A stretch of DNA of 64,000 nt, taken from an uncultured Alphaproteobacteria bacterium (GTDB lineage Bacteria; Pseudomonadota; Alphaproteobacteria; JALCBB01). This document shows, in pieces, positions 1-64,000 of the stretch; positions within the stretch are counted from its first letter, which is position 1, and the number at the start of each line of letters is the position of its first letter. The DNA lies in assembly GCA_958267355.1 (NCBI GenBank), contig OY279575.1, positions 540,335 to 604,334 of the forward strand. Reading direction: 5' to 3'. The position numbers were made by a program, and so were the translations under genes. The notes under the pieces are model-generated. The model was not told where the DNA came from and made no database searches. It worked only from the letters and a program-made list of their open reading frames with translations.

Positions 1-366
1 GAGTCCGCGAAACATATGGATGAAGACAACGAGAAAGAAAAACGAAGCTCCGTTGGCGTGTATGTAGCGGATAAGCCAGCCGTAATTTACATCGCGCATA
101 ATCCGTTCTACGGAGTCGAAAGCCATATCTACATGCGGCGTGTATTGGGTAGCCAGGACAATTCCTGACAGGATCATAATGACTAGGACAATTCCTGCCA
201 GCGAGCCGAAGTTCCACAGGTAGGAAAGATTTTTTGGCTCGGGAAAATCGCGCAGGGTTTTATTGAAGAGCGACAGGGCGGGAAGTCGTGCTTCCATCCA
301 GCCGTAGAAGCCTTTAGCGGGTGTGGCGTTATGCGAGCCACTATGCGAGCTGTGCGGAGCAGACAT
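1..366 (-). CDS. petB: cytochrome b (bc1 complex), N-terminal part; gene runs off window start
   Basis: Reverse-strand translation from ATG at 366: [44 protein letters not shown]...[28 protein letters not shown]...[15 protein letters not shown], the characteristic cytochrome b N-terminus. Its start overlaps the petA stop (TAATG). Confidence 0.85.
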
Positions 367-899
367 TAGCCAATTAAGATCCGCGTATCGTCTAGGAAGC
401 GATATTCGGGCACGGTCAGATTTTTCGGAGCTGGCCCTTTACGGATTCGTCCTGAAGTATCGTAGTGCGAGCCGTGGCACGGACAAAACCAGCCACCAAA
501 TTCGCCGCGATTATCGCCTGTCTTTTGCCCGAGCGGGATGCATCCAAGATGGGTGCAGATTCCGACAATCACCAGCCACTCTGGGCGGACTGCCCGCGCA
601 GAGTCTGCTTCGGGATCAATTAAGTCTCGTTCTGTGGCTTGGGCGGCTTGGTTGATTTCTTGTTCGGTGCGGTGGCGGACAAAAACGGGCTTACTGCGCC
701 AAACGACGGTGAGTGATTGTCCTGCTTCTATGTTGGCGAGGTTAACTTCAACGGTGGCGAGTGCCAGGACTTCTGCAGATGGACTTAGCGAGTCGATCAG
801 TGGCCAAACTGCAGCTCCTGTGCCGACAGCGGTCATAGCCGTGCCTGTCAGGAGCAGAAAATCGCGGCGGGTTGGTGGGTCTTGTGAAGCGTCTGACAT
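366..899 (-). CDS. petA: ubiquinol-cytochrome c reductase Rieske iron-sulfur subunit
   Basis: Tat-type signal (RRDFLLLTG) and Rieske boxes CTHLGC and CPCHGSHY; 177 aa. Confidence 0.93.
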
Positions 900-1214
900 A
901 ATCGGCTCGTCTGCGGACTATATGCGGCGTGATGCGAAGTTGCAGTCGAGCCCTTCGGAGCTACCCCCCGAATCGCCTCAACCTTTGGCACAAGCCCGAT
1001 AGTAGGCGGAAACGGCGAATTTGGCAAAAATTGGCGTTGGAGATACCGCTATTGGCGGGGCAAGGGTGGGCTTGGGGCTTGTGGCTATTTTGTCTGTGGT
1101 GGGGCTTTAGGGTTGGGCTATGGGGCAGGGATTGCTTGCTGTGGCTTTGGGCTATTGTGGGGTTATGGGGGATAGGCTTGCGGGGTAATTTTGTGGTTTT
1201 TTAGATGGCTGAAT

Positions 1215-2210
1215 ATGGCTGAAAAGGGGAAACAAACAGACGGTCAAAGGCGAACTGCTGAAGCGTCTTTTTTGGGCTTGGCGGACAGGCTAATTGCGGC
1301 TTTGGAAGCGGCTGAGCCTACGGGTGCAAGGTTTGCCCTCAAGCAGTGGGACTCGGCTTCTCTGGAGCGTCCTGAGCCGCCTCCAGCCTGTTCTGATATG
1401 CCTGAAGCCCTAGCAGAGCCAAAGCCCCTTACGGGCGGTGGCAGAAGTGCTGTGCTACGCGCCACCAGAACAGGAGCCACCACAGAAGCAACAATAGAAA
1501 AAGCGGCGGTGAATTTCTCGGCTGTGAGCGGGCAGCTTTCGGGAGCCACAGCCCAGCGTATTGCGGGTACAGATAGCGACTCACCTGCGAAGTTTACGGC
1601 TACGGGTACTTCGGTGATAGTGCATCCGCGTAATCCGCATGTGCCGACTGTCCATATGAATGTGCGCTACCTAGCCACGGAAAGCGAAGCGGGCGAGTCG
1701 CGTTGGTGGTTCGGTGGCGGAGCCGACATAACGCCTGTGCTTCCTGCAACGCCCGAGACAACAAGCGCAGAGTCAGCCGCGAAGTTTCACGCGGCTTTAC
1801 GCCATGCCTGTGAGAGTCATTCGTCCGTTGCTGATTATCCGCGTTTTGCGTCTTGGTGCGACCGCTACTTCTGGATTCCCCATCGTGGCAGACCGCGTGG
1901 AGCAGGGGGTATTTTCTTTGACGCAATGGGAGTCCATAGCCAAAGCCGTGTGCAGATTCCGTCTTGGCAGGCGGGCTTAGACTTCTGCCTTGCTGTTGGT
2001 GCGGCTTTCTTATCTTCGTACACAGAAATTCTGCAAGCCAATAGCGGCAAACCTTACGGCGAAGCCGAACGCCAAGCCCAGCTCCGCCATCGGGCTTTAT
2101 ACGCGGAGTTTAATCTGCTCTACGACCGCGGGACTCGTTTCGGCTTAGAAATCGGCGGCAATGTTGAATCAATCCTTTCATCCCTCCCACCCCTAGCCGC
2201 GTGGGACTAA
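1215..2210 (+). CDS. hemF: oxygen-dependent coproporphyrinogen III oxidase
   Basis: HPRNPHVPTVHMNVRY and WWFGGGADITP motifs typical of HemF. Start placed at the second in-frame ATG (1215); the ORF opens at 1191. Confidence 0.85.
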   Translation: MAEKGKQTDGQRRTAEASFLGLADRLIAALEAAEPTGARFALKQWDSASLERPEPPPACSDMPEALAEPKPLTGGGRSAVLRATRTGATTEATIEKAAVNFSAVSGQLSGATAQRIAGTDSDSPAKFTATGTSVIVHPRNPHVPTVHMNVRYLATESEAGESRWWFGGGADITPVLPATPETTSAESAAKFHAALRHACESHSSVADYPRFASWCDRYFWIPHRGRPRGAGGIFFDAMGVHSQSRVQIPSWQAGLDFCLAVGAAFLSSYTEILQANSGKPYGEAERQAQLRHRALYAEFNLLYDRGTRFGLEIGGNVESILSSLPPLAAWD

Positions 2211-2211
2211 T

Positions 2212-3558
2212 TCACTTCTCACCAAATTCCTTCCGCAAATACTCAAGACAAGCTTCCCTACCAGCTTCACGCTTGCCTAATAGCCACCAGTCTTCCACCG
2301 CTTGTAATATCTCTCCCACTTGGGGGCTAGGCGAAATTTCTAATTCCCGCATCACATCATCTCCCGTAATATGGAAAGAAATTTTCCCCCTATAATATTC
2401 TGTGAGATCTAGGCTTAGTGCTTTATTGTTTCGATTGTCTCGTGCCGCTGTAATGCATAAACGCGCCCGTACAATTTCTTCATCATATTTTTGACTTGCG
2501 CGCAACAAATCAAGGTTTCGCTTGTCCGCTTCCAGTTTTTCTTCTGATTTCTCAGGTAAGCCAACATTAGTAACCTTACGGGGGAGTAAAGGTTCATTTA
2601 GCACCTTAAATGAATTTAATTCCTTGTGTGTAAGTCTAAGTCTTTCTGCCACTTCTTGTATGACTCCATCCCCTTGAGCTAGGAGAGCAGTTAGGTGCAC
2701 AAGTGCGTCAAAGGGTTCAGCTAGTTTTTGCTTGTTCAGTAGCCACTCAACTTCAATTTCGCTGATACTAGGGTGAATTGCCTCTAACACACCCATGGCT
2801 TTCATAACTCGCAGAATTTCACTGCGTATTTTGTTATCGGAAATAGACAGAATTTTCTGTAACTCCATCCATACCCGTTCGCCTGATAGTCTATCTATCA
2901 AATGGGTTTTTGATTGTATTGCCCGCATGCACCAGCGGTTCGGGTCTATATAGCCCGTTTCACCAACTAGCCCACTAAAGCGAAAGAAACGCAGTATGCG
3001 TAGTGCATCTTCTTCAATCCGTTCTTCACGATTGCCGATGAAGCGAACAACTCTTTCTTCTAAATCCCCTATACCGTGATGAAAGTCATGGATTGTACCC
3101 TGTGAATCGCCATAGAGTGCATTGATGGAAAAATCGCGGCGATTGGAGTCTTCTTGCCAATCTTCGGTGAAATCAACTTCGGCATGTCTTCCGTCTGTTT
3201 TTATATCCCTACGCAGGGAAGTAATTTCAAACTGGCGATAATCACCAGAGCTTTCGCTTCGTGGCAAAACTGCAATCACTGTCCCGTGTTCAAAGCTTCT
3301 GCCCTTACGGATTGTTTTAATTCCTGCTTCGTTTAGCAACTGCTCTACCTTGTCAGGACGCAAAGGAGTCGCAAAGTCTAAGTCTTGGCTTGGGTCACGA
3401 ACTTTATCTGGCGCAAGCAACAGGTCACGCATTGTACCACCGACTATCCGCAGAACTTCTAATTCACTTCCTGCCGCTAAAGCCTGATGCACCTTAACAA
3501 CATCAGGAGTCGCAAAAAGCTGGCGTAAAGTTTCACCTGCCGAGTCGTGATTCAACAT
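2212..3558 (-). CDS. CCA tRNA nucleotidyltransferase / poly(A) polymerase family protein
   Basis: PolyA_pol head-domain motifs GGTMRDLLL...DLDFAT and RRDFSINAL. Start at internal ATG 3558, overlapping the stop of the upstream DUF1285 gene by 1 nt. Confidence 0.8.
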   Translation of the reverse strand: MLNHDSAGETLRQLFATPDVVKVHQALAAGSELEVLRIVGGTMRDLLLAPDKVRDPSQDLDFATPLRPDKVEQLLNEAGIKTIRKGRSFEHGTVIAVLPRSESSGDYRQFEITSLRRDIKTDGRHAEVDFTEDWQEDSNRRDFSINALYGDSQGTIHDFHHGIGDLEERVVRFIGNREERIEEDALRILRFFRFSGLVGETGYIDPNRWCMRAIQSKTHLIDRLSGERVWMELQKILSISDNKIRSEILRVMKAMGVLEAIHPSISEIEVEWLLNKQKLAEPFDALVHLTALLAQGDGVIQEVAERLRLTHKELNSFKVLNEPLLPRKVTNVGLPEKSEEKLEADKRNLDLLRASQKYDEEIVRARLCITAARDNRNNKALSLDLTEYYRGKISFHITGDDVMRELEISPSPQVGEILQAVEDWWLLGKREAGREACLEYLRKEFGEK

Positions 3559-4118
3559 TACCCATTCCCCCAAACGGCTTCGGCGGGTTGCGTTGCACAG
3601 GCAGGAGTCCCATGCGCACAATCCAACGGAAAGAAAATTTCTTCGCTAACAATACCCATATGCGACTCGCCGTGCCAATTGTGTCGCTGTGCCATTTCTA
3701 CAAGGTGATAAAACGGCGCGCGTAAAATTCTGGCTTCTAAGCCACGCCACAAAGCAATATAGGGACGCGGCTCGCCACCTGCCCCCAGCTCCATCCGCAA
3801 CGGATGTTCTGCCCCAATCCGCACCCATTGGTCTAGGTTTGTCCGCAGACAGAAGGCGTTGTGGTTTTGCTCCACTTCTACTGCTGTGAAAGCCGAGTCT
3901 TCTACGGCGACTCGTCCGCGTTCAACAGGAGTGATAAGCCAGTGTTGTCCGCTAGCGTCAGCCCGCAGAACCCGTGAGAAAAGCCGCACAAGGGGTTTGC
4001 GTCCGATTGGCGAGCCTTCGTGAAACCAAGTGCCATCGGCAGCAATACGCATAGCCCAATCGCCGCAATCAAGCACTGAGTCTGGGCTTGCTTTTGTCTC
4101 TGCTACTTTACTTGTCAT
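3558..4118 (-). CDS. DUF1285-like conserved hypothetical protein
   Basis: 186-aa ORF with coding-like composition. From memory this family sits beside CCA-adding enzyme in alphaproteobacteria; the family assignment is recalled, not computed. Confidence 0.5.
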   Translation of the reverse strand: MTSKVAETKASPDSVLDCGDWAMRIAADGTWFHEGSPIGRKPLVRLFSRVLRADASGQHWLITPVERGRVAVEDSAFTAVEVEQNHNAFCLRTNLDQWVRIGAEHPLRMELGAGGEPRPYIALWRGLEARILRAPFYHLVEMAQRHNWHGESHMGIVSEEIFFPLDCAHGTPACATQPAEAVWGNG

Positions 4119-4282
4119 CTGCCTATCACCTGCCCGCCACTGGTGTTCTGGAGCCCAGCAAAAGAGCCTAGAAAATCCGAATTCAATTGAGAAAATCAGC
4201 GTTTCGGTCTATCATACACGGGCTTGCCTAGTTTCTCTCGAGCTTTCCGTTGGAGCCTTTGATTTGGCTTTTTCCTGCTCTG

Positions 4283-4380
4283 TTTCTGTGTCCTTGCGTT
4301 TCTGTGTCTGTGTGTCTTTGTCCCTGTGTTTCTGTGTCTGTGCGTCTTTGTCCCTAGCTTGTCCTTTCGCTTGTCCTTGT
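4283..4380. repeat. about 30-bp tandem repeat (2-3 copies, tgtgtttctgtgtctgtgYgtctttgtccc) in the divergent intergenic region
   Basis: Direct reading; lies between the minus-strand DUF1285 gene and plus-strand moxR. Confidence 0.8.
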
Positions 4381-4402
4381 GCTGGCATGATTTCTGTTTC
4401 TG

Positions 4403-5560
4403 ATGACTGCTTCTGCTTCCCCTCCTGATCCGTCTCTCTTGCTGGAAGACCCGCCCGAAGTTGCGCCTACGCTCAACGATGGAGCAGACACTCTAGCAGG
4501 TGAGGCAACGAGTCAGGCAACGAACCAAGACCCAGTTGCAAACGGCGTTGATATGACTCCGTCTTCGGACAAGTTCAACAGCATTGTTGCTCAGCTAAAA
4601 GCTGTACGCGCAGAAATCGGCAAGGTCATCTACGGACAAGAACAAGTCGTAGAACAAACCCTAACCGCTATTCTGGCGGGAGGCCATGCACTGCTTGTTG
4701 GCTATCCGGGGCTTGCCAAGACGCGTCTAGTAGAAACTTTAGCAAACACTTTGGGTTTATCTGAACGGCGAATTCAATGCACACCTGATTTAATGCCGGC
4801 TGACATTCTAGGCAGTGAAATACTAGACCAGGATGACTCGGGCAAACGTTCTTTCCGTTTCTTGGAAGGCCCTGTTTTTACACAGCTGCTTATGGCAGAC
4901 GAGATTAATCGGGCGAGTCCGCGCACGCAATCGGCTTTGTTGCAGGCAATGCAAGAACACCGCGTAACCGTGGCAGGACAAACCCGCCCCTTGCCGACTC
5001 CCTTTCACACGCTTGCGACTCAGAATCCGCTTGAACATGAAGGAACCTATCCCTTGCCTGAAGCCCAGCTAGACAGGTTTCTGTTGCAAGTAGATGTGCC
5101 GTATCCTGCTTTAGATGCCGAGCGCGAAGTCTTGCTACGGACAACGGGGGAAGAAATCCCTGAAGCGGCACAGGTGTTATCAAGTGGCGCACTGTTGGAA
5201 ATCCAAGCCTTGGTGCGGGCAATGCCAATCGGAGAAGAAGTTTTAGCGGCAATCTTGCGCTTGATCCGTGCGGCAAGACCTGCTGAAGAAGGCAATGCAG
5301 AAAACGCCAGCCATGCAGCGGCAATCGCCGAAATCACAGCGGAAATTGCTTGGGGTCCGGGTCCGCGAGCGGGGCAAGCTTTAGTCACGGCTTCTAAGGC
5401 TCGGGCTTTACTTAACGGGCGTTCTGCTCCGGGCATTCAGGACATAGCGGTCTTGGCGGTTCCTGTTTTGAGTCACCGTATGGCATTGCAGTTCCGTGCG
5501 CGTACTGAAGGCGTATCGTTAGCCGAGCGCATTCAAACCCTAGCGGAGTTGACTCTCTAA
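4403..5560 (+). CDS. MoxR-family AAA+ ATPase
   Basis: Walker A GYPGLAKT and MoxR/AAA_3-like core (LLVGYPGLAKTRLVETLANTLGL...FRFLEGPVF...ADEINRASPRTQSALLQAMQE). True start may be the internal ATG near 4550. Confidence 0.88.
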   Translation: MTASASPPDPSLLLEDPPEVAPTLNDGADTLAGEATSQATNQDPVANGVDMTPSSDKFNSIVAQLKAVRAEIGKVIYGQEQVVEQTLTAILAGGHALLVGYPGLAKTRLVETLANTLGLSERRIQCTPDLMPADILGSEILDQDDSGKRSFRFLEGPVFTQLLMADEINRASPRTQSALLQAMQEHRVTVAGQTRPLPTPFHTLATQNPLEHEGTYPLPEAQLDRFLLQVDVPYPALDAEREVLLRTTGEEIPEAAQVLSSGALLEIQALVRAMPIGEEVLAAILRLIRAARPAEEGNAENASHAAAIAEITAEIAWGPGPRAGQALVTASKARALLNGRSAPGIQDIAVLAVPVLSHRMALQFRARTEGVSLAERIQTLAELTL

Positions 5561-5563
5561 GCT

Positions 5564-6871
5564 GTGGCTCTGTTCTCCAAAAGTGCGGCGGATAAGTCTT
5601 CTTCGTGGAAGTTTAACGCGGCTACTCTCAAACGGGCACTGCGGGCTTCGGCGCAGAGGGAAGACTCAATTCACCGTCTTCTAATCGACGCGCAAACCTT
5701 GGCGGGTGGATTTCCGCCACTTAACTTGCATATTGCTGACCGTGCGAATGCTACGCTTGGCAGGCACGGCAGGCGGCGTTTCGGACACGGAAGTGATTTC
5801 TGGCAGTTCCGCAACTATGAATGGGGTGACTCGGTTTCAACGATTGATTGGCGGCAATCGGCGCGGTTTGACAGCTTGCAGGTGCGCGAGCGTGAGTGGC
5901 AAGCGCAGCGGGCATTGTACATATGGAGCGATCCGTCTCCGTCGTGTGATTGGTCTTCGGCGCGTCATTTGCCGACTAAGCGGCATCGGGCGCAGGAAAT
6001 TCTGTTAGCCCTAGCAATCCTAGCTTTGCGCGGAGGCGAGTCGGTTGCGGTACTGCGTAACAGTGCGCGTCTAAAATGGGGTGGAGATCTTGCGGCATCT
6101 TTGGCGCAGGAACTTTTTCAGGAGTCGGCAGATTGGTCAGCCCGTAGAGCGGGTAGAGCGCAGGGTGAGTTACAAGGTGAGTCACAGGGTGCATCACAGG
6201 GCTCGCTACAAGGTGAGTCGCAACAGGAGTCGTCTCGTGGTGCGAGTCCATTGCAGGGAGTGCAGGGGGCTGACAATTTGGAGTCGGCGGCGACGACTCT
6301 GCCTGACTTGCGAATTCCCGATGCGGCGAGCCATGTCATTTTGGCGGGAGATTTCTTAGACCCACCCGAGCCGCTTGTTCCCTACTTAAAAGCTGTATCA
6401 GCTCGTGGAGCTACAGGCACACTTGTGCAGGTGCTAGACCCTGCTGAATGGAATCTGCCGTGGCGTGGCGGAGCCATACTAGATGGAACCGAAGGCGAAA
6501 GCCCATGGAAAGTCCGCCGCTTAGAAGAAATTGCTTCTGCTTACGAAAAACGCCTTGCTGACAGTACTGATAGGCTTCGTGCGATTGCTCGTGGTTCGGG
6601 CTGGGGTTATTTGGCGCACAACACGGCGGATTCGTCTGCCAAGGCACTTTTAGCCTTGCATATTCGGCTTAACCAGCGGGCGGGGCAGGGAGCTACCCAG
6701 GGCTCAGGCGGCTCAGGAAGCTCTGAGAAGAGCCCTGAAGCCGATTCGCCGATGAATCCCACTCACACCACCGCGCCACCAGAAAGAGCCACCAGCGTGG
6801 CTCCTGTGGCTTCTCAGGCAAGCCAACGGACAAGCCCACCCAGTGTGGCTTCATCTACTGGCGCGAGATAG
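5564..6871 (+). CDS. DUF58 domain protein with low-complexity insertions
   Basis: DUF58 hallmark FRNYEWGDSVSTIDWRQSARFD. Contains an in-frame QGE(L/S)QG repeat and a Ser/Pro/Thr-rich C-terminal tail. Confidence 0.78.
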   Translation: MALFSKSAADKSSSWKFNAATLKRALRASAQREDSIHRLLIDAQTLAGGFPPLNLHIADRANATLGRHGRRRFGHGSDFWQFRNYEWGDSVSTIDWRQSARFDSLQVREREWQAQRALYIWSDPSPSCDWSSARHLPTKRHRAQEILLALAILALRGGESVAVLRNSARLKWGGDLAASLAQELFQESADWSARRAGRAQGELQGESQGASQGSLQGESQQESSRGASPLQGVQGADNLESAATTLPDLRIPDAASHVILAGDFLDPPEPLVPYLKAVSARGATGTLVQVLDPAEWNLPWRGGAILDGTEGESPWKVRRLEEIASAYEKRLADSTDRLRAIARGSGWGYLAHNTADSSAKALLALHIRLNQRAGQGATQGSGGSGSSEKSPEADSPMNPTHTTAPPERATSVAPVASQASQRTSPPSVASSTGAR

Positions 6872-6886
6872 GCGATAGCCTTAGCT

Positions 6887-9760
6887 ATGCCACTGGTTTT
6901 TGAATTTCCTTGGCTTCTGGCTGCTTTGGCGGGTTTGCCTGCTTTGTGGTGGCTTTTGCGGGTGATTCCTCCGCCTGTGCGGCGGCGTACCTTTCCAGCG
7001 GTGCGTTTGCTTTATGACTTACGGGATAGCGAAGACAAGCCGCATCGTATTCCGTGGTGGCTTTTGGCTTTGCGGCTTTTGGCGGCGGCGTTGTTGATCG
7101 TTGCTTTAGCGGGTCCGCGGTTTCAGCCTGAGCCTTTACTGAACGGCTCGGACAGCTTGCTTCTAGTGATAGACAATGGCTGGTCGGCGGCACCTGCTTG
7201 GGACAAGACCAAGAGCGAAGCGCGTACTATACTGCTTGCGGCTCGTCGTAAGGGTAGGGCGGTTCAGCTTTTGACGACTGCTCGTGATACGGAAGAAGCG
7301 GCAAGTGCGGTGGGGTTAGAAGTTTTGTCGGCAAATCAGGCTTTGTCGTTGTTGCGTGGCCTTGAGCCGCGGGGGTATCCAGCGGATTACGATTACGTGC
7401 TATCGCGTTTGGCGGCACATGGAGTCTCTCCAGACACGGATGAAGTTGTATTTTTTGCTGATGGTTTTGGTGGTGAGTTGGCGGCCAAGCTGACTCGCCA
7501 GCTTAGAGCGTATGGAAATTTCTCTGTGCGGTATGTTGCGCCACAGGATACGGCGCGTCTTTTGCTGGCTCCGACAATTCGTGCGGAAAATTTTTCTGTT
7601 CGTATTGCTGAGCTTTATGATGAAGCGGCGTTTGATAGGAGTCCACCGATCTTGCAGCTCCACGGACGTGATGGTGCGCTTCTTGCCAAGATTGAAAGCA
7701 AAGAAATCGGGCACGAAGATACGATTCGTTGGTATGAAGCTAGCACGCGCTTACCCCGTCGTTTATTGGACGACACTTCGCTTTTGTCTCTTAACGAGCT
7801 GTCGGCGGGAGCGGTACAACTTCTAGCGGACAGTGACAGGCGGCACCGCGTTCTTCTATGGGAGCAGAGTGCTACGGCGGTGGCGCGTCATCCGTTGCTA
7901 TCGTCGGAGCATTACTTAACGCAGGCGTTTTCGCTTTTTGCTGAAGTCCAGAGCGGCGGCTTGGAGCAGCTTTCTACATTTGCGCCTGACCTTGTTGTCC
8001 TAGACGGAGATATTATCCTCGGCTTGGACGAAACCGAAGCCTTAAACACATGGCTCAACGCGGGCGGAGTTCTACTGCGTTTTGCGGGGGAAGGGCTTTT
8101 GCGTGAGGGACGTGAATCGCGTCTTTTGCCTGTGCGTTTGCGTCCTGCGGTGCGGGCTTTGGGGGGTACTTTGTCGTGGGAGGAACCTGTGTCTATTCAC
8201 CCTCAGCCGCCTGAGACGAGTCCGCTGGCGGGGATAGAAGTTCCGCGTGATTTGCGTATTCGCCGAGCTGTTTTGGCGGAGCCTGGTCCTGACTTAGAAG
8301 AACGCACATGGCTGTGGTTGCAGGATGGCTCACCGTTTATCACGGCGGACATACGTGCAGAAGGGGTATTGATACTGGTGCATAGTGCGGCGAATGCTGA
8401 GTGGTCTAATTTGCCGATTTCGGGGTATTTTGTGCAGATGCTGCGCCGTTTGACCGAACTTGGACGAATTGCTACTGAAAGCACGATTACCGAGTCGGGC
8501 GGACTTGCTGAGCCTGCGTTATTGCTGGATGGTTTTGGTAGATTGCGTGCGTCTAGTAAGAGTCGTTTTCCTATTGCTGAAGCGATACGCCTTTCTGATT
8601 TGGAGCAGATTGTGCCGTCGGCGTATCATCCTGCGGGTTTTTATGGGATTGAAACGGGCAGGTTATCGATTAACCTTGGCGGAAGAATTCCGTTACCTGA
8701 AGCACTTGTCATCCCGCCTGGGGTTTCTGCGGCTCCACTTGGAGCGACTCGTTCTTTTGACCTCCGCCCTCTGCTGTACACCTTGCTTTTACTTCTGGTC
8801 CTTGTGGAGTTCTGGGCGGGCTTGTGGCTTCGTGGTCTTTTGACTTTTCGCCCGTTTGCGCCTGTGGCGAGTCGCCTACTCGGAGCCACGCGCAACAGAT
8901 TTGCGGGCAAGTTTGTGCTGAGTCTTGTGGCGATGTTTTTTCTGGTGGCGGTGTGCTTTAGCTATTCTCCGTACCCAGCCCGAGCGCAGAGTAGCCAGAA
9001 CAACCAGAACAACCTGCAAAGCAATTTTGCCACGGCAGGAGACATAGCCAGTGGCGCGAACATTCAAGAGCCACGAATGGTCTATGCGATTACAGGAGTC
9101 CGTGAAACTGACGAAGCGAGCTTTAAGGGTTTGCGGGCTTTGAACAACATAGTTATTGCGCGGACGAGCGTAACCTTGTCGGAACCGTTTGGTGTGCGTG
9201 TGGGCGTGGACGACATATCGCCCTATCCGCTACTGTACTGGCCGTATGACAAGTCTGCGTCTTTACCAACTGCGGAGTCATCGGCGGCATTGAGCGAATA
9301 CCTAGCGCGTGGAGGTATGGTCTTGGTTGATTTGCGGCAAGCCCCATTCTTGGATTCACTGAGCGAAACGGGTTCGGCATTTGATGCGGGATCACTGGCA
9401 TTTCTGCAGGCGCTACGGGCACCTGCTTTATCACAGATGCGCGAAGACTACGTGCTACGCCGAGCTTTTTACTTACTGGAAGGCACCCCTGGCCGTTACG
9501 ACAGCGAAACTTTCCTGCTATCGGCTCCTGACCCAGCGGCGGACAATGTTTCGTCATTTTTGCTAGGCACGAACGACTGGGCGGCGGCGTGGGCACTAGA
9601 CAGCCGAGGACAACCTGAATACGCCCTCATCCCAGGCGGAGAAGACCAACGCGAACTATCATACCGTTTCGGAGTCAACCTAGTCCTCCACGCTTTATCG
9701 GGCAGCTATAAAGCCGACCAAATCCACCTCCAAGCGATCATCGACCGCCTAAACCGCTAA
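6887..9760 (+). CDS. large membrane protein, BatA-like N-terminal double-TM domain and DUF4159-like C-terminus
   Basis: 957 aa. N-terminus FPWLLAALAGLPALWWLLRV...LLALRLLAAALLIVALAGP shows two TM helices, with another internal TM (LLYTLLLLLVLVEFWAGLWL). Sits directly downstream of MoxR and DUF58, the conserved operon position. Confidence 0.6.
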   Translation: MPLVFEFPWLLAALAGLPALWWLLRVIPPPVRRRTFPAVRLLYDLRDSEDKPHRIPWWLLALRLLAAALLIVALAGPRFQPEPLLNGSDSLLLVIDNGWSAAPAWDKTKSEARTILLAARRKGRAVQLLTTARDTEEAASAVGLEVLSANQALSLLRGLEPRGYPADYDYVLSRLAAHGVSPDTDEVVFFADGFGGELAAKLTRQLRAYGNFSVRYVAPQDTARLLLAPTIRAENFSVRIAELYDEAAFDRSPPILQLHGRDGALLAKIESKEIGHEDTIRWYEASTRLPRRLLDDTSLLSLNELSAGAVQLLADSDRRHRVLLWEQSATAVARHPLLSSEHYLTQAFSLFAEVQSGGLEQLSTFAPDLVVLDGDIILGLDETEALNTWLNAGGVLLRFAGEGLLREGRESRLLPVRLRPAVRALGGTLSWEEPVSIHPQPPETSPLAGIEVPRDLRIRRAVLAEPGPDLEERTWLWLQDGSPFITADIRAEGVLILVHSAANAEWSNLPISGYFVQMLRRLTELGRIATESTITESGGLAEPALLLDGFGRLRASSKSRFPIAEAIRLSDLEQIVPSAYHPAGFYGIETGRLSINLGGRIPLPEALVIPPGVSAAPLGATRSFDLRPLLYTLLLLLVLVEFWAGLWLRGLLTFRPFAPVASRLLGATRNRFAGKFVLSLVAMFFLVAVCFSYSPYPARAQSSQNNQNNLQSNFATAGDIASGANIQEPRMVYAITGVRETDEASFKGLRALNNIVIARTSVTLSEPFGVRVGVDDISPYPLLYWPYDKSASLPTAESSAALSEYLARGGMVLVDLRQAPFLDSLSETGSAFDAGSLAFLQALRAPALSQMREDYVLRRAFYLLEGTPGRYDSETFLLSAPDPAADNVSSFLLGTNDWAAAWALDSRGQPEYALIPGGEDQRELSYRFGVNLVLHALSGSYKADQIHLQAIIDRLNR

Positions 9761-9867
9761 CCTAATTTCCTGCGTAGTTACCAACGGCACACTAGCGAAC
9801 GCGGCGACTGCGCTTTGCCAAACGCGAAGCAGAAGCCTATCCTCACCAACAACCCAAACACAGACAA

Positions 9868-9952
9868 GCGGCTGTGGCGGAACTGGTAGACGCGCAAGAT
9901 TCAGGTTCTTGTGGGAGCTAATCCCGTGGAGGTTCAAGTCCTCTCAGCCGCA
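9868..9952 (+). tRNA. tRNA-Leu (anticodon CAG)
   Basis: Acceptor stem GCGGCTG/CAGCCGC, anticodon loop tTCAGgt, long variable arm, T-arm GGTTCAAGTCC, discriminator A. Confidence 0.85.
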
Positions 9953-10441
9953 CACCCCTTGCGGGGCGGCGTCAATGCCAGCCCTTGTATTCCCCACCAA
10001 CTGTTAAGCCCCATAGTTTTAGTAACGGGTTAATTGAGCCAATACCCCTTTGCGGGGGGAGCGTGAGATTAGGGGGATTAACTGGCTCCCATTTTTGAGA
10101 CGAAGCCCTATAAAGGCTTAACCCACCAGTAAGACGAAGACGGGAGAAATAGCGGCTTGCCCTGCAGGGGGCGAAGCCCCCGCAGGGTTTGCGCGATTGA
10201 GCGCAAACCGCGGGAGATTAACCTTAATGGAACTGCCCACGCCGTAGCTCGTCCGAAGGTACCGCGAAAACGGAGTTTTCGCGGTACGCGCACGGCGAGA
10301 TGCGGCAAATAGCCCGCGCAAGCGGGCGGATTAAATGTTGCGAGAAAGCCCAACCCTAACCCCTTCTTTTTCGGATTAGGAATAAGGGTAATTAGAAGAC
10401 GGGCGAGATGCGGCAACTAGCCTGTATAGGTGCTTTGCGAT
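9953..10441. repeat. mosaic of dispersed repeat elements (left flank of island)
   Basis: Segments recur at 15250-15460 in direct orientation (e.g. ccccttgcggggggagcgtgagattagggggattaactggctccc) and at 14868-14940 in inverted orientation (tttgagacgaagccctataaaggcttaacccaccagtaagacgaagacggg). Confidence 0.8.
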
Positions 10442-11365
10442 CTATCTATCGCGGTTTCTTTTGTGGGCAAGAATGTTCAGCTTTTCTCGGTAGATTGCAA
10501 CAGAGTGATCTTTAAGAAACTTTTTTATCGTTTTTCCTTTTATAAAGATTGCAAGACGCCTTTCCCACGAAACCTTGTAGGTTAACTCTACTTCATCATA
10601 TCGGTTTGGCTTGCAGCTGGTTAAAAATCTTTCGTCTCCGACATGGAAGTAATCTTCAAAGTGGCCGAGATATTTCACAAACTTTCCGACAACAGGAACC
10701 AGCCCTAAGCAAAATTTTATTTTCTGCATCGTCTCCTTGCCAGGAGGTAACATCGTCACGCAATCAATTGCATTGACAACTCTGTAAATCGGCGTCTTGA
10801 TGGCGTACGACCAAGCTTCGTCTCCCACGCGTGGAGCTCCAAAGGTATAGCAAGCGGCAACGCCGCCTTGATGGTTTAATCTTTTTGCGGCGATCGTGGC
10901 TAAAGCTCCGCCTATGCCGTGTCCTGTTATCAATAGGGGCTTGTGGGCAAATGGCTCTTTGTTCAGGCTCGTTTGAATTGCGCTGGCAATTTGTTCGTAG
11001 GCTTCTTTAAAGCCAGCATGCACGCCGCCATTGGTTTCGCAGGAAACTTTGCGAGCGTTTGCTTCTGTTTTTATATCTTTGAAGCGTTTGGCTTTGTGTC
11101 CTTTGAATGCGAGTATTAGTAAGGTGTTGTTTGAAACGAGCAGGGCTTCGGTTCCGTTGGTATCGTATTTTTGTTCTACGGATAGTCCGATCTTTTCGAT
11201 TTCGGCATCTACTTCGTCAAAAGGCATGTAGGCAAGCTCGGACAGGTGCGCCATTAGCCAAGCGATGCGGTCGCTATATCCTTGCCGATAGGTTGGGAGC
11301 TGGTTGCTTTGGATATAATCCACCAGCAGGGCTTTTTTATCTTCGCTACTTGAAGGCTTGCTCAT
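10442..11365 (-). CDS. class-3 (fungal-type) lipase family protein
   Basis: Nucleophile-elbow pentapeptide GHGIG (in ITGHGIGGALA), Lipase_3-like context, AT-rich codon usage. Start at ATG 11365 (MSKPSSSEDKK). Confidence 0.75.
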   Translation of the reverse strand: MSKPSSSEDKKALLVDYIQSNQLPTYRQGYSDRIAWLMAHLSELAYMPFDEVDAEIEKIGLSVEQKYDTNGTEALLVSNNTLLILAFKGHKAKRFKDIKTEANARKVSCETNGGVHAGFKEAYEQIASAIQTSLNKEPFAHKPLLITGHGIGGALATIAAKRLNHQGGVAACYTFGAPRVGDEAWSYAIKTPIYRVVNAIDCVTMLPPGKETMQKIKFCLGLVPVVGKFVKYLGHFEDYFHVGDERFLTSCKPNRYDEVELTYKVSWERRLAIFIKGKTIKKFLKDHSVAIYREKLNILAHKRNRDR

Positions 11366-11461
11366 GGTTCTGACTTCCTTGAGACTTGTTCCGTGCGGAG
11401 TGCATTCTACCACAGCGTGAAGGCGTGGCAGTTGCAGGGGCGAAACGTGTCGGCTGTTCTT

Positions 11462-14260
11462 CTACCTGCGGGTTTTGAAGGGGATATAAAGCCCACCTGC
11501 TACGCCATGGGCGGTTTTGCCTCGCTCAATGGAGCCACAGCTAGAGCTTGCGTAGCAGACTTTGCCTCCTGCGAAGTGGGCGGCATAGCCCGACAGGGTG
11601 AAACGGGTGCCTTGAGCCGTGGAGAAGCCTAAAGCCGCCTGTACACCCCGCTCGGTGCCTGTGAGCGAGCGTAAAAGCGAGCCTGTGCCATGAACCGAAG
11701 CCTGTGTTTGCCAGGCGGTCAGGCTGACTTGCGACACGGGGCGTAGTGTGGCGGTGAAGCGCAGGTTTTCGCTACGGGCGAAGGAAAAGCCTTGGCTTCC
11801 CTGCGAGCCGAAGAAGCCATCGGAAGAAAAGCGTGTGGCGGCGACTTGCCAGCGGATTCCTGCGTGATGACCTGCAATAGCGGCTCCGCTTTCGCCTGTC
11901 TTCTCGGAGACCAAGCCGAGCCGTGTTTTGTCCTGCTTTGTGCCAGTGAGCGGCAGAAAAGCCCGCGCCGAAGGCGGAGTCGGCGCATACGCCACCTGTC
12001 CCTGCGGATTGTAGCCAAAGAAGCGGCTTTCGCCTTCGGGTGCAATTGCCAACTTGCCGTTGCTCTGGGCGGGTAGGGAGAGTCCGCCGAACTGCCGCCC
12101 ATAGAAAGCACTCAAAAAGCGAGTTGCGACTCCGCTTGCCCCCGCAGGAGCTGACCGAGTCGCCTTAGCCACTTCTTTTGCGGTTTCGTCTGCGGCACAC
12201 CACAAATCAAATCGCCCACGGCCTGTGTCTTTGTCTAGCCCGACGGCTCCGATATCCACGGAGCATTTATCAAAGATTGCCATAGCATCGCTGGCGGTGG
12301 CGGAAGCGGGCAGGTGTTCCCAGATCATGGTAAAGGCAGAAATGGCACCGCTAGAAGACGAGAAAGAAGTGCCGCCATGAAATTCGCTATTGTCTTTCGC
12401 GTTCATTAGCTTGTAGCGGTAGGGAAAGCCCACGCACCATTTTTCTACGCCTTCACAGCCGTTTGCCCTGTATCTTCCTCTATGGTCTTCTGTGAGTCCG
12501 TAGATGAATCGCACCCGCTCGCTTGTGTCGGCGATATACTTTTGGTTACGCATACCGCCTTGCATATAGGTATCGTCTTGGTCGGGAGAGTCTAGGTTAC
12601 TATTTCCTGTGCCTACGAAGATATAGGGGCCAGCGGGTTGGTTGGTGTTGGTGTTAAAAATATCTCCGAGCTGAATTCCGTGCTTTGAGAAGATGCGGGC
12701 AGTGGCAATGGAGACAACGCCATCGGTGGGTAACGCATTATAGAGTGGCGGTATGTTGTAGGTTGAAAAATTGCCGACTCTATACCGCCCACTGAGTCCG
12801 TCGTTTGCGTCTTTTGGCAGGAGTCGTTTTGCTAGGTTGGTGACTTGATATCCGTGGGTGGTTTTTGTCGCGGGGTTTGGAATGGGACTGTAATAGAAGT
12901 TTTGCCGAGAGATATCTTCGTGATCATGGAAGCTCACATTCAATCCGCCGTTATCCATAATGAAGATACCGCTACGCTTGGTGCGCTGTGCCTTTGTAAG
13001 CCCGTGGTCGCGGAAGACTTGAGCCAGACAGCTTTCTTCATTGCCGTTTAGGTTTTCGCCGATTTGGCAGGTAACGGTTTTGTATCCTTCGGTTCTTTCT
13101 GCGGCACACCAGAGGTCAAACCGCCCGCGGCCTGTGCTTTCGTCTAATCCTGTTGTGCCGAGATCTACGGCACAGCTATCAAAAATTGACATTGCATCGC
13201 TGGCGGTGGCGGAAGCGGGCAGGTGTTCCCAAATCATCGTAAAGGCGGTAAGGGCTCCGCTTGAGGTGGAGATAGAAGAGCCACCAAAAGTCCTTCCCTT
13301 GACCTTGTACTCATCAGGAAAGCCCACGCACCATTTTTCTACGCCCTTGCATCCGTTGGTTCTGGATCGTGCTGTTTGTGCTTGGTTGAGTCCATAGATG
13401 AAGCGCACCCTGTCGCTTCGCATGGCGACGAGTTCTTGATTGCGTATTCCGACTCCTGAGCGTGTGTAGCCGTTATCTTGGTCAGGAGTCATAACACTGC
13501 CATTATTTCCTGTCGGAGCAAAAATGTAAGGCCCCATAGCTTGTTTTGTGACGCTGTCAAAAACATCGGCGACTCCGATACCGCTTCGTTGGAAAAGCAA
13601 ACCATAGGCAATGGCAACTGCACCATTCGTGGGCAGGTTATTGTAAACCACTCGGAACTGGGCTGAAGATGGCGTAGAAGAAGTTATGTAATGCCCCTTG
13701 AAGCCTTTTGTGGCTGGGCTACGACTATCTTTAGGAAGCAACGCATCGGCAACTGTGGTGACTTGGTGTGCGTGAAGATTTGAAGCTGGATTGCTAACAA
13801 TTTGATCGCTGGTTTGAACATCCGTTTTAACACCAAGGAGCGTTTCCGTGTATGTATTTTGAGTGCCTTGACTTGGGTTTCCGCCATTGTCAACGAGGAA
13901 AATATTGTCGCGCTTGGTGCGTGTGAGTTTTCGCCCTTCGCGGAAAGTGCGCGTGAGGCAACTTTCTGTGCCTGTGTCTAAGTCTTGTCCGTTTTGACAA
14001 GCCAGGACTTGCGCCTGTGTAAGTGCCACAGGCGTGCCCACACCCGTGCCAGGCGTAGGAGGCGTAACCACAGGCGGGTCTTGTGGGTCAGGGTCAGGGT
14101 CTGGGTCTGGGTCAGGCTGGGTAACAGGCGCACCGCCACCACCACCGCCGCCACCGCCACCTCCACCACAGGCAACAAGCGGCACAGTAAGTAGCAAAGA
14201 AAGCAACAAGACAACAAAAACACAGAAACCCCGCACGGAAACAAGCCCCGCCCCACTCAT
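11462..14260 (-). CDS. lipoprotein with two tandem S8 (subtilase)-like domains and autotransporter-like C-terminal region
   Basis: Lipobox LVAC followed by a G12 tract and PDPDPDPDPDPQDP linker. Two ~275-aa tandem repeats each carry D (F[L/I][VM]DNGG), H (HAHQV / HGYQV) and S (GSSISTSSG / GTSFSSSSG) subtilase-like motifs. C-terminal ~250 aa show an alternating beta-strand pattern like an autotransporter beta domain. Confidence 0.6.
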   Translation of the reverse strand: MSGAGLVSVRGFCVFVVLLLSLLLTVPLVACGGGGGGGGGGGGAPVTQPDPDPDPDPDPQDPPVVTPPTPGTGVGTPVALTQAQVLACQNGQDLDTGTESCLTRTFREGRKLTRTKRDNIFLVDNGGNPSQGTQNTYTETLLGVKTDVQTSDQIVSNPASNLHAHQVTTVADALLPKDSRSPATKGFKGHYITSSTPSSAQFRVVYNNLPTNGAVAIAYGLLFQRSGIGVADVFDSVTKQAMGPYIFAPTGNNGSVMTPDQDNGYTRSGVGIRNQELVAMRSDRVRFIYGLNQAQTARSRTNGCKGVEKWCVGFPDEYKVKGRTFGGSSISTSSGALTAFTMIWEHLPASATASDAMSIFDSCAVDLGTTGLDESTGRGRFDLWCAAERTEGYKTVTCQIGENLNGNEESCLAQVFRDHGLTKAQRTKRSGIFIMDNGGLNVSFHDHEDISRQNFYYSPIPNPATKTTHGYQVTNLAKRLLPKDANDGLSGRYRVGNFSTYNIPPLYNALPTDGVVSIATARIFSKHGIQLGDIFNTNTNQPAGPYIFVGTGNSNLDSPDQDDTYMQGGMRNQKYIADTSERVRFIYGLTEDHRGRYRANGCEGVEKWCVGFPYRYKLMNAKDNSEFHGGTSFSSSSGAISAFTMIWEHLPASATASDAMAIFDKCSVDIGAVGLDKDTGRGRFDLWCAADETAKEVAKATRSAPAGASGVATRFLSAFYGRQFGGLSLPAQSNGKLAIAPEGESRFFGYNPQGQVAYAPTPPSARAFLPLTGTKQDKTRLGLVSEKTGESGAAIAGHHAGIRWQVAATRFSSDGFFGSQGSQGFSFARSENLRFTATLRPVSQVSLTAWQTQASVHGTGSLLRSLTGTERGVQAALGFSTAQGTRFTLSGYAAHFAGGKVCYASSSCGSIERGKTAHGVAGGLYIPFKTRR

Positions 14261-14481
14261 CCAGCGATTGCCTTCTAGTTGCACGGATTATCCTCCACCA
14301 CCAACCCAATAATAGCCCATCCTACACCCCCACAGAACAAGCCTGTAATAATCGCAAGCAAACCCAAAGTGGGTTATATTAAGTCCCAGCGGAGGCATTA
14401 GCCAACGTTAATGCGGTGACGCACACCGCCACTTCGTGGTGGCGCACGTCGCCGCTCAGCGGTGGCTGACGCCACCGCTTC

Positions 14482-14567
14482 GCGGTTGTGGCGGAATGGT
14501 AGACGCGCAGCGTTGAGGGCGCTGTGGAGGCAACTCCGTGGAGGTTCAAGTCCTCTCAACCGCACCA
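14482..14567 (+). tRNA. tRNA-Leu (anticodon GAG)
   Basis: Acceptor GCGGTTG/CAACCGC, anticodon loop tTGAGgg, long variable arm, T-arm GGTTCAAGTCC, encoded CCA. Confidence 0.85.
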
Positions 14568-15706
14568 TTGTTACGGCGGCTTGCGCCGCCTTTGGGCGCA
14601 TCTGGCTTGCTATCCGCGTCCTACGGACGCGATACGCAAGACCACCTGCGCCTGTGGGCAGTTCCACCACCCTTGTTCTTCACGGGCGTTTCACGCCCTA
14701 CTTAAACAAACGGGCTTCACAAACTTCATACTTACCGTTCGGCCCGCTGGCTAAAACGCCAGCGGGCACTTTGGCGTGTTGTTACATCCGCTCGCGTTCG
14801 TGCCCTACGGGCACTCGGTGGCTAAAGCCGCCACTTCGTGGTGGGTCTTCATCTCTAAAGTCGGGAAAGGGCAAGCCGCTATTTCCCCGTCTTCGTCTTA
14901 CTGGTGGGTTAAGCCTTTATAGGGCTTCATCTCAAAGTTAATCTGTGCCTTCCCCATCTTTACAGTACCCTGATTTCTAAGCCGCAGAAAAATGGGTAAG
15001 TGTTGGGCTTTCTCGCAACATTTTTTACGCACGCTTGCGCGGGCTTTGGGCGCATCTGGCTTGCTATCCGCGTCCTACGGACGCGATACGCAAGACCACC
15101 TGCGCCTGTGGGCAGTTCCACCACCCTTGTTCTTCACGGGCGTTTCACGCCCTACTTAACTGACGGGCTTCACAAGCTTCACACATACCGTATGTCCCGC
15201 TGGCTAAAACGCCAGCGGGACACTTGGCAGTGCGGCATTCGTGCCAGCCCTTGTTTCCCCCACCAGCTGTTAAGCCCCATAGTTTTAGTGACGGGTTAAT
15301 TGAGCCGATACCCCTTGCGGGGGGAGCGTGAGATTAGGGGGATTAACTGGCTCCCGTTATGGAGATGAAGACGGGAGAAGTAGCGGCTTGCCCCTTTGCG
15401 GGGGGAGCGTGAGATTAGTGGGATTAACTGGCTCCCGTTATGGAGATGAAGACCCACCGAGCACCCGTAGGGTGCGAACGCGAGCGTAGCGGAGTGAAAC
15501 GAGCGGAGCGAAGCGGACACCGCGTAGCGGCGGCTTTAGCCACCGCGAAGCATCTTGCGCGTAGCGCAAGGCTTCGCGGCACTAGGCGGCGTAAGCCGCC
15601 GTAACTTAAACAGTGAGAGAAAGTCCGCCCCTAACCCCTTTTTCTGCGGCTCAGAAATCAGGGTAGTAAGAAGACAGGAGGATAACGGCTTACTCGCGGG
15701 TTAGAT
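14568..15706. repeat. repeat-rich non-coding region (right flank of island), direct and inverted repeat mosaic
   Basis: A ~117-bp perfect direct repeat at 14589-14705 and 15044-15160, extending with mismatches to about 200 bp. Inverted copies of 9953-10441 elements. Palindromic pairs at 14795-14860 versus 15455-15500. Six-frame ORFs here are not protein-like. Confidence 0.8.
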
Positions 15707-16321
15707 TCAAGCAGTCTTGCGGACATAAGCGCGGGAGCGGTGTTCAGGGCAGTAGGGACTGTCTTCAGTCGCTGGCGATCCGCAAAAGTGAAAATCAGGA
15801 GTCTTCGGAGTACCCATCGGCCATTGACACGGCCTGCCACCAGTCCGCACAACAGGCACCTGCTCCGCACCAGACTTCTTCGCCACAGAAGCACTAGAAG
15901 CACCACCAGAAGCACCACCAGAAACCCGCGGACGAAACGCCGCCACTTCCTGACCACCCTTGCCACCAGTGCCACCAGCACCACCAGCTCCAGCCTTAGC
16001 CTTCGCGCCACTCGCACCACCACGAGCATTACGTAAGCTCTGCTCCGCTTCTTGAGCGCGAAGCGAAACCCATTCCTCGCCCGCCGCCCTAGCGTTGCTG
16101 CCATGGGAATCACCCCCACGCCTGCTAGGAGGACTCAAAGCCACTCCAGCCCCAGCACTGCCCCCCGTGTTGCCAGGCACAGCCCGCGCCAAGCCCAAAC
16201 GATGCGCCTTGCCAATCACCGCATTCTTGCTATATCCCAAACGCTCGCCAATCTGGCTCGTGGTCAAACCACTGCCCCAGAGCTCCTTGAGTTCAGAAAC
16301 TTTTTCTTCAGTCCAAGCCAT
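15707..16321 (-). CDS. gcrA: cell-cycle transcriptional regulator GcrA
   Basis: N-terminus MAWTEEKVSELKELWGSGLTTSQIGERLG, Gly/Ala-rich linker, C-terminus CQWPMG...FHFCG...YCPEHR. Start at ATG 16321. Confidence 0.88.
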   Translation of the reverse strand: MAWTEEKVSELKELWGSGLTTSQIGERLGYSKNAVIGKAHRLGLARAVPGNTGGSAGAGVALSPPSRRGGDSHGSNARAAGEEWVSLRAQEAEQSLRNARGGASGAKAKAGAGGAGGTGGKGGQEVAAFRPRVSGGASGGASSASVAKKSGAEQVPVVRTGGRPCQWPMGTPKTPDFHFCGSPATEDSPYCPEHRSRAYVRKTA

Positions 16322-16613
16322 AGTCAGGTCTCTCCAATATCTAGTGCCAGCGATACCTTCGCTGACCAAGTATAGAAGCGATTCGCCACAGCGCATCACA
16401 ACAGCACAACATATTGGGGGAAATCTAACGAATTCCCCAAAAGAGTTTTCTCCCCGTTCCACAAACTGTGGAAAGTCATCCAGTAAATGAACCACCACCA
16501 GCCAAAATAAAACAAAACACGAATCAAATCCTACAAAAACAAATTCACAAACCACAATAAACACCGAAAATATATAAACTTTCAGATTCTTCTTAGATTA
16601 TTACCAGATTCTT

Positions 16614-17930
16614 CTAAGAAATCCGCCGCGAACCCTCGCGCACAAGCTTTTCCAACGCCTCACGCAAGCCAGAAGCAGGAAAACCCTTCAAAATCATATC
16701 CGCTTCAGCCAATAAGCCACTCGCCTCCCCACGAACCATATCACCCACCCCATGCCGCACCAGCAAAGCTTGAGCTAGCTTTAAATTGTCCTTCATAGAC
16801 GCTGTATTGCTCCGTGAAGGCGATTCGTTTGATTCAGGGTGTTGTGGTGCATCTTCGCCACTTTGCTCGCCCACAGCGGCTTTCTGGAAGGCTTTGTGAG
16901 TGGCTTTCTGGATGGCTTTATGGGGGGCTTTGTGAGTGGCTTTCTGGTGGGCTTCGTGAGTGGCTTTATGGGTAGCTTTGTGAGCGGCTTTCTGACCTTC
17001 GCCTGATTGCTCGCCTTCATCGCTTCGCTCACCCCCGCTGGCTCGCCCAATCGCCACAGAATCCGCCAACACAGGGCTATTTCCCTGATTGCTCTCCTCC
17101 ACCAGAACCCGATGCCAAAAAGCCCGCTCAGAATCATCTCCCGCCTGCCACGCAAGCCACACAGGCAAAGTCATCCGCCCATCACGCAAGTCATCGCCCG
17201 CCGCCTTGCCCGTAACCGCACTTCCGCCTTCGTAATCAAGCAAATCATCCACCATCTGGAAGGCAAGCCCAATCGCTTGCCCAAATTCCGCCATCGCCGC
17301 CCGCTTGCTACCCACAGGCGGCTCAGCCAAGTTTTCAGGCTCCACCAAACAAGCCCCCGCTTCACAAGCCGCCGAGAATAAAGCCGCAGTCTTACCCTCC
17401 ATCACGGCAATGATTTCAGCCCGCGTCAGGTCGGTGCGGCGGGTTGTCCGTAGCCCCAGCATCTCACCTTCAGACACAGTAATCGCCGCCCGCGCCAAAA
17501 CCTGCAACGCCGACGGACAGCCAACTTCAACAATCAAACCAAATGCCCGTCCAAGCAAAAAATCACCCGTCAAAACACTCGCCTTGTTGCCCCAGACAAC
17601 ATTGGCGGCAGGCTGTCCGCGGCGGAGCGCACCCAGATCCACCACATCATCGTGCAGTAAAGTCGCAGAGTGCATAAGCTCCACAGCCGCCGCCAGCTTG
17701 TGCGCCTTAGGTAGCTCGTCAGGCGGAGTCCCACACAAGTGCGCCGCCGCACAAGTCAGCAACGGACGTAACCGCTTGCCCTCCGCGTCTAGCAGGTGTC
17801 CCGCAATTTCAGACACCAGCGGCACATGCGAAGCTACCTGCTGGCGCAAAATGTCAGCCACGGCTTCAGTATCAGGGGCAAGCCGCTCGGCAAGTCCTGC
17901 GGTGTTGCGGATTGTTTGCGGGTTCTGCAT
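16614..17930 (-). CDS. ispB: polyprenyl diphosphate synthase (IspB-like) with in-frame repeat insertion
   Basis: First aspartate-rich motif LLHDDVVD, second DDxxD motif FQMVDDLLD, and the substrate-binding Lys-Arg-Leu-Arg motif EGKRLRP. About 90-aa low-complexity insertion (HKATHKATHEAHQKATHKAPHK...) encoded by tandem ~30-bp repeats at 16880-17000. Confidence 0.82.
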   Translation of the reverse strand: MQNPQTIRNTAGLAERLAPDTEAVADILRQQVASHVPLVSEIAGHLLDAEGKRLRPLLTCAAAHLCGTPPDELPKAHKLAAAVELMHSATLLHDDVVDLGALRRGQPAANVVWGNKASVLTGDFLLGRAFGLIVEVGCPSALQVLARAAITVSEGEMLGLRTTRRTDLTRAEIIAVMEGKTAALFSAACEAGACLVEPENLAEPPVGSKRAAMAEFGQAIGLAFQMVDDLLDYEGGSAVTGKAAGDDLRDGRMTLPVWLAWQAGDDSERAFWHRVLVEESNQGNSPVLADSVAIGRASGGERSDEGEQSGEGQKAAHKATHKATHEAHQKATHKAPHKAIQKATHKAFQKAAVGEQSGEDAPQHPESNESPSRSNTASMKDNLKLAQALLVRHGVGDMVRGEASGLLAEADMILKGFPASGLREALEKLVREGSRRIS

Positions 17931-18092
17931 AAGATATAGGGCAGGAGATATAGGGCAGGGCTGGCAGTGTGATTCGGTACGATTCAGTGCGACTCAGTGT
18001 GGCAATCGCTCGCTTCAATCCGTGGTAAGACTAGCGGAAATAGACCACACACAGACTAGCCTAAACCCACAAGAACTAGGGATAAACAAACC

Positions 18093-19019
18093 GTGGCAGA
18101 AGTCGCCAAGCCAGTAGGCACCTTTCAGGAGATGATCTTCCGCCTAGAGCAATTCTGGGCAGGGCACGGCTGTGTGGTCTTGCGTGGCTACGACAAAGAA
18201 ATGGGGGCAGGGACTTTTCATCCCGCAACTGCGCTTTATGCTTTGGGGCCGTACAATCCGTGGCGTTGTGCTTATGTTCAGCCGTCTCGCCGTCCGACCG
18301 ATGGGCGGTATGGAGAAAATCCGCATCGCCTACAACGCTACTATCAGTTTCAGGTCTTGCTAAAGCCCGCTCCTGAAGACTCGCGAGAGCTTTACGAAGC
18401 AAGCCTAGCGTATCTTGGCTTAGATAAACGCCGCCACGATTTTCAATACGCCGAAGACGATTGGGAGAGTCCAACTCTGGGGGCTACAGGGCTTGGCTGG
18501 GAAGTCCGTTGCGATGGGCTAGAAATCACCCAGTTCACCTACTTTCAAAAGATGGGCGGGATTGAATGTAATCCGCCATCGGTAGAGCTTACCTACGGAC
18601 TAGAGCGTATCGCCAGCATTGTGCAAGAACGCGATAGCGTTTATGACCTAGCGTGGAACAAAGACTTCACCTATGGCGAAGTTCATCACCAAGTGGAAAT
18701 AGACTTCAGCAAGTACAACTTTGAACAGGCTGACCTAGAAGCCTTACGCCACGACTTTGACCAAGCCGAAGCCAGCGTCAAGCAGATGCTAGACAGGTTT
18801 GACTCAGCCGAAGCCGAATTCGCCGAAGTGCTAAGGGGTGAAGCTGTGCTAGCGGCTTACGACAAGTGCCTTGAAGCTTCGCATCTGTTTAATCTTCTTG
18901 ACGCACGGGGCGCGATATCTCCACAGGTAAGGCAGGAGATGATCTTGCGCGTGCGCAAGCTTGTCACGCGGGTTTGCCAAGCCTGGAAGGGTCAAGTAGG
19001 AGCACAAGACAATGGCTGA
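18093..19019 (+). CDS. glyQ: glycine--tRNA ligase alpha subunit
   Basis: [18 protein letters not shown]...[21 protein letters not shown]...YYQFQV, conserved across the protein. Confidence 0.95.
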   Translation: [308 protein letters not shown]

Positions 19020-21186
19020 ACTATTCGTTGAGCTTTATGGAGAAGATTTTCCAGGCTGGGCACAAGAAAAAGGGAGTAGGCAACTTTCTGACCTATTGTA
19101 CGAGGCTCTAAAAAAAAGAAATTTGCTTGATAAAAGAGCAGACTCAATTGGTTATGCATCACCACGCCGATTTGCGGTGCAAGTTGAAGGGGTCTTACCC
19201 GAAAGCAAGGCACAAGAAATTGAAACCCGTGGCCCACGCGAAGGGGCAAACGAAAAAGCACTTGAAGGCTTTTTGCGTAAGGCGGGTTTTTCTTCAACCG
19301 AAGACCAAGGGGTAGAGTTACGCGAAACCCCTAAGGGCAAGTTCTGGTTTGCGACCAAGCTTGTGCCACCAAGTTCTGCTGAAAAAGAAGTACCTGAAGC
19401 GATAGTTGAAACACTTCTTGCAACGCGTTGGCGAAAGTCGATGCGCTGGGATGCAAGTGGATTTCGCTGGCCGCGTCCGTTGCGTCGCTACACAATCTTG
19501 CTTGATGGAAACCCTTTATGTCTTCCCGATTCAGAAAGGCTACCCTCACTTAGGGGGGGCACGAATGAAATAGAAATTGGTGAAGAATATATAGCGGTGT
19601 CTAGCAAAGAAGATTGGCTCAAAATTTTAAAAGCCAAAGGTATTGAACCATATGCTCAAACGAATAAGAGAGGCGTACAGATAGTGACAGAGTCACAGGA
19701 AATGTCCACGCCTCGCTACTCTTCACGCTTCCATATTGAAAGACCATCTCTCCTAGTAATTCACCCTAAAGCAAAAAATTTACCCGAATCTTTTGTCCCA
19801 GTTATCTTAAAATATCATCTTGGTGTGTACGAAAGATCCGAAGGTGGGTATTATTACTCAGCTTCCCTGCCATATGGGCTAGAGGGAGGGGCAGAATCCG
19901 AATGGGAGCAGAAAACTATTAAGCAAGTTGAGAAGGTTGCACAGGCGCGCCTAGACGATGCCCGATTTTACTGGGAGCGGGATAAAAAAATTGGAGTAAA
20001 AGAGCTTCAAAACCGCTTAGACAAAATTAATTTCCACCCAAAACTTGGATCAATTCGTATGCGGGCAGAACGCATAGCCAACTTAGCTAAAGAAATTGCA
20101 GGGCTATTAGGAGAACAGGATGAGAAAGAATTAGAGCATATTCAAAAAGTAACTTTATACTCTCTGTGCGACTTAGCTTCTGGGACTGTGGGTGAAATTC
20201 CTAGTTTAGAGGGGTTTGTTGGTGCCAAGCTTTTTGCAGAAGAAAAAGATTTAGCTCCATATGAAAATTTTCCACTTGCTGCTCACCTAGCGTTAAGTAT
20301 TCGCGAGAGAAAATTTGTCGTACAGGAATTTTCTATTTCTTTGGCCTCGTTATTGGATTATTTGGTTGGCTTTATAGCAGCTGGTGAGCAGTCAACAGGC
20401 TCAACCGATCCATATGCTTTGCGTTCTAAGGGTGAACTTATATGTAGCTATCTAATTCATCCTAATTATAGGCTGACAGATTTGAATTTTGATGAGCTAA
20501 TGCTTAATGTAATGAATATTTATCTTGAAAATGCAGATATAAACACAAAAAATTTACCAAACGATGCTCCCGACTTTAGGGGGGGTAGTCGTAAAATTGA
20601 AGAAGATGTAATCAATTTTTTGAAAGATAGATTGGAGCGTTATCTGCAGTGGGCAGAAAAGATTCCTTATGATGTGACTCGTGCGGTGTTAAATACTTCT
20701 GGAAATGAAGATAGGGCTTACTTTGTATCAATTAAAAACTATGCGGTAAATCTAAGAAATCTTCTTTACTCCTCCGAAGAGGAAGAAAGGCAGAAGGTAG
20801 AAAAATTGCTTGTTGCTTGGCGACGAGCACAAGGATTGCTAAGAGGGGTTGAGCTTAAGTTAAATTCTTCTGATAAAGTGCTATCAGAAGAGGGAGAAAA
20901 ATTTAAAATGGCACTCCAGAATGCGAAACAACGCTTAGATGCTAAGCTTAAACCTTCTTTACGAGTGGAGATATTGGCAGAGCTTAGCGAACCTGTGAGT
21001 GCGTTTTTAGACGCAGAAAAAGTCTTGGAAGGCACAGAGCAGGAGCAACAGGCACGGCTGGCACTTTTAGACCGATTTATACAGGTGGTTAAGCAGGTGG
21101 CAGACTTGGATTATATTGAAGGGGGCGATATAACCGCTCGTAAGGACTTTGCTTATTATAGTAAAGTGTCTAACTCTACTGACTAG
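19012..21186 (+). CDS. glyS: glycine--tRNA ligase beta subunit
   Basis: Overlaps glyQ by 8 nt and has a GlyS-like N-terminus. The middle of the gene (~19500-20950) is markedly AT-rich compared with its surroundings. Confidence 0.85.
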   Translation: MAELFVELYGEDFPGWAQEKGSRQLSDLLYEALKKRNLLDKRADSIGYASPRRFAVQVEGVLPESKAQEIETRGPREGANEKALEGFLRKAGFSSTEDQGVELRETPKGKFWFATKLVPPSSAEKEVPEAIVETLLATRWRKSMRWDASGFRWPRPLRRYTILLDGNPLCLPDSERLPSLRGGTNEIEIGEEYIAVSSKEDWLKILKAKGIEPYAQTNKRGVQIVTESQEMSTPRYSSRFHIERPSLLVIHPKAKNLPESFVPVILKYHLGVYERSEGGYYYSASLPYGLEGGAESEWEQKTIKQVEKVAQARLDDARFYWERDKKIGVKELQNRLDKINFHPKLGSIRMRAERIANLAKEIAGLLGEQDEKELEHIQKVTLYSLCDLASGTVGEIPSLEGFVGAKLFAEEKDLAPYENFPLAAHLALSIRERKFVVQEFSISLASLLDYLVGFIAAGEQSTGSTDPYALRSKGELICSYLIHPNYRLTDLNFDELMLNVMNIYLENADINTKNLPNDAPDFRGGSRKIEEDVINFLKDRLERYLQWAEKIPYDVTRAVLNTSGNEDRAYFVSIKNYAVNLRNLLYSSEEEERQKVEKLLVAWRRAQGLLRGVELKLNSSDKVLSEEGEKFKMALQNAKQRLDAKLKPSLRVEILAELSEPVSAFLDAEKVLEGTEQEQQARLALLDRFIQVVKQVADLDYIEGGDITARKDFAYYSKVSNSTD

Positions 21187-21262
21187 CTCTCCAAACCCTG
21201 ACTTGGTGACTTCCGTGGCAAACCTGACCCAGACTGAAACCCGCGTTGATACGGTGGCAGGT

Positions 21263-23986
21263 ATGCGCTCCATCTATAGCTTCGGTGGCGGTAAAGCCGA
21301 TGGCGGGCGTGACGACAAGGCACTGCTCGGCGGCAAAGGAGCCAACTGTGCCGAAATGGCGCGTATCGGCTTGCCTGTCCCCGCAGGATTTACCATTACC
21401 ACGGCGGTCTGTAATGACTATCTGGCGCGTTTTGCCCAAGCCCCTGAACAGGCACTAGCTGATCCTGCTTCGGCGTTTCCTGATGGCTTAGAACAGGCTA
21501 TTGCCGAGTCGCTTGCTGTCCTAGAAGAACAAGAAGGGCGGAAATTCGGAGACGCCAAAAAACCGCTTTTGGTCTCAGTCCGCTCAGGAGCCCAGGCAAG
21601 TATGCCCGGCATGATGGATACAGTCCTGAACCTAGGGCTCAACCCTGACACAGTGCAGGGCTTGGCAGAGCAAGGTAATCCGCGTTTTGCCTATGACTCG
21701 TGGCGGCGGTTTATTCAGATGTTTTCCGATGTGGTGCTGGGCTTGCCCCACGGCGACTTTGAAGAAATCCTTGAAGAAATCAAAGACGAGCAGAATGTCC
21801 TTGAAGACTCAGAGCTTGACGCAGAAGCCCTACAAACCCTGTGCGACAGATATTTAGAGTTAGTCGCTAAGACAGGTACGCCGTTTCCGCAAGACCCCAT
21901 AGCCCAACTCCACGCCGCCATCGGCGCAGTCTTCCGCTCGTGGAGCAACACTCGAGCCAAAACCTACCGCCGCCTAAATAACATTCCCGACAACTGGGGC
22001 ACAGCTGTTACCGTACAAGCCATGGTCTTCGGCAATCTAGGCAATGATTGTGCGACAGGAGTCGCCTTCACCCGCGACCCTTCCACGGGGGAAAACCTGC
22101 CCTTCGGCGAATACCTAATCAACGCCCAAGGCGAAGATGTCGTGGCAGGAATTCGCACTCCGCGTAGCCTAACCATCGCAGGACGCAAAGCCATCGGCTC
22201 AAACGAACCCGCACTAGAAGAAGCTATGCCAGAAGCTTTCGCCGAGCTGATGCGTATCCGCACACTGCTCGAGCAACACTACAAAGATATGCAAGACCTA
22301 GAGTTCACCATCCAATCAGGGCGACTCTATATGTTGCAGACTCGCTCCGGCAAACGCAGTGTCTCAGCGGCTATTCGTATTGCCGCAGAAATGGCAGGGG
22401 AAGGGCTTATCTCCCAAGACGAAGCCCTAATGCGCGTTGAACCCGAAAGTGTGCGGCAGATTTTGCATCCTACCTTGGCTCCTGACTCGGGCGAAACCGT
22501 AGAGCTAACACGTGGCTTACCTGCATCTCCTGGGGCGGCAAGCGGTATCGTGGTCTTTTCCGCAGCCGAAGCCGAACGACTCGCCCCAGAACGCGCCGTA
22601 ATCTTATGCCGCAGTGAAACCAGCCCCGAAGATATTCAGGGCATGTACGTAGCCCGTGGCATCTTAACCACCCGTGGCGGTATGACAAGCCATGCCGCCG
22701 TAGTCGCTCGCGGAATGGGCAGACCCTGCGTCGTCGGAGCAGGAAGTCTGCATATTGACGAAGAGCAGGGGGTTATGACAGGCGGCGGACAGACCATCCG
22801 TGCCGGAGACGAAATCACCGTTGATGGCACAGGCGGGCGAATTCTACTGGGCGAAGCTAAGATGACCGAGCCAAACCTTGGCGAAGAATTTACCCTGCTT
22901 ATGCAGTGGGCAGACTCCCGTCGCCGTATGAAAGTCCGTGCCAACGCCGAAACCCCCGCCGACTGCAAAACAGCAATCCGCTTCGGGGCAGAAGGAATTG
23001 GTTTATGCCGCACCGAGCATATGTTCTTTCAGAAAGAACGCATGCTGGCAATGCGCGAAGTAATCGTCGCCCAAGACGAAACAGGCAGACGAGCCGCTTT
23101 GGCAAAGTTGCAACCTGTCCAGCGTGAAGACTTCGCTGAAATCTTCCGCATCATGGAAGGCAGACCCGTAACCGTGCGTCTGCTAGACCCACCACTCCAC
23201 GAGTTCCTGCCCCGTGGAGCAGAAGAACAAGCCACTCTCGCCGAAGCCTTAGGCATTTCCGCCAGTGAGTTGCGGGGGCGGGTTTCACGCCTGACCGAGA
23301 GTAATCCAATGCTAGGGCATCGTGGCTGTCGTCTGGCGATGACTTACCCCGAAGTCTATGAAATGCAGCTTCGTGCCTTGTTTGAAGCCGCCCATTTGGT
23401 CGCAGGCGAAGGAGTCGCGGTTTCCGTAGAAGTTATGATTCCGCTCGTCGCCTTTGACCAAGAGTTAGCAAGATTGCGCCAACTCAGCGAAGCCGTCGCA
23501 CAGGAAATCGCCAAACAAAATTCAGCAACAGCAGACAAAGTCCAGTACATCGTTGGCACAATGATTGAATTGCCACGGGCGGCTTTGTGTGCCGATACCT
23601 TAGCCAAACAGGCTGATTTCTTCTCGTTTGGTACCAATGACCTAACGCAAACCGCCTTGGGCTTGTCGCGGGACGATACAGGACCATTTCTGCCGTACTA
23701 TGAGTCCAGTGGTGTGATTCCGCGTGATCCGTTTGCTTCCTTGGATCTTGAAGGGGTAGGGCAGCTGGTCAAACTAGGCGTAGAACGCGGCAGGGCAAGT
23801 CGCCCTGACCTAAAGCTCGGAATCTGTGGCGAACACGGCGGAGACCCTGCATCGGTAGAATTCTTTGACTCCGTGGGCTTGGACTATGTTTCCTGCTCGC
23901 CATTCCGTTTGCCGATAGCTCGTCTGGCGGCGGCACAGGCACAAATCCGTAAAGACCGCAAAGACCGTAAAGACACAGATTCGTAG
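21263..23986 (+). CDS. ppdK: pyruvate, phosphate dikinase
   Basis: GGKGANCAEMARIGLPVPAGFTITT, PEP-utilising His domain (TRGGMTSHAAVVARGMG) and C-terminal TIM-barrel motifs. Start at ATG 21263. Confidence 0.93.
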   Translation: MRSIYSFGGGKADGGRDDKALLGGKGANCAEMARIGLPVPAGFTITTAVCNDYLARFAQAPEQALADPASAFPDGLEQAIAESLAVLEEQEGRKFGDAKKPLLVSVRSGAQASMPGMMDTVLNLGLNPDTVQGLAEQGNPRFAYDSWRRFIQMFSDVVLGLPHGDFEEILEEIKDEQNVLEDSELDAEALQTLCDRYLELVAKTGTPFPQDPIAQLHAAIGAVFRSWSNTRAKTYRRLNNIPDNWGTAVTVQAMVFGNLGNDCATGVAFTRDPSTGENLPFGEYLINAQGEDVVAGIRTPRSLTIAGRKAIGSNEPALEEAMPEAFAELMRIRTLLEQHYKDMQDLEFTIQSGRLYMLQTRSGKRSVSAAIRIAAEMAGEGLISQDEALMRVEPESVRQILHPTLAPDSGETVELTRGLPASPGAASGIVVFSAAEAERLAPERAVILCRSETSPEDIQGMYVARGILTTRGGMTSHAAVVARGMGRPCVVGAGSLHIDEEQGVMTGGGQTIRAGDEITVDGTGGRILLGEAKMTEPNLGEEFTLLMQWADSRRRMKVRANAETPADCKTAIRFGAEGIGLCRTEHMFFQKERMLAMREVIVAQDETGRRAALAKLQPVQREDFAEIFRIMEGRPVTVRLLDPPLHEFLPRGAEEQATLAEALGISASELRGRVSRLTESNPMLGHRGCRLAMTYPEVYEMQLRALFEAAHLVAGEGVAVSVEVMIPLVAFDQELARLRQLSEAVAQEIAKQNSATADKVQYIVGTMIELPRAALCADTLAKQADFFSFGTNDLTQTALGLSRDDTGPFLPYYESSGVIPRDPFASLDLEGVGQLVKLGVERGRASRPDLKLGICGEHGGDPASVEFFDSVGLDYVSCSPFRLPIARLAAAQAQIRKDRKDRKDTDS

Positions 23987-24000
23987 GGGCAATAAGCCCG

Positions 24001-24462
24001 CTAGTCGGTTTCTTCTCCCTCACACGAGAGAAGCACCAAGTCGTAAACGGGGTGTTCCACCGAAGACACCGACGGAGACGAAGCATACAACCAGCCGCTA
24101 AATACCTGTCTCTCGCCTTGTCGTGCGTTTTCAGAGCGATTCGCCGTGTTGGTGGTGGTGCCCGTCCGCGCGAAAGAACGCTCTGAGACGCGAAGCCAGG
24201 CGATGGACTCAGGAATTTCCAACGGCAAAGCCCGCCAACAGGCTTCTGCCGTAACCGACAGGGTTTTGTAGGTCAAAGTCCTGCCAATCGGCAGGGTCAA
24301 AGTGCTAACCCGTGCTGTGACCTTGTCCAGCACCTGCACCTTAGCTGGACCCGAAGTGCGGGCTAATCTGCCCGTCGGACTTTGCGCTTCTGTTGCGATT
24401 GGGGCGAAAGCTAGTCCGCAAGCCAAAAGCACCAAGAGACCAGAGAAAACAAGCCGAGTCAC
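24001..24462 (-). CDS. DUF2155-like secreted protein
   Basis: Signal peptide (LVFSGLLVLLACGLAFA) and FSGWLYASSPSVS motif recalled for DUF2155. Start assigned to GTG 24462, which is uncertain. Confidence 0.5.
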   Translation of the reverse strand: MTRLVFSGLLVLLACGLAFAPIATEAQSPTGRLARTSGPAKVQVLDKVTARVSTLTLPIGRTLTYKTLSVTAEACWRALPLEIPESIAWLRVSERSFARTGTTTNTANRSENARQGERQVFSGWLYASSPSVSSVEHPVYDLVLLSCEGEETD

Positions 24463-24472
24463 AAGCGGTTTC

Positions 24473-24751
24473 CTATTCGGACTTTTCAGGCTCTGGTTCG
24501 GGCTTGGCTTCAGGCTTGGCGGCAAAGGGATTCGCCAAGCTGTCAGTCGTCTCACGCAGGGCTTGGCGTAACTGCGTTTCTTCCACGCCCAGCAACAAGC
24601 CATCGGCTAGGGTTTCGCTTGCCATTGTCCGCACTTCGGCGAGTCGCTGTTCTAGAAGCCGCAGTTTGTCTTGGCAGTCTATGGCTTTGCCTGAGCCATC
24701 GCGCCAAACCTTCTGATTTTTCGGCTGATTTTGTGATGAGTCCGCACCCAT
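24473..24751 (-). CDS. hypothetical small coiled-coil protein
   Basis: 93-aa ORF (MGADSSQNQ...LRLLEQRLAEVR...PEAKPEPEPEKSE) with a GGAG 9 nt upstream. No recognised family. Confidence 0.3.
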   Translation of the reverse strand: MGADSSQNQPKNQKVWRDGSGKAIDCQDKLRLLEQRLAEVRTMASETLADGLLLGVEETQLRQALRETTDSLANPFAAKPEAKPEPEPEKSE

Positions 24752-24908
24752 AATAAGCTCCACAGCGGGGTAAGCCCTAAAAACAACAGGAAAAACACAA
24801 GCCACAGCCCAGATTAGCACTCATCTTGCCGCTATGGGTGAAAGGGGTAGGTTAGAAGCGTGGGTGAGAAGTGGGCGGGCGGGCTGTCTTTTGCCTATAC
24901 TGCCGCCT

Positions 24909-25769
24909 ATGGATTTTCTCGCCAACTTGCTCAAGCACATGCAGCTAGACGCAGAATTCTTCTGGGATAGCTTCCTGCCGTGGTTTCTGGAAAAGCTGGT
25001 CATTATCGTTGTCGCCTTACTGGGCGTTTGGGTGGCACGGTTTCTGGTCCGCCGCGCTACCGTATGGATGGAGCAACTACCAGGACTCGCCGAAGACCAA
25101 ACCGCCCGCGAGTTTTTGGGACGATTGGTTTATGTCCTGCTTCTGGTGGTAGTTGGAATCGCCACTTTGTCTGCCTTTGGCGTGAAGACTTCCAGCCTGC
25201 TGGCTCTGCTCGGCGGAGCTGCCCTAGCGATTGGTTTGGCTCTACAGAATACGCTTAGCAACTTGGCGGCGGGGTTGCAGATTTTGATTTTGCGTCCGCT
25301 GGCGATTGGCAGTGTCGTGGAAGCGGCAGGTATCAAGGGCACGGTGATGAGCGTTTCGCTCTTTACCACGGATTTAAAAACCTTTGACGGCGAGCGGATT
25401 ATTGTTCCGAACCGTGCTTTGACCGAAGCCAATATTATTAACTACAACCAGCCGAGCATACGGCGTTTGCGGGCTTTGGTCGGCGTATCGTATGACACCG
25501 ACTTACGAATGGCACGCACGGCGTTGCTAGAACTGGCAGAAGAATTGCCGCAGGTCTTGGATGATCCTGCGCCTTCGGTATGGATGGAACAGCTTGCCGA
25601 TAGCAGTGTTAATTTGTCTTTGCGGGTGTGGGTGCATCAAGATGATTATGTTCCGCTCTTGCGGGAAATTGTAATGCTGGTGAAGGAAAAGTTGGACTCC
25701 CACGGCATAGAAATTCCCTTCCCGCAGAGAGTCGTTATGATCCAGGGACAGAATCCAGAGGAAAATTAA
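24909..25769 (+). CDS. mscS: mechanosensitive ion channel (MscS family)
   Basis: N-terminal TM helices followed by the conserved MscS beta-domain (RPLAIGSVVEAAGIKGTVMSVSLFTTDLKTFDGERIIVPNRAL...NYN). Confidence 0.85.
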   Translation: MDFLANLLKHMQLDAEFFWDSFLPWFLEKLVIIVVALLGVWVARFLVRRATVWMEQLPGLAEDQTAREFLGRLVYVLLLVVVGIATLSAFGVKTSSLLALLGGAALAIGLALQNTLSNLAAGLQILILRPLAIGSVVEAAGIKGTVMSVSLFTTDLKTFDGERIIVPNRALTEANIINYNQPSIRRLRALVGVSYDTDLRMARTALLELAEELPQVLDDPAPSVWMEQLADSSVNLSLRVWVHQDDYVPLLREIVMLVKEKLDSHGIEIPFPQRVVMIQGQNPEEN

Positions 25770-25776
25770 TCTTAAC

Positions 25777-26244
25777 TTATTTTGTTTGTGCGGCTGAAAA
25801 AATAAAGCGGGCAAGCAGGTCTATCAGATTTACTGAGCCTTGGGTTTGGTCTATCTCGGCTCCTGCTTCTAGGTTACTAAGCTCTCCGCCTGGAGTTAGG
25901 CTGATGTAAGCCCCGCCTAGCAATCCATCGGACAAAACTCGTGCCGAAGTGTCTGCGGGCAGAAGAATGGAATCGTCAATATCCAAGGTGACTTCGGCGT
26001 AGAAGGTTTCAGTGTCTAGCTCCATGGATTTGACCGAGCCGATTAGCACTCCCGACAGGCGCACTTCCGCCCCAGGAGCAATTCCCGAAGCGTTATCAAA
26101 GATCGCAACAATCGGATAGGTACCTTCGCCCGACAAAGTCTCCCGCTGGGACAAGCCAAAAAACAGAAAGGCAAGAGTCAGCAGAATCACCGCCACGCCC
26201 GTTAGGGTTTCAACTGTGCGTCTAGAGGGTTGCGCCATTGCCAT
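25777..26244 (-). CDS. mlaD: MlaD-like MCE-domain protein (outer-membrane lipid asymmetry)
   Basis: N-terminal TM then MCE domain (YPIVAIFDNASGIAPGAEVRLSGVLIGSV...DTETFYAEVTLDID). Confidence 0.72.
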   Translation of the reverse strand: MAMAQPSRRTVETLTGVAVILLTLAFLFFGLSQRETLSGEGTYPIVAIFDNASGIAPGAEVRLSGVLIGSVKSMELDTETFYAEVTLDIDDSILLPADTSARVLSDGLLGGAYISLTPGGELSNLEAGAEIDQTQGSVNLIDLLARFIFSAAQTK

Positions 26245-26271
26245 CGGTAGATTTGCCTTATAGCAAGCCAG

Positions 26272-26706
26272 TTAGCACCAGCCATCAAAACGCGGCCGAT
26301 GGCTCGGTAAGGAGTGCATAGACTGCTTATTCGGAAGCCATGCATCATAATCGCCTGTGGCTTGCGCTCGCTTGCCTCCTGCTAGGCGGTGGCCTGATGG
26401 CAGGTAGGGAGACAGGGCAACGGGCTGTTGCTCCGCCAGTGCGCCACTAGGCGGGTTCTGGGTCGTATAGTGGAGCCACGCCCGCCACGCAGGAGGCAAA
26501 GTCGGTACATCGCCCCGCCCGAGTCCACCGAACAAGCCTTTGACAAGGCGATACCGTGGCGAGCGGACATAGACCACCCAGCGGTGTTCTTCCATACCTG
26601 CCTTGACCTGTCCGCGATGGGCACGGCGAATCTGCGAGCGATAGTACCTATTGCCCGCGCCATCGCTGCCAACCAGCTCGCCCTTGCGTGCTTTGAGAAG
26701 ATTCAT
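26272..26706 (-). CDS. NDUFA12-family protein (NADH:ubiquinone oxidoreductase 17.2 kDa subunit-like)
   Basis: SDGAGNRYYRS ... WRAWLHYT ... GDYDAWLPN, a pattern typical of bacterial NDUFA12 homologues. Confidence 0.75.
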   Translation of the reverse strand: MNLLKARKGELVGSDGAGNRYYRSQIRRAHRGQVKAGMEEHRWVVYVRSPRYRLVKGLFGGLGRGDVPTLPPAWRAWLHYTTQNPPSGALAEQQPVALSPYLPSGHRLAGGKRAQATGDYDAWLPNKQSMHSLPSHRPRFDGWC

Positions 26707-27130
26707 AGCCAGCAGTATAGCCCATCCACCACAGACCGTAACGATGGGCTTACCGCAGGAGATTACCGCTTGAGAAATCTTCCAGTGGCTTTATGTGGGT
26801 CTTGGTGCAACTTCACAAGTTAGGTTAACCGTGACGATTTCTCCTGATTCCATTTTTCTTGATTTAAATCTACATCAGGGGGCTATCTGCCCTTGCGGGA
26901 CAAAATATAGTGGGTATATTGGAAGCGCGATGCAACTGTTCCTACGGTGAGTCGCCTTGAAGAAAATTCACAGCTAAGGGCTTTACCTGCTTTGCACGGG
27001 TTTTAGGCAGGCGGGTTTAGCAAAAAAGCCCTATTAGCAAGTTCTGCGTGGCAGAGTACCGACTCACCTCTGTGGGTTTGGCAAGCGCAGGGCAGGGCAA
27101 TAATTGTTTTAGAGGAAAAGGAATTGCGTC

Positions 27131-30100
27131 ATGCGCTTTGAAAGGTTTCACACCGTCGCGGGAGAGTCTCCCTATCGCGGAATAGAATTCAAGACCGTGT
27201 CTTCGGTGATGCGCAATCCTGATGGACAGGTTGTATTTGAAGCCCAGAATATTCAGGTGCCCGAGTTTTGGAGCCAAGTCGCAACCGATATTTTAGCCCG
27301 TAAGTATTTCCGCAAACGCGGTGTGCCGACTGTTCTACGCCGCGTGGAAGAAGAAGGCGTACCTGCCTTCCTGTGGCGGAGTGAAGCAGACGAAGCGGCT
27401 TGCGCTGACCTGCCCGAAGACCAGCAAGAAGGCGGAGAAACCGACGCACGGGCGGTCTTCAATCGCCTAGCAGGGGCATGGACTTATTGGGGCTGGAAAG
27501 CAGGAATTTTCTCCGCAGAAGAAGATGCACAGGTTTTCTACGATGAGCTGTGTCACCAACTCGCACGGCAAATGGCTGCACCCAATTCTCCGCAGTGGTT
27601 TAACACAGGACTCCATTGGGCATACGGCATTGAAGGCCCACCACAAGGCCACTGGTACTGGGACGAAGAAAAGCACCGCTCCGTGCCAAGCGAAAGCGCC
27701 TATGCACGTCCGCAACCACACGCCTGCTTTATTCAGTCTGTTGAAGATGATCTGGTCGGCGCAGACGGAATTATGGATCTATGGCAACGCGAAGCCCGTC
27801 TGTTCAAATACGGCAGTGGTAGCGGCACAAATTACTCGGCTTTGCGCGGGGCGGGAGAGTCTTTATCAGGTGGAGGCGAATCTTCAGGCTTGATGTCGTT
27901 CCTGCAGATTGGCGATAGAGCCGCTGGTGCGATTCGCTCAGGCGGCACAACACGGCGGGCGGCGAAGATGGTGACCCTAGATGCGGATCATCCTGATGTT
28001 GAAGAATATGTCTCCTGGAAGTGGGTAGAAGAGCAGAAAGTAGCGTCTCTGGTCGCAGGAGCTGCTCTGTGCCGTAAGCACTTGAATCGCGTTCTACGAG
28101 CAGCACAGGAAGGCACAGAAGCCACTGAAGGCGCAGGAGGCAATAGAGGCAAAACAGGCAATACAGAAGGCACAGCAAGTGCGTTAGAGACGGCAAGTGC
28201 GTTAGAGACAGCAAGTGCGCTAGAGACAGCAAGCGCGCTAGAGAGAGAGTCGCTCCAGAAGAATCCCGCCCTGCGGAGTGCAGTCCGCCAAGCCCGAAGA
28301 GCAGGAGTGCCAGAAAACTATATCCGCCGTGCCGTGCGTATGGCAGAGCTAGGACAATCCGAGTGGGATTTTCCGCTCTACGACACCGATTGGGATAGCG
28401 AAGCCTACCGCACCGTGTCAGGGCAGAATTCCAATAACTCTATTCGCCTGCCCGACGCATTTCTGCAAGCCGTAGAAACCGACAGCGAATGGCACCTAAC
28501 CCGTCGCACCGATGGAGCAGTTTCCAAAACTCTACGCGCCCGCGACCTGTGGAAACGCATCGGCTGGGCAGCTTGGCATTCAGCTGACCCAGGCGTGCAG
28601 TTTGATACAACGATTAATGAATGGCACACCTGTCCCGCCGATGGACGAATTCGCGCCAGCAATCCCTGTTCGGAATATATGTTCTTGGATGATACGGCTT
28701 GCAACTTGGCTTCTTTAAACCTGTTGCGCTTTCTGGCAGAGCCAAACGAAGCATCACAAGAAGGACAAGAAAAATCAGAAACAGGCGAAGCCTTCCGCGT
28801 TGAAGCCTTTGAACAGGCAGTACGCCTATGGACTGTTGTCTTAGAAATTTCTGTGACCATGGCGCAGTTTCCGTCTGCCCAGATCGCCGAACGCTCGTGG
28901 AGATTCCGCACCCTTGGTCTGGGCTATGCCAACTTAGGGGCTCTGCTGATGTCTCTGGGGCTTGGCTACGACTCAAAAGAAGGTAGGGCATTGGCAGGTG
29001 CCGTAACCGCACTGCTCGGCGGAGTTTCATGGCGCACTTCAGCTGAGTTGGCAGAACAACTCGGCTCGTTTGCTGGCTATGCCGCAAACCGCGAGTCGCT
29101 CCTGCGGGTTCTGCGCAACCACAGACGCGCCGCCGCAGGAGAACAAGAAGACTACGAGTCGCTTTCCATCTTGCCCGTGGCACACCAAGAAGCCGAGTGT
29201 CCGCTTCCAAGTGTGAGTCGGGCAGCCCTGCAGGCTTGGGATGATGCCCTAGAGCTAGGCAACACCTGCGGCTTTCGCAACGCGCAAACCACTTGTATTG
29301 CTCCGACAGGCACGATTGGCTTGGTTATGGATTGTGACACCACAGGCGTTGAGCCAAACTTTGCTCTTGTCAGCTTCAAGCAGTTAGCAGGGGGCGGATA
29401 CTTCAAAATGATTAACCGTGCCGTGCCACAAGCCCTGCAAGCTTTGGGCTATGACGAAGTCGCAATTCAAGAAATGATCCGCTACGCCACAGGACACGCA
29501 ACTCTGGCAGGGGCTCCGGGAGTCAATCACGAAACCCTACGCGCCAAAGGCTTTAGCGACTCGGTGCTGGAAGAAGTAGAACGAATTTTGCCCGGAGTCT
29601 TCTCTATTCGCTTTGCCTTCAATCGTTGGACTTTGGGCGAAGACTTCTGCCGTGAAACCTTGGGCTTAACCGAGTCCGATTTAGCAGACCCATCTTTAGA
29701 CTTGCTGGCGCGTATTGGCTTCACCGCAAGTGATATTGAAGCAGCAAATCGCTTCTGCTGTGGGTCAATGTCGTTGGAAGGTGCACCCGAACTGCGTAGT
29801 GATCATCTAGCCGTATTTGATTGCGCGGTCTTGTGTGGCAGCGAAGGAACGCGGGTGCTGGCTCCGCGTAGCCATGTGGATATGCTCGCCGCTGTCCAGC
29901 CGTTTATCTGCGGCAGTATTTCTAAGACAATTAACCTACCGCCCACCGCCACCGTAGAAGACTGCATGGACGCCTACCACAGGTCTTGGCGTTTGGGCTT
30001 GAAAGCCAATGCACTCTACCGTGATGGCTCTAAGCTGTCGCAACCGCTGGTCTCTGCCTTCTTGGATGACCTAGAAGACGAAGCCGAAGACAGCGACAGA

Positions 30101-31216
30101 GACGAAGCAATAGAGCTAGACCAAGCCCTGCATTTGCCAAGCGAGTCGGTTGATGACGGAGAAGAAGTTCGTGTACCACTGCGCGAGCGTTTGACCGATC
30201 CCGTGCCTGAAAAACGCGCCGAAGCCGTAGCCGAGCTGGCAGCAAAAGCCATTGCCCGTGGCAAACGCGATCCCTTGCCCTCACGGCGTTCGGGCTATAC
30301 ACAAAAAGCTTCTGTCGCAGGACACAAAATTTACCTGCGGACAGGCGAATATCAAGATGGCGCACTGGGCGAAATCTTTATTGATATGCACAAAGAAGGC
30401 GCGGCGTTTCGCTCTTTGATGAATAACTTTGCGATTGCGGTTTCTATTGGCTTGCAATACGGCGTGCCATTAGAAGAATATGTTGAAGCCTTCACCTTCA
30501 CGCGGTTTGAACCCGCAGGAGCCGTGAGCGGTAACAATATGGTCAAGATGGCGACTTCTATTCTGGATTATGTCTTCCGTGAATTGTCCATTAGCTATTT
30601 AGACCGCTACGACTTAGGGCATGTGGCTCCTGAAGACCTGCTTGCCGACACAACAGGCCACGGAGCTAAATCTAAAGGACGCAACGAAGCTGGCGAAGCA
30701 ATTTCAGCCGCCACTCTGGCTGGCGGAATGTCACGCGGCTTCGGACGTGGCGGATTGCGTCTGGTCTCGGGCGGAGCGGGGCAAGACTCGCGACAGGCTG
30801 TTCATAGGGAAGACCAAGAAGGAGAAAAGGTAGCAGAAGCGGTTTCTGGGCAAGCGGGTGCTGTCGCTGGTGCTACAGGTGCGCCAACGGGTGCGCTAAC
30901 AGGCACAACAGCCAGTGTCGCAACAGGAATGCTAACAGGAGCCATAGCAACAGGCGGTGTCGCGGCTACAGGAGCCGCTACGGCACAAGAAGTTTTTATT
31001 GCTTCAGATACTGTTTCTGATACCGCTTCGGCTATTCCTTCAGGTATCGCTTCAAGCGGCGGGGAGGTAATGCACTCCACTGCCAGCCGTTCGGCAAAAG
31101 CCAAACTGCAGGGCTATTCAGGAGACGCCTGCACCGATTGCGGGAATTTCACCCTGATGCGAAATGGCTCGTGCCTGTCTTGTGCCACCTGTGGAGCGAC
31201 TACAGGCTGTTCTTGA
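27131..31216 (+). CDS. nrdJ: ribonucleotide reductase; class II (B12-dependent, NrdJ) inferred from size and C-terminal CxxC tail, with low-complexity insertions
   Basis: RNR catalytic core (NPCSEY, conserved barrel segments) and C-terminal CxxC...CxxC tail. In-frame (ASALET)x4 repeat at 28174-28245 and Ala/Gly/Thr-rich region about 30830-31000. Confidence 0.88.
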
Positions 31217-31244
31217 AGTATCTTGTGGGTGCAAAAAGGCTAAT

Positions 31245-31291
31245 CAGGCACGAAGCCATCTGCTACGGGCAATAACATTTCTTCGTGCCTG
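31245..31291. terminator. candidate bidirectional hairpin between convergent nrdJ and ridA
   Basis: 11-bp stem caggcacgaag/cttcgtgcctg with a ~25-nt loop. No U-tract, so it could be a structural element rather than an intrinsic terminator. Confidence 0.35.
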
Positions 31292-31308
31292 TCTAACGCC
31301 TAAAGCCT

Positions 31309-31779
31309 TTACCCCTTCAAGCGCACGATTAGATCTACTTCAACCGCAACATTAAGCGGCAAGACTGCGACTCCAACTGCTGAGCGGGCGTGTTTGCCTG
31401 CTTCACCAAAAACCTTGCCAAGCAAATCAGAAGCTCCGTTAGCGACTTTTGGCTGTTCGCTATAAGACGGGTCTGAGGCAACAAAGACAGCAATTTTTTC
31501 AATTCGACGGACTTGAGTTAAATCTCCACCGCAAGCGGCGCGGATCTGCGCAATCGCGTTGATGATGCATTGCTCGGCGGCGGCGACTCCTTGTTCGGTG
31601 GTTACATCTTTGCCTAGCAAGCCACTGGCAACGGCTGTCCCATCTTTGAGGGGAAGCTGCCCTGAGATGTAGAGCGTACTGTCGGTCTTCACATAGGGCA
31701 GATAGTTCGCCACAGGAGCAGGGGCTTCAGGCAGGGTAATACCCAGTGCTTCAAGGCGTGAGTCAGGCGTATCAGACAT
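31309..31779 (-). CDS. ridA: RidA/YjgF family protein
   Basis: YjgF/chorismate-mutase-like fold signature (LPYVKTDSTLYISGQLP...NVAVEVDLIV). Confidence 0.82.
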   Translation of the reverse strand: MSDTPDSRLEALGITLPEAPAPVANYLPYVKTDSTLYISGQLPLKDGTAVASGLLGKDVTTEQGVAAAEQCIINAIAQIRAACGGDLTQVRRIEKIAVFVASDPSYSEQPKVANGASDLLGKVFGEAGKHARSAVGVAVLPLNVAVEVDLIVRLKG

Positions 31780-31959
31780 TTGGAGTCTCCATTGTTCAAG
31801 GGCGTAGCGGGCTAAAGACAGGGTTTGTAGAGTCAGCAGGGGTAGCAGGTTTAGAAGTCAGGTTTATAGGCGAAAAACGCGTAGTTGGTAAGATAGTTGG
31901 TGAAGGCAGTTGGTAAGACATTTGGTGAAGGGCAATCGGGGGAGCTGTGTAACCGCTCT

Positions 31960-32300
31960 TTCAACGATTCTTGCCTCCCACACGGCTTGTATGCCCGCTA
32001 CAGGGCTTTATTCCCGCCACAGGCACAAAGTCCCCACAGGGCTTTATAGGGCTTCCACGGGGCTTATAGGGCTTGTACAGGGCTTTTCCACTGCCCCTAA
32101 GGCTTGGTACCGCCACAGGGCTTATAGGGCTTCCACGGGGCTTATAGGCTTCTATATGGCTTCTAGGGGGCTTATGGGGCTTGTGAAGGGCTTGTATGCC
32201 CGCTACAGGGCTTTATCCCGCCACAGGCACAATGATAGCCCTACAGGGCTTATAGGGCTTCTACGGGGCTTATAGGCTTCTATATGGCTTTCTAGGGGGC
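31960..32300. repeat. GGGCTTATAGGGCTT-type degenerate tandem array with two ~100-bp direct repeats
   Basis: 31990-32090 roughly matches 32195-32295, both built from 10-12-bp GGGCTT(A/C)T(A/G)G units. The same motif family appears at 1060-1190, 36285-36300 and 38020-38075. Confidence 0.8.
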
Positions 32301-33338
32301 TTATAAGGCTTCCACGGGGCCTATGGCTGCCGCACGGCTTACCCGCTCGCGTAGGGCTTCAGCAGAGACAGGGAGAGGGGCTACAACAATCGCCGTAGCC
32401 CCAGAGACTTCCAGACGGCGTAGAGCCGCAAACAGGTTATGGGCGGCTTGTTGGGGGTTTCCTGATGGGCTTAAGGTTTCTGCCGCCAGTGGCGTTCCTA
32501 TCGGCTCTGTGGAGCCAAAACCAAGCCAAGCTTCACTACGCTCCACCCGTGGCGATTCGCCCTGCCGTAGAAGCCGCACAGGAATAGCAGGAGCGTAATG
32601 CCTGAAATGTCTCCCTGGGGATAAGGGGCGGGACTCTACCGCTACGGCTTCCGTGGCTTCTATAGCTATAGCTTCTGTGGCTTCTGTGGCTTCAGGCAAG
32701 GCGGCTAGGGGTGCGCCCAAGACTTCTTCTAACTCTGGGCGGGAAATCGCTCCGTAGCGCAAAAGGGTAGGGGCTTTGTCAGGCAGGCACAGGACAATTG
32801 TCGACTCAAGTCCGTGTTCGCTGGCTCCTGCGTCTAGGATGAGTGCAGGGGCAAATTCACTCTCGGCAAAATCATCTGCTACATGCTGGGCTTCGGTAGC
32901 ACTCGGTCTGCCCGACCGATTAGCACTCGGAGCCGCAATAGGACAATGAACCGCTTTCAACAAATCTTGGGCAACAGGGTGCGCAGGAACCCGCACCGCA
33001 AGGGTAGGCAAATTCGCCGTCACCGCAGAAACAATCGCAGAATCCATAAGTGGAGCCACAAGGGTTAAAGCTCCAGGCCAGAAGGCTTCACCAAGCCGCT
33101 TGGCTGTGTCATCAAAGGAACAGGTTTTTTCCGCTTCTGCCCGATTGCCAAGATGCACAATCAACGGATTCACCGCAGGACGATTTTTCGCCGCGTAAAG
33201 ACGGGCAATAGCTTGCCCGTTGGTTGCGTCGGCTCCTAAGCCATAAACCGTTTCGCTAGGAAAGGCGACAAGTGCGCCCTGAGTCAGCTCTTGTGCGGCT
33301 TGGTCTATCGTCTCGGCAGTCGGAGAGACAAGTTTCAT
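32301..33338 (-). CDS. tsaC: L-threonylcarbamoyladenylate synthase (Sua5/YrdC type)
   Basis: YrdC motif AFPSETVYGLGADATN and a C-terminal Sua5 domain. In-frame ATEA(T/I) repeat at 32641-32700. Confidence 0.88.
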   Translation of the reverse strand: MKLVSPTAETIDQAAQELTQGALVAFPSETVYGLGADATNGQAIARLYAAKNRPAVNPLIVHLGNRAEAEKTCSFDDTAKRLGEAFWPGALTLVAPLMDSAIVSAVTANLPTLAVRVPAHPVAQDLLKAVHCPIAAPSANRSGRPSATEAQHVADDFAESEFAPALILDAGASEHGLESTIVLCLPDKAPTLLRYGAISRPELEEVLGAPLAALPEATEATEAIAIEATEAVAVESRPLSPGRHFRHYAPAIPVRLLRQGESPRVERSEAWLGFGSTEPIGTPLAAETLSPSGNPQQAAHNLFAALRRLEVSGATAIVVAPLPVSAEALRERVSRAAAIGPVEAL

Positions 33339-34303
33339 TTCCCATCAGGGGGAGCCAAAGGCGCAGAAAATCGTTCAAGGCTTGGCTCAACTTTAATCGT
33401 TCCGTCAGCAACCGCGTAAGACCAGTAGGCAGATTTTTTAAGCCCGCCCAGCGGGTAGATATGCACGGTCTTCAATAGCGAGTCAGGGTCAGCGGCGACT
33501 CCGTGGGCAATTCCTGCAATCAGCTTGTCAGGCGCATTAACCATAATCAGCCGCGAAACATTTTTCGCCTGCTTAACCAAAAAAGACATAGAATTACCAA
33601 TCCCGCAATTCTTCGCATGCATCAGCAAAGTTTTAATCTGTGCCGGCCCTGGCACGCCAAGGGCAATCGGAAGCCGATTTCCTGCGGCACGAATTGTCCG
33701 CTCCCACGCAAGAACTGGCTCGGCTTCAAAACAGAACTGGGTAATCAAGCGGGTTTCAATCTGCGGATTTTGCTCCGCCCATTCGTTTTTCTGGCGTAAG
33801 GCAAGGGCAAGGTCAGAGTCAGAAATATCAGGGCTTCCTTCAGGGTGTCCTGCCACAGAAATACGCGTGAAGCCGCTGTCTTGAAATGCACCATCAGCCA
33901 GAAGGTCTAGCGAAGAAGTAAAAGAGCCAAGCGGCTTGTCAACAGCACCCGCCAAGACCACAGCTTCTTTGACTCCGACTTTGCTTAAGTCTTGGACAAG
34001 GCTACGAAACGACTCCGCATCAGGAAAAGACCGCGCCGCAAAGTGCGGCACAGCAATAAAGCCTTCGCGCATCAAACGCTCGGCGGTTTCTTTGGTGTCT
34101 TGTAAATCTGACCCAGGCAGAAAAGTCACCATCACCCGACAGCTCGGACGCAATAGATCTGCAAAGCTCTCAATCTTCTTCGCCGAAGCAGGAGTAATCT
34201 CCACCGAAAAGCCCGCAAACAGACTTTGCACAGCAGAAGTCAAAGCTTCCGCCGACTCAATCGCAGGACTCGTTGCCATGGTTTCTGTCATTGCTTCTGC
34301 CAT
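33335..34303 (-). CDS. metF: methylenetetrahydrofolate reductase family protein
   Basis: MTHFR-like TIM-barrel pattern (VEITP...VMVTF..G...VPH...GVPGP..IKTLLMHAKNCG). Overlaps sua5 by 4 nt. Confidence 0.7.
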   Translation of the reverse strand: MAEAMTETMATSPAIESAEALTSAVQSLFAGFSVEITPASAKKIESFADLLRPSCRVMVTFLPGSDLQDTKETAERLMREGFIAVPHFAARSFPDAESFRSLVQDLSKVGVKEAVVLAGAVDKPLGSFTSSLDLLADGAFQDSGFTRISVAGHPEGSPDISDSDLALALRQKNEWAEQNPQIETRLITQFCFEAEPVLAWERTIRAAGNRLPIALGVPGPAQIKTLLMHAKNCGIGNSMSFLVKQAKNVSRLIMVNAPDKLIAGIAHGVAADPDSLLKTVHIYPLGGLKKSAYWSYAVADGTIKVEPSLERFSAPLAPPDGK

Positions 34304-34314
34304 TGTTTGTTTCC

Positions 34315-34626
34315 TTATTCTGGCTTTTCTTCAAAGCCGCTGTTTTGTACAAGCTGTTCTAGCCGTGCATCATCATAAACCTGTTCTAGCCGCGTGGCTT
34401 CAGCTTGGATGACTTTTTCTAAGTCTTCGCTGGTCTCTAGGGTAGAAGTTGTCCGCCGCCATTCTTGTAGGTATTGGTCGGTGCCGATAAGGCGTGCCCG
34501 CATGGCGGCACGGTCTATCGCCTTCTCAAACCGCTCGGATAGCTTGGCGGCAGTGCGGCTGCGTCCGTGGCGGCCATTGACTTGGGCGGGGATATCCCGC
34601 CACCAAAGGGTAATCTGTTCAGCCAT
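34315..34626 (-). CDS. small conserved hypothetical protein (WRDIPAQV motif; recalled as a 'virulence factor'-family neighbour of metF)
   Basis: 103 aa (MAEQITLWWRDIPAQVNGRHGRSRTAAKLSERFEKAIDRAAMRARLIG...). Family assignment is from memory only. Confidence 0.45.
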   Translation of the reverse strand: MAEQITLWWRDIPAQVNGRHGRSRTAAKLSERFEKAIDRAAMRARLIGTDQYLQEWRRTTSTLETSEDLEKVIQAEATRLEQVYDDARLEQLVQNSGFEEKPE

Positions 34627-34662
34627 AGGTATCCTTGGGGCTTAATCTTTGGAAATTAATCC

Positions 34663-35406
34663 TTAGGACTTAATCTGTGATTCGTGCTTGTCGCCGAGAG
34701 CAGGGTTCAGGGCTTCAGCAAACGGAGTCAGCCCTGTGTGTCGCTCTTCATAAGCCAAGCCAAGCTGTTTGGCAATTTCTTGGGCTTGCTGGCGTAGGCT
34801 CGGGATATCCAGCTGCGAAAGATAAACCAGCTTCTGATAGTTGGAGAAATAGGTGTCTAGCAGTTCAGGGTGTTTATCCAAGCCCAAGCCCCGCCACATC
34901 AGGCTATGAAAGTGGCGGACAAGAAAGTCCGTCAGATAAAAGCAAAACGGATTGTCTTCGTGTTCTTGGTCAAACAGCTCTGTGCCACGAAAGAAACCAT
35001 AGCAGTGGGTTCCAGGCAGGGACTCAACGCCGAATTCGTTCAGCACGGGTTGTAAAAGTCCGCCTGTGCCGCAATCCGCATAGCCGACGAATATGCTTCC
35101 CCAGCCACGCGGCTGTTCTTCGCTCAAGACCCGTCGCACTTCGTCAGGAATACGTTTCGGATAATTGTGCAAGATCGCTGGCAAACAGCGCAAAGCCAAA
35201 TGCTGCCAGTTATTCTTCTTGCGCAAAAGCAAAATCTCAGGAGCCAAAGCTCCGCAAGCGATGATCAGAACGCTTTGTGCCGTATCGGTCGCAGACCGCG
35301 CCGATGGCGAGCCTTGAATGACTTCTTCGCTATCAAGGCTATCAGGCTTGCCACGCCAAGGATGCAACAGATTAGCCCGCAGGTGGCTGATTGTGACGGC
35401 GGGCAA
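34663..35406 (-). CDS. DUF1638-like protein
   Basis: 247 aa (VLIIACGALAPEILLL...CGTGGLL), genomically linked to the MttB and corrinoid genes. Family assignment recalled, not computed. Confidence 0.5.
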   Translation of the reverse strand: MPAVTISHLRANLLHPWRGKPDSLDSEEVIQGSPSARSATDTAQSVLIIACGALAPEILLLRKKNNWQHLALRCLPAILHNYPKRIPDEVRRVLSEEQPRGWGSIFVGYADCGTGGLLQPVLNEFGVESLPGTHCYGFFRGTELFDQEHEDNPFCFYLTDFLVRHFHSLMWRGLGLDKHPELLDTYFSNYQKLVYLSQLDIPSLRQQAQEIAKQLGLAYEERHTGLTPFAEALNPALGDKHESQIKS

Positions 35407-36100
35407 TCAGCTCTTTGGCGGTATCTACGGCTACTGCCGCATCACGGCAGTAGGCATCGGCTCCGATGGCTTCAGCGAATTCTTCGTTCAAAGGCGCACC
35501 ACCAACCAGCACAATAATTTCATCGCGCTTTTCGTGTTCTTTGAGTGCTTCAATCACGACTTTCATGTAGGGCATAGTCGTTGTAAGCAACGCCGACATA
35601 CCGAGTATTTCGGGCTCGTGTTCGTCAATTGCCGCCATATAGTTTTCAACGGGATTGTTAATCCCCAAATCCACGACTTCAAAGCCTGCGCCTTCCATCA
35701 TCATGATGACAAGATTCTTGCCGATGTCGTGGATATCTCCCTTGACCGTGCCGATGACCATCGTGCCGATTTTTGGCGCTCCCGTTTCGGCAAGGAGCGG
35801 GCGCAGGATTTCCATCCCTCCCTTCATCGCGTTGGCGGAAAGCAAAACTTCAGGCACAAACAAAATTCCATCACGGAAGTCAATGCCAACAATTCGCATG
35901 CCTTCCATGAGCGAGTCGGTGAGAATTTTATAGGGTGCCCAGCCCCTGTCCAGAAAAATACGAACCGCTTCGCAGATTTCATCTTTGAGTCCGTCGTAGA
36001 GATCATCCATCATCTGCTTAACCAAGTCTTCGTCAGACAGGTCAGCAAGGATAATTTCTTCGTCGTCCTGGCTTGCGCCATTGGCAGGTGTATCGTTCAT
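35372..36100 (-). CDS. corrinoid (cobalamin-binding) protein
   Basis: B12-binding domain DxHxxG (GDIHDIGKNLV), GMSALLTTT and VLVGGAPL motifs. Start at ATG 36100 with GGAGG 5 nt upstream. Confidence 0.88.
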   Translation of the reverse strand: MNDTPANGASQDDEEIILADLSDEDLVKQMMDDLYDGLKDEICEAVRIFLDRGWAPYKILTDSLMEGMRIVGIDFRDGILFVPEVLLSANAMKGGMEILRPLLAETGAPKIGTMVIGTVKGDIHDIGKNLVIMMMEGAGFEVVDLGINNPVENYMAAIDEHEPEILGMSALLTTTMPYMKVVIEALKEHEKRDEIIVLVGGAPLNEEFAEAIGADAYCRDAAVAVDTAKELIARRHNQPPAG

Positions 36101-36347
36101 AACTCCTCCGTAGAAGGTAAAATCAGGGGGAGAATAGGGCGGGCAAGCACATAGAGCAAGACCACCCCGCACAAGAAATAGAATAGCAAGAAAGCCTATG
36201 CGTCCAGATGACTTGCCTTATGGGGCAAGCAAGCCTAAAACTCCCCCTGCACGCCCCCTGCAAGAGCCCTTCTAAATGGGGCGTGCATACGCCATCTAGG
36301 GGGCTTATTCCCTAAGCTAACCCGCCTGGGCCAAGAGGAGAAAAACC

Positions 36348-38018
36348 ATGGCAAAAAGCGATATAGAAATCGCACGGGAGGCGACTCCCGACGCAATAGA
36401 AGTCATCGCCGAGCGAGCAGGAATTCCCGCGGATTCGCTATACCGATATGGCCCCTACAAAGGCAAAGTCGATTCAGAGTGGCTGGCACAGCAAAAAACC
36501 CGCTCCGACTCAAAGCTGGTTTTGGTAACGGCGATTAATCCGACTCCAGCAGGAGAGGGCAAGACAACAACAACCGTTGGCTTAGGCGATGCACTCCGCC
36601 GCATTGGTAAGTCGGTGCATATCTGCCTGCGCGAGCCTTCACTCGGACCCTGCTTCGGAGTCAAAGGCGGAGCCGCAGGCGGCGGCTACGCGCAAGTCAT
36701 TCCAATGGAAGATATCAACCTGCACTTCACAGGGGACTTTCACGCCATCGGTGCTGCCCATAACCTGCTATCAGCAATGGTTGACAATCATATCTATTGG
36801 GGCAACGAACTGGGAATTGATACACGCCGCATCGCTTGGCGGCGGGTCGTGGATATGAACGATAGAGCCTTGCGTAAAATTGTTGGCTCATTAGGCGGCA
36901 TAGCAAACGGATTTTCCCGCGAAGATGGCTTTGACATTGTTGTGGCTTCCGAAGTTATGGCGATTTTCTGCCTGTCGCGTGACCTAACAGACCTGCGCAC
37001 GCGTTTGGGAAAAGTCGTTGTCGGCTACACCCGTGACAAGACTCCGATCACGGCAGAGCAGGTGCAGGCTCCAGGAGCCATGACAGTGCTTTTGCGTGAT
37101 GCATTGGCTCCGAACTTGGTCCAGACTTTAGAAGGCACACCTGCCTTCATTCACGGTGGACCTTTCGCCAATATCGCCCACGGATGTAACTCCGTCGTCG
37201 CGACCAGTGCTTCGCGCAAGCTCGCCGAATACACCGTAACCGAAGCTGGCTTCGGAGCAGACTTAGGTGCCGAGAAATTCTTCAACATCAAATGCCGCAA
37301 AGCAGAATTATCTCCTGATGCGGTGGTGGTGGTAGCAACTGTACGAGCCTTGAAATCACACGGCGGAGTCGCCTTAAAAGAACTCGGCAAAGAAGATCCG
37401 CAAGCCGTAGAACGCGGCGTAACAAACCTTGAGCGTCACCTAGAAAATCTGCAAAAATTCGGCGTACCAGCCGTAGTCGCAATCAACAAGTTTTCGGGCG
37501 ATAGCCAAGCCGAGCTTGATGTTATTTCCGAACGCTGTGCAGCGCTCGGGGCAAAAGCCGTGCTGTGCTCGCACTGGGCAGATGGCGGAGCTGGCACCGA
37601 AGCCCTAGCCAAGCAAGTTGTAGAAGTGGTTGAGTCAGGCACAGCAAGCTTTAAGCCGCTATATGATGACTCACTCTCCCTATGGGAAAAGGTAGAAACC
37701 GTAGCCCGAGAAATCTACCGTGCCGATGGCGTAGATGCCCCCGCCGCTGTGCGCAAGCAGTTTGACGAACTACAAGCCGATTACGGAAACTTCCCTGTCT
37801 GTATGGCGAAGACACAGTATTCTTTCTCCAGTGATCCAAGCCTCAAGGGTGCGCCCAGCGGACACCGCCTGACCGTGCGCGAAGTCCGTCTATCGGCAGG
37901 GGCGGGCTTTATCGTCGTAGTCTGCGGAGAAATCATGACCATGCCAGGCCTACCGCGTGAGCCTGCGGCGAATAAGATTCACCTAGATGACCAAGGCTTA
38001 GTTCAAGGGCTTTTTTAG
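36348..38018 (+). CDS. fhs: formate--tetrahydrofolate ligase
   Basis: Full-length FTHFS homologue ([28 protein letters not shown]). Confidence 0.95.
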
Positions 38019-38019
38019 G

Positions 38020-38125
38020 GGCTACTGCTTAGGGGGTACTGCTTAGGGCTATTGCTTAGGGGCTATTCTATACTCCGTCTTGTTTGCCCGATTCACCGCT
38101 GGATTCACCGCTGGATTCACCGATG
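38020..38125. repeat. two adjacent minisatellites: (CTACTGCTTAGGGG)x4 then (GGATTCACCGCT)x3
   Basis: Direct reading of the fhs-bioY intergenic region. Confidence 0.85.
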
Positions 38126-38220
38126 GGCTTGCATTCTAGCTCTAGCCGTTTAAGGTATTCTTCTTGTTGCTCTAACCAGCCAACGCGATATCCAACACAA
38201 CAAAGGGAAGGGTTCAGACA

Positions 38221-38877
38221 ATGACTTTTCGTTCTTGTAACCCCGCAGGGGTTTTGGTGCATAAAGTTCTGTCCGCAGACGCCACAGAAGCCAAGTTGCT
38301 TTGGCAAACCTTGGGCTTTGCTTTGCTCTTTGTTTCAGCAACAGCTCTGTTAGCTGTTTCGGCACATATGAAAGTGCCGTTTTATCCTGTGCCAATGACT
38401 TTGCAACCGCTGGCAGTCCTGCTGGTCGGAGCTGTCTTCGGTGCACGAGCAGGAGTCGCAGTTATTTTGCTCTACCTAGCCGAAGGGATCATCGGCTTGC
38501 CCGTCTTCGCTAGTGGGGCAGGGCTTGCCTATCTGATGGATCCGACTGCGGGCTATCTGCTGGGCTTCGTCTTGGCGGCAGGCGTAGTCGGATACGCCGC
38601 CGACAGGGGCTGGACTCGCTCCTTGGTCAAGGGAGTCGCTGTTATGACACTCGCCACGGCTACGATATACCTTTTGGGCGTGGCCTGGCTCGCCACAAGC
38701 GTGATGGGCGGCGATTGGCTGAAAGCCGTTCAGGTGGGAGCAATTCCCTTCCTGCTCGGCGATGCTTTGAAAATCGCCATCGCGGCTTGGCTCGCCAGTG
38801 GCTTAGCCCGTGTCGTCTCACGCGCCAACGCGTTGCCACAGGAAGCCGAGCAACAGCCACCAGCGCAAAACGAGTAG
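38221..38877 (+). CDS. bioY: BioY-family ECF transporter S component (biotin transporter-like)
   Basis: MTLQPLAVLLVGAVFG...GLPVFASGAGLAYLMDPTAGYLLGF, as in BioY. Start could be somewhat downstream. Confidence 0.72.
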   Translation: MTFRSCNPAGVLVHKVLSADATEAKLLWQTLGFALLFVSATALLAVSAHMKVPFYPVPMTLQPLAVLLVGAVFGARAGVAVILLYLAEGIIGLPVFASGAGLAYLMDPTAGYLLGFVLAAGVVGYAADRGWTRSLVKGVAVMTLATATIYLLGVAWLATSVMGGDWLKAVQVGAIPFLLGDALKIAIAAWLASGLARVVSRANALPQEAEQQPPAQNE

Positions 38878-38932
38878 TCAGCGAAGTTGATAGCACTCCT
38901 TGAACTTAAGCGCGTAAGGATAGGAAGCAACA

Positions 38933-40543
38933 ATGCAAGCAACAGAATCTACCGCGCCAAGCAAAGCGACAAAACCGCGGCGCAGTGTTCGTTCGCGTGC
39001 CCGTTCGGGTGGGCGTTCGGCAAACCTTGCCGAACGCGGCGGGGGGGGAATTAATCAACTTCCCAAGCGTAAGTTTATGAATCGTTTTCCGCCTGTCGCG
39101 TTTTTGAGCGAAGACGAAATTGAGTCAATTCATCAGGCTTCGCTCACCGTGCTACGCGATATCGGAATGTCTTTTATGCATCCCGAAGCCTTGAAGATTT
39201 TAAAAGAACACGGAGCCGAAATTGTCCCCGATAGCGATGTGGTTAAGTTTGATCCTGCTCTGGTGGAAGAATATATCGCCAAGGTACCGCCAACTTTCAC
39301 CCTACGCGGACGGAATCCCGACTCGGTGCATCAGATTGGCGGCAAAGAAATTGTTGTTGGCACGGTGAGCTCTGCGCCCAACTGTAGCGACTTAGACAAT
39401 GGACACCGTCCAGGCAATCAAAAAGATTACGAAAATCTTCTGCGGTTAAACCAATACTTTAATGTCTTCTCGTTTGTTGGCGGATATCCCGTAGAGCCTG
39501 CTGACCTGCCGCCCGAAACCCGCCACCTAGACGCGTCTGAAGCAATGTTGCGCCTATCGGATAAGCCCTTCTACGGCTATTCGCTCGGGCGGGCGCGTAT
39601 TCTGGACTCAATTGAAATCTGCCGCCGTGGCTTGGGTATCGGGGATCAAGAGCTTTTACAAGACGCCTATTTGATGACCGTGGTGAATACTTCGTCGCCG
39701 ATGCGTTTGGATGGTCCGATGATTGAAGGAATCATAGAAATGGCGCAGGTGCGTCAGCCTGTGATTATTACGCCTTTCACTTTGAGCGGAGCTATGGCTC
39801 CAGCCAGCTTGTCAGGAGCTTTGGTATCGCAAAACGCTGAAGCCTTGGCGAGCATTGCCTTTATGCAGATGGTTAAGGCGGGAGCTCCGCTTGTCTATGG
39901 CACTTTTACCTCCAATGTGGATATGAAAAGCGGTGCGCCTGCTTTCGGCACACCCGAATATGTCAAGACAACTCTCGCCAGCGGACAGCTCGGCAGACGC
40001 TATAAGATTCCGATGCGGGCAAGCAATGCCTGTGCCGCCAACGCCGTAGATGGACAAGCGGCTTACGAGTCTATGTTTTCTCTCTGGTCTTTTGTTTTGG
40101 GCGGAATTCATGTCTGCAAGCACGGAGCGGGCTGGCTGGAAGGGGGCTTAGTGGCTTCGTTTGAAAAGCTCATTATGGATGTAGAAATTCTGCAGAACTT
40201 CTTGGAAATGATGGAGCCAATCGCCATGGACGCAGACTCAATGGCATTAGAAGCCATTCGCGAAGTCGGGCAGGGCGGGCATTTCTTTGGCGCCGCGCAT
40301 ACTATGGCGCGCTACGATACGGCTTTTTATTCGCCTTTGGTGTCCGATTGGCGCAATCATGGAGCGTGGGAAGAAGCGGGGTCTCCGCAGACGGCAGAGC
40401 ATTGCAATCGCGTGTGGAAGCAAGCCCTTGCCGAATACCAGCAGCCCGAGTGGGACCCTGCCTGTGCCGAGTCGGTGCGGGAATATGTAGAGCTACGCCG
40501 CGCACAAGGCGGAAGTGAATCCCTGCCTGACCACGCGGCTTGA
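38933..40543 (+). CDS. MttB-superfamily (trimethylamine-methyltransferase family, non-pyrrolysine) corrinoid methyltransferase
   Basis: MttB-like N-terminal region (FLSEDEIESIHQASLTVLRDIGMSF) and length. AGGAAG 6 nt before ATG 38933. A 48-aa Arg-rich N-terminal extension precedes the alternative start at 39077. Confidence 0.78.
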   Translation: MQATESTAPSKATKPRRSVRSRARSGGRSANLAERGGGGINQLPKRKFMNRFPPVAFLSEDEIESIHQASLTVLRDIGMSFMHPEALKILKEHGAEIVPDSDVVKFDPALVEEYIAKVPPTFTLRGRNPDSVHQIGGKEIVVGTVSSAPNCSDLDNGHRPGNQKDYENLLRLNQYFNVFSFVGGYPVEPADLPPETRHLDASEAMLRLSDKPFYGYSLGRARILDSIEICRRGLGIGDQELLQDAYLMTVVNTSSPMRLDGPMIEGIIEMAQVRQPVIITPFTLSGAMAPASLSGALVSQNAEALASIAFMQMVKAGAPLVYGTFTSNVDMKSGAPAFGTPEYVKTTLASGQLGRRYKIPMRASNACAANAVDGQAAYESMFSLWSFVLGGIHVCKHGAGWLEGGLVASFEKLIMDVEILQNFLEMMEPIAMDADSMALEAIREVGQGGHFFGAAHTMARYDTAFYSPLVSDWRNHGAWEEAGSPQTAEHCNRVWKQALAEYQQPEWDPACAESVREYVELRRAQGGSESLPDHAA

Positions 40544-40559
40544 CTCTAACAAGCTTGCT

Positions 40560-40690
40560 ACAGACGAACCAACAAGCAAGGGTTAATCCACAGGCAAAAG
40601 CGAAACCACGACTCAAAGCGAAAGCTAATTCATAAGCAAAAGCGAATCCACAAGCAAGAGTTAATTCACAAACAAATAAAAAGAAGGAAA
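40560..40690. repeat. degenerate ~24-bp tandem repeats (aagcRaRRgttaatYcacaRRcaaaagcgaa)
   Basis: Direct reading of the mttB-GFA intergenic region. Confidence 0.7.
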
Positions 40691-40694
40691 CAAG

Positions 40695-41138
40695 ATGAGC
40701 GACCAAGCCAAAGGGGAAATGACTGGCTCCTGTGTCTGCGGAGCTGTTGCCTTCCGCACAACAGGCGGAGCCCATCCGATGAGTTGGTGCCACTGCACCC
40801 TGTGCCGCAAATACCACGGCCACGCCCTAGCCGCCGTTGCTGTTCCCAACGATAAGATTGAGTGGAAAGCAGGAGCCGAAGATTCCATCCGCTGGTACCA
40901 CACTTCCGATACAGGACAACGCGGTGGCTGTGCCAAATGCGGCTCGGCTCTGTTCTTTCGGAGTCTCGGCGAAGACCATATCTCCATCGCCGCAGGAATT
41001 TTAGATAATCCAACGCAGCTTGAAACCCGCGACCACATCTACACCGCCGACAAAGGCGATTGGTATGCACTAGAACCCGATAACGCACCCCGCTACGAAC
41101 AAGATTGGCCAAGCGAAGCCCATCCCTATAAGGGCTAA
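40695..41138 (+). CDS. GFA-family (glutathione-dependent formaldehyde-activating / CENP-V-like) protein
   Basis: Zinc-binding cysteine pattern GSCVCGAV ... CHCTLC ... CAKCGSALF. Confidence 0.82.
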   Translation: MSDQAKGEMTGSCVCGAVAFRTTGGAHPMSWCHCTLCRKYHGHALAAVAVPNDKIEWKAGAEDSIRWYHTSDTGQRGGCAKCGSALFFRSLGEDHISIAAGILDNPTQLETRDHIYTADKGDWYALEPDNAPRYEQDWPSEAHPYKG

Positions 41139-41176
41139 TAAAAGCTACGCACTACGGGCTGGGGCAGAAACAAAGC

Positions 41177-41968
41177 CTAATCAGGCAGTACATCTTTTTT
41201 GGGCAGACGGGAGAAGAAACGGTCTGTCCAAGCGGGGGGCAGGGTGGCAAGAAACCACACCACATAGTACAGGCGACGCGGAAAGCCAATACGAGCTTTG
41301 TTGCGAGCCAATCCGCGTTGAATGAAACCCACCGCCTGCTCAGGACGCAACAAGAAAGGCATCTTGTAGCTGTTTCTGTCCGTCATCGGTGTCGCCACAT
41401 AGCCCGGACAAATCACCGAGAGCCGAACCCCCGACCCTACCAAAGCCCCGCGTACAGCTTCGCCCCAGACCCGCACAGCAGCTTTACTGCCACTATAAGC
41501 CGCTGAACCTGGCAGTCCGCGAAACCCCGCCAGAGATGAAATTATGGCGATCTGTCCGTGGCCGCGTGGCTCCATTAGGCGGACAGCTGTTTCCACCGTA
41601 TAACGCACACCATCTACATTGGTGGCGAAAACCTTTGCCGATTGCTCTCCTGACTCAATACGGCTTTCTGTGCCACCCGTGCCAGCAGATATTCCTGCAT
41701 TGGCAAAGACCAAATCCAACGGGCTTTTGCCATCGCAAGCGGTAACCCATTCACGCACCGCCGTAGCATCGGTTACATCAAGGATTCCGCCTTCGGCTTC
41801 AGCTCCCTTGGCTTGGCATTCAGCAACAACTGCCGCCAGCCTTTCAGAATTGCGTCCAGACAAAAACAAACGCACACCCGAAGCGGCATAGCCCAAAGCA
41901 ATGGCTCTGCCGAGTCCGCTACTGCCACCTGTTATCAAAATGGTTTTCGCTGGGGCTACGCGGGTCAT
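41177..41968 (-). CDS. SDR-family oxidoreductase
   Basis: TGGSSGLGRAIA Rossmann motif and the catalytic YSGSK pattern. Confidence 0.88.
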   Translation of the reverse strand: MTRVAPAKTILITGGSSGLGRAIALGYAASGVRLFLSGRNSERLAAVVAECQAKGAEAEGGILDVTDATAVREWVTACDGKSPLDLVFANAGISAGTGGTESRIESGEQSAKVFATNVDGVRYTVETAVRLMEPRGHGQIAIISSLAGFRGLPGSAAYSGSKAAVRVWGEAVRGALVGSGVRLSVICPGYVATPMTDRNSYKMPFLLRPEQAVGFIQRGLARNKARIGFPRRLYYVVWFLATLPPAWTDRFFSRLPKKDVLPD

Positions 41969-42654
41969 GGCTTGTGTCCTAACTTGTCAACAAAGTCCGC
42001 CAAGCCCTGCTGACGAATACGCCGATTGCGCTCCACCTGCAGAATCGTATGGACTTGCTGTACCGTGCGCTCCAAATCTTCATTGACGATGACATAGTCA
42101 TATTCGTTCCAGTGAGTCATCTCTTGTAAAGCCATCTGCAAACGCCGTTGAATATCGTTTCCGCTTTCACGGGCGCGTTTATGGAGTCGCTCTGAAAGAA
42201 TTTCAAAACTCGGAGGCAAAAGAAACAGCGAACAAGTTTCTTGCGGCAACTGCCCACGGATCTGCTTCGCACCTTGCCAATCAATATCAAACAGAACTGA
42301 AATTCCTTGGGCGAGTTTTCCTTGTACTTCTTGGCGTGGTGTGCCATACAAATTGCCGAAGACACTGGCGGTTTCCAAAAACCAGCCTGCTTCTTCACGA
42401 TGGCGAAATTCGGCTTCGTCTAGAAAGTAGTAATCCTGTCCGTCTGTTTCGCCCTTGCGCTGCGGACGAGTCGTAGCAGAAATAGACAAAGCCACCGAGT
42501 CAGCTTCTTGCGTTTCAGCTTCTTGCAAAATCCGCCGTGCCACCGTGGTCTTGCCGCCACCCGAAGGAGAAGACAGAACAAAGCAGAGTCCGTGGCTAGA
42601 CCAGTGCCTAGACCCCTGTCCAAGCATAGGAGCGGTAAAAGATTCTTTCGTCAT
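41965..42654 (-). CDS. gmk: guanylate kinase
   Basis: P-loop SPSGGGKTT and ISATTRPQRKGE.DGQDYYF. Stop overlaps the SDR start (ATGA). Start ambiguous among 42684, 42654 and 42627. Confidence 0.88.
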   Translation of the reverse strand: MTKESFTAPMLGQGSRHWSSHGLCFVLSSPSGGGKTTVARRILQEAETQEADSVALSISATTRPQRKGETDGQDYYFLDEAEFRHREEAGWFLETASVFGNLYGTPRQEVQGKLAQGISVLFDIDWQGAKQIRGQLPQETCSLFLLPPSFEILSERLHKRARESGNDIQRRLQMALQEMTHWNEYDYVIVNEDLERTVQQVHTILQVERNRRIRQQGLADFVDKLGHKP

Positions 42655-42753
42655 AGAGTGCCTAGCATATAGCCCACAGGACACAATTGCGCCAATTGGC
42701 GCACAATTGCGTCAATTGGCGGGGCTTTAGTCCTTCAAGGCTCACAGCTTCGG

Positions 42754-43632
42754 CTAGGGCGCAGGAATACGCTCCGCCAAGACCCGTGCCATAGCACAGA
42801 AATCCGCCAGCGAGACTTCTTCAGCCCGCTCTGTGCCTTCTAGGGCAGTGGCTTCCAGATAGGGCTCTGCGCCGTCAGGCAAGCGCGCCAGGGCGCGGCG
42901 TAGCATCTTGCGGCGTGTACCAAAGGCGGCGCGGGTAATCGCTTCCAGCGTCGCTAAGGACGCGCTGTGGAGCGGTTCTAGACGCGGAGCTAACCGCACC
43001 ACCGCCGAATCAATCTTCGGAGCTGGGGTAAAGGCTCCACGCCCCACCTTGAAGAGCCGCTCGCTGACACAAAGCCATTCACACAAGACCGATAGCCTGC
43101 CGTAGTGGGCTTCACCCTGCCTGCTAAGAATCCGCTGTGCCACTTCTTCTTGGAACATCAGCACAAAGCCGCTTGCGGGTAGGGGCTTTTCTTCTTGGTG
43201 GGCGGTGGCGATTTCTCCGAGCCACAGGGTTAAAAGCTTGGTAGATATGTTGTAGGGCAAATTTCCCACAACCAGAAAAGCCCGATTATCATTCCGCTCA
43301 AGTGCCAGAGTCGTAAGCGGTGTACGAAGTGCATCCGCCTGTACAGCAACAAGGCGCGGATCAGCTTCGCCAAGCTCCGCCAACTTAGGCAAAAAGCGTT
43401 TGTCGCGTTCTAGGGCGATAAGCCGTTTGACTCCGCTCGCCAACAAAGCTTCTGTCAGTCCGCCAGGGCCTGCACCGATTTCCAACACGGTTTGCGTGCC
43501 GCTTGTCGCAATCGTTTCCTCGGCAAGCCGACGCAAGATCGCAGGGTCGTGCAGGAAGTGTTGCCCGAGCGACTTCCGTGGTTGGGGTGTTGTACTAGGC
43601 ACCGTGGATAAAACACACCTTAAACGAAACAC
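42754..43632 (-). CDS. rsmA: 16S rRNA (adenine1518/1519-N6)-dimethyltransferase
   Basis: LGQHFLHDPAIL, VLEIGAGPGGLT and NLPYNIST motifs. Confidence 0.9.
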   Translation of the reverse strand: MFRLRCVLSTVPSTTPQPRKSLGQHFLHDPAILRRLAEETIATSGTQTVLEIGAGPGGLTEALLASGVKRLIALERDKRFLPKLAELGEADPRLVAVQADALRTPLTTLALERNDNRAFLVVGNLPYNISTKLLTLWLGEIATAHQEEKPLPASGFVLMFQEEVAQRILSRQGEAHYGRLSVLCEWLCVSERLFKVGRGAFTPAPKIDSAVVRLAPRLEPLHSASLATLEAITRAAFGTRRKMLRRALARLPDGAEPYLEATALEGTERAEEVSLADFCAMARVLAERIPAP

Positions 43633-43695
43633 ATCCTAGACAAAGCACACTTTAAACAAAATACACTTTAGACAAAGCACACTTTAGACAAAACA

Positions 43696-44727
43696 CTAGC
43701 GAACAGCGCGTGTCTGCGCCACAGCATTAGCAAGATTAAGTGCGGCAATAAAGCTTTCAGGACGCGCCGTGCCTTTCCCCGCCAAAGAAAACGCCGTGCC
43801 ATGGTCAGGAGATGTACGGACAATCGGTAGCCCCAAACTGATTTGACAGCCACTCCAAAAGTCTAAAGTTTTTAACGGGATTAAGGCTTGGTCGTGATAC
43901 ATCGCCAAAACCGCATCGTAGCTACGGCGGGCTTCTTCGTGAAATAGCGTATCGGCGGGGAGCGGACCCACAGCAGGAATTCCCTGTTCGTTCATAGCGG
44001 CAACGGCAGGGGCAATGACTTCTTGTTCTTCTCCGCCAAAGCTACCGCCTTCCCCCGCATGCGGATTCAAAGCCGCAATCGCAATTTTTGGACTAGCAAC
44101 ACCAAAGTCTTGTTGTAATCCTGCATGCAAAATCTTTGCCGCCGAAATAATCGTATCGGCAGCTAAGGCTTCACCAACTTTTGACAAAGGCAGATGCACC
44201 GTTACAGGCGCAACTTTCAATTCCTGCGAGACAAACAGCATTAAGGCTTCAGCGTCTAGGCGGGCTTCAAGCCAGTTGGTGTGCCCTGGGTAGGGAAAGC
44301 CAATTTCTAACAAGACACGTTTTTGAATTGGCAAGGTGACAAGTCCGCGCGTGGCGTTTCTGCGGGTTAGGTCTAAAGCTGTTTCTAAGGAATCAATTAC
44401 CGATTGTGCTGTCTGCACAGACGCTTCGCCTAAAGTGACACTAGCTTCTAGCGGACAATCCACCACCAGAAGGCTCGGGTCTTCGTCATCAGCAAGCAGC
44501 AGATCAGGCTGGTGCGTACTATCTTCAGCAGCAAGAACTTTAAGCGACAAGTCAATCTGCAAAAGGTGTGCGCGGGCGCGCAGGGTTTCAGCGTCTCCGA
44601 CAACAACATAGCGCGGACAAAGCCCACGATTGGCAAGGCGGGCTTGCCAAACATGCACCGCAAGGTCAGGACCAATTCCCGCAGGCTCGCCTAAGCTAAC
44701 CGCAAGCGGACGCAAATCAGCAGGCAC
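43696..44727 (-). CDS. pdxA: 4-hydroxythreonine-4-phosphate dehydrogenase
   Basis: PdxA family (SLGEPAGIGPDL...GHTNWL...NPHAGEGG). Confidence 0.9.
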   Translation of the reverse strand: MPADLRPLAVSLGEPAGIGPDLAVHVWQARLANRGLCPRYVVVGDAETLRARAHLLQIDLSLKVLAAEDSTHQPDLLLADDEDPSLLVVDCPLEASVTLGEASVQTAQSVIDSLETALDLTRRNATRGLVTLPIQKRVLLEIGFPYPGHTNWLEARLDAEALMLFVSQELKVAPVTVHLPLSKVGEALAADTIISAAKILHAGLQQDFGVASPKIAIAALNPHAGEGGSFGGEEQEVIAPAVAAMNEQGIPAVGPLPADTLFHEEARRSYDAVLAMYHDQALIPLKTLDFWSGCQISLGLPIVRTSPDHGTAFSLAGKGTARPESFIAALNLANAVAQTRAVR

Positions 44728-44738
44728 AGAAGCCTTCC

Positions 44739-45992
44739 CTATTCAGAAGCGGTTTCGCGTATAGAAATTTGCGCCACACGCCGTAGCCTACGCAACGCGT
44801 TGCGAACAATGGAATTCAATTGCTCGTTGACAAGGGTATTGTGCGCGGCTTGCCATTCAGCACTGCCCTTGTCAGGCGGACAAAGCACATAGGCAAGTGT
44901 CGTGCCGTCTTGCTGTCTCGCAGGAAGAGTCGGCACACCTGCCGTAGCGTCTCTGATTGCCGCCTGAATGTTGGTGGATAGGTCAGCACGGCGAATAGCT
45001 CCTAGATTGGCAGAAAGCGGACTTGTGCCTTCTTGTTCGGCTTGCCGTGCCGCAAAGTTACGCGCCGCACGGCAGTTGTGAATCTTAGACAGGGCTTCGT
45101 TGATCTCTTCTTCTTCTACATTGACAGTCCACGCTAGGCGGACAAGGTGAATGGTTTTCGCTTCCTCACGGCGTGACTCGCGCAAAAGCAAAAGCGATAA
45201 CCCATTACGCTCGCGCAAGGGCTCGGTGATATCTCCTGCAAAAAGCCCCTGCAGAGCCGCATGGCGGGCAGGGCTTAAGTTTGACTCACGCACCCAGCCA
45301 ATTTCTCCGCCCACCGAAGCCGTAACCGAGCTGGAAAACTGCCGCGCCAGATCATCAAAAGTTGCTTCTCCCGATAAAGCAGAACTACGGAGTCGCTCCG
45401 CCGCCTGACGGGCTTCAGGCAAATCACTCGGACTGACCACAGGCAAAAAGATTTCAGCCAGCCAATAGGCAGGTTCATTTTCTTCATTCAATGCCCGCGA
45501 AAGATATTCTTCCACCGAACTTTCCGAAACCGTCGCTTCGGGTACATAGCGTTGGCGAATAACTTCATTCCACAAAAGTTGCACTTCTAAACTATCCCGC
45601 AAAATTTGTGCAGGCACACCTTGGCTTTCTAACTGCAAGGTAAAAGCTTCTGCTGACAGCTGATTGCGGCGGGCAATTTCTGTAAGGGCTCCGTTAACCT
45701 GTTGGGGGAGAATTGTAATTCCTAAATCTTGTGCGGTTTCTTTTTGAATCCGCTCTTCAATTAGTTGCTCTAAGACACGCCTTTGTAGGTCAGCCCGCAC
45801 TGCAGGTGTGTCCGACAAACCCGAGGCGACAATTCCCATACGCACCCGCAAGGATAAATCCTGCTCGGTAATCGGCAGGTCATTAACCACAGCCACCACC
45901 GATTGCGCAGAAGCCACACCCACAGCAGGCAAGCCCAAAGCCGTAGGAAGTGCCACGCCAACCACAAGGACAAGGAAAAATAGAAAACGCAT
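44739..45992 (-). CDS. surA: SurA-family periplasmic chaperone / peptidyl-prolyl isomerase
   Basis: Signal peptide, SurA N-domain-like region, and its place in the conserved lptD-surA-pdxA-rsmA gene order. Confidence 0.75.
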   Translation of the reverse strand: MRFLFFLVLVVGVALPTALGLPAVGVASAQSVVAVVNDLPITEQDLSLRVRMGIVASGLSDTPAVRADLQRRVLEQLIEERIQKETAQDLGITILPQQVNGALTEIARRNQLSAEAFTLQLESQGVPAQILRDSLEVQLLWNEVIRQRYVPEATVSESSVEEYLSRALNEENEPAYWLAEIFLPVVSPSDLPEARQAAERLRSSALSGEATFDDLARQFSSSVTASVGGEIGWVRESNLSPARHAALQGLFAGDITEPLRERNGLSLLLLRESRREEAKTIHLVRLAWTVNVEEEEINEALSKIHNCRAARNFAARQAEQEGTSPLSANLGAIRRADLSTNIQAAIRDATAGVPTLPARQQDGTTLAYVLCPPDKGSAEWQAAHNTLVNEQLNSIVRNALRRLRRVAQISIRETASE

Positions 45993-46035
45993 AAGCCTAT
46001 TGATAGCAAAAGTTTCAGAAAAAAACCGCGCGGGG

Positions 46036-48342
46036 CTAATCTGCTCGCGCTCCCAGTAGGGGTTTTAGGTCTATCACAAAGAAAACTCCACGGTCTTTCT
46101 CTATGTTTTCGGGCGTGCCTGTGTACTTTTGAAAGAATCCAACATCTAGGCGTAGGCAGTCATCTTCGTAGATAAACACACTTTCCACACGCCGCGTTTG
46201 GTTTGCCGCAGTATCGCGAATGAGTCCAAGCTCGCTAGACAAATTATCATAGAGCGGAAGAGAAAAACGCAAATTAACTTCTTCACGATGGGCTAGGTCT
46301 TCAGGGGGGGGTCTTTCTAAGCCATAAAAATACCCAAGCGTTGCGTGTAATTCATCTTCCCTGCCAACGCGCAATTCAGAGTCGTGTAAGTTAATACGCG
46401 GCGACTCTTCGTCAATCCGCAAGACAGAGTCGAGAGCAATCCACTGATCCCACTCGGCGTTGAACGTTGTAACCCAATCCGTGCGCTTTTCTGCAAACCC
46501 TGCGTAGCGTCGCTTTTCTTGACGGTATTTATTCAAATAAGTACTTTGCCCCAAAAAAGTAGAAAAACCGCGTTGCTCAGAAAAGCGACTTGTCCAGCTG
46601 GCTCCGTAATCAATGCGCGAGCCTTCTTCACTCCTATCAGACCCTGGATAGCGATTGATACGAAAAAGTCGCGCTCTATCTAACGACAAGCTTTGACTCT
46701 CCTCGTTGGGAATATCTTCACGCTCAGGGGAACCCGCCACAGTAACCAACTGAACCCTTGGCTCAAGTAGATGCAAAGCCCGTGTTCCATCCACAGCAGT
46801 AGAGCCAGCGTTTTGCCCTCTAGCCACCACCAAGGGCATACGCCAGCCAAACGCCGCACTTGTATAGCTAACCAAAACCGCGTGTTGTTCTCCACTTGCC
46901 CCCGCCGCCGATTGCGACAAACCCCTTGACGCCAAAAACGCCGCCCGTGAGAAAGAATAGGCACTACTTTGCAGTACGACTTGCCCATCCCAGATATGCC
47001 CGCCCTTGGTGGTAATCGTACGACGCACCGACGGACGCAAACTTATACGGCGACTGTTCCCAAGATTTTTACGGTTTAAGATCCGCGCACTGGCATGAAG
47101 CTCAGGATAAAACCCCCGCTTAGGTGTACCAAACCAATACCAATCGGCTTGCGGCAAAACCACAGGCTGACGAATTTCTTGCGTCGCAATAGATAACGAC
47201 TCTTCGCGCAGGTTTTGATAGCCAATTGTCCGAAGCCGTAAGTACGTGTTGCGTCCGAAACGCTCTAGCCAGCCACGTTGCGAAAGCTGTGCCGCAGAAG
47301 AACGCACACGATATTCACGCAAATACCGCTTGTCACTCGCACTATCAATAGAAACACCAGCCCGCCAACGTTTGTTTAAGTCGCTCGTTGCATCAAAAAA
47401 TACATAGCCACGGTTACGACGGTTTAAAAAATCTCCTGTCGGAGTCTGCGGCTCAGAGCGCGTAAATTGTCCCTGCAAAAATATATGCTCGTGGCGGGTA
47501 CTATGCTCCAAATCTACGCCCAGTCCAGGCCCGCGCTTGGTCGCCAGAAAGGGATGTAACTCCAAATTGGTGTTCGGCTGTAAATTAACAAAATACCGCA
47601 GAAGCGTGAATTGTCCGAGATATTCATCAGCACGAATTTCAGGAGCCAAAAACCCTGTCCGCCGCTCTACAGTCGGATCCGGCAAGGAAATATATGGCGT
47701 AAAAAGAGCAGGAATACCAAAAAGCTTTAACCGCGCATTATGATAACGAACAACACCACGATCTTGATCCCAAGTCGCACGATCCGCATGGAGACTCCAA
47801 CTCAGCTCGTCTTCGCCTTCCAAACCCGTCGGCACGGAATCATCCGCCAGCGCACTAAGCCTGTCACCGCCTTTGGCCTGTGAATCAGCACAACGACACG
47901 CACTATAAGAAATATTGTCCAAGTGCATCTGTCGCGCACCTGTTGCATCTTCTTGCAAAATTGTCTCCCCCGCGAAGATCTGCGAGTCGTCCGACAGAAA
48001 GCCAAAAATCTGTGCCGCTGTGCCTGCCGAAAAATCATCCTGCACAACAAGCTGGTCGGCGTAGTATCTATCTCCTTCAGCCGTAGAAACCACTCCGCCT
48101 GGACTCATCGTTAAGATTCCGTTTTCTAAGTCGTAAAGAATTTCATCAGCCGTGATGGTGCGTCCATTCCAAGAAACCCGTGCCCCACCCGTAGCACGAG
48201 CAAATTTCTCGTTTTCTTCATAGACCAACTGCCCAGCTTCCAAACGCAAGGGAGAGCTTTGCAGATCCTGCGCCCTAGCAAGCCCCGAACCAGTCAAGAC
48301 CACAAAGACACAAAATACAGCCGTACACAGAAAACGAGCCAT
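46036..48342 (-). CDS. lptD: LPS-assembly protein LptD
   Basis: OstA/LptD-like large beta-barrel protein with signal peptide. Start ATG 48342 overlaps the lptG stop by 1 nt. Confidence 0.82.
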   Translation of the reverse strand: MARFLCTAVFCVFVVLTGSGLARAQDLQSSPLRLEAGQLVYEENEKFARATGGARVSWNGRTITADEILYDLENGILTMSPGGVVSTAEGDRYYADQLVVQDDFSAGTAAQIFGFLSDDSQIFAGETILQEDATGARQMHLDNISYSACRCADSQAKGGDRLSALADDSVPTGLEGEDELSWSLHADRATWDQDRGVVRYHNARLKLFGIPALFTPYISLPDPTVERRTGFLAPEIRADEYLGQFTLLRYFVNLQPNTNLELHPFLATKRGPGLGVDLEHSTRHEHIFLQGQFTRSEPQTPTGDFLNRRNRGYVFFDATSDLNKRWRAGVSIDSASDKRYLREYRVRSSAAQLSQRGWLERFGRNTYLRLRTIGYQNLREESLSIATQEIRQPVVLPQADWYWFGTPKRGFYPELHASARILNRKNLGNSRRISLRPSVRRTITTKGGHIWDGQVVLQSSAYSFSRAAFLASRGLSQSAAGASGEQHAVLVSYTSAAFGWRMPLVVARGQNAGSTAVDGTRALHLLEPRVQLVTVAGSPEREDIPNEESQSLSLDRARLFRINRYPGSDRSEEGSRIDYGASWTSRFSEQRGFSTFLGQSTYLNKYRQEKRRYAGFAEKRTDWVTTFNAEWDQWIALDSVLRIDEESPRINLHDSELRVGREDELHATLGYFYGLERPPPEDLAHREEVNLRFSLPLYDNLSSELGLIRDTAANQTRRVESVFIYEDDCLRLDVGFFQKYTGTPENIEKDRGVFFVIDLKPLLGARAD

Positions 48343-49487
48343 CAAAGACGCTCCGAGCGCGAGAGAGCAGCAACAGACAGCAAAGCACAAATCACTAATG
48401 GGCCCCAAATAGCAGCCAGCACAGGCACTTGCCGCGTGAGTCCGAGCGAGCGCATTAGATCAGAAAATCCGTGCAATAGAAGTAAGCTTCCTGCGACAAA
48501 CAAAAACCACTGCAGACGGCGATTCCGCCGCCACGGATAAAGCGAAAACACAGAAGCCAGCAAAGCAAAAACCAAAAGCCGAGCTGGCGTAGCTAGAATT
48601 TCGTGATAGCGATAGGTAAGCGGATGAGTCCCAGAACCCAAGTTATGACGCGCTTCAATCAAAGCAGGCAAACGCCACAGCGAAGTCGTTTCAGGAGCAT
48701 GATCACGACGACGCAAAGCCGCGGGTTCAACTGTGCTAGGCAAACGCAGCTCGGGCAGGGCAGAAGCCTGTGCGCCAAGCGGCACCGAGGAAACATTTTT
48801 CAGCAGCCACGAACCGTCGCGCAGGGAAGCTTCGCGGGCGGATAGGTGCTTTGCAATCTGCCCTTCGGACACCGTGATAACGGTGACTCCTTCTAGTGTG
48901 GTGCCGTCTGCGGAAGCTCGTTCGGCACGAATAAAAATTCGTTGCGCAGGAGTCTCTAAAGTGTCGCGTTGCATAAGCCAGAAACCTGCCTGCCACGCAC
49001 TGGTGTGAAGTGCAAACAAGTTAGACTGCAACCCTGCCGCAACTTGTTGCTTGCGCAAAGTAGAAGCCGCCGCCAGCGGATTTAACACAACGAAGGTTGC
49101 AATTCCCAAGAGTAGAGTTGCTACAAGCACAGGAGCCAGAATTTGCCGATCGGATAGTCCGTGCGAACGCAGGGAAGTCATTTCTCCGTGGTGGTGCAGG
49201 GAGATAAAAAAGTGAATCACTGCAAGAAAAACGATAAAGGGCAGAATGCTCTCCAAAAGAGCAGGCACAGCTAGGACAGCAAGCCACAAAACTTGCGTGA
49301 GTGCTGTGCCGCTGGCGGCTCCGTGGAGTTCATCAACGAAGGCCAGCAATAGCAGTAGGCCTGACAGGACTCCGATAAACAGCCCGCAGGACAGCAGAAA
49401 AAGCCGCGCCTGATAGAGCCACAGAGTGCCACCAAGCTTGCGCCGTGTAGGCACAACTTCAGACGGAGCTATAGAGGCAAGTGACAT
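48342..49487 (-). CDS. lptG: LptF/LptG-family LPS export permease
   Basis: YjgP/YjgQ permease architecture (TM helices at both ends, periplasmic beta-jellyroll). Start at ATG 49487. Confidence 0.78.
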   Translation of the reverse strand: MSLASIAPSEVVPTRRKLGGTLWLYQARLFLLSCGLFIGVLSGLLLLLAFVDELHGAASGTALTQVLWLAVLAVPALLESILPFIVFLAVIHFFISLHHHGEMTSLRSHGLSDRQILAPVLVATLLLGIATFVVLNPLAAASTLRKQQVAAGLQSNLFALHTSAWQAGFWLMQRDTLETPAQRIFIRAERASADGTTLEGVTVITVSEGQIAKHLSAREASLRDGSWLLKNVSSVPLGAQASALPELRLPSTVEPAALRRRDHAPETTSLWRLPALIEARHNLGSGTHPLTYRYHEILATPARLLVFALLASVFSLYPWRRNRRLQWFLFVAGSLLLLHGFSDLMRSLGLTRQVPVLAAIWGPLVICALLSVAALSRSERL

Positions 49488-49539
49488 AAAAATTCTCGCA
49501 GGCGTTTGCTTGAGCCTTCGGGGCGGGCGGGGAGTGGTG

Positions 49540-49680
49540 CATTTGCGTAGTTTAAAGTATGATTGGACTATAGCCCACTGGAGCGCATTGAAATCCACTG
49601 GGAAGCCCACTGGTAAGCCTACTGGGAAACCCACAGGGAAGCGCCCACTGGTAAGCTCACTGGGAGACACACAGAAACCG
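49540..49680. repeat. 12-bp tandem repeat (CCCACTGGTAAGC-like, ~6 copies) in the lptG/pepA divergent region
   Basis: Direct reading. Confidence 0.85.
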
Positions 49681-49714
49681 TAGCAATAAATCCAAGATTC
49701 GGAGGGAAACCCGT

Positions 49715-51325
49715 ATGCCAGCAGTAGCCTCAGCACGCAGTGCCTTGAAAATCACCTTTCACGGGCGCGAAGCCTTGCCTCCGCATGGAGCCGCCATCGC
49801 TGTGCCGCTTGGGGCGGGCGGGAGCTTTCCTGCCGTCACGCGGCGGATTGACGCAAAGCTGGGGGGCTTATTGAAAGACGCGGCTACGCGGGCAGAATGC
49901 ACGGGAGCGGCAGGTGAAGTTCTAGAAGTTTTTACGCCGCAGGAAAGCGGATTGTCGCGGGTCTTTTTGTATGGAACGACTCCGCAGCAGGATTTGCCTG
50001 AAGGTAAGGCGAGTCGTGCTGGACGGAATGAGAAGAAAACTTTTCCTGAACAGCCTGTGTCAAGAATTCCTGCCTTGAGTGCGACTCTGGCGGCTGAAAA
50101 GGCAGGAGCCATTTTGTATGCCAAAGCGGTTGCGGCAAAAGTGCAGGGCAAGGAGTTGTGGCTTGTTTCTGACTCAAGCACGCGGGCTTTGTCTGTGGCT
50201 GAAGGAGCGTTACTCCGTTCGTGGCGTTTTACCACCCACCACACACGCGGAGCCATGCACGGCGAAGCAAAGGTGCAGGCTTTGCGGGTTGTGACTACGG
50301 CGGGCAGGGGGCTTGAGCGTTCGTTTGTTGCTTACAAGGCGCGGGCACGCGGAAATGAAATTGCTAAGGCTTTGGTTTCGGAGTCTCCCAATTGGTTGTA
50401 TCCCGAATCTTTTGTGGCGGTGGCGAAGCGTGATTTGCCGCCTTTGGGGGTTAAGGTTTCGTCCTTGGGTGAAACGGAAATGCGCCGTCTAAATATGGGA
50501 GCATTGCTAGGCGTGGCGCAGGGGTCTGTGCGCAAGCCGCGTCTGCTGGTGATGGAGTACAAGGGTGCACCTGCGAGTGAAAAGCCTGTGCTCTTGGTGG
50601 GCAAGGGAGTCTGCTTTGACACGGGGGGAATTTCGCTCAAGCCCCCTAAGGGTATGGAAGATATGAAATACGATATGGGTGGAGCCGCCGCTGTCACAGG
50701 AGCCATAGCGGCAATCGCAGGACGCAAAGCACGGGCGAATGTTGTGGCGTTAGCGGGCTTGGTGGAAAATATGCCTGATGGTAATGCGCAACGTCCGAGC
50801 GATATTGTTTATTCGGCGTCGGGACAGACAATTGAAGTTCTGAACACCGATGCTGAAGGAAGACTCGTCCTTGCGGATGCGCTTTGGTATGCGCAGAAGT
50901 ATTACAAGCCGCGAGCGATTGTGGATCTAGCGACTTTGACAGGAGCTATGGTCGTGGCTTTGGGTAGTACGCGGGCTGGGTGCTTTGCCAATGATGACAG
51001 GCTTGCTAGGGCTTTGCTGGCGGCGGGCGAGCGGGTTGCTGAGCCTTTGTGGCGGTTTCCGTTGGAGCCCGATTACGACAAGCTGTTGGATTCTCCAGCG
51101 GCTGATATGCAGAATATCAGCCCGGGCTATGGAGCGGGTTCTATTACGGCGGCACAGTTCTTACAGCGATTTGTGGATCGGCGTGTGCCTTGGGCGCATT
51201 TAGACATTGCTGGCGTTGCTTGGCGGCACGGTGGCAGCTTAGAAGCCGCCAAGGGAGCAACGGGCTATGGTGTGCGGCTTTTGAATGAATATGTTTTGAG
51301 TACAGAACGCGGTAGCCGCCGCTAG
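49715..51325 (+). CDS. pepA: leucyl aminopeptidase (M17)
   Basis: NTDAEGRLVLADAL and other M17 active-site motifs. Confidence 0.9.
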   Translation: MPAVASARSALKITFHGREALPPHGAAIAVPLGAGGSFPAVTRRIDAKLGGLLKDAATRAECTGAAGEVLEVFTPQESGLSRVFLYGTTPQQDLPEGKASRAGRNEKKTFPEQPVSRIPALSATLAAEKAGAILYAKAVAAKVQGKELWLVSDSSTRALSVAEGALLRSWRFTTHHTRGAMHGEAKVQALRVVTTAGRGLERSFVAYKARARGNEIAKALVSESPNWLYPESFVAVAKRDLPPLGVKVSSLGETEMRRLNMGALLGVAQGSVRKPRLLVMEYKGAPASEKPVLLVGKGVCFDTGGISLKPPKGMEDMKYDMGGAAAVTGAIAAIAGRKARANVVALAGLVENMPDGNAQRPSDIVYSASGQTIEVLNTDAEGRLVLADALWYAQKYYKPRAIVDLATLTGAMVVALGSTRAGCFANDDRLARALLAAGERVAEPLWRFPLEPDYDKLLDSPAADMQNISPGYGAGSITAAQFLQRFVDRRVPWAHLDIAGVAWRHGGSLEAAKGATGYGVRLLNEYVLSTERGSRR

Positions 51326-51354
51326 GGTTTCGCTGGGGTTTTGCTAGAGTTTTT

Positions 51355-51834
51355 ATGGCTAAGGCAGATACAGCAGGAGCAGAGCTAGGAGTCTATCTTT
51401 GCTCGGCGGGGCGTGAATTTGCGTCTTTGCGCAGTTTGCTGACCCGAGCTTTAGAGTCGGGGGCACGGGCGGTGGTGCGAGTGCGTGAAGAAGAAAGCGA
51501 AGCTTTAGACAAGCGGCTCTGGCACGGCTCGGACTCGGGTATTCTTTTGCCCCACGGAGATGCAACAGCTCCACAGGCTGACCGTCAGCCGATTGTTCTA
51601 ATCACAGAAGGGCAAGCCGAGACCAAGCCTAGCAACGGGGCGCGTTTGTGGTTTCAATATCTTGCTCCGCGTGTGGCTTTGCCTGAAGTGAATCGTTTTG
51701 ACCGTATGTTTGTCATTGCTGTGGAAGGCTCGTTGGGTGCAGTCCAGTTTGACGAATGGCGGGCGAGCGGTTATGTAGTGCGTCTCTGGCGGCAGGATGA
51801 GTCTAACCACTGGCGTGAAGAAAAACCTGAATAG
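51355..51834 (+). CDS. holC: DNA polymerase III chi subunit
   Basis: HolC-like pattern (VYLCSAG...GARAVVRV...EALDKRLW...LLPHGDA) and the conserved position downstream of pepA. Confidence 0.7.
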   Translation: MAKADTAGAELGVYLCSAGREFASLRSLLTRALESGARAVVRVREEESEALDKRLWHGSDSGILLPHGDATAPQADRQPIVLITEGQAETKPSNGARLWFQYLAPRVALPEVNRFDRMFVIAVEGSLGAVQFDEWRASGYVVRLWRQDESNHWREEKPE

Positions 51835-51864
51835 AAGAAACACCTAAATAGAAGGAAAACAACA

Positions 51865-52287
51865 ATGGCGATTGAGCGCACTTTATCCATTTTGAAGCCC
51901 GATGCATGCCTGCGCAATCTAACGGGGCGGATTATGACTGTGATTGAAGACTCGGGCTTGCGGGTTGTGGCGGGCAAACGTCTGCAGCTCACCCAAGAGC
52001 GGGCAGAAGCTTTTTATGCGGTTCATAAAGACCGCCCATTTTTTGGTGATTTGGTTTCCTATATGATTTCGGGTCCTGTTGAAGTCCGTGTTTTAGAAGG
52101 CGAAGGCGCAGTTGCTAAGTACCGTGAGATTATGGGTGCAACCAATCCTGCGGAAGCGGCTGACGGGACAATCCGCAAGCTGTTTGCAGAAAATGTAGAG
52201 CGCAATTCAGTCCATGGCTCCGATAGCCAAGAAAACGCGGCGAAAGAAATCGCCTTCTTCTTCACCCCCGAAGAATTCACAGGCTGA
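51865..52287 (+). CDS. ndk: nucleoside-diphosphate kinase
   Basis: [11 protein letters not shown]...NSVHGSDS with the catalytic His. Confidence 0.95.
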
Positions 52288-52581
52288 AGTTATCCACACG
52301 AACAAATTGGCAATCATTAAAATTCACGAACAATTTACGGCAAAAAATTAAAACTTTTTCACAGATTAAAATTCTTCCACAGAATAGATTTTGCCTTTCC
52401 ACAAGAGAGTAGGGCAGGTCATACCAGCCCAGTGGTTAAGACTCTTACAGTGCTTGCCAAGCATTCTTGAAATGCTTTGTAAGCAGTTCGCATTCCACCC
52501 AATGTTTGCGGATCTGCATGGAGCTACCGCGTCCCTTGCCTCCACCAATAGGCATAGGCATGGACGTACGGGGGGAGGCAG

Positions 52582-53877
52582 ATGGGGCAGGGCAATGCTA
52601 TTGCACACCAAACGGTGTGCCTATGTTTCAGGCAATACGGACTTGCAGTTTTGCTGTTGAGTTTCGTTCCTGTGTTTTTAGCGGGGTGTCAAACCGCGTA
52701 TCTTGGTGAGTCGGTTTTTATTTCTCGTCCGAGTTCTGCGACTTTGCTGGCGATTGCTCTCAGAGAAAAATCTGCGTGGGACGATAATTCTGAAAATCGC
52801 CATAGCAAAAATACGCAAAAACATACTGTCACGAATGGAGTGACTCCTGTTCAGATAGATGAAACCAAACCGCTCACGAAAACCGAAGAAAAATATTTAC
52901 AAAAAATTCTTGACCAAGCTATAACCCCACCACCACCCAAGCCGAATGTTTCGCAGATTCCATCTGAGCCAGTACCAGAACTGCGTGAGCCAGAATTGCG
53001 TGAAAAAGAAGAAGAAACAGTAGGGCAAATCGCACCCCTGTTAGAAAAGCCGATTGACTCCATCGCAATAGATATAAAATCACGCACACAGCCTGACCCC
53101 GAACCTGCAGTCATAGAATTCCGTCCGCCTGAAGTTGAAACCAACACAAGCGAAGTTCAGCTTAATCCCGAGCCCGTATCGGAAAAACTAAAAATGGAAA
53201 CAATACCCAAGCCGCAAACGAACTTTAAACCCATAGATGTGCAGGTAGAAATCCACGAGCCGAAAGTCATAGAAGAAGAATTTACAGCCCAGCAAGTAAG
53301 CGTAAGCTTAAACAAGCCTAGCCCCCAACCCGAACCCGAAGAGCAAGACCCAACAGAAGTGGAGCTAAACAATAGCGTAGTGGTACGCAAAAATATGTTC
53401 GTGCTGGGAGAGCCAGACCCTGACCCTGAAAGAGTAGAAATAGAAATCTACGCACCAAAAATCGTAGAAGAAATATTTACATCACAAAGCATAAGTCTAC
53501 ACCTAGATGAACCTGACCCTGAACGCGATGCACCCGAGACAAGTATATATGAAATCCAGTTTGACAATACAGTCTTCGTAGAAAGCACAGACACAAGTGC
53601 ACCCGATGTGTTAAATGTGCCAAATCCTGACCCTGAAACAGTAGTGGTAGAATTCATACTTACACCCCCTGACCTTGACCTTATAGAAGTCAAAGCAGTG
53701 ATGACAATAGATACTGGCGCACCAAGTCCTAATGACGAAGACCATACAGACGGCGGAGCGGATAGCACCGTAGATGACAGTCCAGAAAGCCTTCACGAAG
53801 TTAGCAAAGACCAGACAGATAAATACGGCTTGGGAGATGCAGAAGACTTATTAAACTCCTTTTTGGGAGGCTTTTAA
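52582..53877 (+). CDS. acidic repeat lipoprotein (unknown function)
   Basis: Lipobox LAGC, very acidic and AT-rich, internal ~40-aa repeats (PDPDPE...IE/VEIYAPKIVEEIFT). Confidence 0.6.
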   Translation: MGQGNAIAHQTVCLCFRQYGLAVLLLSFVPVFLAGCQTAYLGESVFISRPSSATLLAIALREKSAWDDNSENRHSKNTQKHTVTNGVTPVQIDETKPLTKTEEKYLQKILDQAITPPPPKPNVSQIPSEPVPELREPELREKEEETVGQIAPLLEKPIDSIAIDIKSRTQPDPEPAVIEFRPPEVETNTSEVQLNPEPVSEKLKMETIPKPQTNFKPIDVQVEIHEPKVIEEEFTAQQVSVSLNKPSPQPEPEEQDPTEVELNNSVVVRKNMFVLGEPDPDPERVEIEIYAPKIVEEIFTSQSISLHLDEPDPERDAPETSIYEIQFDNTVFVESTDTSAPDVLNVPNPDPETVVVEFILTPPDLDLIEVKAVMTIDTGAPSPNDEDHTDGGADSTVDDSPESLHEVSKDQTDKYGLGDAEDLLNSFLGGF

Positions 53878-53889
53878 GCGCACCTGTGC

Positions 53890-54012
53890 TTAAGCAAAAA
53901 TAAACGCGAGAATAATAAGAACAATTGCCGCAGAAACGAAGCCAATACCCATTCCGCGAATGAAGTTGGTGTAGGTTTGCTTGCGCTCTTCTTCTGAAAC
54001 TTGTGCGGTCAT
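53890..54012 (-). CDS. small membrane protein resembling bacterial aa3-type cytochrome c oxidase subunit IV
   Basis: 40 aa (MTAQVSEEERKQTYTNFIRGMGIGFVSAAIVLIILAFIFA) with GGAGG 7 nt upstream of ATG 54012. The listed ORF 53890..54342 is over-extended through a tandem repeat. Confidence 0.5.
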   Translation of the reverse strand: MTAQVSEEERKQTYTNFIRGMGIGFVSAAIVLIILAFIFA

Positions 54013-54029
54013 GGTGATTCCTCCCGTGG

Positions 54030-54190
54030 TATCGCTTGTGGTTTTAGCCTTGGTCTTGGCTGTGATACTGCCCGTGGTGTTAGCCGTGTTATTGCTCGTG
54101 GCGTTAGCTGTGTTATTGCCCGTAGCGTTAGCTGTGCTACTGCCCGTAGCGTTAGCCGTGGTCTTGGCTGTAGCCCTGCGCAGGTTGGGG
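54030..54190. repeat. 21-bp tandem repeat (about 6 copies)
   Basis: gttagcYgtgYtaYtgcYcgtRgc units, read directly from the sequence. Confidence 0.85.
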
Positions 54191-54226
54191 TTAAGGATTC
54201 CAGTACTTGCGCCAATTGGCAAGACT

Positions 54227-56413
54227 TCAAGATGGCGACTCCTTTTGGTAAAGCCTACAAAGCTCTGCGGCTTCTTTTTGTCCGATTTTGTGGCGGATGG
54301 TAATTTCCGCAAGGCGACGGGCGAGCGGTAGCAAATCACCATGCTCGGGAATTGACACCAAGCGATATTCAGGATCTCCGTGCTGTCGGGTGCCGATTAA
54401 ATCGCCACTGCCACGCAGACGCAGGTCTTGCTCGGCAAGGACAAAGCCATTGTGCTCCTTGCGGATCAGTGCAAGCCGTTCTTTAGAGTGAATCCCAAGG
54501 GGGGCGCGATAGAGTAGCAAACACGAACTTGTTTGACCGCTCCGCCCAATCCGCCCGCGCAACTGGTGGAGCTGTGCCAAGCCAAACCGTTCAGCGTTTT
54601 CTACCACCATAATTTCAGCAGTCGGTACATCTACACCGACTTCTACGACAGTTGTTGCAACCAAAAGCGGGCGCGTACCTTCAGCAAAGGCAGAAATTGC
54701 ATCGCTTTTTTCTTGTGGCTTCATCTTGCCGTGAATGGAACCAACTTGTTGCGGAAAACACTCCGCTAAATATTTTGCTCTGTCTTCTACAGAAGTTAAG
54801 CCTTTGTGTTCTTCTTGCGAGTCTGTTTCCGCCGAGTCGTCTGCCAACAAGCGCGGACAAACCCAAAAGACTCTCGCCCCCTGCTTCAAACGCGGAGCCA
54901 AACGCGCAATCACTTCATCAAAGCGTGTCGCAGGTAGCACTTTCGTAGAAACAGGCGGACGACCATGCGGTAATTCGTCTAGAGTAGAAACCGATAGGTC
55001 TCCGTAGCTTGTCATTAACAAAGTACGCGGAATCGGCGTAGCACTCATCGCTAACAAATCTGCCTTATGCTTCTTACCTGCCTTCGCCGCCAAGGCAGTG
55101 CGTTGGCGGACTCCAAAGCGATGCTGTTCATCAATAACCGCAAAGCGCAAATCTTTAAACACCACCGAGTCGGCATAGAGCGCATGGGTGCCAATGGCAA
55201 GCTGGGCTGTACCATCAGCAAGACTCGTGTGAATCTGCTTCTGTGCCTTGGCAGTCATACCGCCAATCAATAAAACTATCTTCACGCCCAACTGAGTCGC
55301 CAGTGGTTGTAGACGCTCATAGTGCTGGCGGGCAAGAACTTCAGTCGGAGCCATTAAGGCAACTTGTCCGCCTGTTTCTACCACCGCCAAAGCTGCCAAA
55401 AACGCCACCGCTGTCTTGCCACTGCCAACTTCTCCATGGAGCAAACGCATCATACGGTCAGACGAAGCTAAGTCCTTAACAATTTCACCAAGCGCGCGAG
55501 TCTGCGCCCGAGTCAAAGTAAAGGGCAGAGCTTTTTGTCCTTGGCGTAAAAGCGGCGAAGAAGTTTTGGCGTTACTTTGCCCTCCTGTGCGGTTATGACG
55601 GCGGGCTTGCGACAAAACAAGCTGGTGGGCAAACAGCTCGTCCAAAGCCAAAACCCGCCGCTCAGGAGAGTCCGCCGTCAAAGAAGCAAGAGCGGCTTGT
55701 CCGTCGCTAGGCCTATGCAAGCCACGCAACGCCGTAAAGCGACTCGGAAGCCCGCCCAAGATCTCAGCCGCCCGTAGGTCTTCGTTACCACCTTCCGACT
55801 GCAAATGCGTAGCCCATTTGCCATAGGGAGCTTTCGCCGAAGCCTTCGCGTCTTCCTGCGGCAAGAACAACAAAGCTTGGGCAATTGACTCACGGACAAT
55901 GTGCTGCGATAGCTCCTTCACCAACGGATAGACTGGCTCAGGAACCCGCAAAGCAGCAACAGCCGTTTCAGGCTCAACCCGTTTCGGATGGGCAATCCGT
56001 GGCACAACAGCATTGCGCTCCACCTTGCCCGCAATCGCCAAACGCACACGCGGACGAAACGTTTTACGAAGCCAAGCCGCTTGTCCGCGAAAATACAAAA
56101 TCTGCAGGTGCTGGCCTGAATCATCCTGACAGTGAATCACCCACGGCTGACGCGGATGACGCGGCTGAACCACCGACAAGACCTGCACAACAAAGACTCC
56201 ATCTGTGCCGTGTGGCGTGTCAGCAAGCGAAGAAGCCTGACTACGGTCAACAAAGTTAAGCGGCAAGACAAACAGTAAATCCGCAAGCCGCGTGCCGTGT
56301 GCCAAATTGCTTAAGGCTTCACCGCGTTGTGGCCCCACGCCCTTGAGACTCGTCAAGGGAAGCCACAAAGCGTCGGGCAGGATTGTTTGCCGCGGAGTTT
56401 TTTCTTTCGCCAT
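54227..56413 (-). CDS. recG: ATP-dependent DNA helicase RecG
   Basis: Helicase motifs (GEVGSGKT, DEQHRFGV, QLHQLRGRIGRSG) and a wedge-domain N-terminus. Confidence 0.92.
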   Translation of the reverse strand: MAKEKTPRQTILPDALWLPLTSLKGVGPQRGEALSNLAHGTRLADLLFVLPLNFVDRSQASSLADTPHGTDGVFVVQVLSVVQPRHPRQPWVIHCQDDSGQHLQILYFRGQAAWLRKTFRPRVRLAIAGKVERNAVVPRIAHPKRVEPETAVAALRVPEPVYPLVKELSQHIVRESIAQALLFLPQEDAKASAKAPYGKWATHLQSEGGNEDLRAAEILGGLPSRFTALRGLHRPSDGQAALASLTADSPERRVLALDELFAHQLVLSQARRHNRTGGQSNAKTSSPLLRQGQKALPFTLTRAQTRALGEIVKDLASSDRMMRLLHGEVGSGKTAVAFLAALAVVETGGQVALMAPTEVLARQHYERLQPLATQLGVKIVLLIGGMTAKAQKQIHTSLADGTAQLAIGTHALYADSVVFKDLRFAVIDEQHRFGVRQRTALAAKAGKKHKADLLAMSATPIPRTLLMTSYGDLSVSTLDELPHGRPPVSTKVLPATRFDEVIARLAPRLKQGARVFWVCPRLLADDSAETDSQEEHKGLTSVEDRAKYLAECFPQQVGSIHGKMKPQEKSDAISAFAEGTRPLLVATTVVEVGVDVPTAEIMVVENAERFGLAQLHQLRGRIGRSGQTSSCLLLYRAPLGIHSKERLALIRKEHNGFVLAEQDLRLRGSGDLIGTRQHGDPEYRLVSIPEHGDLLPLARRLAEITIRHKIGQKEAAELCRLYQKESPS

Positions 56414-56424
56414 AAACAGACTTT

Positions 56425-56520
56425 ACCAACAGAACAAAACAGACTGTAAAGATAAAACAGATTGTGCAGATTGTAAGGATAAAGCAGACTGTAAAGACAA
56501 AGCAGATTGTAAAACAAGTC
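56425..56520. repeat. 12-bp tandem repeat (CAGAYTGTAAAG-like, ~6 copies) in the recG/sdhE-mfd divergent region
   Basis: Direct reading. Confidence 0.85.
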
Positions 56521-56673
56521 TATACAGACTTGCATTTTTACCAGCGGCGGCGGACTATAAGCTGTCCTGCAGGTTTTCCGCGCTTGCCAGAAACAAGCGA
56601 GCGCAAAAAAGCCACGCGGGCCTACAGCTATTTAATCACCACTTTACACCCCTCAAGCAACGGGCTGTTCTTC

Positions 56674-56961
56674 GTGAATTTGCATCTCTCCCCCACCGCA
56701 CTTGAATCCCTGCGCAAACGGCTGAGACACCAATCAGCACAACGCGGAATGCGCGAGCTAGACCTACTGCTAGGCGCATGGGCAGAAAAACACCTGGCGG
56801 ACTTGTCTGAGCCAGAACTGCTCGCCTACGAGCAGATTTTAACCCTCGGTGAGCCGGTGCTGTGGCACTTCCTACGCGAAGCAAGCGCACCTGTGCCAGA
56901 AGACCTAGACGCAAGCACACAAGCCCTGCTGGTGCGTATCCGTGCGGATTCCATCCCGTGA
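56674..56961 (+). CDS. sdhE: SdhE/DUF339-like FAD assembly factor
   Basis: RGMRELDLLLGAWAEKHLADLSEPELLAYEQIL matches the SdhE core. GTG start inferred, and the gene sits in the conserved recG-sdhE-mfd context. Confidence 0.6.
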   Translation: MNLHLSPTALESLRKRLRHQSAQRGMRELDLLLGAWAEKHLADLSEPELLAYEQILTLGEPVLWHFLREASAPVPEDLDASTQALLVRIRADSIP

Positions 56962-59900
56962 GCAGGCAGGCTGACTTCGCAGGCTCCGAGCCATGGCGCC
57001 TACTGTCACTCACAGAGCACCTAAAGGCACAGCAAACCCGCGCTGTGCTTGTCACGCCCGATAGAGCAGCCCTAGAACGCGCCTGCCTATCGGTACAGTT
57101 TTTTGCTCCTGAGCTTGAAGTTTTACGCTTTCCTGCTTGGGATTGTCGCCCTTACGATTCCCTGTCTCCATCGGCAGAGACAATGGCTCTGCGCCTGTCG
57201 TGCCTGCACCGCCTTAGCGAGTTGCAAAACGGGCAAGACGCGCAAGACACAGGGACTCCGCTTTTGGTGATTACTTCTGTGGCGGCGGTGTTGCAGCGTG
57301 TTGCTCCGCGGACTTGGTTTGCTGGACGCTCGCAAATCCTAAAACAAGGCACAACAAGCGGCTTGGATTCCGTGCGTGAATTTTTACATCGCAATGGCTA
57401 TCGCCGCGTAGAAAATGTTGCACTGGCGGGCGAATATGCTGTGCGGGGTGGCTTGTTAGATGTACTTACGCCTGCGGCTTTTACTCCTGCGGCTTTTGAA
57501 GCTTCAAGCGAAGAAGCCAAGTCCGAAGGCGGACATGCCTTGCGGCTAGATTTTTTCGGCGAAGAGCTAGAGCGCATTCGGGTTTTTGATCCTGTAAGCC
57601 AACGCAGTTTGGCGGAAGTGAATTCGGCGGTATTGCTTCCAGCTTCGGAAGTTTTGGCAGACGCGAAAGCCATAAAGCGGTTTCGCCTTGGCTGGCGCAA
57701 ACACTTCGGAGCCCAAGCCACACGCGATGGTCTTTATCGTCAGATGAGTGCTTTGGCGGACTCAAGCGCAGAGTCCCAAAATCACAATGGACAAACCCAC
57801 GATTCTTTGGGCGAAGCTTCCATCGTTGCGACAGGAGCCGATGGTGTGGGTTTATTTCACCACCTACCGCTTTTGCACGAGTCCATGGAGACCTTGGCTG
57901 ACTTTCTACCGCGAACAAACTTTTACTTAGAGCCGCAAGTTCCTGACTATGCGCGCTTGCGAGAAGATGAAGTGCAACGCGGCTACACGACACGCACGGA
58001 GTTAGAAGCTAGAGAAAATAAGGCGCGGCGAAAGTCTGCTTTGCAGTACGAAGTTTTGGAAGCCGAAACGCAACGGGCTTTGCCAACCGAAGCTCTGTAT
58101 CTAAAACAGCAGGAGCTAGAAGCCACGATCAAGAAGACAGGCGGACAAGTTATCCTTGGCACAGATGAAGTCAAGGGCGATGGTGTAGTTCTTGCGCGTG
58201 ATTTTGCGAGTGCTCGTGGCACGGGCAAGCTACTTGAAGAGTTGAAGCAAGAAATACAGGCGCAAAGGCGGGCGAAACGCCGTGTATTGTTTGCGTGTTT
58301 TTCGGAGAATAGTCTTGAGCATTTGCGTGGTTTGTTGAGCGAAAACGAGCTGACGGAAGTGCAAAAAGTTACAAGCCTTGCTGAACTGGAGTCTTTGCCA
58401 ATTGAAATTGCGGGCTTGGCACTCTTACCGTTGGGACATGGATTTTATCGTGAAGGTTTGTGTATTTTTGGTGAATATGACTTGCTGGGCAAGCGGGTGC
58501 AGACTCGTGGAAAGACTCGCCATGCTGAAGATTTTGTTGAAGCTTTAGCGGGCTTGCATGAGTTAGAGCCGCAGGATTTGGTAGTGCATCACGCGCATGG
58601 TATTGGACAATTTTTGGGTTTAGAGACGCTGGTTGCGGATAAGAAGCCGCACGATTGTTTGCGGGTAGCCTATCGTGGCGGGGATAGCATCTTGGTGCCT
58701 GTTGAGCATATGGATTTGCTTTCACGCTATGGCGGCAAGACGCAAGATGTTGAGCTTGATCTTCTGGGGCGGAGTGGCTGGCAGTTGCGGCAAGCCCGTG
58801 TGCGCGGAAGGCTTCGTGATATGGCGGAGCGTTTGATTGCCTTAGCGGTGGAGCGGGCTGAGTTGCGGGTTGAGCCGACGCTAGCGGACTTGGCTTTGTA
58901 TGAGCGGTTTAAGTCGGGTTTTGGCTGGGTGGAGACTCCAGACCAGCAGGAAGCGATTGCGGCGGTGGAGGAGTCGCTTTCGCTTGCCCATCCGATGGAA
59001 CGTATGATTTGCGGAGATGCGGGTTTTGGCAAGACTGAAATTGCGTTACGGGCTTCTTGTTTGGTGGCGGCGAGTGGCAGGCAGGTTGCGATTGTGGCTC
59101 CGACGACTTTGCTGGCGCACCAGCATTACCGCAACTTCAAGGAGCGGTTTGCCGATTTGCCGTTTCGGGTGGCGCAGTTTTCGCGGTTGGTGCCTGAAGC
59201 CCAGCAGAAGGAGTCGCGTGCGCTTTTGGCGGCGGGGAAGGTGGATATAGCCGTTGGCACGCACGCGCTTTTGGCGGAGCGTATTTCTTTTGCTGACCTT
59301 GGGCTTTTGGTGATTGATGAAGAGCAGCGTTTTGGCGTGAAGCAGAAGGAGCGGCTTAAGGGTTTGCGCTTGCCGCCCAATGAGGGAAAGAGCGAGAGAA
59401 AAGGCGAGGGAAAGAGTGAAAGACAAGGTGAAAAAAAGGGTGAGAAAAAGAGCGCAAGCGAGTCAGAAAACAGCAAGGAGAAAAATAGTTTAGTTAATGC
59501 GCCGCATGTTTTGACTTTGTCGGCGACTCCGATTCCGCGTACTTTGCAGCAGGCGTTGCATGGGATTACGGATATGAGTTTAATTTCCACGCCGCCGCCG
59601 ATGCGCACGGCTGTGCGTACTTTTATTGGCACTTGGGATTCGGCGGCTGTGCGTGAAGCCCTGTTGCGGGAGAAGCGGCGTGGTGGGCAATCGTTTGTTG
59701 TTGTGCCGCAGGTGCGTGATTTGGAGTCGTTGCGTGATGATTTGGAGCGGCTTGTTCCTGAGCTTAGTGTTTGTCAGCTTCATGGTGGTGTATCTGCGGC
59801 TGAGTTGGAAGAAACAATGGTGGCGTTTTTGCGTGGTGATTATGATGTACTGCTATCCACGGACATTATTGAGTCGGGCTTAGATATTCCGCGGGCGAAT

Positions 59901-60836
59901 ACTTTGCTGGTTTGGCGGCCTGATCGTTTTGGCTTGGCGCAGTTGTATCAGTTGCGGGGCAGGGTGGGGCGTGGCAATGAAACGGGCTGGGCGTATTTTT
60001 ATACGCGTCCGCATGAGTCTTTGACGCAGGCGGCGCGTCAGCGGTTTGCCGCCTTACAGCGTATGGACGGACTTGGCGTTGGTTTTTCTTTAGCGGCGGC
60101 GGATTTAGAAATTCGCGGTGGCGGAAATTTGTTAGGCGAAGAGCAGAGCGGACAAATCCGTGAAGTGGGTTTGGAATTGTATCAGCGTATGTTAACCGAT
60201 GCGATGAAGGCGGCGCGAGAAAATCGTGACAGGAAAAATCTTAACAAGACAAATCGCGGTGGAAAAAATCGTGGCGAGACAAATCGTGACAGGCAAAATC
60301 GTAATGAGACGAGTCGTGATACGAAGCACCAAGGCGGCAACAAGCTGCCCCCAGACCTGTCAAGCCAAGACGAGTCGCAGAAGACGATTACGGAGTTGAA
60401 GTTAGATTTAGCGTTACGGATTCCTGAAGACTACATAGAAGGTTTGGGTTTGCGGTTAGATTTGTATCGCCGTCTTTCGCGGTTGGAGTCTCCAGAAGCT
60501 TTTCGGGCTTTTCGCGAGGAGATGGAAGACAGGTTTGGCGTTATGCCTGAAGCGATGGATAATTTGTGTCGTGCGATGGCATTGAAGCGGCGGGCTGAAG
60601 CCTTGCGGATCATCCGCGTGGAGGCGCAGGCGCGTATGATTCGCCTGCATTTCGGAGAAGCGGGCTTTAGCAATCCCTTGGGTTTGGTGCGGTGGCTGGA
60701 AGGGGCGCGTGGAGCTGTGTCTTTGGGGGCGGATTCGGTCTTGGTCTGGCGCACGAGTTCTAGCAATGGTGCGGAATTGCTGGAGAAAATCGGTAAGTTT
60801 TTAGCCAAATTGGAGAAGATAGCGGCGGTAGAATGA
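56958..60836 (+). CDS. mfd: transcription-repair coupling factor Mfd with two low-complexity insertions
   Basis: RecG-like helicase core (GDAGFGKTEIA, DEEQRFGV, QLYQLRGRVGRG) and TRCF domain. GTG start overlapping the sdhE stop (GTGA) is inferred. Lys/Glu repeat at 59383-59460 and an RNR(D/N/E)-repeat at 60226-60330. Confidence 0.88.
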   Translation: MSRQADFAGSEPWRLLSLTEHLKAQQTRAVLVTPDRAALERACLSVQFFAPELEVLRFPAWDCRPYDSLSPSAETMALRLSCLHRLSELQNGQDAQDTGTPLLVITSVAAVLQRVAPRTWFAGRSQILKQGTTSGLDSVREFLHRNGYRRVENVALAGEYAVRGGLLDVLTPAAFTPAAFEASSEEAKSEGGHALRLDFFGEELERIRVFDPVSQRSLAEVNSAVLLPASEVLADAKAIKRFRLGWRKHFGAQATRDGLYRQMSALADSSAESQNHNGQTHDSLGEASIVATGADGVGLFHHLPLLHESMETLADFLPRTNFYLEPQVPDYARLREDEVQRGYTTRTELEARENKARRKSALQYEVLEAETQRALPTEALYLKQQELEATIKKTGGQVILGTDEVKGDGVVLARDFASARGTGKLLEELKQEIQAQRRAKRRVLFACFSENSLEHLRGLLSENELTEVQKVTSLAELESLPIEIAGLALLPLGHGFYREGLCIFGEYDLLGKRVQTRGKTRHAEDFVEALAGLHELEPQDLVVHHAHGIGQFLGLETLVADKKPHDCLRVAYRGGDSILVPVEHMDLLSRYGGKTQDVELDLLGRSGWQLRQARVRGRLRDMAERLIALAVERAELRVEPTLADLALYERFKSGFGWVETPDQQEAIAAVEESLSLAHPMERMICGDAGFGKTEIALRASCLVAASGRQVAIVAPTTLLAHQHYRNFKERFADLPFRVAQFSRLVPEAQQKESRALLAAGKVDIAVGTHALLAERISFADLGLLVIDEEQRFGVKQKERLKGLRLPPNEGKSERKGEGKSERQGEKKGEKKSASESENSKEKNSLVNAPHVLTLSATPIPRTLQQALHGITDMSLISTPPPMRTAVRTFIGTWDSAAVREALLREKRRGGQSFVVVPQVRDLESLRDDLERLVPELSVCQLHGGVSAAELEETMVAFLRGDYDVLLSTDIIESGLDIPRANTLLVWRPDRFGLAQLYQLRGRVGRGNETGWAYFYTRPHESLTQAARQRFAALQRMDGLGVGFSLAAADLEIRGGGNLLGEEQSGQIREVGLELYQRMLTDAMKAARENRDRKNLNKTNRGGKNRGETNRDRQNRNETSRDTKHQGGNKLPPDLSSQDESQKTITELKLDLALRIPEDYIEGLGLRLDLYRRLSRLESPEAFRAFREEMEDRFGVMPEAMDNLCRAMALKRRAEALRIIRVEAQARMIRLHFGEAGFSNPLGLVRWLEGARGAVSLGADSVLVWRTSSSNGAELLEKIGKFLAKLEKIAAVE

Positions 60837-61204
60837 GTGGTATAATATATTTTAAAGAAAGAGTTAGGTATTTTAGTTATTAATTTACTTTAACTTTGTA
60901 TGGCTGGCTGAAATTCGGGCTGTAATTGGACAAAAGCGCGGTAAAAGCCTGTTTTTTGGAGAGGGTAAAGTTTTGTTTTTACCTTATATTTGTGGAGATT
61001 AGGGCGAAAATCCTGCGTGTTTTGTGGTAATATAGGGTTTCCGTAGGGGAGTGCTTCCTGCTTTGCTGTGAAGGCTCTGGGGCGTGAAGGCCCAGATTCA
61101 GGTTAAGGCGAGTTAGGTAGGGCGAGTTAGGTGTGGAGCGGTTGCGTTAGTTCGGGGACTGTACAAGGCATTATTGGTTATCAAGCGGAAGATCTGGGGA
61201 AGCA

Positions 61205-64000
61205 ATGGGGCACTACGGAGACTTAGCGGGACGCGCCCGCTTAAGCGTTCTATTGGCGGCGGCGGCGTCTTTGCTGGTGGCGTTGGTGTTGCTGTCGGGT
61301 CCGCAGGTTGGCGGGGCGCAGGAGCAGTCGTTTAGCGAGCCTTCTGATGCGTTGAATAGCGTTGCGGGTAGCGATGAGTTGCCGGAGGCGAGCGAGCGCA
61401 CGGCGCGGATTGGCACGGGTGGTTCGTCCAATGGTAGGGATTCTGAAGGCTTGCGTGATTGGGTGGAAGGCACGGCAGATTCACGCCTTCGTGAGAAGTT
61501 TTTGTCTTATACGGCGGGACGGGCTGAAGATTTAGGAAAATCTATATATGGTTTGAATTTTCAACTGCAGTCGCGATTGACTTGGGGTAGGCACGACAGC
61601 ATTAAGGGTTCGGTTCGGGCGGTAGTTCCGCTGGGCGGACGCGGAGGCAAGAGCGGTGGCAACTGGGCGTATTTTTTACAGCCCAGCATTAACATTTGGG
61701 ATGATGATTTAGACGAGCGGCGCACTGACTTAGGCTTGGGCTTGGTCGGCAGGTTGCGCACGGGTACGGACTCGTCTTTGGGCTTGGGTGGCTTTCTTGA
61801 GCGTGGTCGCTACGGACACGAACGGGCTTCGCTAGGCACCGAGTGGCGGCACCGCCGTTCGTCGGTGGGTGTGAATGCGTACTTGCCGTTAAGCAAGGAG
61901 CGGGCGGGTGTGAATGGCAGGCGCGAGCAAGTTGTTTCGGGCTATGACATTCAGTTGAAGCAGGGGTTTGGTGACAGGCTGGTGCTGTCGGCTTCGGCGA
62001 ACCGCTGGAACAGTAAGACCAGCGAGTCATTGTCTTCGGGTGGAAGCGCGGAAATTTCTTATGCGCTGACTCCGTCTATTCGGGTTTTGAGTGGCTACAC
62101 TTGGAGCGATAAGTCGTTAACCGAACGCGAATCCTATAATGCGGGTTTTGAATTCCGCCTACCTGCTGACAAGCTTTCGGGCTTCCAAGCGGGGGCGCGA
62201 AACCTGTATGAGCCTTTCGCCCGCAACGAGCGGATAACCACGCAGGTTACGCTTGAGGGCAGGCAAGATGTCCTTCTTTTCCTGCGTACGAAGGTTAAAG
62301 TTATGCAGGGTGGAAGTTTGACGGCTAGTTCTCCCTCCAGTCAGATCCAGCAGCCCACGGGTAGCGAATCCGAAGTTAAAGTACCGATTACTTTGCTTTT
62401 TGAAGATACCTTAACCAGAAAAGTTTGCCTTAGGATGGAGTTCAGCGGCACGGCACAAAGCGGGGAAGACTATCTACCTTTGGCTACATATGTGCAATTG
62501 GATCCGAATACAAGAGTTAAAAAATTTGATGCTTTTGATCTATTGAATGACTCGGGGACAAATCCGCATGAGACTGAAGAGTCGGTAACAATTCATTTTC
62601 TTTTAGAAAATATTGATCAGTGTTCAGGAGAGCACGGCGTAGTGGCATCTTATTATGTTTTGAATATTCCTGACGAAGAAAAAATAGAGCGTAACAAGCG
62701 GCTTGGTAGAGAGGAAGTTTTTTCGATTAGTATGCGGCTTGCTCCGCGGGGGACTCCCACGGTTGCTCAGCAAGGCGATTTTCGTTTGCTCCTAGAACTA
62801 GACGATGACAGCGTGGATGAGACTAATGACAATAATAATACGGTTACTGCGACTGTTACGGTGCAGAAGAAAGATGGCAATGCCTATATTGACGCAACAG
62901 CGAGTGATATAAGCGTGCGTAATTTGCCTGATGGTTTGCCCTATCGTTTGGTTTTGTTGAATCGTTCTGCGACCTACGGAGAAGACTTCACGGCAGAAGA
63001 CAGCGAGGCAGATGGTGGAGTCGGGGGTAGAATTGAAGGTGTTTTTGGCAAGGGTGAAAGTGCTTTATCTGCCACGCATGAAATTGAAATCAGCGAAGAC
63101 GACAAGACCGAAGGTGCAGAGAGTTTTGTTGTACAGCTATTTTCTCGATCTGATGAGGTAAACGCGGAGCCTGCGGCGGGCGTATCGGTTGCGATAGCCG
63201 ATACCAGTACTGACCCAGATGTTGCGACACCGCCGACGCGGGTAACCCTTTCGTTGTCGCAGAACAGTAGAACCGAAGGACAAAGCTTAACCATAACCGC
63301 AACTCTGGCAACGGCGGCGGCGGCACAGGTTGATATTCCGATAACGATTGAAGGGCATAGTCAGACTCCTGAAGCGACTCAGGCTGACTTGGCGGATCCG
63401 ATTCCTGACACGATAGAAGTTGCGGCGAGTGCAACAACAGGCACGGCGACGGTTACGATTAAAGACGATACAGATTACGAAAACCTTGAGCGGTTTATTG
63501 TGGCTTTGGGTGAGATGCCTGAAGGCTATGTAGCGGGAGCGGTTGATGGCACAGGTGCGCGGGCGGTTTTTGAAGTGGCGGTAAGTGATATTCCTGCGAT
63601 TGCGAGCGAGCAATTGCAGGTTAAGGCTTTTACTACGCCGAATGTTTTGACCGAGGCGAGTAGCGGGCGCAGTGCGAATTTGTCCATCACGGTTGAGCGT
63701 TCGTCGCAGGATATGGCGGAGGTTAAGAGCTATGACTTCCCGTTGACTTTCACGGATGGCACGGCACAGGCAAGCGAAGAGGGCAAGGAAGATTATGAAA
63801 CGCCTGAGAAGGTGACGGTTTCGTTTGGGGCGAGCGAAACCGAGAAGACGACAACTTTTGGCATTTCGGCGAAGGATGATGATTTAGCTGAAGGCGCACA
63901 GCGTGAAAACTTTTCGTTTCGTTTGGGTAATCCTGCTGATGCGGAGTCGGTCACTTGGTTAGAGTCGGCGGGTTCGCGCACGCGGTTTGTCTCTATTGTT
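61205..64000 (+). CDS. large secreted repeat adhesin, possible inverse autotransporter (intimin/invasin-like beta domain) with Calx-beta-like repeats; 3'-truncated by window end
   Basis: Stop-free frame from ATG 61205 to the window end by my manual translation; it is missing from the ORF track presumably because it is open-ended. Signal peptide LLAAAASLLVALVLLSGPQVGGAQE. The next ~350 aa have an alternating beta pattern, followed by repeats with a Calx-beta-like signature (ENFSFRLGNP, ESFVVQLFS). Confidence 0.55.
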   Translation, partial: MGHYGDLAGRARLSVLLAAAASLLVALVLLSGPQVGGAQEQSFSEPSDALNSVAGSDELPEASERTARIGTGGSSNGRDSEGLRDWVEGTADSRLREKFLSYTAGRAEDLGKSIYGLNFQLQSRLTWGRHDSIKGSVRAVVPLGGRGGKSGGNWAYFLQPSINIWDDDLDERRTDLGLGLVGRLRTGTDSSLGLGGFLERGRYGHERASLGTEWRHRRSSVGVNAYLPLSKERAGVNGRREQVVSGYDIQLKQGFGDRLVLSASANRWNSKTSESLSSGGSAEISYALTPSIRVLSGYTWSDKSLTERESYNAGFEFRLPADKLSGFQAGARNLYEPFARNERITTQVTLEGRQDVLLFLRTKVKVMQGGSLTASSPSSQIQQPTGSESEVKVPITLLFEDTLTRKVCLRMEFSGTAQSGEDYLPLATYVQLDPNTRVKKFDAFDLLNDSGTNPHETEESVTIHFLLENIDQCSGEHGVVASYYVLNIPDEEKIERNKRLGREEVFSISMRLAPRGTPTVAQQGDFRLLLELDDDSVDETNDNNNTVTATVTVQKKDGNAYIDATASDISVRNLPDGLPYRLVLLNRSATYGEDFTAEDSEADGGVGGRIEGVFGKGESALSATHEIEISEDDKTEGAESFVVQLFSRSDEVNAEPAAGVSVAIADTSTDPDVATPPTRVTLSLSQNSRTEGQSLTITATLATAAAAQVDIPITIEGHSQTPEATQADLADPIPDTIEVAASATTGTATVTIKDDTDYENLERFIVALGEMPEGYVAGAVDGTGARAVFEVAVSDIPAIASEQLQVKAFTTPNVLTEASSGRSANLSITVERSSQDMAEVKSYDFPLTFTDGTAQASEEGKEDYETPEKVTVSFGASETEKTTTFGISAKDDDLAEGAQRENFSFRLGNPADAESVTWLESAGSRTRFVSIV

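Follow-up and report, generated by a model that had tools for sequence, protein, structure and literature searches.

A putative lipoprotein protease with tandem subtilase-like domains and a C-terminal β-barrel in an uncultured alphaproteobacterium

A gene in a 64,000-nucleotide stretch of DNA from an uncultured alphaproteobacterium (the window) encodes a protein in which a lipoprotein signal peptide, a Gly12 tract, a (PD)n/Pro-rich tether, two homologous units and a β-rich tail follow one another. A preliminary description made from the sequence alone had seen in it a lipidated tandem protease with an autotransporter-like tail. This layout raises the question of whether the protein is an outer-membrane protease that displays two catalytic heads, and how its parts relate to those of the known lipidated autotransporters.

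The gene and its two homologous units

The ORF list and the translation show one uninterrupted minus-strand ORF, from 11462 to 14284, encoding 940 amino acids. GTG 14284 is likely the start, because the orthologue P0001 begins at the equivalent GTG and a GGAGGA sequence lies 6 nt upstream; position 14260, taken in the preliminary description as the gene boundary, is an internal ATG. The gene and its repeated units are located as follows.

11462..14284, minus strand: complete CDS, 940 aa (start GTG 14284, stop codon 11462-11464)
14291..14296, minus strand: Shine-Dalgarno-like GGAGGA, read from the sequence
13079..14029, minus strand: subtilase-like domain 1, aa 86-402 (D132, H171, N260, S337; Cys pairs 96/109, 312/319, 371/393)
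12170..13078, minus strand: subtilase-like domain 2, aa 403-705 (D444, H477, N561, S640; Cys pairs 406/419, 610/617, 674/696)
13090..13286: best-conserved DNA repeat, domain 1 copy (27-mer at 13211)
12181..12377: best-conserved DNA repeat, domain 2 copy (27-mer at 12302), 79% identical to 13090-13286

The two domains are tandem duplicates, as had been described, with 48% identity over 320 columns (E=3e-87) and a DNA repeat period of 909 nt, and the units measure about 305-317 aa rather than the ~275 aa given earlier. The 27-mers that had been quoted as near-identical DNA are exact at both positions, but the best repeat extends over 197 nt at just 79% identity, and nucleotide identity over the whole units is 61%. 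Third-position identity lies between 0.23 and 0.53 (mostly 0.3-0.45), near saturation, in the first ~200 codons and rises to 0.57-0.73 in the last ~100 codons, a level reached in no other part of the units. Since third positions are near-saturated, P0001 has both domains, and domain 1, domain 2 and the lone domain of P0002 stand at about equal distances from one another (47-50% identity), the duplication is old, with a 3' third that was conserved or homogenised. The duplication had been called recent, a view that near-saturation of synonymous sites across two thirds of the unit does not support.

The orthologue P0001, which comes from an independent long-read assembly, is 89% identical. Measured against it, overall dN/dS is 0.26, with values of 0.28 (domain 1) and 0.18 (domain 2), and all three modules of the protein are shown to be under purifying selection.

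Downstream of the gene lies a class-3 lipase gene. A functional link between the two was considered but finds no support: neighbouring genes differ among the four homologue loci examined. A mobile island between two tRNA-Leu genes was also considered; flanking repeats are present, and the GC content is unremarkable.

The protein belongs to a rare, unnamed family. An exhaustive family-profile search yielded 53 representatives among 1.84 billion proteins, and the family's domain copies number roughly 96 in all. A word-indexed search of 5.8 billion clusters returned at least 2-3 relatives in both runs, a count that does not measure family size because Gly/Pro low-complexity words probably take up its list of 8000 candidates. 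A scan of GTDB genomes with the two most conserved peptides of the family, which sees close relatives only, found no relative. Many domains of the distant family members are degenerate at catalytic positions.

Subtilase fold and catalytic residues of the two domains

Both domains are predicted to have a subtilisin-type α/β fold, and in each the predicted active-site residues follow the order Asp, His, oxyanion-hole Asn, Ser. The predicted residues, assigned by alignment, are encoded at the following positions.

13889..13891, minus strand: catalytic Asp132 codon, domain 1 (predicted)
13772..13774, minus strand: catalytic His171 codon, domain 1 (predicted)
13505..13507, minus strand: oxyanion-hole Asn260 codon, domain 1 (predicted)
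13274..13276, minus strand: catalytic Ser337 codon, domain 1, in GGS-S-IS (predicted)
12953..12955, minus strand: catalytic Asp444 codon, domain 2 (predicted)
12854..12856, minus strand: catalytic His477 codon, domain 2 (predicted)
12602..12604, minus strand: oxyanion-hole Asn561 codon, domain 2 (predicted)
12365..12367, minus strand: catalytic Ser640 codon, domain 2, in GGT-S-FS (predicted)

The segments FIMDNGG, THGYQV, TGN and GTSFS align with D32, H64, N155 and S221 of subtilisin BPN'. An hhalign comparison with BPN' gave a full in-register alignment in local mode with low mact, not in global mode, and an E-value of just 0.012. Spacings of D/H/N/S are 33/84/79 and 39/89/77 in the two domains, compared with 32/91/66 in BPN'. 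By DSSP of the model, Asp stands at a strand end, His at a helix N-terminus, Asn after a strand and Ser at a helix N-terminus, which is where subtilisin topology places them; the Asp-to-His loop was modelled at pLDDT below 50. The best Foldseek match of the protease domain is the autotransporter subtilase Ssp (E=1.7e-7).

At the sequence level this relationship is nearly invisible. No S8 match of the 940-aa protein was found in Pfam/NCBIfam even at E<=10, the lone match being that of its low-complexity Gly/Pro N-terminus with a fusolisin model, and searches of PDB sequences with the protein, the domain profile and the tail profile gave nothing useful. Membership of PF00082 follows only transitively: 7 of the 26 aligned relatives match, the best with E=3.2e-18, and the relative P0008 reaches 32.5 bits, above the gathering cut-off of 21.8. 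The preliminary description had staked its assignment on S8 and autotransporter HMM hits; both are absent, and taken literally this tells against it, but for S8 such a test is too strict. The protein resembles generic S8 enzymes (PF00082; subtilisin BPN', Apa1, SUB1, SubA) in its α/β fold and in the order, spacing and placement of its residues, and differs from them in having no recognisable propeptide, in falling below the Pfam threshold and in its Ser-motif helix (GTSFSSSSG or GSSISTSSG), which lacks Pro225/His226.

The triad-like motifs and the atypical Ser motifs noted earlier are indeed present (GGSSISTSSG and GGTSFSSSSG, where GTSMAxPHV with its Pro/His is usual), and the four residues D/H/N/S do not vary between the two domains or in P0001 and P0002. 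Every passenger cysteine has a partner 7-22 residues away, a close pairing that autotransporter export tolerates. Taken together, these results point to two very divergent S8 (clan SB) subtilases that are apparently active proteases, their catalytic activity and substrates being inferred.

The N-terminal lipid anchor and the C-terminal barrel

The regions flanking the protease domains comprise the following features.

14171..14284, minus strand: predicted lipoprotein signal peptide, aa 1-38, with basic n-region, hydrophobic core FCVFVVLLLSLLLTVP and lipobox L-V-A-C
14168..14170, minus strand: lipobox Cys39, predicted acylated mature N-terminus; the +2 residue is Gly
14132..14167, minus strand: Gly12 tract, from the translation
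14030..14131, minus strand: (PD)n and Pro/Thr-rich flexible tether, aa 52-85, from the translation
12086..12169, minus strand: linker, aa 706-733, whose conserved helix VATRFLSAFYGRQFG abuts the barrel (DSSP of both models and family alignment)
11465..12085, minus strand: putative C-terminal outer-membrane β-barrel, aa 734-940, with about 12 β-segments, ending in YIPF and then KTRR

The signal peptide has all three parts of a lipoprotein signal and reads ...FCVFVVLLLSLLLTVPLVA, then CGGG, with a lipobox that conforms to the pattern [LVI][ASTVI][GAS]C, so that Cys39 is probably lipidated. A lipobox Cys followed by poly-Gly is common to about 20 family members. The lipobox (LVAC), the 12 Gly and the (PD)n linker reported previously are all found in the translation, where PDPDPDPDPDP precedes a Pro-rich stretch.

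The tail, about 235 aa including the linker helix and about 206 aa for the barrel alone, was modelled with a pLDDT of 89.6 and a pTM of 0.80 as a helix followed by β-hairpins. At the pre-barrel helix the family consensus is DDFAQxLF..LGxLxLPG. Most family members end in SYSF, SYEF or SYQF (S-Y-x-F), with a near-invariant terminal Phe; Phe936 of the 940-aa protein (in YIPF) aligns with it and is followed by KTRR, and members of its clade carry 2-6 residues beyond this Phe. The host encodes LptD and is therefore diderm. A GcrA gene in the window points to an alphaproteobacterium, whereas a scan with GlyQ gave just 47-59% identical matches, spread over mixed phyla, and was uninformative as to the host's placement.

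According to the models, the tail forms a β-barrel whose fold is similar to that of autotransporter translocators. With the type Va β-domain (PF03797) it shares the C-terminal site, a predicted helix before the barrel and a similar predicted overall fold, most of its family also ending in an aromatic residue, and it differs in the short basic extension past Phe and in the absence of HMM or profile-profile similarity. PF03797 matched neither the 940-aa protein nor its 26+23 relatives, and an hhalign comparison of the tail family with eight PF03797-positive β-domains gave a probability of 1% and E=0.056, with the match out of register. The fold score of the tail against autotransporter translocators was no better than against unrelated barrels. 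Of the autotransporter-like tail proposed earlier, the likeness in barrel fold stands, but membership of the classical β-domain does not.

Proposed mechanism and relation to known systems

We consider it reasonably probable that the 940-aa protein matures into a lipoprotein protease of the outer membrane with tandem subtilase heads and a barrel, working by a mechanism like that of NalP and SphB1. The signal peptide, of the signal-peptidase-II type with cleavage between LVA and C, would direct export and acylation of Cys39, after which Gly12 and the (PD)n/Pro stretch would form a flexible tether behind the lipid. The two S8-fold domains of ~305 aa that follow, each with Asp-His-Ser and its oxyanion-hole Asn, would lead through the short conserved helix to the ~206-aa β-barrel inserted in the outer membrane. 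The barrel, together with BAM, may carry or anchor the protease modules at the cell surface, where the N-terminal lipid would hold them and where, as serine endopeptidases, they might cut surface, secreted or environmental proteins. Exposure of the modules at the surface through the barrel is suggested by analogy with the known systems.

Three other readings were weighed against this one. Database annotation is absent, and deposited relatives carry the label "hypothetical protein", which would be in keeping with a chance ORF, a pseudogene or a repeat-making assembly artefact. The 940-codon ORF is intact, though, and both AlphaFold models (protease domain and tail) are confident; with only 61% DNA identity between the units, duplication by assembly is impossible, and this divergence, the orthologue with the same two domains and the overall dN/dS effectively refute the artefact, to which we assign a negligible probability. 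A better case can be made for one or both domains being catalytically inactive and working as binding or scaffold pseudo-proteases, as the preliminary description had suggested: the Ser motif is atypical, Pfam misses the protein, the structural neighbours include the pseudoprotease CspC, and in distant relatives one or more of D, H, N and S are missing from most tandem domains (P0004 carries five degenerate copies; in each of P0005 and P0006 one domain of five is intact), so the fold in this family clearly withstands loss of catalysis. Against it stand the four catalytic positions, which never vary between the two domains, P0001 and P0002 and which are in register with subtilisin, the purifying selection on both domains, and relatives with nearly canonical motifs, GTSFAAPYA (P0037) and GTSYATPYV (P0008), that bridge to active-type subtilases. 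We therefore regard inactive domains as unlikely in this protein.

Slightly less improbable, though still doubtful, is a barrel that acts as an anchor only, with lipid and barrel together holding the subtilase domains in the periplasm, against the inner face of the outer membrane; the substrates would then be periplasmic or envelope proteins. Several features argue for surface display instead: a conserved helix immediately precedes the barrel, an arrangement shared with type Va autotransporters; Foldseek places an autotransporter passenger closest in structure to the protease domain; the cysteine pairs are as close together as export-compatible passengers require; and the long Gly/Pro tether suits a surface-displayed molecule. 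Moreover, lipobox, subtilase and C-terminal barrel form the set found in the surface-exposed NalP and SphB1 (PMC9289746, PMC13421274).

The preferred reading, a surface-displayed lipoprotein protease, invites comparison with NalP of Neisseria meningitidis and SphB1 of Bordetella pertussis. Both are subtilisin autotransporters that carry an N-terminal lipid and stay at the cell surface (PMC9289746, PMC13421274). Group 15 subtilisin-like autotransporters, which include these two as well as Ssp and fusolisin, have one ~400-aa S8A subdomain on a ~200-aa β-helical stalk (PMC9289746). The 940-aa protein does not have the Group 15 architecture, its two ~305-aa domains being without a β-helix. Compared with NalP and SphB1, it shows a tandem pair of complete catalytic domains where they have one, a ~30-residue helical linker joining domain 2 to the barrel in place of the ~200-aa stalk, a protease domain too divergent for Pfam S8, and a shorter barrel (about 206 aa versus about 250-280 aa) unrelated in sequence to PF03797. 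Ssp of Serratia marcescens (PDB 8e7f) and fusolisin of Fusobacterium (PDB 8axg) share just 13-16% identity with it; they are not lipidated, and their single protease domain sits on a β-helix or is joined to extra domains, whereas each domain here is compact, of ~300 aa, and stapled by three Cys pairs. The architecture had been called unusual, which holds for the tandem catalytic domains, for which our literature search on tandem or duplicated subtilase domains in one bacterial polypeptide found nothing relevant, but not for a lipidated subtilase autotransporter as such, given NalP and SphB1 (PMC9289746, PMC13421274). Novelty lies in the tandem heads, the absent β-helix stalk and the unclassified barrel.

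More tentatively, the ~235-aa tail might represent a new type V-like export or anchor class, unrelated in sequence to PF03797, that displays arrays of tandem disulfide-stapled subtilases, with the protein described here as a rare case in which both heads are active. On this still speculative reading, the hosts could be uncultured, mostly small-genome Proteobacteria, and each protein may carry one to six modules, duplicated recurrently across lineages, with many modules dead; we hold this reading as a whole to be possible, with the balance leaning against it.

NalP, SphB1 and other lipidated subtilase autotransporters are key maturation proteases in pathogens, and to our knowledge each of them combines a single protease head with a β-helix stalk and a PF03797 barrel. 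The family of the 940-aa protein follows the same logic of lipid anchor, subtilase and C-terminal barrel, built from other parts: a compact subtilase module that escapes Pfam and was repeatedly duplicated in tandem, and a barrel that fits no existing model. Its members provide a natural gradation that runs from active protease to arrays of pseudo-proteases, and genes now labelled "hypothetical protein" could be given names. If the barrel truly exports the modules, it would broaden the definition of type V secretion, and display engineering would gain a minimal translocator; if the barrel is not an exporter, the family would represent a new kind of outer-membrane-anchored periplasmic protease.

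Gene layout and the identity of the tandem domains

The protein under study is encoded by one uninterrupted reading frame, and its translation could be divided into two homologous units and a tail.

11462-14284, minus strand: predicted two-headed subtilase lipoprotein gene, single intact ORF of 940 codons
aa 86-402: homologous unit 1
aa 403-705: homologous unit 2
aa 706-940: tail, rich in Ala/Gly/Ser/Thr

The preliminary description had recognized this ORF, with 14260, an internal ATG, as its upper boundary; the GTG at 14284 is the likelier start, being preceded by GGAGGA 6 nt upstream and equivalent to the codon that starts the 89%-identical orthologue P0001. In the translation, the signal peptide closes with the lipobox L-V-A-C (Cys39), followed by twelve glycines and then by APVTQ(PD)5PQDPPVVTPPTPGTG. 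The signal region of P0001 has an additional lipobox-like FVACGGG ahead of the real lipobox. The architecture described earlier is real and was largely read correctly, and the sequence analyses indicate that the protein is a divergent lipoprotein with two subtilase heads, very probably active, and a predicted barrel in the outer membrane.

The S8 profile search proposed in that description gave no Pfam or NCBIfam match for the window protein itself, even at E<=10, and PDB sequence searches with the protein or its domains yielded no match. Despite this, the subtilase fold is identified by independent lines. When 1.84 billion representatives were searched exhaustively with the family profile, 53 relatives emerged, 28 of them at E<=1e-30. 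Pfam PF00082 was matched by 7/26 aligned family members (best E=3.2e-18), and P0008, which matches the window family with E 1.7e-61, scores above the Pfam gathering threshold (32.5 vs 21.8 bits). An hhalign comparison of the family with subtilisin BPN' placed all four catalytic positions in register, and is used as supporting evidence only.

Residues paired by hhalign, family on BPN'
Asp: FIM-D-NGG on AVI-D32-SGI
His: TT-H-GYQV on NS-H64-GTHV
Asn: GTG-N-S on AAG-N155-E
Ser: GGT-S-FS on NGT-S221-MA

Spacings between the catalytic residues are 39/89/77 in domain 1 and 33/84/79 in domain 2, compared with 32/91/66 in BPN'. In the structural model, Asp lies where a strand ends, Asn comes directly after a strand, and His and Ser are each at the N-terminus of a helix. 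As modelled, this is the canonical subtilisin placement; the Asp-His loop is poorly modelled (pLDDT <50). All four are invariant across both window domains, both domains of P0001, and P0002.

Predicted activity and age of the duplication

Between the window gene and that of P0001, Nei-Gojobori dN/dS is 0.28 in domain 1, 0.18 in domain 2, and 0.22 in the tail, indicating that selection maintains each of these modules. The domains had also been proposed to be pseudo-proteases. Catalytic positions (D, H, N, S) were tabulated for 96 domain copies of the family. D/H/N/S is kept in every domain of the window clade and of P0008, and P0028 and P0037 have E/H/N/S. Long multi-domain relatives usually combine several degenerate domains with no more than two intact ones (1/5 in P0005 and P0006, 2/5 in P0003, 0/5 in P0004). 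This contrast makes pseudo-protease character a genuine trait of the family, in its distant members, but, judged by sequence, not of the window protein.

The duplication itself is real and far above chance, since the two units share 48% identity across 320 aligned columns (E=3e-87), the DNA repeats with a period of 909 nt (best stretch 197 nt, 79% identity), and the two 27-mers reported earlier were found exactly, at 12302 and 13211. Its supposed recency is unsupported. Compared codon by codon, the units are a mosaic: over the first ~200 codons, amino-acid identity is ~0.4-0.5 and third-position identity 0.23-0.53 (mostly 0.3-0.45), a level close to saturation, and over the last ~100 codons these values are 0.6-0.87 and 0.57-0.73. 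P0001 already has both units as orthologous pairs (domain 1/domain 1 93%, domain 2/domain 2 96%). The single domain of P0002 is about as distant from either window domain as these are from each other (47-50%). These comparisons argue for an old duplication whose 3' third is either under strong constraint or partly homogenised. Across the family, the domains of each two-domain protein are mutual nearest relatives (P0037 76%, P0028 88%, P0008 80%, window 50%), which implies that tandem duplication has recurred or that the copies evolve in concert.

The window gene (11465-14284) and the P0001 gene (8001-10853 of its locus, L002) differ unevenly at synonymous sites: dS is ~0.13 for each protease domain, rising to 0.32 for the signal/linker region and 0.36 for the barrel. 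This suggests recombination or differing histories of the parts.

The predicted C-terminal barrel

Modelled alone from an alignment of 23 sequences, the tail (pLDDT 89.6, pTM 0.80) consists of two helices and then ~12 β-segments arranged as long hairpins. The autotransporter reading holds for fold and logic but not for family membership: neither PF03797 nor any NCBIfam profile matched any relative, PDB sequences gave no match to the tail, and when the tail family was compared by hhalign with eight genuine β-domains, all PF03797-positive (Ag43, YfaL, and six plasmid autotransporters), the probability was 1%, with an out-of-register 54-column match. In these sequence comparisons, the tail is without a link to autotransporters. 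A conserved helix (family consensus DDFAQxLF..LGxLxLPG) abuts the barrel N-terminally; most members terminate in SYSF, SYEF, or SYQF, aligned with YIPF in the window protein, where KTRR follows; the passenger cysteines of the window protein occur exclusively as close pairs, 7-22 residues apart; and LptD is encoded within the window, so the host is a diderm. These features fit a type V-like mechanism.

Family, neighbourhood and relation to NalP and SphB1

The order lipobox cysteine, poly-Gly, one to six domains, and barrel recurs across the relatives. Distant relatives (P0003-P0053) have as many as five or six modules in tandem, most lacking Asp, His, Asn, and/or Ser, often with one intact subtilase-like module set among dead ones. 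All members come from metagenome assemblies, and a single ENA sample was the source of P0001 and P0037 (contigs of 1.6-1.9 Mb) and P0002 (17-kb contig). The few deposited at NCBI are labelled 'hypothetical protein [Betaproteobacteria bacterium]'.

Gene neighbourhoods are not conserved, and a lipase neighbour was found in 0/4 homologue loci examined, so a link between the adjoining lipase gene and the subtilase gene is unsupported. The lipase lacks an obvious signal peptide, and a sigma-70-like site lies nearby at 11431-11404. Convergent with the P0037 gene, a minus-strand gene (L037 8736-12158, 1141 aa) matches Pfam Peptidase_S8 (E=1.8e-11), giving that genome two adjacent subtilase genes. In the window, the lipase and subtilase genes are flanked by genes for tRNA-Leu(CAG), 9868-9953, and tRNA-Leu(GAG), 14482-14567, each followed by blocks of common repeats (9868-10403 and 14482-15680).

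10442-11413, minus strand: class-3 lipase (Pfam Lipase_3, E=2.6e-21), on the strand of the subtilase gene and 48 nt downstream of it
9954-10058 and 15220-15324: direct repeat, 84%
10331-10403 and 15606-15678: direct repeat, 77%
10046, 15311, and 15392: 62-nt element, whose 22-nt core has no further copy in the 64-kb window
10094-10144 and 14886-14936: inverted repeat, 98% complementary
14568-14705 and 15022-15159: tandem duplication copies, 96% identical
14705-14775 and 15158-15228: tandem duplication copies, 83% identical

The repeats beside the tRNA genes may belong to a MITE/REP-like element or be left over from a segmental duplication or insertion. The tandem duplication (period ~454 nt) occupies the ORF-poor intergenic region past tRNA-Leu(GAG), 14568-15228, where no Rfam family reached gathering score. 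The GcrA ORF at 15707-16324, with a Gly/Ala-rich insert, identifies the organism as an alphaproteobacterium; its neighbour, an IspB-like polyprenyl synthetase (16614-17930, minus strand), has a C-terminal low-complexity insertion with KATHKATHEAHQKATHKAPHKAIQKATHKAFQKA-type repeats. Best matches of GlyQ (18093-19016, plus strand) among 185,579 GTDB species representatives are 47-59% identical and of mixed phyla, so no close sequenced relative was detectable by that pattern-limited scan.

Subtilisin-like autotransporters (Group 15) carry a protease subdomain of ~400 aa on a β-helix of ~200 aa, and N-terminal lipidation keeps NalP and SphB1 at the surface (PMC9289746); the lipidated cysteine of SphB1 is its anchor in the outer leaflet (PMC13421274). 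Unlike these, the window protein has no PF03797 barrel, β-helix stalk, or single protease head. In the paper library searched, nothing relevant turned up on tandem or duplicated subtilase domains within a bacterial polypeptide. The protein most plausibly works like NalP and SphB1, its protease domains probably displayed on the surface via the barrel and, less likely, anchored in the periplasm; it is a new form of that kind, within a family that is rare and unannotated.

What the first reader, a model, noticed from the sequence alone, without database searches (positions are those of the whole stretch)
16880..17000. In-frame minisatellite inside an essential isoprenoid gene (ispB)
Tandem ~30-bp repeats (ggctttgtgagtggctttctggatggctttatgg...) encode an HKAT(H/E)KA... 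insertion of about 90 aa in the C-terminal helical region of an otherwise canonical polyprenyl synthase. The repeat unit is a multiple of 3, so the frame is preserved.
Basis: seen in the sequence. Interest (0 to 1): 0.5.

Follow-up and report, generated by a model that had tools for sequence, protein, structure and literature searches.

The report
Variable tetrapeptide repeat in IspB loop
A 12-base repeat sits in frame inside a working polyprenyl diphosphate synthase gene of an uncultured alphaproteobacterium, where it lengthens a floppy surface loop; its copy number runs from 2 to 10 among near-identical co-occurring strains, which makes it a real but probably harmless slippage product in a repeat-rich genome.

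Summary
Window 16875-16994 (minus strand) holds 9 full units and one partial unit of a 12-bp repeat, AAA GCC NNN CAY, encoding (K/E)-A-x-(H/Q). The array lies in a 438-aa polyprenyl synthase (16614-17930, PF00348, E 1e-62) whose catalytic residues are all intact.

The array is 39 aa of a 97-aa insertion. That segment is 9 residues long in 85 of 85 other homologues. AlphaFold2 predicts it disordered (pLDDT <50), against >90 for most of the core.

Five strains from one HiFi metagenome are 98.4-99.0% identical outside the array, with no indels there. They carry 10, 9, 7, 6 and 2 units. A sister lineage has a 39-aa insertion at the same site, with no KAxH repeat but its own 15-bp repeat in 1-3 copies. 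So the linker is older and the array is a recent expansion.

dN/dS is about 0.09 in the core and about 1.0 in the insertion. Array codons (AAA, GCC, CCC) are rare or absent elsewhere in the gene. Tandem arrays are about 9 times denser in this window than in 80 reference loci.

Best reading: a near-neutral coding VNTR made by slippage. Interest is modest. Separately, the neighbouring glyS is strikingly hypervariable between strains.

The parts
16614..17930 (-). Long-chain trans-polyprenyl diphosphate synthase gene (IspB/DdsA family), 438 aa
   Evidence: ORF. PF00348 matches at E 9.7e-63 over residues 37-280. Best solved relatives are 4jxn and 3mzv at E 1e-68 and 1e-66. The AF2 model matches 3mzv and 3oyr with target TM-score 0.91-0.93. 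Core dN/dS is 0.09-0.10.
17637..17651 (-). First Asp-rich motif, DDVVD (residues 94-98)
   Evidence: Read directly from the sequence. D94, D95 and D98 are invariant in 88 homologues.
17235..17249 (-). Second Asp-rich motif, DDLLD (residues 228-232)
   Evidence: Read directly from the sequence. D228, D229 and D232 are invariant in 88 homologues.
16788..17084 (-). Lineage-specific loop insertion (residues 283-381, about 97 extra aa) between helix 266-282 and helix 374-392
   Evidence: The PDB alignment jumps from query residue 282 to 382 while the 3mzv chain advances only from 273 to 277. The segment is 106 aa here, 78 in P0002, 48 in P0003 and 9 in all 85 other homologues. pLDDT is below 50 for 285-337 and 344-370. 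dN/dS is about 1.0. A search of 1.84 billion representative proteins gave only one weak low-complexity hit.
16875..16994 (-). 12-bp tandem array AAA GCC NNN CAY: 9 full units (16884-16991) plus a partial unit, encoding (K/E)A x (H/Q), residues 314-352
   Evidence: TRF, unit dissection, pattern search with 6 matches against 0.04 expected. Copy number is 10, 9, 7, 6 and 2 in five strains that are 98.4-99.0% identical outside the array.
16995..17015 (-). Upstream copy of a 21-bp imperfect direct repeat (GGCGAGCAATCAGGCGAAGGT, encoding GEQSGEG) flanking the array
   Evidence: Read. It matches the downstream copy at 17 of 21 bases.
16851..16871 (-). Downstream copy of the flanking direct repeat (GGCGAGCAAAGTGGCGAAGAT, encoding GEQSGED)
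   Evidence: Read.

Best explanation
The feature is a coding variable-number tandem repeat. A 12-bp motif (AAAGCC-NNN-CAY) was amplified by replication slippage or unequal recombination inside an older, lineage-specific, disordered surface-loop insertion of a functional IspB/DdsA-type polyprenyl diphosphate synthase. Because the unit is 12 bp, every gain or loss keeps the frame and only lengthens or shortens a protruding loop. That loop lies after the second DDxxD helix and outside the helices that form the dimer interface, so the enzyme tolerates the changes. The array therefore drifts quickly in copy number and unit order between strains. It is one case of a general tendency of this repeat-rich genome to carry in-frame repeats and low-complexity inserts in housekeeping proteins. 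Shown here: the array, its frame, copy-number polymorphism, intact catalytic residues, purifying selection on the core, neutral-like evolution of the insert, and predicted disorder. Inferred: slippage as the mechanism, the lack of any effect on enzyme function, and the exact spatial position of the loop.
For: (1) Five alleles carry 10, 9, 7, 6 and 2 units while the other 1209 nt of the gene are 98.4-99.0% identical with no indels. Each of the five alleles sits on two or more assembled contigs, and the contig names returned for this sample come from both a hifiasm and a hifiasm-meta assembly. (2) Synonymous sites in the units are frozen: AAA/GAA in 34 of 34 units, GCC in 32 of 34, and CCC for all 12 Pro. 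The rest of the gene uses AAG for 10 of 10 Lys, GCG for 30 of 52 Ala, and CCC for 0 of 14 Pro. This points to amplification of a DNA motif, not selection for a peptide. (3) Between the two lineages, core dN/dS is 0.09-0.10 and insertion dN/dS is 0.92-1.10. Amino-acid identity is 91% (N-terminal core) and 81% (C-terminal core), against 27% in the insert. (4) The sister lineage has a different repeat at the same site, a 15-bp unit encoding x-E-Q-T-P in 1, 2 or 3 copies (proteins of 377, 382 and 387 aa). The site, rather than any particular peptide, is what tolerates repeats. (5) AF2 gives pLDDT above 90 for most of the core (271 residues) and below 50 for residues 285-337 and 344-370. All family-invariant residues are kept. 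(6) Tandem arrays occur at 4.2 per 10 kb in the window against 0.45 per 10 kb in 736 kb from 80 other genomes. In-frame repeats are also seen in class II RNR, Mfd and GcrA. AspS and GcrA show strain-variable low-complexity indels. Repeat-free RecG and FTHFS keep a constant length in every full-length cluster member but one (a 788-aa RecG), and GlyQ is 308 aa in the A strains.
Against: No biochemical data exist, so a functional role for the peptide is not excluded. His or Gln is kept at unit position 4 and Lys or Glu at position 1 in all 34 units; this could reflect constraint rather than recent common descent. The dN/dS estimate for the insert rests on only about 41 alignable codons in a low-complexity alignment. 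The genome-wide claim rests on 64 kb plus 13-kb loci, not on the whole 1.86-Mb genome. The position of the loop relative to the active site was argued from helix order, not measured on coordinates.
Confidence: 0.75

Rival explanations
1. The Lys/His-rich (K/E)AxH array is a selected functional module. It could be a divalent-metal-binding His ladder, or a cationic tether that brings the synthase to the membrane or to a partner such as the prenyltransferase that accepts the product. Copy number would then act as a tuning knob between strains.
For: His or Gln at unit position 4 and Lys or Glu at position 1 are kept in all 34 units. A spacing of four residues would line His up on one face of a helix, and AF2 draws weak helices at 320-329 and 337-352. 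All eight alleles stay in frame.
Against: Copy number ranges five-fold (2-10) among strains at 98.4-99% identity. The sister lineage lacks the motif entirely and has an acidic/Pro repeat instead. Pro is frequent at unit position 3, which disfavours a helix. Synonymous sites are frozen on codons that are rare in the gene, which indicates DNA-level copying. Insert dN/dS is about 1 and pLDDT is below 50. In-frame preservation follows automatically from a 12-bp unit.
Confidence: 0.12
2. The array, or its length variation, is an assembly or sequencing artefact.
For: Tandem repeats are a known source of assembly error, and all the data come from one metagenome sample.
Against: The contigs are long-read (hifiasm) assemblies, including circular contigs of about 1.86-1.90 Mb. 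Each allele sits on 2-3 contigs. All length differences are exact multiples of 12 bp (15 bp in the sister lineage), with distinct unit orders and intact flanks.
Confidence: 0.02
3. The gene is a decaying or functionally released paralogue, and the insert marks the onset of pseudogenisation.
For: The insert is large and evolves neutrally. A few fragmentary, frameshifted copies exist on short contigs (P0123, P0124, P0126).
Against: Core dN/dS is 0.09-0.10. All 61 family-invariant residues, including both DDxxD motifs, are kept. Synteny glyS-glyQ / ispB-gcrA is conserved in both lineages. There are eight intact alleles.
Confidence: 0.03
4. The array is a contingency (phase-variation) locus that switches expression on and off.
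For: It is a hypervariable repeat within a gene.
Against: The 12-bp unit cannot shift the frame. All alleles are in frame. The product is a cytoplasmic biosynthetic enzyme, not a surface structure.
Confidence: 0.02

Closest known systems
IspB / DdsA long-chain trans-polyprenyl diphosphate synthases (e.g. PDB 3mzv Rhodobacter capsulatus decaprenyl-PP synthase, 3oyr Caulobacter, 3wjk/5ze6 E. coli octaprenyl-PP synthase)
   Same: Same fold (target TM-score 0.90-0.93). About 45-50% sequence identity to alphaproteobacterial homologues. Both DDxxD motifs, the GKRLRP motif, and a small Ala at position -5 before the first DDxxD, as in long-chain enzymes.
   Different: It carries 97 extra residues where 85 of 85 homologues have a 9-residue connection, plus a smaller insert of about 7 aa near residue 200. 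The NCBIfam equivalog cut-off is not reached. Product chain length is unknown.
Coding VNTRs / in-frame minisatellites of bacteria (the kind used in MLVA typing and described mostly in surface and stress-related proteins; from general knowledge)
   Same: Head-to-tail units whose length is a multiple of 3, copy-number polymorphism among very close strains, conserved flanks, and homogenised unit sequence.
   Different: The host gene is a cytoplasmic core-metabolism enzyme rather than a surface or host-interaction protein. No phenotype is attached.
Low-complexity, repeat-bearing loop insertions in housekeeping proteins of Plasmodium falciparum (from general knowledge; see also PMC2705789, listed)
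   Same: Insertions between conserved blocks of otherwise canonical enzymes, predicted to be disordered loops, fast-evolving and length-polymorphic, and occurring in many housekeeping proteins of the same genome.
   Different: This is a bacterium with a mid-GC genome (about 53%), not an AT-extreme eukaryote. The repeats are K/A/H/T-type and other mixed motifs rather than Asn/Lys runs. The genome-wide extent has been seen only in 64 kb.
Histidine-rich repeat proteins and loops (e.g. Hpn, HypB His stretches, PfHRP2 AHH repeats; from general knowledge)
   Same: Regularly spaced His in a short tandem peptide repeat.
   Different: There is only one His per four residues, often replaced by Gln. The motif is not conserved in the sister lineage. 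No metal-binding evidence exists. The only database hit to the insert is a 102-aa HKAV-repeat ORF at E 4.5e-4.

Membership tests
trans-polyprenyl diphosphate synthase (Pfam PF00348) | Profile match above the gathering threshold | tested here: met
   212 bits against a cut-off of 27, E 9.7e-63.
trans-polyprenyl diphosphate synthase (Pfam PF00348) | Two Asp-rich DDxxD motifs, plus the conserved Lys/Arg residues that bind substrate diphosphates in this family (role from general knowledge) | tested here: met
   DDVVD at 94-98 and DDLLD at 228-232. K52, R53, R55, K180, K242, R103 and R104 are invariant across 88 homologues and present here.
trans-polyprenyl diphosphate synthase (Pfam PF00348) | All-alpha isoprenoid synthase fold | tested here: met
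   AF2 gives pLDDT above 90 for 271 residues, nearly all in the core. Foldseek target TM-score is 0.91-0.93 to 3mzv and 3oyr.
Long-chain (C40-C50) IspB/DdsA subgroup | Small residue at position -5 before the first DDxxD (chain-length determinant), and closest relatives that are long-chain enzymes | tested here: met
   The sequence is MHSATLLHDDVVD, with A89 at -5, the same as the consensus of 88 IspB-like homologues. The top PDB hits are octaprenyl and decaprenyl diphosphate synthases.
Octaprenyl diphosphate synthase equivalog (NCBIfam NF008140) | Score above the curated equivalog cut-off | tested here: not met
   179.9 bits against a cut-off of 412. The exact product length should therefore not be asserted.
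Long-chain (C40-C50) IspB/DdsA subgroup | Enzymatic product length and essentiality | not testable with these tools
   Needs an enzyme assay or genetic complementation.
Coding VNTR (in-frame minisatellite) | Head-to-tail tandem copies beyond chance | tested here: met
   TRF scores 101-121. 6 pattern matches against 0.04 expected.
Coding VNTR (in-frame minisatellite) | Unit length a multiple of 3 within a verified reading frame | tested here: met
   12-bp unit. Homology to the family continues on both sides of the array.
Coding VNTR (in-frame minisatellite) | Copy-number polymorphism between closely related genomes with conserved flanks | tested here: met
   10, 9, 7, 6 and 2 units. Flanks are 98.4-99.0% identical with no indels.
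Contingency / phase-variable locus | Repeat changes shift the frame or alter promoter spacing so that expression toggles | tested here: not met
   Unit is 12 bp. All eight alleles are in frame.
His-rich metal-binding repeat | Conserved His clusters with demonstrated metal binding | tested here: inconclusive
   His occupies unit position 4 in 26 of 34 units and Gln in the rest. The motif is absent from the sister lineage. Binding cannot be tested here.
Mobile-element-derived in-frame insertion (MITE/REP-like) | Other copies of the inserted DNA elsewhere in the genome | tested here: not met
   blastn of the insert against the 64-kb window gave a best off-site hit of 20 bp at E 0.05. Only this window was searched.

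The most novel reading that the evidence does not exclude
The lineage may have a genome-wide, Plasmodium-like habit of growing polymorphic in-frame repeats and disordered inserts in essential cytoplasmic enzymes (IspB, class II RNR, Mfd, AspS, GcrA). This could be tied to an unusual replication or repair background, or to life as a multi-strain host-associated population. Within that, the IspB (K/E)AxH array could act as a copy-number-tunable cationic/His module that affects metal binding or membrane hand-off of the polyprenyl product. The extreme allelic divergence of the adjacent glyS would then belong to the same unusual population biology.
Probability: 0.1. Interest if true: 0.6.

Novelty: new member of a known kind. 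Interest (0 to 1): 0.35.

Why it matters
The locus shows directly, from long-read metagenome assemblies, that a core isoprenoid enzyme can carry a fast-mutating coding minisatellite without losing purifying selection on its catalytic core. It also marks a loop of the IspB fold that tolerates about 100 extra residues, which is useful for protein engineering or tag insertion. In practice the array is a ready-made strain-typing marker for this uncultured symbiont-like alphaproteobacterium. It also flags the genome as unusually rich in repeats. It does not, on present evidence, reveal a new mechanism.

Tried and rejected
1. I searched the 99-aa insert alone against 1.84 billion representative proteins. 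There was one hit (E 4.5e-4), a 102-aa HKAV-repeat ORF matched on low complexity, so no homologous domain was found.
2. blastn of the insert DNA against the window found no other copy, so a mobile-element origin is not supported.
3. A GTDB genome scan with the protein found no close relative (best 48-52% identity). The organism could not be named, and no further alleles were found.
4. I searched with the class II RNR to test whether its TASALE repeat also varies between strains. The strain-level relatives were not returned (best 64%). The search only showed that this RNR also carries several lineage-specific inserts.
5. An exact-sequence cluster look-up failed for six window ORFs (RNR, Mfd, LptF/G and others), probably because my start codons differ from the called genes.
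6. Two literature searches for in-frame repeats in bacterial housekeeping enzymes gave no direct precedent. A third gave only the general helix and dimer-interface layout of trans-prenyltransferases.
7. Readings considered and rejected: phase variation (the unit is 12 bp), assembly artefact (multiple long-read assemblies with exact multiples of the unit), and pseudogene (core dN/dS 0.09).

Full report
**What is at the coordinates**

The + strand between 16,875 and 16,994 reads GGCTTT-NNN-NNN over and over. Tandem Repeats Finder reports 16878-16994 with period 12 (9.8 copies, score 101) and higher-order periods 24 and 36 (scores 120 and 121). On the minus strand the unit is AAA GCC NNN CAY. There are nine full units at 16884-16991 and a truncated tenth (AAA GCC GCT) at 16875-16883. 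A degenerate two-unit pattern matches six times here and nowhere else in the 64-kb window, against 0.04 expected from shuffles. The unit is 12 bp (four codons), not about 30 bp.

**The host gene**

- The array lies in frame in a 438-aa ORF on the minus strand, 16614-17930.
- The ORF matches Pfam PF00348 (polyprenyl synthetase) at E 9.7e-63.
- Its best solved relatives are the Roseobacter and Rhodobacter octaprenyl and decaprenyl diphosphate synthases, 4jxn and 3mzv, at E 1e-68 and 1e-66.
- In an 88-sequence alignment, all 61 invariant family positions are present. These include DDVVD (94-98), DDLLD (228-232), the GKRLRP motif, and the small Ala at position -5 before the first Asp-rich motif that is typical of long-chain enzymes.
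- The NCBIfam octaprenyl-diphosphate-synthase equivalog scores 180 bits against a cut-off of 412. 'IspB/DdsA-type long-chain synthase' is justified. A specific product length is not.
- The neighbours are gcrA on one side and, divergently, glyQ-glyS on the other. GcrA points to an alphaproteobacterium.
- The window belongs to a circular 1.86-Mb contig from a long-read (hifiasm) assembly of one ENA metagenome sample.
- No GTDB species representative has an IspB closer than about 50% identity.

**The insertion**

In the alignment to 3mzv, the query jumps from residue 282 to residue 382 while the solved chain advances only from 273 to 277. Across 88 homologues, the segment between window residues 279 and 384 is:

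| Protein | Segment length (residues) |
|---|---|
| Window protein | 106 |
| P0002 | 78 |
| P0003 | 48 |
| All 85 others | 9 |

The window protein therefore has 97 extra residues, of which the repeat supplies about 39 (residues 314-352).

AlphaFold2 with the 88-sequence alignment gives a confident core: 271 residues have pLDDT of 90 or more. It places the insert between helix 266-282 and helix 374-392, with pLDDT below 50 for 285-337 and 344-370. The model superposes on long-chain polyprenyl synthases with target TM-scores of 0.90-0.93, so the whole known fold is present and the insert is additional.

In trans-prenyltransferases the dimer interface is formed by core helices alpha4-alpha6, and the DDxxD motifs line the pocket (PMC7887238). 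The insert comes after the helix carrying the second DDxxD motif, so by helix order it lies outside the interface helices. This placement is an inference from helix order. I could not measure distances on coordinates.

**Related sequences: two layers of history**

The protein search returned the window protein itself and two near relatives (410 and 382 aa), then nothing closer than 57% identity, and those more distant proteins have no insert. The 90%-identity clusters hold further alleles of 442, 438, 430, 426 and 410 aa, and of 387, 382 and 377 aa.

Group A (five alleles):
- Outside the array, the 1209 nt are 98.4-99.0% identical pairwise, with no indel at all.
- The arrays contain 10, 9, 7, 6 and 2 units, and the order of unit variants differs.
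- Each allele occurs on at least two assembled contigs, and the contig names returned for this sample come from both hifiasm and hifiasm-meta assemblies.
- All length differences are exact multiples of 12 bp.

This is genuine copy-number variation, not assembly noise.

Group B (three alleles):
- It is about 91% amino-acid identical to group A in the N-terminal core. The adjacent PPDK gene is about 89% nt identical.
- It carries a 39-aa insertion at the same site, with no KAxH unit.
- It has its own 15-bp repeat (x-E-Q-T-P) in 1, 2 or 3 copies.
- The C-terminal part of the insert is recognisably shared...ESNESPSRSNTASMKDNLK in A against ...PTSESASQGSTGDIRDNLK in B.

So a linker of about 40 aa pre-dates the A/B split. 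The KAxH array, with its flanking GEQSGE direct repeat (17 of 21 nt identical), is a later expansion specific to group A.

**Evidence on selection**

- Nei-Gojobori dN/dS between A and B is 0.09-0.10 for the core. The enzyme is under strong purifying selection.
- For the alignable insert codons it is 0.92-1.10.
- Amino-acid identity is 91% and 81% in the two core parts, against 27% in the insert.
- Among the 34 units, nucleotide positions 2, 3, 5, 10 and 11 never vary. Variation is concentrated at positions 1, 7-9 and 12.
- Synonymous positions are frozen on codons the rest of the gene avoids. Lys is AAA in every Lys unit, while the gene uses AAG for 10 of 10. Ala is GCC in 32 of 34 units, while the gene uses GCG for 30 of 52. 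Pro is CCC in 12 of 12 units, while the gene uses CCC for 0 of 14.

The last point is the signature of a DNA motif copied by slippage or unequal exchange, not of a peptide maintained by selection. Exact 12-mers (AAAGCCACTCAC) recur at 24- and 36-bp spacing in the window allele, which gives substrates for misalignment.

**Genomic context**

- Tandem arrays occur at 4.2 per 10 kb in the window, against 0.45 per 10 kb in 736 kb of ispB neighbourhoods from 80 other genomes.
- In 18 of the 27 arrays in the window, a period is a multiple of three.
- In-frame repeats sit in class II ribonucleotide reductase (TASALE x4), Mfd (three arrays), GcrA (GGAS) and other ORFs.
- The RNR carries several lineage-specific inserts relative to a 56% identical homologue.
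- Between strains, AspS gains or loses a TETGPKTSPKTS block and an SGSQEKGAQK block. The GcrA linker also varies.
- Repeat-free proteins keep a constant length in nearly all full-length cluster members: RecG is 728 aa (one member is 788 aa), FTHFS is 556 aa, and GlyQ is 308 aa in the A strains and 312 in the B strains.

The ispB array is therefore one instance of a property of the lineage.

**Other origins tested**

- The insert has no homologue among 1.84 billion representative proteins. The one hit is a low-complexity HKAV-repeat ORF at E 4.5e-4.
- There is no second copy of the insert DNA in the window.
- Phase variation is excluded by the 12-bp unit.

**Most likely mechanism**

Replication slippage or unequal recombination amplifies and contracts a 12-bp motif inside a pre-existing disordered surface loop of a functional long-chain polyprenyl diphosphate synthase. 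The frame is preserved automatically, the loop tolerates the changes, and the array drifts. My confidence is about 0.75.

The main rival (about 0.12) is that the Lys/His-rich array is a selected metal-binding or membrane-tethering module. His or Gln and Lys or Glu are kept at fixed unit positions. Against it stand the five-fold range in copy number, the frequent Pro, the absence of the motif from the sister lineage, the codon evidence and the neutral dN/dS. Only biochemistry can close this question.

**Comparison with what is known, and novelty**

The locus behaves like a bacterial coding VNTR. It also resembles the low-complexity loop insertions of Plasmodium housekeeping proteins, a comparison made from general knowledge. 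It is a member of the PF00348 long-chain synthase family, and all defining features I could test were met except the NCBIfam equivalog cut-off. I found no earlier description of a polymorphic repeat in this loop of IspB, but the kind of feature is known. It is a new member of a known kind, of modest interest (0.35).

**Seen in passing: glyS**

The most surprising thing nearby is glyS.
- Its protein is only 51-58% identical between most strain pairs (75% for one pair), although the ispB cores of the A strains are about 99% identical.
- dS is about 1.2-1.6 for most pairs, and dN/dS is about 0.2-0.36.
- GC is 42-46%, against about 53% for the window.
- The flanking PPDK gene is 96-97% nt identical among the A strains, and GlyQ is 93-99% amino-acid identical across all strains.

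I did not resolve why.

Noticed in passing
window 19012-21186 (+), glyS; compare L084 2724-4919, L085 2712-4919, L086 2757-4919, L002 2743-4923, L088 2800-4923: glyS (glycyl-tRNA synthetase beta subunit) is hypervariable between co-occurring strains. Amino-acid identity is 51-58% for most pairs (75% for one pair), dS is about 1.2-1.6 for most pairs, dN/dS is 0.21-0.36, and GC is 42-46% against about 53% for the window. The gene ends are conserved. The flanking PPDK gene is 96-97% nt identical among the A strains and ispB is about 99%. glyQ shows intermediate dS (0.13-0.37) with no A/B clade structure. The window's GlyS is a singleton at 90% clustering. The cause is unknown; candidates are recombination with divergent alleles, balancing or diversifying selection, or relaxed constraint.
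   Followed up: partly
window 28172-28244 (+), inside ORF 27131-31216: The class II (B12-dependent) ribonucleotide reductase carries an in-frame 18-bp repeat encoding TASALE x4 (92% matches). It sits within an insert of about 37 aa that is absent from a 56% identical homologue. Two further lineage-specific inserts lie near residues 539-553 and 1000-1025.
   Followed up: partly
window 57466-57497, 59382-59428, 60215-60319 (+), inside ORF 56862-60836: Mfd/TRCF (1324 aa) carries three in-frame tandem arrays: LTPAAF x2, EGKSERKG x2, and a 15/30-bp N/R/K/D-rich array.
   Followed up: no
L084 9170-11089, L001 4125-6044 against L086 9107-10960 (aspS); window 15707-16564 (gcrA): AspS gains or loses a TETGPKTSPKTS block and an SGSQEKGAQK block between strains of the same group. 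The low-complexity linker of GcrA also varies (AGA and GGAS indels). The called 285-aa GcrA ORF is probably over-extended: homology, and the sister-lineage gene, start at MAWTEEK, which is residue 81.
   Followed up: partly
window 14200-15750: The region between gcrA and the 940-aa ORF holds a tRNA gene (14482-14564), direct repeats of about 209 nt spaced 454 nt apart (14568-14775 and 15022-15228), a 62-nt repeat pair, and several long inverted repeats. Gene order downstream of gcrA differs between strains: the window and L085 have a 940/1010-aa protein with no Pfam match, while L084, L086 and L001 have aspS-rnd-recJ. This suggests a strain-specific insertion or rearrangement next to the tRNA.
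   Followed up: partly
window 31883-32312; 43610-43696; 38015-38126; 17932-17999; 4281-4355: There are several intergenic tandem arrays. Examples are roughly 20-bp CCACAGGGCTTATAGGGCTT-like units across about 400 bp, a 16-bp unit x5.4, and two short arrays in the ispB/glyQ divergent promoter region. Array density in the window is about 9 times that of 80 reference loci.
   Followed up: no
window 11462-14284 (-), repeats at 14085-14169: A 940-aa ORF with no Pfam match has a lipoprotein-like N-terminus followed by Gly x12 and (PD)x6 runs.
   Followed up: no
window 53890-54342 (-), repeats at 54059-54174; window 49595-49665: A 24-bp array encodes TANATGNN-like repeats in a 150-aa ORF with no family match. 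A 12-bp array encodes FPVG x4 in the N-terminal extension of the LptF/LptG ORF, which may lie upstream of the true start codon.
   Followed up: no

Follow-up and report, generated by a model that had tools for sequence, protein, structure and literature searches.

The glyS gene encodes the beta (tRNA-binding) subunit of glycyl-tRNA synthetase (GlyRS), and in the 64-kb stretch of alphaproteobacterial DNA analysed here (the window) its core is strongly AT-rich. This raises the question of whether the core of such a gene was acquired as foreign DNA or became AT-rich in place. A sequence-only reading of the locus had proposed that part of glyS was replaced by homologous recombination with a low-GC donor, or that constraint on the HD and anticodon-binding domains (ABD) was relaxed.

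Composition and identity of glyS

The central AT-rich stretch is real. Positions 19500-20950 have a GC content of 0.399, the lowest of any 1.45-kb stretch of the window (z = -5.6 against windows without glyS overlap, with a mean of 0.533, a standard deviation of 0.024 and a minimum of 0.449), and of all 1451-bp windows in the 64 kb, the one that begins at 19501 is lowest (0.398). The AT-rich run quoted in the sequence-only reading is present at 19621. GC at four-fold degenerate sites (GC4) is 0.31 in glyS codons 157-650, compared to 0.54 in glyQ and 0.59 in ppdK, and GC3 of the entire gene is 0.34, compared to 0.45-0.61 in most other genes. The reported richness in Lys, Asn and Ile was also borne out: Lys makes up 7.6% of GlyS versus 2.7-3.6% of GlyQ and PpdK, Asn 4.9% versus 2.3%, and Ile 5.7% versus 2.6-4.6%. 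The ends of the gene, described as host-like over the N-terminal ~160 and the last ~80 codons, fit that description only in part. Codons ~54-156 do have a GC of 0.52, but codons 1 to ~53 are AT-rich (0.415); the last ~75 codons reach a GC of 0.46-0.49, but their GC3 is still below that of the neighbouring genes, as it is along the full length of glyS.

The gene (19012-21186, forward strand, 724 aa) is identified as glyS by PF02092 (tRNA_synt_2f; 236 bits, cut-off 29.2) and, at the C-terminus, by the anticodon-binding family DALR_1 (27.8 bits, cut-off 22.3). The catalytic alpha subunit of this alpha2beta2 enzyme is encoded directly upstream by glyQ (18093..19019, forward strand; PF02091 E 1e-122, and NF006827 above its cut-off), and ppdK follows downstream (21215-23986, forward strand). 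glyQ and glyS overlap by 8 bp, the same gene order is found in 7 of 7 related loci, and overlapping stop and start codons are shared with the glyQ-glyS operon of the known bacterial alpha2beta2 enzyme. The NCBIfam equivalog TIGR00211 scores 277 bits, under its curated cut-off of 300; since the Pfam, operon, fold and key-residue evidence all points to GlyS, this shortfall marks a divergent GlyS rather than another family. The PDB match of the sequence is 7yse_C (E 1e-29). An AF2 model (pLDDT 89, pTM 0.78) predicts the five-domain fold B1-B2-B3-HD-ABD of E. coli GlyS (7EIV, 7YSE) over the full length, and in a Foldseek search of the PDB all of the top 13 matches are GlyRS beta or fused GlyRS (E 1e-29 to 1e-15), with TM scores of 0.66-0.74 for the top GlyRS beta matches.

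The domain map and the E. coli residue numbering were taken from PMC8464048. R313, W146 and R155 correspond to E. coli R326, W150 and R159, which have been functionally tested (PMC8464048), and are invariant or nearly so among 36 sequences that include all of the alleles described below. The HD-cavity residues (E. coli K364, R367, K394, D456, K457 and D459) were compared by eye in alignments: the equivalents of R367 and D459 are invariant, the K364 position is occupied by R or H, the K394 position is L in three alleles and K in the rest, and D456 and K457 are replaced throughout the lineage, in which respect it differs from E. coli GlyS. The HD domain is described as being without known function, with "cryptic prokaryote functions" (PMC8464048). 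Scans for tRNAs, Rfam families, promoters and terminators returned nothing relevant within or beside glyS. Altogether, the full-length predicted fold and the invariant key residues argue that GlyS function is retained.

Allele divergence and recombination at the locus

Seven related contigs from two species, all from one metagenome assembly (ERZ19433661; HiFi reads, two assemblers), were compared. Within species, the flanks are 98-100% identical at the nucleotide level, and strong divergence between the window and same-species genomes is restricted, among multi-kb coding stretches, to ~18170 to ~21670, an island of 3.5 kb that was delimited by mismatch density and sliding identity. Against L003, L006 and L007, mismatch density jumps at 18167-18206 and the island ends at 21643-21673; these edges are recombination junctions, in glyQ and in ppdK. 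Species structure is absent within the island. The seven genomes carry seven different glyS alleles, which share 51-59% amino acid identity (75% for one mosaic pair), and indels are frequent among the differences. Within species, dS is 1.1-1.6 (saturated) for glyS and 0.31-0.37 for glyQ, compared to 0.014-0.05 for the flanking genes IspB and MscS, and omega is 0.2-0.35 for glyS versus 0.04-0.1 for glyQ and ppdK (about 0.1 for glyQ within species). Between species, GlyS is the fastest-evolving protein of the locus. A divergence of 40-60% in glyS among conspecific, co-occurring strains is unusual for a housekeeping gene and is, above all, what sets GlyS of this genus apart from known GlyS. A literature search for hypervariable glyS, or for aminoacyl-tRNA synthetase polymorphism of this kind, found no precedent, and to our knowledge within-species allele divergence of 40-60% is undescribed for any GlyS.

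Such divergence could in principle come from assembly, through strain mixtures that were mis-joined or reads that were mis-phased; all contigs derive from a single HiFi metagenome, and local errors in the consensus are suggested by L045, in which glyS and ppdK are each broken into two ORFs. However, all full-quality alleles are intact: six are uninterrupted reading frames of 707-735 aa, and their contigs measure 0.18-1.9 Mb, with four labelled circular. The two assemblers recovered identical alleles, each allele has its own, consistent mosaic, and the island is shorter than a typical HiFi read, as a general property of the technology. An artefact is therefore barely credible.

The variation is arranged in segments, all given on the forward strand. 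Codons 1-53 (B1a, 19012..19170; GC 0.415) are of moderate variability and belong to the same allele type as L003 (96%). Codons 54-156 (19171..19479; GC 0.52, GC4 0.46) form a conserved block that comprises the tRNA-acceptor loops of B1 together with B2, in which alleles share 93% identity; R145, W146 and R155 in this block correspond to E. coli R149, W150 and R159. The remainder of the N-terminal module (B1b and B3, 19480..19926) is hypervariable, with 97% identity to L003 and 57-58% to the other alleles. It is followed at the B3/HD boundary by a conserved motif with invariant columns, VEKVAQARLDDARFYWERDKK...FHPKLGSIR (19927..20070), inside which R313 lies. The C-terminal module (HD and ABD, 20071..20960) is hypervariable and the AT-richest part (GC 0.38-0.39, with the GC minimum, 0.353, lying within it); it differs in 7 of 7 genomes, every pair being 52-64% identical in nucleotides, and mean amino acid identity among alleles is 46% in HD and 41% in ABD. 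The conserved C-terminal helices (20961..21147) have a GC of 0.49 and 92% amino acid identity among alleles. Alignment then revealed an AT-rich replacement of 57 bp (21148..21204) found in the window only, where all other alleles have 19 bp; it gives GlyS a new 12-residue tail (pLDDT below 50) and shifts the stop codon, leaving 28 nt between it and the start of ppdK downstream.

The segments have been exchanged between alleles and between species. The window and L003 are 96-97% identical in glyS up to ~20070 and 64% identical thereafter, and the maximum chi-square breakpoint for this pair lies at 20070 (chi-square 264; 0 of 1000 permutations). For L005 and L045 the breakpoint lies at 20058 (0 of 1000 permutations). 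The N-terminal (B1-B3) and C-terminal (HD and ABD) modules thus reassort at the conserved motif near 20060, and the motif at 19927..20070 is a recurrent crossover site between them. Among the seven genomes of this one metagenome, five types of N module and seven types of C module are combined independently, and the C module is unique in every genome (4 of 4 and 3 of 3 in the two species). The 5' part of ppdK in the window (21237-21670) shares 99% identity with the sister species, with 4 differences from L004, and 88% with its own species. In glyQ, identity between species is 92-97%, compared to a genome average of 82-88%; glyQ hitch-hikes with glyS. These data uphold the proposed mosaic by homologous recombination.

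Origin of the low GC and of the allele pool

The nature of the supposed donor is a separate matter. If a distant, low-GC organism had donated its homologue of the central ~1.4 kb in a single replacement, this would account for the lowest GC of the window between GC-normal ends, and recombination junctions do exist. However, all seven alleles, from both species, are equally AT-rich (GC 0.42-0.46, with flanks at 0.53-0.56), and the glyQ and ppdK pieces imported along with them are GC-normal. In a tree, the glyS alleles form one monophyletic clade that is not sorted by species, and the separate trees that had been suggested for the N-terminal and central segments both place them in the same genus-specific clade. 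The nearest outside lineage is 36-39% identical to the allele group of the window, its genome (P0008) has a GC of 59%, and ordinary alphaproteobacterial GlyS is about 29% identical. No closer GlyS relative was found among 5.8 billion clustered or 1.84 billion representative proteins, neither an allele-alignment profile search nor an exhaustive HMMER search found further alleles or a candidate donor, and a GlyQ scan of GTDB species representatives, among which the genus is absent, returned unrelated proteobacteria only (47-59% identity). Because every allele is AT-rich, the alleles form a single clade and there is no nearer relative, a low-GC donor is rejected; its single-replacement form is highly improbable and already largely refuted. 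Low GC is found in the variable parts of every allele and at silent sites, which indicates an origin in place, and GC along glyS correlates with inter-allele identity (rho 0.63-0.70). The low GC is that of the core of a presumably essential gene, not that of foreign DNA.

The other proposal, relaxed constraint, stood in part. If HD and ABD were near-dispensable and drifting to AT, omega would be raised over the neighbouring genes, as it is, and the losses at the equivalents of E. coli K394, D456 and K457 (numbering of PMC8464048) in an HD cavity that other GlyRS conserve, the TIGR00211 score under the cut-off and the pairing of low GC with fast evolution in other genes would all be expected. 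Relaxed constraint cannot, however, lift within-species dS from 0.014-0.05 to above 1, and a silent divergence ~30-100-fold above the flanks is left unexplained. The ORFs are also intact, the predicted fold is kept and the key residues are invariant, and the sister lineage P0008, whose protein is identical on 10 contigs, is not hypervariable. As a sole cause, relaxed constraint is improbable.

Localised hypermutation by an error-prone or targeted process would produce divergence as extreme and sharply local as that observed, together with AT-rich silent sites. However, the blocks that alleles have recently shared have a dS of 0.02 (window and L003, codons 157-343) and 0.029 (L005 and L045, codons 1-320); these values are at the background level (0.02-0.03), which indicates that the local mutation rate is not raised. 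The many indels also argue against hypermutation, as does the spread of divergence into glyQ and ppdK, with edges that are sharp and resemble recombination junctions. In the 64-kb window, blastn and tblastn searches with all alleles matched only glyS itself, revealing neither a template repeat nor a silent cassette for any part of the gene. This explanation is considered very improbable.

The reading that we favour, with a probability of roughly 0.6, is that glyS constitutes a long-lived, cross-species allele pool that is shuffled by recombination and kept by diversifying selection from a putative agent. On this reading, the variable core of glyS makes up the AT-rich stretch, and this uncultured alphaproteobacterial genus holds a pool of old, deeply diverged and, judging from their sequences, functional alleles, which is common to at least two species and exchanged via homologous recombination. 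AT-biased mutation may build up where allele divergence blocks homogenisation and GC-correction by recombination, and probably also where protein constraint is weak. Diversifying (negative frequency-dependent) selection would keep the pool, and the putative agent would act on tRNA-binding enzymes, as might a phage factor, toxin or inhibitor. The pattern of polymorphism is consistent with such selection: synonymous diversity is far over that of flanking genes and falls with distance, and in this small sample from one metagenome many alleles coexist, with lineages shared across species.

Neutral serial introgression has to be weighed against balancing of this kind. In that case, glyS would evolve fast genus-wide, and alleles of unsampled congeners would be imported repeatedly without selection for diversity. 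Interspecies recombination tracts are clear, GlyS evolves faster between species than the other proteins of the locus, and the variable parts are the least constrained domains, which are also those least conserved in GlyS generally, so that deep neutral divergence combined with introgression could look similar. The signal of positive selection is not robust: omega in the two recently shared blocks is about 1.7 (17 changes) and 0.27 (12 changes), older comparisons being saturated, and the higher value (14.5 nonsynonymous to 2.5 synonymous changes) is not different from 1, with P = 0.008 against 0.3. However, if imports were rare and neutral, each species should retain a single common native allele, whereas 7 of 7 C modules are unique. 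The most diverged locus should also hinder recombination, not favour it, and the other genes that evolve fast between species (the lipase, a 940-aa ORF and the unknown gene at 52582-53877) are 96-100% identical within species. Neutral introgression is accordingly unlikely.

cca, known systems and significance

When ~55 kb of the window was compared with same-species genomes, no coding island other than glyS was found but cca (2212..3558, reverse strand; GC 0.455), which encodes the CCA-adding enzyme and is a second, weaker hotspot of within-species divergence and mosaicism; control regions are 96-100% identical. Against the same-species locus L043, identity across cca is patchy (77-100% of nucleotides), and the alleles of the L004 and L005 genomes, both of species 2, are 64% identical. 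Eight cca alleles, all out of ENA metagenome assemblies, share 57-90% amino acid identity, and the variable part is the C-terminal tRNA-binding body/tail. cca thus shows a weaker version of the glyS pattern. Two generalisations failed. Low-GC genes are not all hypervariable, since the lipase (10442-11413) and the unknown gene at 52582-53877 have low GC yet are 95-100% identical within species, and neither are all synthetases and tRNA enzymes, since identity in AspRS and RNase D of the sister loci is mostly 98-100%, a few short local dips aside. Separately, low GC goes with fast evolution in other genes as well.

GlyS HD and ABD and the CCA-adding enzyme body/tail include structurally related tRNA-binding modules (PMC8464048). 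A tentative extension of the selection hypothesis is that the GlyRS beta subunit and the CCA-adding enzyme are arms-race targets in this genus, of a phage protein, a polymorphic toxin or a natural inhibitor. Such a putative antagonist would bind GlyS or the CCA-adding enzyme, or exploit Gly-tRNA, and negative frequency-dependent selection would maintain trans-species allele pools for core translation genes, as happens with surface antigens or restriction specificity subunits. That Gly-tRNA can be relevant to conflict between phage and host is shown by phage Mu Mom, whose co-substrate is Gly-tRNA-Gly (PMC13219725), although that work is silent on GlyS.

Three known systems resemble the locus in part. 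The E. coli O-antigen (rfb) cluster with gnd is a hypervariable, low-GC locus under frequency-dependent selection with hitch-hiking flanks. Like glyS, it has many deeply diverged alleles amid near-identical genomes, GC under the genome level, flank diversity (here in glyQ and the 5' end of ppdK) that is raised and decays with distance, and alleles that cross species boundaries. glyS differs in encoding a cytoplasmic, single-copy, presumably essential translation enzyme rather than a surface structure, and in that only allele sequence changes while gene content is constant. In hsdS of type I restriction systems, two variable target-recognition domains are reshuffled at a conserved central region, much as two variable modules surround a conserved motif with recurring crossovers in glyS; the families and functions are unrelated, however, and no specificity readout of the GlyS modules is known. 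Lastly, pbp2x and pbp2b of Streptococcus pneumoniae and penA of Neisseria are mosaics of essential drug targets that arose by interspecies recombination, and share with glyS the sister-species blocks and the junctions in or beside the gene. Their mosaics differ by ~5-25% under directional selection by one drug, whereas every genome here has a glyS allele of its own, at saturated divergence and with no known inhibitor.

Aminoacyl-tRNA synthetases are treated as slow-evolving core genes and serve as markers in phylogenetics and species delimitation. In the present case, co-occurring strains of one species differ by 40-60% in a synthetase subunit, which is also exchanged across species boundaries; such alleles would be split into different "genes" and would lead marker-based taxonomy and pangenome clustering astray. 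Low GC together with mosaicism does not make foreign origin a necessary inference. The seven C modules and five N modules on a near-constant GlyQ are a natural series that could show what HD and ABD must conserve, and the pattern as a whole argues for a selective pressure, so far unrecognised, on the half of bacterial GlyRS that binds tRNA.

Base composition and domains of glyS

The gene glyS (19012-21186, + strand) follows glyQ (18093-19019, +) and precedes ppdK (21215-23986, +); glyQ and glyS encode the alpha and beta subunits of glycyl-tRNA synthetase (GlyRS). The 724-aa GlyS of the window carries PF02092 and DALR matches, is only ~29% identical to ordinary alphaproteobacterial GlyS, and scores 277 bits against TIGR00211, under the cut-off of 300. 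Residues 48-702 align with E. coli GlyS (7yse_C), and the top structural matches of a confident model built from a 36-sequence alignment (pLDDT 89, pTM 0.78) are all GlyRS beta subunits (TM 0.66-0.74). The protein belongs to the GlyS family but has diverged from its ordinary members. The E. coli domain limits (B1, 1-65 and 125-215; B2, 66-124; B3, 216-340; HD, 341-540; anticodon-binding domain [ABD], 541-end; PMC8464048) were carried to this protein through the 7yse_C alignment. E. coli R326, W150 and R159, shown to be important there, correspond to R313, W146 and R155 here and are invariant.

An AT-rich centre of glyS had been proposed from the sequence alone, and the measurements confirmed it: GC is 0.399 at 19500-20950, compared with 0.53 for the window overall (z = -5.6 against windows outside glyS), and the lowest-GC 1451-bp window of the whole 64 kb begins at 19501. 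Silent sites are low as well, with a four-fold degenerate site GC of 0.31 in glyS codons 157-650 versus 0.54 in glyQ and 0.59 in ppdK, and a whole-gene GC3 of 0.34 versus 0.45-0.61 in most other genes; thus, the shift does not reflect amino-acid content alone. The normal-GC N-terminal part held for codons ~54-156, which are near normal; however, the first ~53 codons are AT-rich too, and GC3 lies under the level of neighbouring genes along the entire gene. Mapped onto the domains, near-normal GC covers B2 together with the tRNA-acceptor loops of B1, and the AT-rich part takes in what is left of B1 and then B3, HD and ABD; the final ~50 residues form conserved helices.

Divergent alleles within a recombination island

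In ENA assembly ERZ19433661, a protein search located the window's own GlyS, on a contig of 1.86 Mb, and six more GlyS that are 75, 57, 53, 48, 49 and 56% identical to it; beyond these, the next match is at 36%, in a MAG labelled as Alphaproteobacteria, and identity then drops to ~29%. The flanking genes of the fetched loci assigned them to two species: species 1 comprises the window and the related contigs L003, L006 and L007 (flanks 98-100% identical in nucleotides, dS 0.014-0.05), and species 2 comprises L004, L005 and L045 (97-99% among themselves; 82-88% to species 1, dS about 0.8). Each of the seven genomes carries its own glyS allele (n = 7, all from one metagenome). Whole-protein identity between alleles is 51-59%, or 75% for window and L003, and nucleotide identity across 20040-20960 is 52-64% in all pairs. 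Within glyS, dS is saturated at 1.1-1.6, dN is 0.33-0.40 when the mosaic pair of window and L003 is left out, and omega is 0.2-0.35. Mean amino acid identity over the seven alleles is 66% in B1a, 93% in B2, 54% in B1b, 60% in B3, 46% in HD, 41% in ABD and 92% in the C-terminal helices. Assembly error is unlikely to have produced these alleles, because both assemblers found them, as unbroken reading frames on large contigs of which several are circular. On L045, a low-coverage contig of 128 kb, glyS (10001-12170) is split into 441 + 287 aa and ppdK (12176-14948) into 715 + 215 aa, for which consensus frameshifts are more likely than two pseudogenes. At the 3' end of the window's glyS, a 57-bp AT-rich replacement (21148-21204) stands where the six other alleles have 19 bp; it enlarges the glyS-ppdK gap and gives a 12-residue tail of predicted disorder, FAYYSKVSNSTD versus SARLNQG.

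The alleles form a single clade, unsorted by species, whose sister is the lineage of a 59%-GC MAG. In that lineage an identical GlyS (P0008) occurs on ten contigs, so the hypervariability is specific to the window's genus. The sequence-only reading had suggested homologous recombination with a low-GC donor as one cause of the AT-rich centre, and the donor is rejected: the N-terminal and C-terminal segments, placed separately, both fall inside the same allele clade, and nothing closer than the MAG lineage came from 5.8 billion clustered proteins searched with a profile or from 1.84 billion representatives searched exhaustively with HMMER. Moreover, all seven alleles have a GC of 0.42-0.46 (adjoining flanks, 0.53-0.56), GC tracks inter-allele identity in 90-bp windows (rho 0.63 over 17-24 kb; 0.70 in glyS alone), and the glyQ and ppdK pieces imported alongside have normal GC. 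These data indicate that low GC is a property of the variable parts of glyS in this genus, not of any donor genome. The favoured cause of the bias is AT-biased mutation, which would act on weakly constrained sequence beyond the homogenising or GC-correcting reach of recombination.

Recombination itself was borne out. Mismatches against same-species genomes are sparse to ~18167, dense from 18206 to ~21643-21673 and sparse again thereafter, and species structure is lost inside this 3.5-kb island. Across all pairs glyQ is 88-97% identical, with divergence above normal within species (dS 0.31-0.37, omega 0.1) and pairs closer than normal between species; a ppdK patch of the window (21237-21670) shows 4 differences from L004, of species 2, and only 88% identity to its own species. 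Between 19012 and ~20040 the window matches L003 at 96-97%, bar one older conserved block, and afterwards at 64%; L005 and L045 go likewise from 98-99% identity to 59%. Maximum chi-square breakpoints fall, in window coordinates, at 20070 and 20058 (0/1000 permutations as extreme, each), both in a conserved motif at the B3/HD boundary. Therefore, two modules reassort: an N-terminal one, seen in five types, and a C-terminal one (HD+ABD), with seven types among the seven genomes. Local hypermutation is unlikely, since dS remains at background in the still-shared blocks (0.02 for window-L003 codons 157-343; 0.029 for L005-L045 codons 1-320) and the 64-kb window holds no template or cassette copy of glyS.

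cca and other variable features of the window

Approximately 55 kb of the window was set against at least one same-species genome and, short intergenic patches aside, the sole other coding hotspot was cca (2212-3558, - strand; GC 0.455), encoding the CCA-adding enzyme. Eight cca alleles with 57-90% amino acid identity were found, all in ENA metagenome assemblies, and those traced share the window's sample. Compared with locus L043, cca is a patchy mosaic of 77-100% nucleotide identity; species-2 genomes yielded two alleles that are 64% identical, and between-species mosaic exchange is visible. The catalytic head of the product is conserved and its C-terminal tRNA-binding body/tail is hypervariable. 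In the sister loci, identity is mostly 98-100% for AspRS and RNase D, with a few short local dips, and a low-GC lipase and a low-GC unknown gene (52582-53877) are 95-100% identical within the species. GlyS and the CCA-adding enzyme both grip the tRNA acceptor end, and GlyS domains are structurally similar to the body/tail of CCA-adding enzymes (PMC8464048); a common acceptor-end theme, resting on these two genes, is suggestive.

Other features also vary. The IspB-like polyprenyl diphosphate synthase (16614-17930, -) has a His-, Lys-, Ala- and Thr-rich low-complexity insertion (HKATHKAT...), especially at 16813-17000, and measures 426-442 aa across strains but only 377-387 aa in the sister species. 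Synteny breaks within the species at ~15500, near tRNA-Leu(GAG) (14482-14567), which is overlapped by a listed 159-aa ORF (14462-14941, +) that is probably spurious. Upstream of gcrA, the window and L006 carry a lipase and an unknown gene of 940-1010 aa, and L003 and L007 carry aspS-rnd-recJ-glpX; cca and glyS lie ~65 kb apart in the L007 genome versus 16 kb in the window. No Pfam family matches the 940-aa ORF (11462-14284, -; 940-1010 aa among strains), whose identity is 96-100% within the species and which is essentially unalignable with the sister species (about 30-45% in nucleotides). The intergenic stretch at 26680-27100, upstream of a 1361-aa ORF, is 36-50% identical to L003/L006 and 99% to L007. 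At ~52290, between ndk and an unknown 431-aa gene, two strains have an insertion of ~1 kb (L046 10930-11800; L052 4568-5440) that carries a pair of small ORFs, of 141 and 117 aa, both lacking Pfam matches. From ~61200 to the window end (L048 from 19851) lies the start of a giant gene, called at 10,316 aa here and 8,750-9,666 aa in sister strains, with weak IAT_beta and Calx-beta matches on the L050 fragment.

Persistence of divergent glyS alleles

Relaxed constraint, the other cause proposed from the sequence alone, is real in part: glyS omega exceeds that of its neighbours, and the equivalents of the HD-cavity residues K394, D456 and K457 are unconserved in these GlyS. However, it is insufficient on its own, as it cannot lift synonymous divergence 30-100-fold inside a species. 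With relaxed constraint, hypermutation and assembly error set aside, deep coalescence remains, in which old glyS alleles would last and cross species while the remaining genome stays uniform. The population pattern resembles that of hypervariable low-GC loci of the O-antigen type, whose flanks hitch-hike, of the two-module shuffling of hsdS, and of mosaic pbp and penA alleles; unlike in those systems, the target is a cytoplasmic core translation enzyme and the divergence is saturated. No report of comparable polymorphism in glyS or another synthetase was found in the literature searched. The two recent glyS blocks, with omega 1.7 (17 changes) and 0.27 (12 changes), do not directly show positive selection. 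We infer that glyS is under diversifying, probably negative frequency-dependent, selection, because all seven genomes differ, because neutral imports should be rare and the most diverged locus should hinder recombination, and because other genes that evolve fast between species are uniform within species.

What the first reader, a model, noticed from the sequence alone, without database searches (positions are those of the whole stretch)
52300..53877. Low-GC locus encoding an acidic PDPE-repeat lipoprotein
The AT-rich ~1.6-kb region holds a lipobox protein (pI very acidic) with ~40-aa repeats (EPDPDPERVEIEIYAPKIVEEIFT / PDPERDAPETSIYEIQF) and a PPPPKP stretch. It resembles no enzyme family I recognise. 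It could be a surface-exposed calcium-binding protein, an intrinsically disordered spacer protein, or a phage or host-interaction factor. It sits between ndk and a repeat-preceded small oxidase-subunit-like gene.
Basis: partly seen in the sequence, partly recalled or inferred. Interest (0 to 1): 0.5.

Follow-up and report, generated by a model that had tools for sequence, protein, structure and literature searches.

The report
Orphan acidic disordered repeat lipoprotein
This is a real gene for a lipid-anchored, very acidic, proline-rich and apparently unfolded envelope protein, found only in one small group of uncultured alphaproteobacteria and evolving far faster than its neighbours; it is a moderately interesting orphan, not a new kind of system.

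Summary
Window 52582-53877 (+) encodes a 431-aa protein with a canonical lipobox (L-A-G-C, Cys36). The mature part has pI 4.2, net charge -50 and 11.6% Pro. It contains a PPPPKP stretch and PDPE-punctuated repeats, whose true period is about 65 aa, not about 40.

No Pfam, NCBIfam, PHROG or PDB family matches. In about 15 billion proteins, sequence searches find two clusters: strain variants (97-98% identity) and a 399-aa ortholog (41%). A third lineage carries a 205-aa gene at the same position. It shares only the signal peptide, the lipobox and about 25 following residues, and it lacks the repeats. All three sit between ndk and cox4-recG.

Neighbouring genes are 76-93% identical where this gene is 38-41%. 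dN/dS is 0.28 against 0.08 for the neighbours. AlphaFold gives no fold. Composition (pI, %Pro, %Asp+Glu) is conserved while sequence is not.

The low GC (0.45 against 0.53) is real but not unique in the window. It comes from amino-acid content plus A-ending codons, and the orthologs share it, so it is not recent transfer.

Best reading: a clade-specific, probably outer-membrane-anchored, disordered polyanionic tether or spacer that grows by repeat expansion. Its exact role is unknown.

The parts
52288..52581 (+). ndk-to-target spacer (294 nt), the presumed promoter and 5' leader. It contains an AT-rich segment 52288-52400 (GC 0.30), a perfect DnaA-box 9-mer at 52290-52298, direct repeats of TTYTTCCACAG-like motifs at 52347-52403, and the Shine-Dalgarno GGGGGGAGG at 52570-52578.
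   Evidence: The TTCCACA repeats and the Shine-Dalgarno core are conserved in L082 and L084. The DnaA box is conserved in L082 only.
52582..53877 (+). Coding sequence of the 431-aa acidic, proline-rich lipoprotein precursor (stop codon included).
   Evidence: The frame is intact in 8 strain variants and in a 41%-identical ortholog. dN/dS is 0.28.
52582..52689 (+). Type II (lipoprotein) signal peptide, residues 1-35, plus the lipidated Cys36. The lipobox is L33-A34-G35-C36. The +2 residue is Gln, not Asp.
   Evidence: The lipobox is invariant in all 11 family members and in the L084 positional ortholog.
52690..52770 (+). Conserved membrane-proximal segment (residues 37-63, QTAYLGESVFISRPSSATLLAIALREK). 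It is the only part of the mature protein shared by all three lineages. A short helix is predicted at 52-63.
   Evidence: hhalign probability 93.6%, E 2e-7, and BLASTP E 1e-5 against the L084 ortholog. Helix from the low-confidence model.
52771..53088 (+). Variable linker (residues 64-169), rich in Lys, Thr and Asn and then increasingly acidic. It contains PPPPKP (52927-52944) and a 15-nt tandem repeat encoding PELRE-PELRE (52966-53004) that is deleted in one strain allele.
53089..53718 (+). Repeat region (residues 170-379). The units are w0 53089-53229 (short), w1 53230-53412, w2 53413-53625 (both full, about 61-71 aa) and w3 53626-53718 (short). Each unit starts with P-x-P-[DE]-P-E followed by alternating hydrophobic and acidic residues. 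Full units carry the best-conserved motif, VE[IV][ED]I[YH][AE]PK[IV][IV]EE.F.
   Evidence: The motif is conserved in P0002.
53719..53874 (+). Acidic Asp/Thr/Gly-rich C-terminal tail (residues 380-431). It carries the semi-conserved [YF]-G-L-G-D motif (53824-53838) and a predicted terminal helix at 420-430.
   Evidence: The L084 ortholog has DFLGVG near its C-terminus.
53890..54012 (-). Convergent neighbour: a 40-aa gene resembling aa3-type cytochrome oxidase subunit IV. The 150-aa ORF in the ORF list is an upstream extension through a repeat.
   Evidence: Pfam COX4_pro_2, E 2.3e-4, 21.8 bits against a cut-off of 22. The orthologs are 39-40 aa in L082 and L084. The Shine-Dalgarno GGGAGG lies 7 nt before ATG 54012.
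54013..54174 (.). 24-nt tandem repeat (about 4-5 copies) in the recG-cox4 spacer. It is not part of the lipoprotein gene, and the alignment to strain contig L081 breaks inside it.

Best explanation
The locus encodes a clade-restricted envelope lipoprotein.

Shown here:
- It is a real, constrained coding gene with a conserved ribosome-binding site, signal peptide and LAGC lipobox.
- After the lipidated cysteine comes a conserved segment of about 25 residues.
- The rest is a long polyanionic chain (net charge -50) with 11-13% proline and no predictable fold.
- That chain's sequence and length change quickly (205 to 433 aa), partly through in-frame repeat slippage and duplication of a ~65-aa unit.
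- Its pI, proline content and acidic content stay constant across lineages.

Inferred:
- The precursor is processed by Lgt, LspA and Lnt. Because residue +2 is Gln or Lys rather than Asp, Lol probably sorts it to the outer membrane.
- There the membrane-proximal conserved segment docks it, and the acidic, proline-rich chain behaves as an extended, hydrated tether or spacer. In physical behaviour this would resemble the TonB proline-rich rod or the LpoB linker.
- The chain may carry a short hydrophobic C-terminal motif ([YF]GLG) to a partner.
- Bulk properties (length, charge, stiffness), not a fold, would be what selection maintains.

Whether the chain faces the periplasm or the cell surface is not known.
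For: Gene reality and constraint:
- The frame is intact in all 11 alleles, and the indels seen in the protein alignment are whole codons.
- Against L081 there are 9 synonymous and 9 non-synonymous changes, giving dN/dS 0.28.
- The Shine-Dalgarno core and the start region are conserved in three lineages.

Lipoprotein signal: L-A-G-C is invariant, with a hydrophobic region and a basic N-terminal region.

Conserved membrane-proximal segment: hhalign probability 93.6%, E 2e-7, against the 205-aa positional ortholog.

Disorder:
- AlphaFold2 on the 11-sequence alignment gives mean pLDDT 28.7 and pTM 0.14. Outside the signal-peptide region it predicts only three short helices.
- A single repeat unit modelled with an 8-unit alignment gives pLDDT 60, pTM 0.14 and no secondary structure.
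- All three orthologs and the repeat region lie on the disordered side of the charge-hydropathy boundary.

Composition is conserved and sequence is not. pI is 4.07-4.23, Pro 11-13%, Asp+Glu 21-22.5% and Lys+Arg 7-8% in orthologs that share 28-41% identity or less.

Fast evolution: 38-41% identity, against 76-93% for 11 syntenic neighbours. dN/dS is 3.7 times that of the pooled neighbours (Fisher p = 0.006).

Repeat-driven length change: a PELRE deletion and a PD insertion occur among strains (with for the 15-nt repeat). The two full units are near-identical in P0002 (score 94) but diverged in the window protein. The L084 ortholog has no repeats.

No known domain was found.
Against: - No experiment or expression data are available.
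- Lipidation, outer-membrane sorting and topology are inferred from sequence rules established mainly in E. coli.
- A low AlphaFold confidence with only 2-3 independent lineages does not prove disorder. The alternating hydrophobic and acidic stretches (VEIEIY, VVVEFIL, SISLHL) and the well-conserved 20-25-residue core motif could be beta-strands of a small domain, or could fold on binding.
- The C-terminal motif is short, is altered in one allele (P0037) and is only loosely present in L084.
- Nothing identifies a partner.
- 'Spacer or tether' is a physical description and not a demonstrated function.
Confidence: 0.55

Rival explanations
1. It is a surface-exposed host-, phage- or environment-facing factor. 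The variable acidic repeats would lie outside the cell and change quickly under diversifying selection, as in variable surface lipoproteins or the acidic tandem-repeat effectors of intracellular bacteria.
For: - It evolves much faster than every neighbour.
- In-frame repeat indels occur among co-occurring strains.
- The non-synonymous fraction is higher than in the neighbours.
- The genomes are small, 1.84-2.09 Mb. All were recovered from one HiFi metagenome sample, and giant IAT_beta/Calx-beta adhesin-like genes lie nearby in the sister lineages.
Against: - dN/dS is 0.28, so there is no gene-wide positive selection, although power is low (18 changes).
- No surface-export signal or system is identifiable.
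- The default location of a Lol-sorted lipoprotein is the periplasmic face of the outer membrane.
- Conserved composition with free sequence is equally expected for any disordered region.
- The host or habitat of the sample is unknown to me.
Confidence: 0.2
2. It is a folded repeat protein. Each ~65-aa unit would be a small beta-rich domain, or the units would together form a beta-solenoid, that AlphaFold cannot model because the family is too shallow. It would then act as a binding or adhesin-like module rather than as a disordered chain.
For: - Alternating hydrophobic and acidic patterns are typical of amphipathic beta-strands.
- The core motif VE[IV][ED]IYAPK[IV]VEE.F.SQS is strongly conserved between lineages that are otherwise 41% identical.
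- pLDDT is 73-79 over the first 30 residues of the unit model.
Against: - The unit model has no secondary structure and pTM 0.14, and the full-length model has pLDDT 28.7.
- The region has 13.8% Pro, net charge -34 over 210 residues, and lies on the disordered side of the charge-hydropathy plot.
- The L084 ortholog does without the units altogether.
- There is no Pfam or PDB match even at E<=10.
Confidence: 0.15
3. It is a high-capacity, low-affinity divalent-cation binder or buffer anchored in the envelope, with a calsequestrin-like polyanion. This could coexist with the tether model.
For: 82 acidic residues and a net charge of -50 in 396 residues. The acidity is conserved in all orthologs.
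Against: There is no RTX motif, and no EF-hand-like pattern in the window protein or conserved across the orthologs. There is no Calx-beta or other calcium-binding domain. Acidity alone is not evidence of a cation-binding function.
Confidence: 0.07
4. It is a horizontally acquired or phage-derived low-GC islet, or a decaying non-functional ORF.
For: GC 0.451 and GC3 0.387 against 0.53 and 0.51. Codon usage is atypical, with A3 0.38 against 0.19. No homologs exist outside the clade.
Against: - The gene sits at the same position between ndk and cox4-recG in three lineages whose neighbours have diverged to 75-93%.
- The same GC deficit and A3 excess occur in the orthologs.
- About 60% of the GC deficit follows from amino-acid composition: expected GC 0.481 with the neighbours' codon usage.
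- There is no tRNA near the locus (the window's only two lie at 9.9 and 14.5 kb), no integrase, and no PHROG or IMG/VR match for the window protein.
- The frame is intact and dN/dS is below 1.
Confidence: 0.03

Closest known systems
TonB proline-rich spacer (E. coli TonB residues ~66-102; (Glu-Pro)n-(Lys-Pro)n) and LpoB/LpoA-type outer-membrane lipoproteins with long disordered linkers
   Same: A membrane-anchored envelope protein whose long proline-rich charged segment is extended and not folded, and could span the periplasm. Short local resemblance exists, for example P0002 'SKPVVIEVKPQKPKSE'. Like LpoB it is anchored by an N-terminal lipid. The comparison rests on my own knowledge of these families.
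   Different: There is no TonB_C domain and no N-terminal transmembrane helix, and no globular effector domain at the end of the linker as in LpoA/LpoB (Pfam found nothing). The chain is purely acidic, not a Glu-Pro/Lys-Pro dipole, and it is built of ~65-aa units. It is an analogue in physical behaviour, not a homolog.
BamF (Pfam DUF3035), the alphaproteobacterial BAM-complex lipoprotein (PMC3359395)
   Same: It is an alphaproteobacterial outer-membrane-type lipoprotein with a non-Asp +2 residue. It has a short conserved sequence in the region just after the lipidated cysteine, which the paper proposes as a docking motif for a membrane complex.
   Different: There is no match to DUF3035 even at E<=10. 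BamF is about 17.5 kDa, is reported in all alphaproteobacteria and lies next to lspA. This gene lies between ndk and cox4, is 2-2.5 times longer, and occurs in a single clade.
Low-complexity repeat lipoproteins: Neisseria Lip/H.8 antigen (AAEAP pentapeptide repeats) and Mycoplasma variable lipoproteins (Vlp/Vsa)
   Same: Lipid-anchored proteins whose mature part is mostly proline-containing low-complexity repeats, with repeat-number variation between strains. From my own knowledge.
   Different: There is no sequence similarity. The units here are about 65 aa and degenerate, not short perfect tandem repeats. No phase-variation machinery is evident, and surface exposure is not shown.
Acidic tandem-repeat proteins of Ehrlichia (TRP32/47/120) and PEVK-type entropic springs (titin)
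   Same: Strongly acidic, disordered, repeat-built and fast evolving, with a Pro/Glu/Val/Lys-rich composition (38.7% of the mature protein). The surrounding genome is rich in short tandem repeats. From my own knowledge.
   Different: Ehrlichia TRPs lack signal peptides and are secreted by a type I system into host cells, whereas this protein has a lipoprotein signal. Titin PEVK is eukaryotic and cytoplasmic. There is no homology.

Membership tests
Bacterial lipoproteins (Lgt/LspA substrates) | N-terminal signal peptide with a basic n-region, a hydrophobic h-region and a lipobox [LVI][ASTVI][GAS]C | tested here: met
   Arg17, the h-region GLAVLLLSFVPVF and L-A-G-C36. The lipobox is invariant in 11 alleles and in the L084 ortholog.
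Bacterial lipoproteins (Lgt/LspA substrates) | Actual diacylglyceryl modification and signal peptidase II cleavage; outer-membrane sorting | not testable with these tools
   The +2 residue is Gln or Lys (not Asp), which under the E. coli rule suggests Lol-dependent outer-membrane sorting. This is inference only.
BamF / DUF3035 | Match to Pfam DUF3035 | tested here: not met
   No Pfam hit at E<=10 for the three segments of the mature window protein or for full-length P0002, at E<=0.1 for the full window protein, or at E<=0.01 for the L084 ortholog.
BamF / DUF3035 | Gene adjacent to lspA; present across alphaproteobacteria (PMC3359395) | tested here: not met
   The flanks are ndk and cox4/recG. 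The family is confined to three lineages. Relatives with 49-51% RecG identity lack the locus.
TonB family | C-terminal TonB_C domain and an N-terminal transmembrane anchor | tested here: not met
   No Pfam hit. The N-terminus is a cleavable lipoprotein signal.
TonB family | Proline-rich charged spacer | tested here: met
   11.6-13.8% Pro, with P-x-P-[DE]-P-E motifs and PPPPKP. This is a resemblance in composition only.
Calcium-binding repeat proteins (RTX, EF-hand, Calx-beta) | GGxGxD nonapeptides, an EF-hand loop or a Calx-beta domain | tested here: not met
   The regular-expression scan found no RTX motif, and no EF-hand-like pattern in the window protein or conserved across the orthologs. 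No Pfam domain.
Genomic island / prophage cargo | Mobile-element hallmarks (integrase, tRNA target, flanking repeats), patchy presence, phage homologs | tested here: not met
   Housekeeping flanks. The only tRNAs of the window are at 9.9 and 14.5 kb. Synteny is conserved in three lineages. There are no PHROG hits at E<=0.1 for the window protein or P0002, and no IMG/VR relatives.
Intrinsically disordered proteins | No stable fold; composition conserved and sequence not | tested here: inconclusive
   pLDDT is 28.7 for the full length. The unit model has pLDDT 60, pTM 0.14 and no secondary structure. The protein lies on the disordered side of the charge-hydropathy plot, and pI, Pro and Asp+Glu are conserved. 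However, the alignments are shallow, and biophysical measurement is needed.

The most novel reading that the evidence does not exclude
This may be a young envelope gene caught in the act of growing. A small ancestral lipoprotein, like the 205-aa form in lineage L084, would have expanded by duplication of an A-rich ~65-aa unit. That would produce a PEVK- or TonB-rod-like polyanionic 'spring' of about 400 aa anchored in the outer membrane. It would set envelope spacing or form a charged surface brush at the interface with a host, in a previously undescribed and probably host-associated alphaproteobacterial lineage. This would be a bacterial example of function residing purely in the length and charge of a lipid-anchored disordered chain.
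Probability: 0.12. Interest if true: 0.55.

Novelty: new variant of a known kind. Interest (0 to 1): 0.3.

Why it matters
If the reading is right, this is a clean natural series. The forms of 205, 399 and 428-433 aa share the same anchor, charge density and proline content. Such a series could be used to ask what selection preserves in disordered envelope proteins, and how repeat expansion builds them.

It also flags one of the most rapidly evolving envelope components of an uncultured small-genome alphaproteobacterial clade. That makes it a reasonable candidate for an interface molecule.

It does not reveal a new enzymatic or genetic system. Its practical value is mainly for annotation: a lipoprotein with a disordered acidic repeat region, not foreign DNA.

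Tried and rejected
**Family and structure searches**
- Pfam, NCBIfam, PHROGs and PDB-sequence searches of the whole protein, of its three segments and of the orthologs found nothing significant. The best were a CS domain at E 1.1 and a fatty-acid CoA ligase at E 1.8; both are noise.
- Fold search was not run, because both models were of too low confidence to give meaningful matches.

**Homolog searches**
- The word-indexed search (5.8 billion cluster representatives), the exhaustive phmmer search (1.84 billion representatives) and a profile search all found only two clusters.
- JGI metagenome and IMG/VR scans found none.

**Taxonomy**
- A RecG scan of GTDB species representatives gave at best 37% identity, to Holosporaceae MAGs. 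That scan depends on exact peptide words.
- The RecG protein search gave unnamed Alphaproteobacteria MAGs at 49-51%, and Kiloniella, Reyranellaceae and Rhodospirillaceae at 42-45%.
- I could not name the organism or the host of sample ERZ19433661.

**Replication-origin idea for the AT-rich spacer**
- The spacer holds the only perfect DnaA box of the window plus three box-like direct repeats.
- I rejected it as the working reading. There is no skew inflection at 52.3 kb, no strand switch of genes, and the perfect box is not conserved in L084.
- One perfect 9-mer in 128 kb of two-strand sequence is close to chance expectation (about 0.5).

**Promoter and terminator scan:** no more hits than in shuffles for promoters, and no convincing terminator between the convergent genes.

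**Antisense ORFs** inside the gene (for example 53448-53768, minus strand): disregarded. The plus frame carries the conserved signal peptide, the whole-codon indels and the excess of synonymous changes.
Full report
**What is there**

The window has 53% GC overall. At 52582-53877 on the plus strand lies a 431-codon ORF. It follows pepA (49715-51325), holC (51355-51834) and ndk (51865-52287) on the same strand. It converges on a small COX4_pro_2-like gene and recG on the minus strand.

The start codon is preceded by GGGGGGAGG at 52570-52578. Its GGGGAGGCA core is conserved, at a similar distance from the start, in the two related lineages found later.

The N-terminus has a basic residue (Arg17), a 13-residue hydrophobic stretch and L-A-G-C36. 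That is a textbook lipobox.

The mature protein (396 aa) has pI 4.23, with 82 acidic against 32 basic residues (net charge -50), 11.6% Pro and 12.9% Glu.

**Repeats**

At the DNA level only short, degenerate direct repeats are seen around CC(T/C)GACCCTGAA, which encodes PDPE. There is also a 15-nt tandem repeat encoding PELRE-PELRE.

At the protein level the best self-match is 221-240 against 286-305. It scores 64, against a maximum of 41 in 20 shuffles, which gives a period of 65 aa. Aligning units from this protein and its ortholog shows two unit types:
- Full units of 61-71 aa (w1 217-277, w2 278-348).
- Short units (w0 170-216, w3 349-379) that lack the central YAPK[IV]VEE.F.SQS insert.

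The repeat observation is therefore confirmed, but the unit is about 65 aa and not about 40.

**Composition**

The ORF has GC 0.451 and GC3 0.387. The mean over 38 ORFs of the window is 0.53 and 0.51, so z is about -2.2. It is not unique in the window. glyS (19012-21186) has GC 0.423 and a PolyA_pol-family gene (2212-3621) has 0.455.

The deficit has two sources. With the neighbours' codon usage the protein would have GC 0.481, so roughly 60% of the deficit comes from amino-acid content. The rest comes from a marked preference for A-ending codons: A3 is 0.38 against 0.19, AAA:AAG is 18:4 against 50:92 in the neighbours, and GTA and ACA are enriched.

The orthologs in both sister lineages show the same offset from their own neighbours: GC 0.465 against 0.543, and 0.503 against 0.582, with A3 raised in both. 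The peculiarity is therefore old and intrinsic to the gene. It is not a mark of recent import.

**Relatives and synteny**

Three searches found only two clusters: the word-indexed search, the exhaustive phmmer search of 1.84 billion representatives, and a profile search.
- Eight alleles of 428-433 aa at 97-98% identity.
- Three alleles of 399 aa at 40-42% identity.

The window itself comes from a circular 1,859,045-bp hifiasm contig of ENA analysis ERZ19433661. The other alleles lie on contigs of up to 1.84-2.09 Mb.

The 399-aa ortholog sits in exactly the same place, in the order pepA-holC-ndk-X-cox4-recG-sdh5-mfd.

A RecG search revealed a third lineage (75% RecG identity) in the same sample. 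There the slot between ndk and cox4 holds a 205-aa gene. Its product has FLAGCQSAYLG and about 25 further residues in common with the window protein (BLASTP E 1e-5; hhalign probability 93.6%, E 2e-7). It continues as an acidic, proline-rich tail with no 65-aa units and ends in DFLGVGPKPKFFENNE.

The next relatives (RecG 49-51%) have DUF502 next to recG and lack the locus. JGI metagenomes and IMG/VR hold no relative. The family is thus confined to one clade of uncultured alphaproteobacteria. The nearest named RecG relatives of that clade are Kiloniella, Reyranellaceae and Rhodospirillaceae at 42-45%.

**Evolutionary rate**

Between the window and L082, eleven syntenic neighbours are 76-93% identical in protein, while this gene is 38-41%.

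Between the window and a 98.4%-identical strain contig (L081), the gene has 9 synonymous and 9 non-synonymous changes, giving dN/dS 0.28. Nine neighbours pooled have 103 and 24, giving dN/dS 0.077 (Fisher p = 0.006).

The gene is therefore under purifying selection, but a much weaker one. The strain alleles also differ by whole-codon indels in repeats: a PELRE deletion and a PD insertion. In the 399-aa ortholog the two full units are nearly identical to each other (score 94), whereas in the window protein they have diverged. This suggests gene conversion or recent duplication in one lineage.

Bulk properties are nearly constant across the three lineages: pI 4.07-4.23, Pro 11-13%, Asp+Glu 21-22.5% and Lys+Arg 7-8%.

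**Structure**

AlphaFold2 with the 11-sequence alignment gave mean pLDDT 28.7 and pTM 0.14. Besides helices in the signal-peptide region, it predicted only short helices at 52-63, 100-113 and 420-430.

A single 71-aa unit, modelled with an alignment of eight units, gave pLDDT 60, pTM 0.14 and no secondary structure.

The mature proteins and the repeat region all fall on the disordered side of the Uversky charge-hydropathy boundary.

These results fit an extended, disordered chain. Because the alignments are shallow, they cannot exclude a fold that forms only on binding, or a small beta domain.

**Known families**

Nothing in Pfam, NCBIfam, PHROGs or PDB sequences matches.

BamF (DUF3035) is the alphaproteobacterial BAM lipoprotein, with a conserved motif in its disordered N-terminal region (PMC3359395). 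It is the nearest conceptual precedent for a conserved membrane-proximal segment. However, the Pfam model does not match, and the gene context and distribution differ.

There is no RTX motif. The window protein has no EF-hand-like pattern, and none is conserved across the orthologs.

**Interpretation**

Shown: this is a real, clade-restricted lipoprotein gene whose mature product is a polyanionic, proline-rich, repeat-expandable chain without a predictable fold. It evolves fast in sequence and length while keeping its composition.

Inferred: it is lipidated and sorted to the outer membrane (+2 Gln or Lys). The conserved post-cysteine segment serves as a docking element. The chain acts as an extended tether or spacer, perhaps presenting a short C-terminal hydrophobic motif. 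I put this at about 0.55.

The rivals are:
- A surface-exposed interaction factor under diversifying selection (about 0.2).
- A folded beta-repeat protein missed by AlphaFold (about 0.15).
- A cation buffer (about 0.07, not exclusive of the tether model).
- A foreign or decaying ORF (about 0.03).

**Verdict**

Among its interpretations, the disordered-spacer idea is the best supported, and the phage or foreign-DNA idea is not supported.

The locus is a new orphan family of a known general kind, low-complexity repeat lipoproteins. Interest is moderate to low.

Noticed in passing
window 54013-54174: A 24-nt tandem repeat (about 4-5 copies) fills the recG-cox4 spacer and inflates the ORF-finder's cox4 ORF to 150 aa. 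The real gene is probably 53890-54012 (40 aa, with Shine-Dalgarno GGGAGG), as in the sister lineages (39-40 aa). The alignment to strain contig L081 breaks inside the repeat, which suggests copy-number variation.
   Followed up: partly
whole window, e.g. 4281-4355, 16878-16994, 28172-28244, 31883-32312, 38015-38126, 43610-43696, 49595-49665, 56440-56517, 59382-59428, 60215-60319: The genome is unusually rich in short tandem repeats with periods of 12-36 nt: 27 TRF rows in 64 kb. Some are intergenic. Others lie inside housekeeping ORFs with periods that are multiples of three (polyprenyl synthetase, class II ribonucleotide reductase, mfd) and produce low-complexity inserts such as GKSERKGEGKSERQGEKK in Mfd. 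The repeat-built lipoprotein may be one product of this genome-wide tendency.
   Followed up: no
window 52290-52403: The only perfect DnaA-box 9-mer (TTATCCACA) of the window lies 3 nt after the ndk stop. It is followed, in the same orientation, by TTTTTCACA, TCTTCCACA and CTTTCCACA at spacings of about 18-22 nt, within an AT-rich stretch (GC 0.30). The box and 28 flanking nt are identical in L082 but not conserved in L084. The TTCCACA repeats are conserved in all three lineages. There is no GC-skew inflection, so it is probably a regulatory site rather than oriC.
   Followed up: partly
window 19012-21186: glyS (glycyl-tRNA synthetase beta subunit) has GC 0.423 and GC3 0.341. That is lower than the lipoprotein gene and much lower than the adjacent upstream ORF at 18093-19019 (0.533), which I did not identify. 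The composition is atypical for a housekeeping gene and unexplained.
   Followed up: no
window 11462-14284 (-): A 940-aa ORF with no Pfam domain at E<=0.01; another unannotated large protein.
   Followed up: no
L081 (16.5-kb hifiasm-meta contig, 98.4% identical to window 43379-59967): This contig has 72 gap openings relative to the window. They fragment pepA, recG, lptD and lptG into pieces, while the lipoprotein gene, ndk and holC stay intact. This is either assembly error in a low-coverage contig or a strain with pseudogenised housekeeping genes.
   Followed up: partly
L082 18750-21200 and L084 1-3578: Giant adhesin-like genes (IAT_beta plus Calx-beta, products of 2,190 to more than 2,300 aa) lie just beyond mfd in both sister lineages. 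The corresponding window region (about 61-64 kb) shows only an ORF running off the window end or fragmented frames.
   Followed up: no
window 38933-40543, 36348-38018, 27131-31216: The window encodes an MttB-family methyltransferase, formate-tetrahydrofolate ligase, a class II (B12-dependent) ribonucleotide reductase and pyruvate phosphate dikinase. The genome is 1.86 Mb, and its RecG is at most 51% identical to that of any MAG outside its own clade. This points to a deep, undescribed alphaproteobacterial lineage, with several co-occurring strains and species in one sample.
   Followed up: partly
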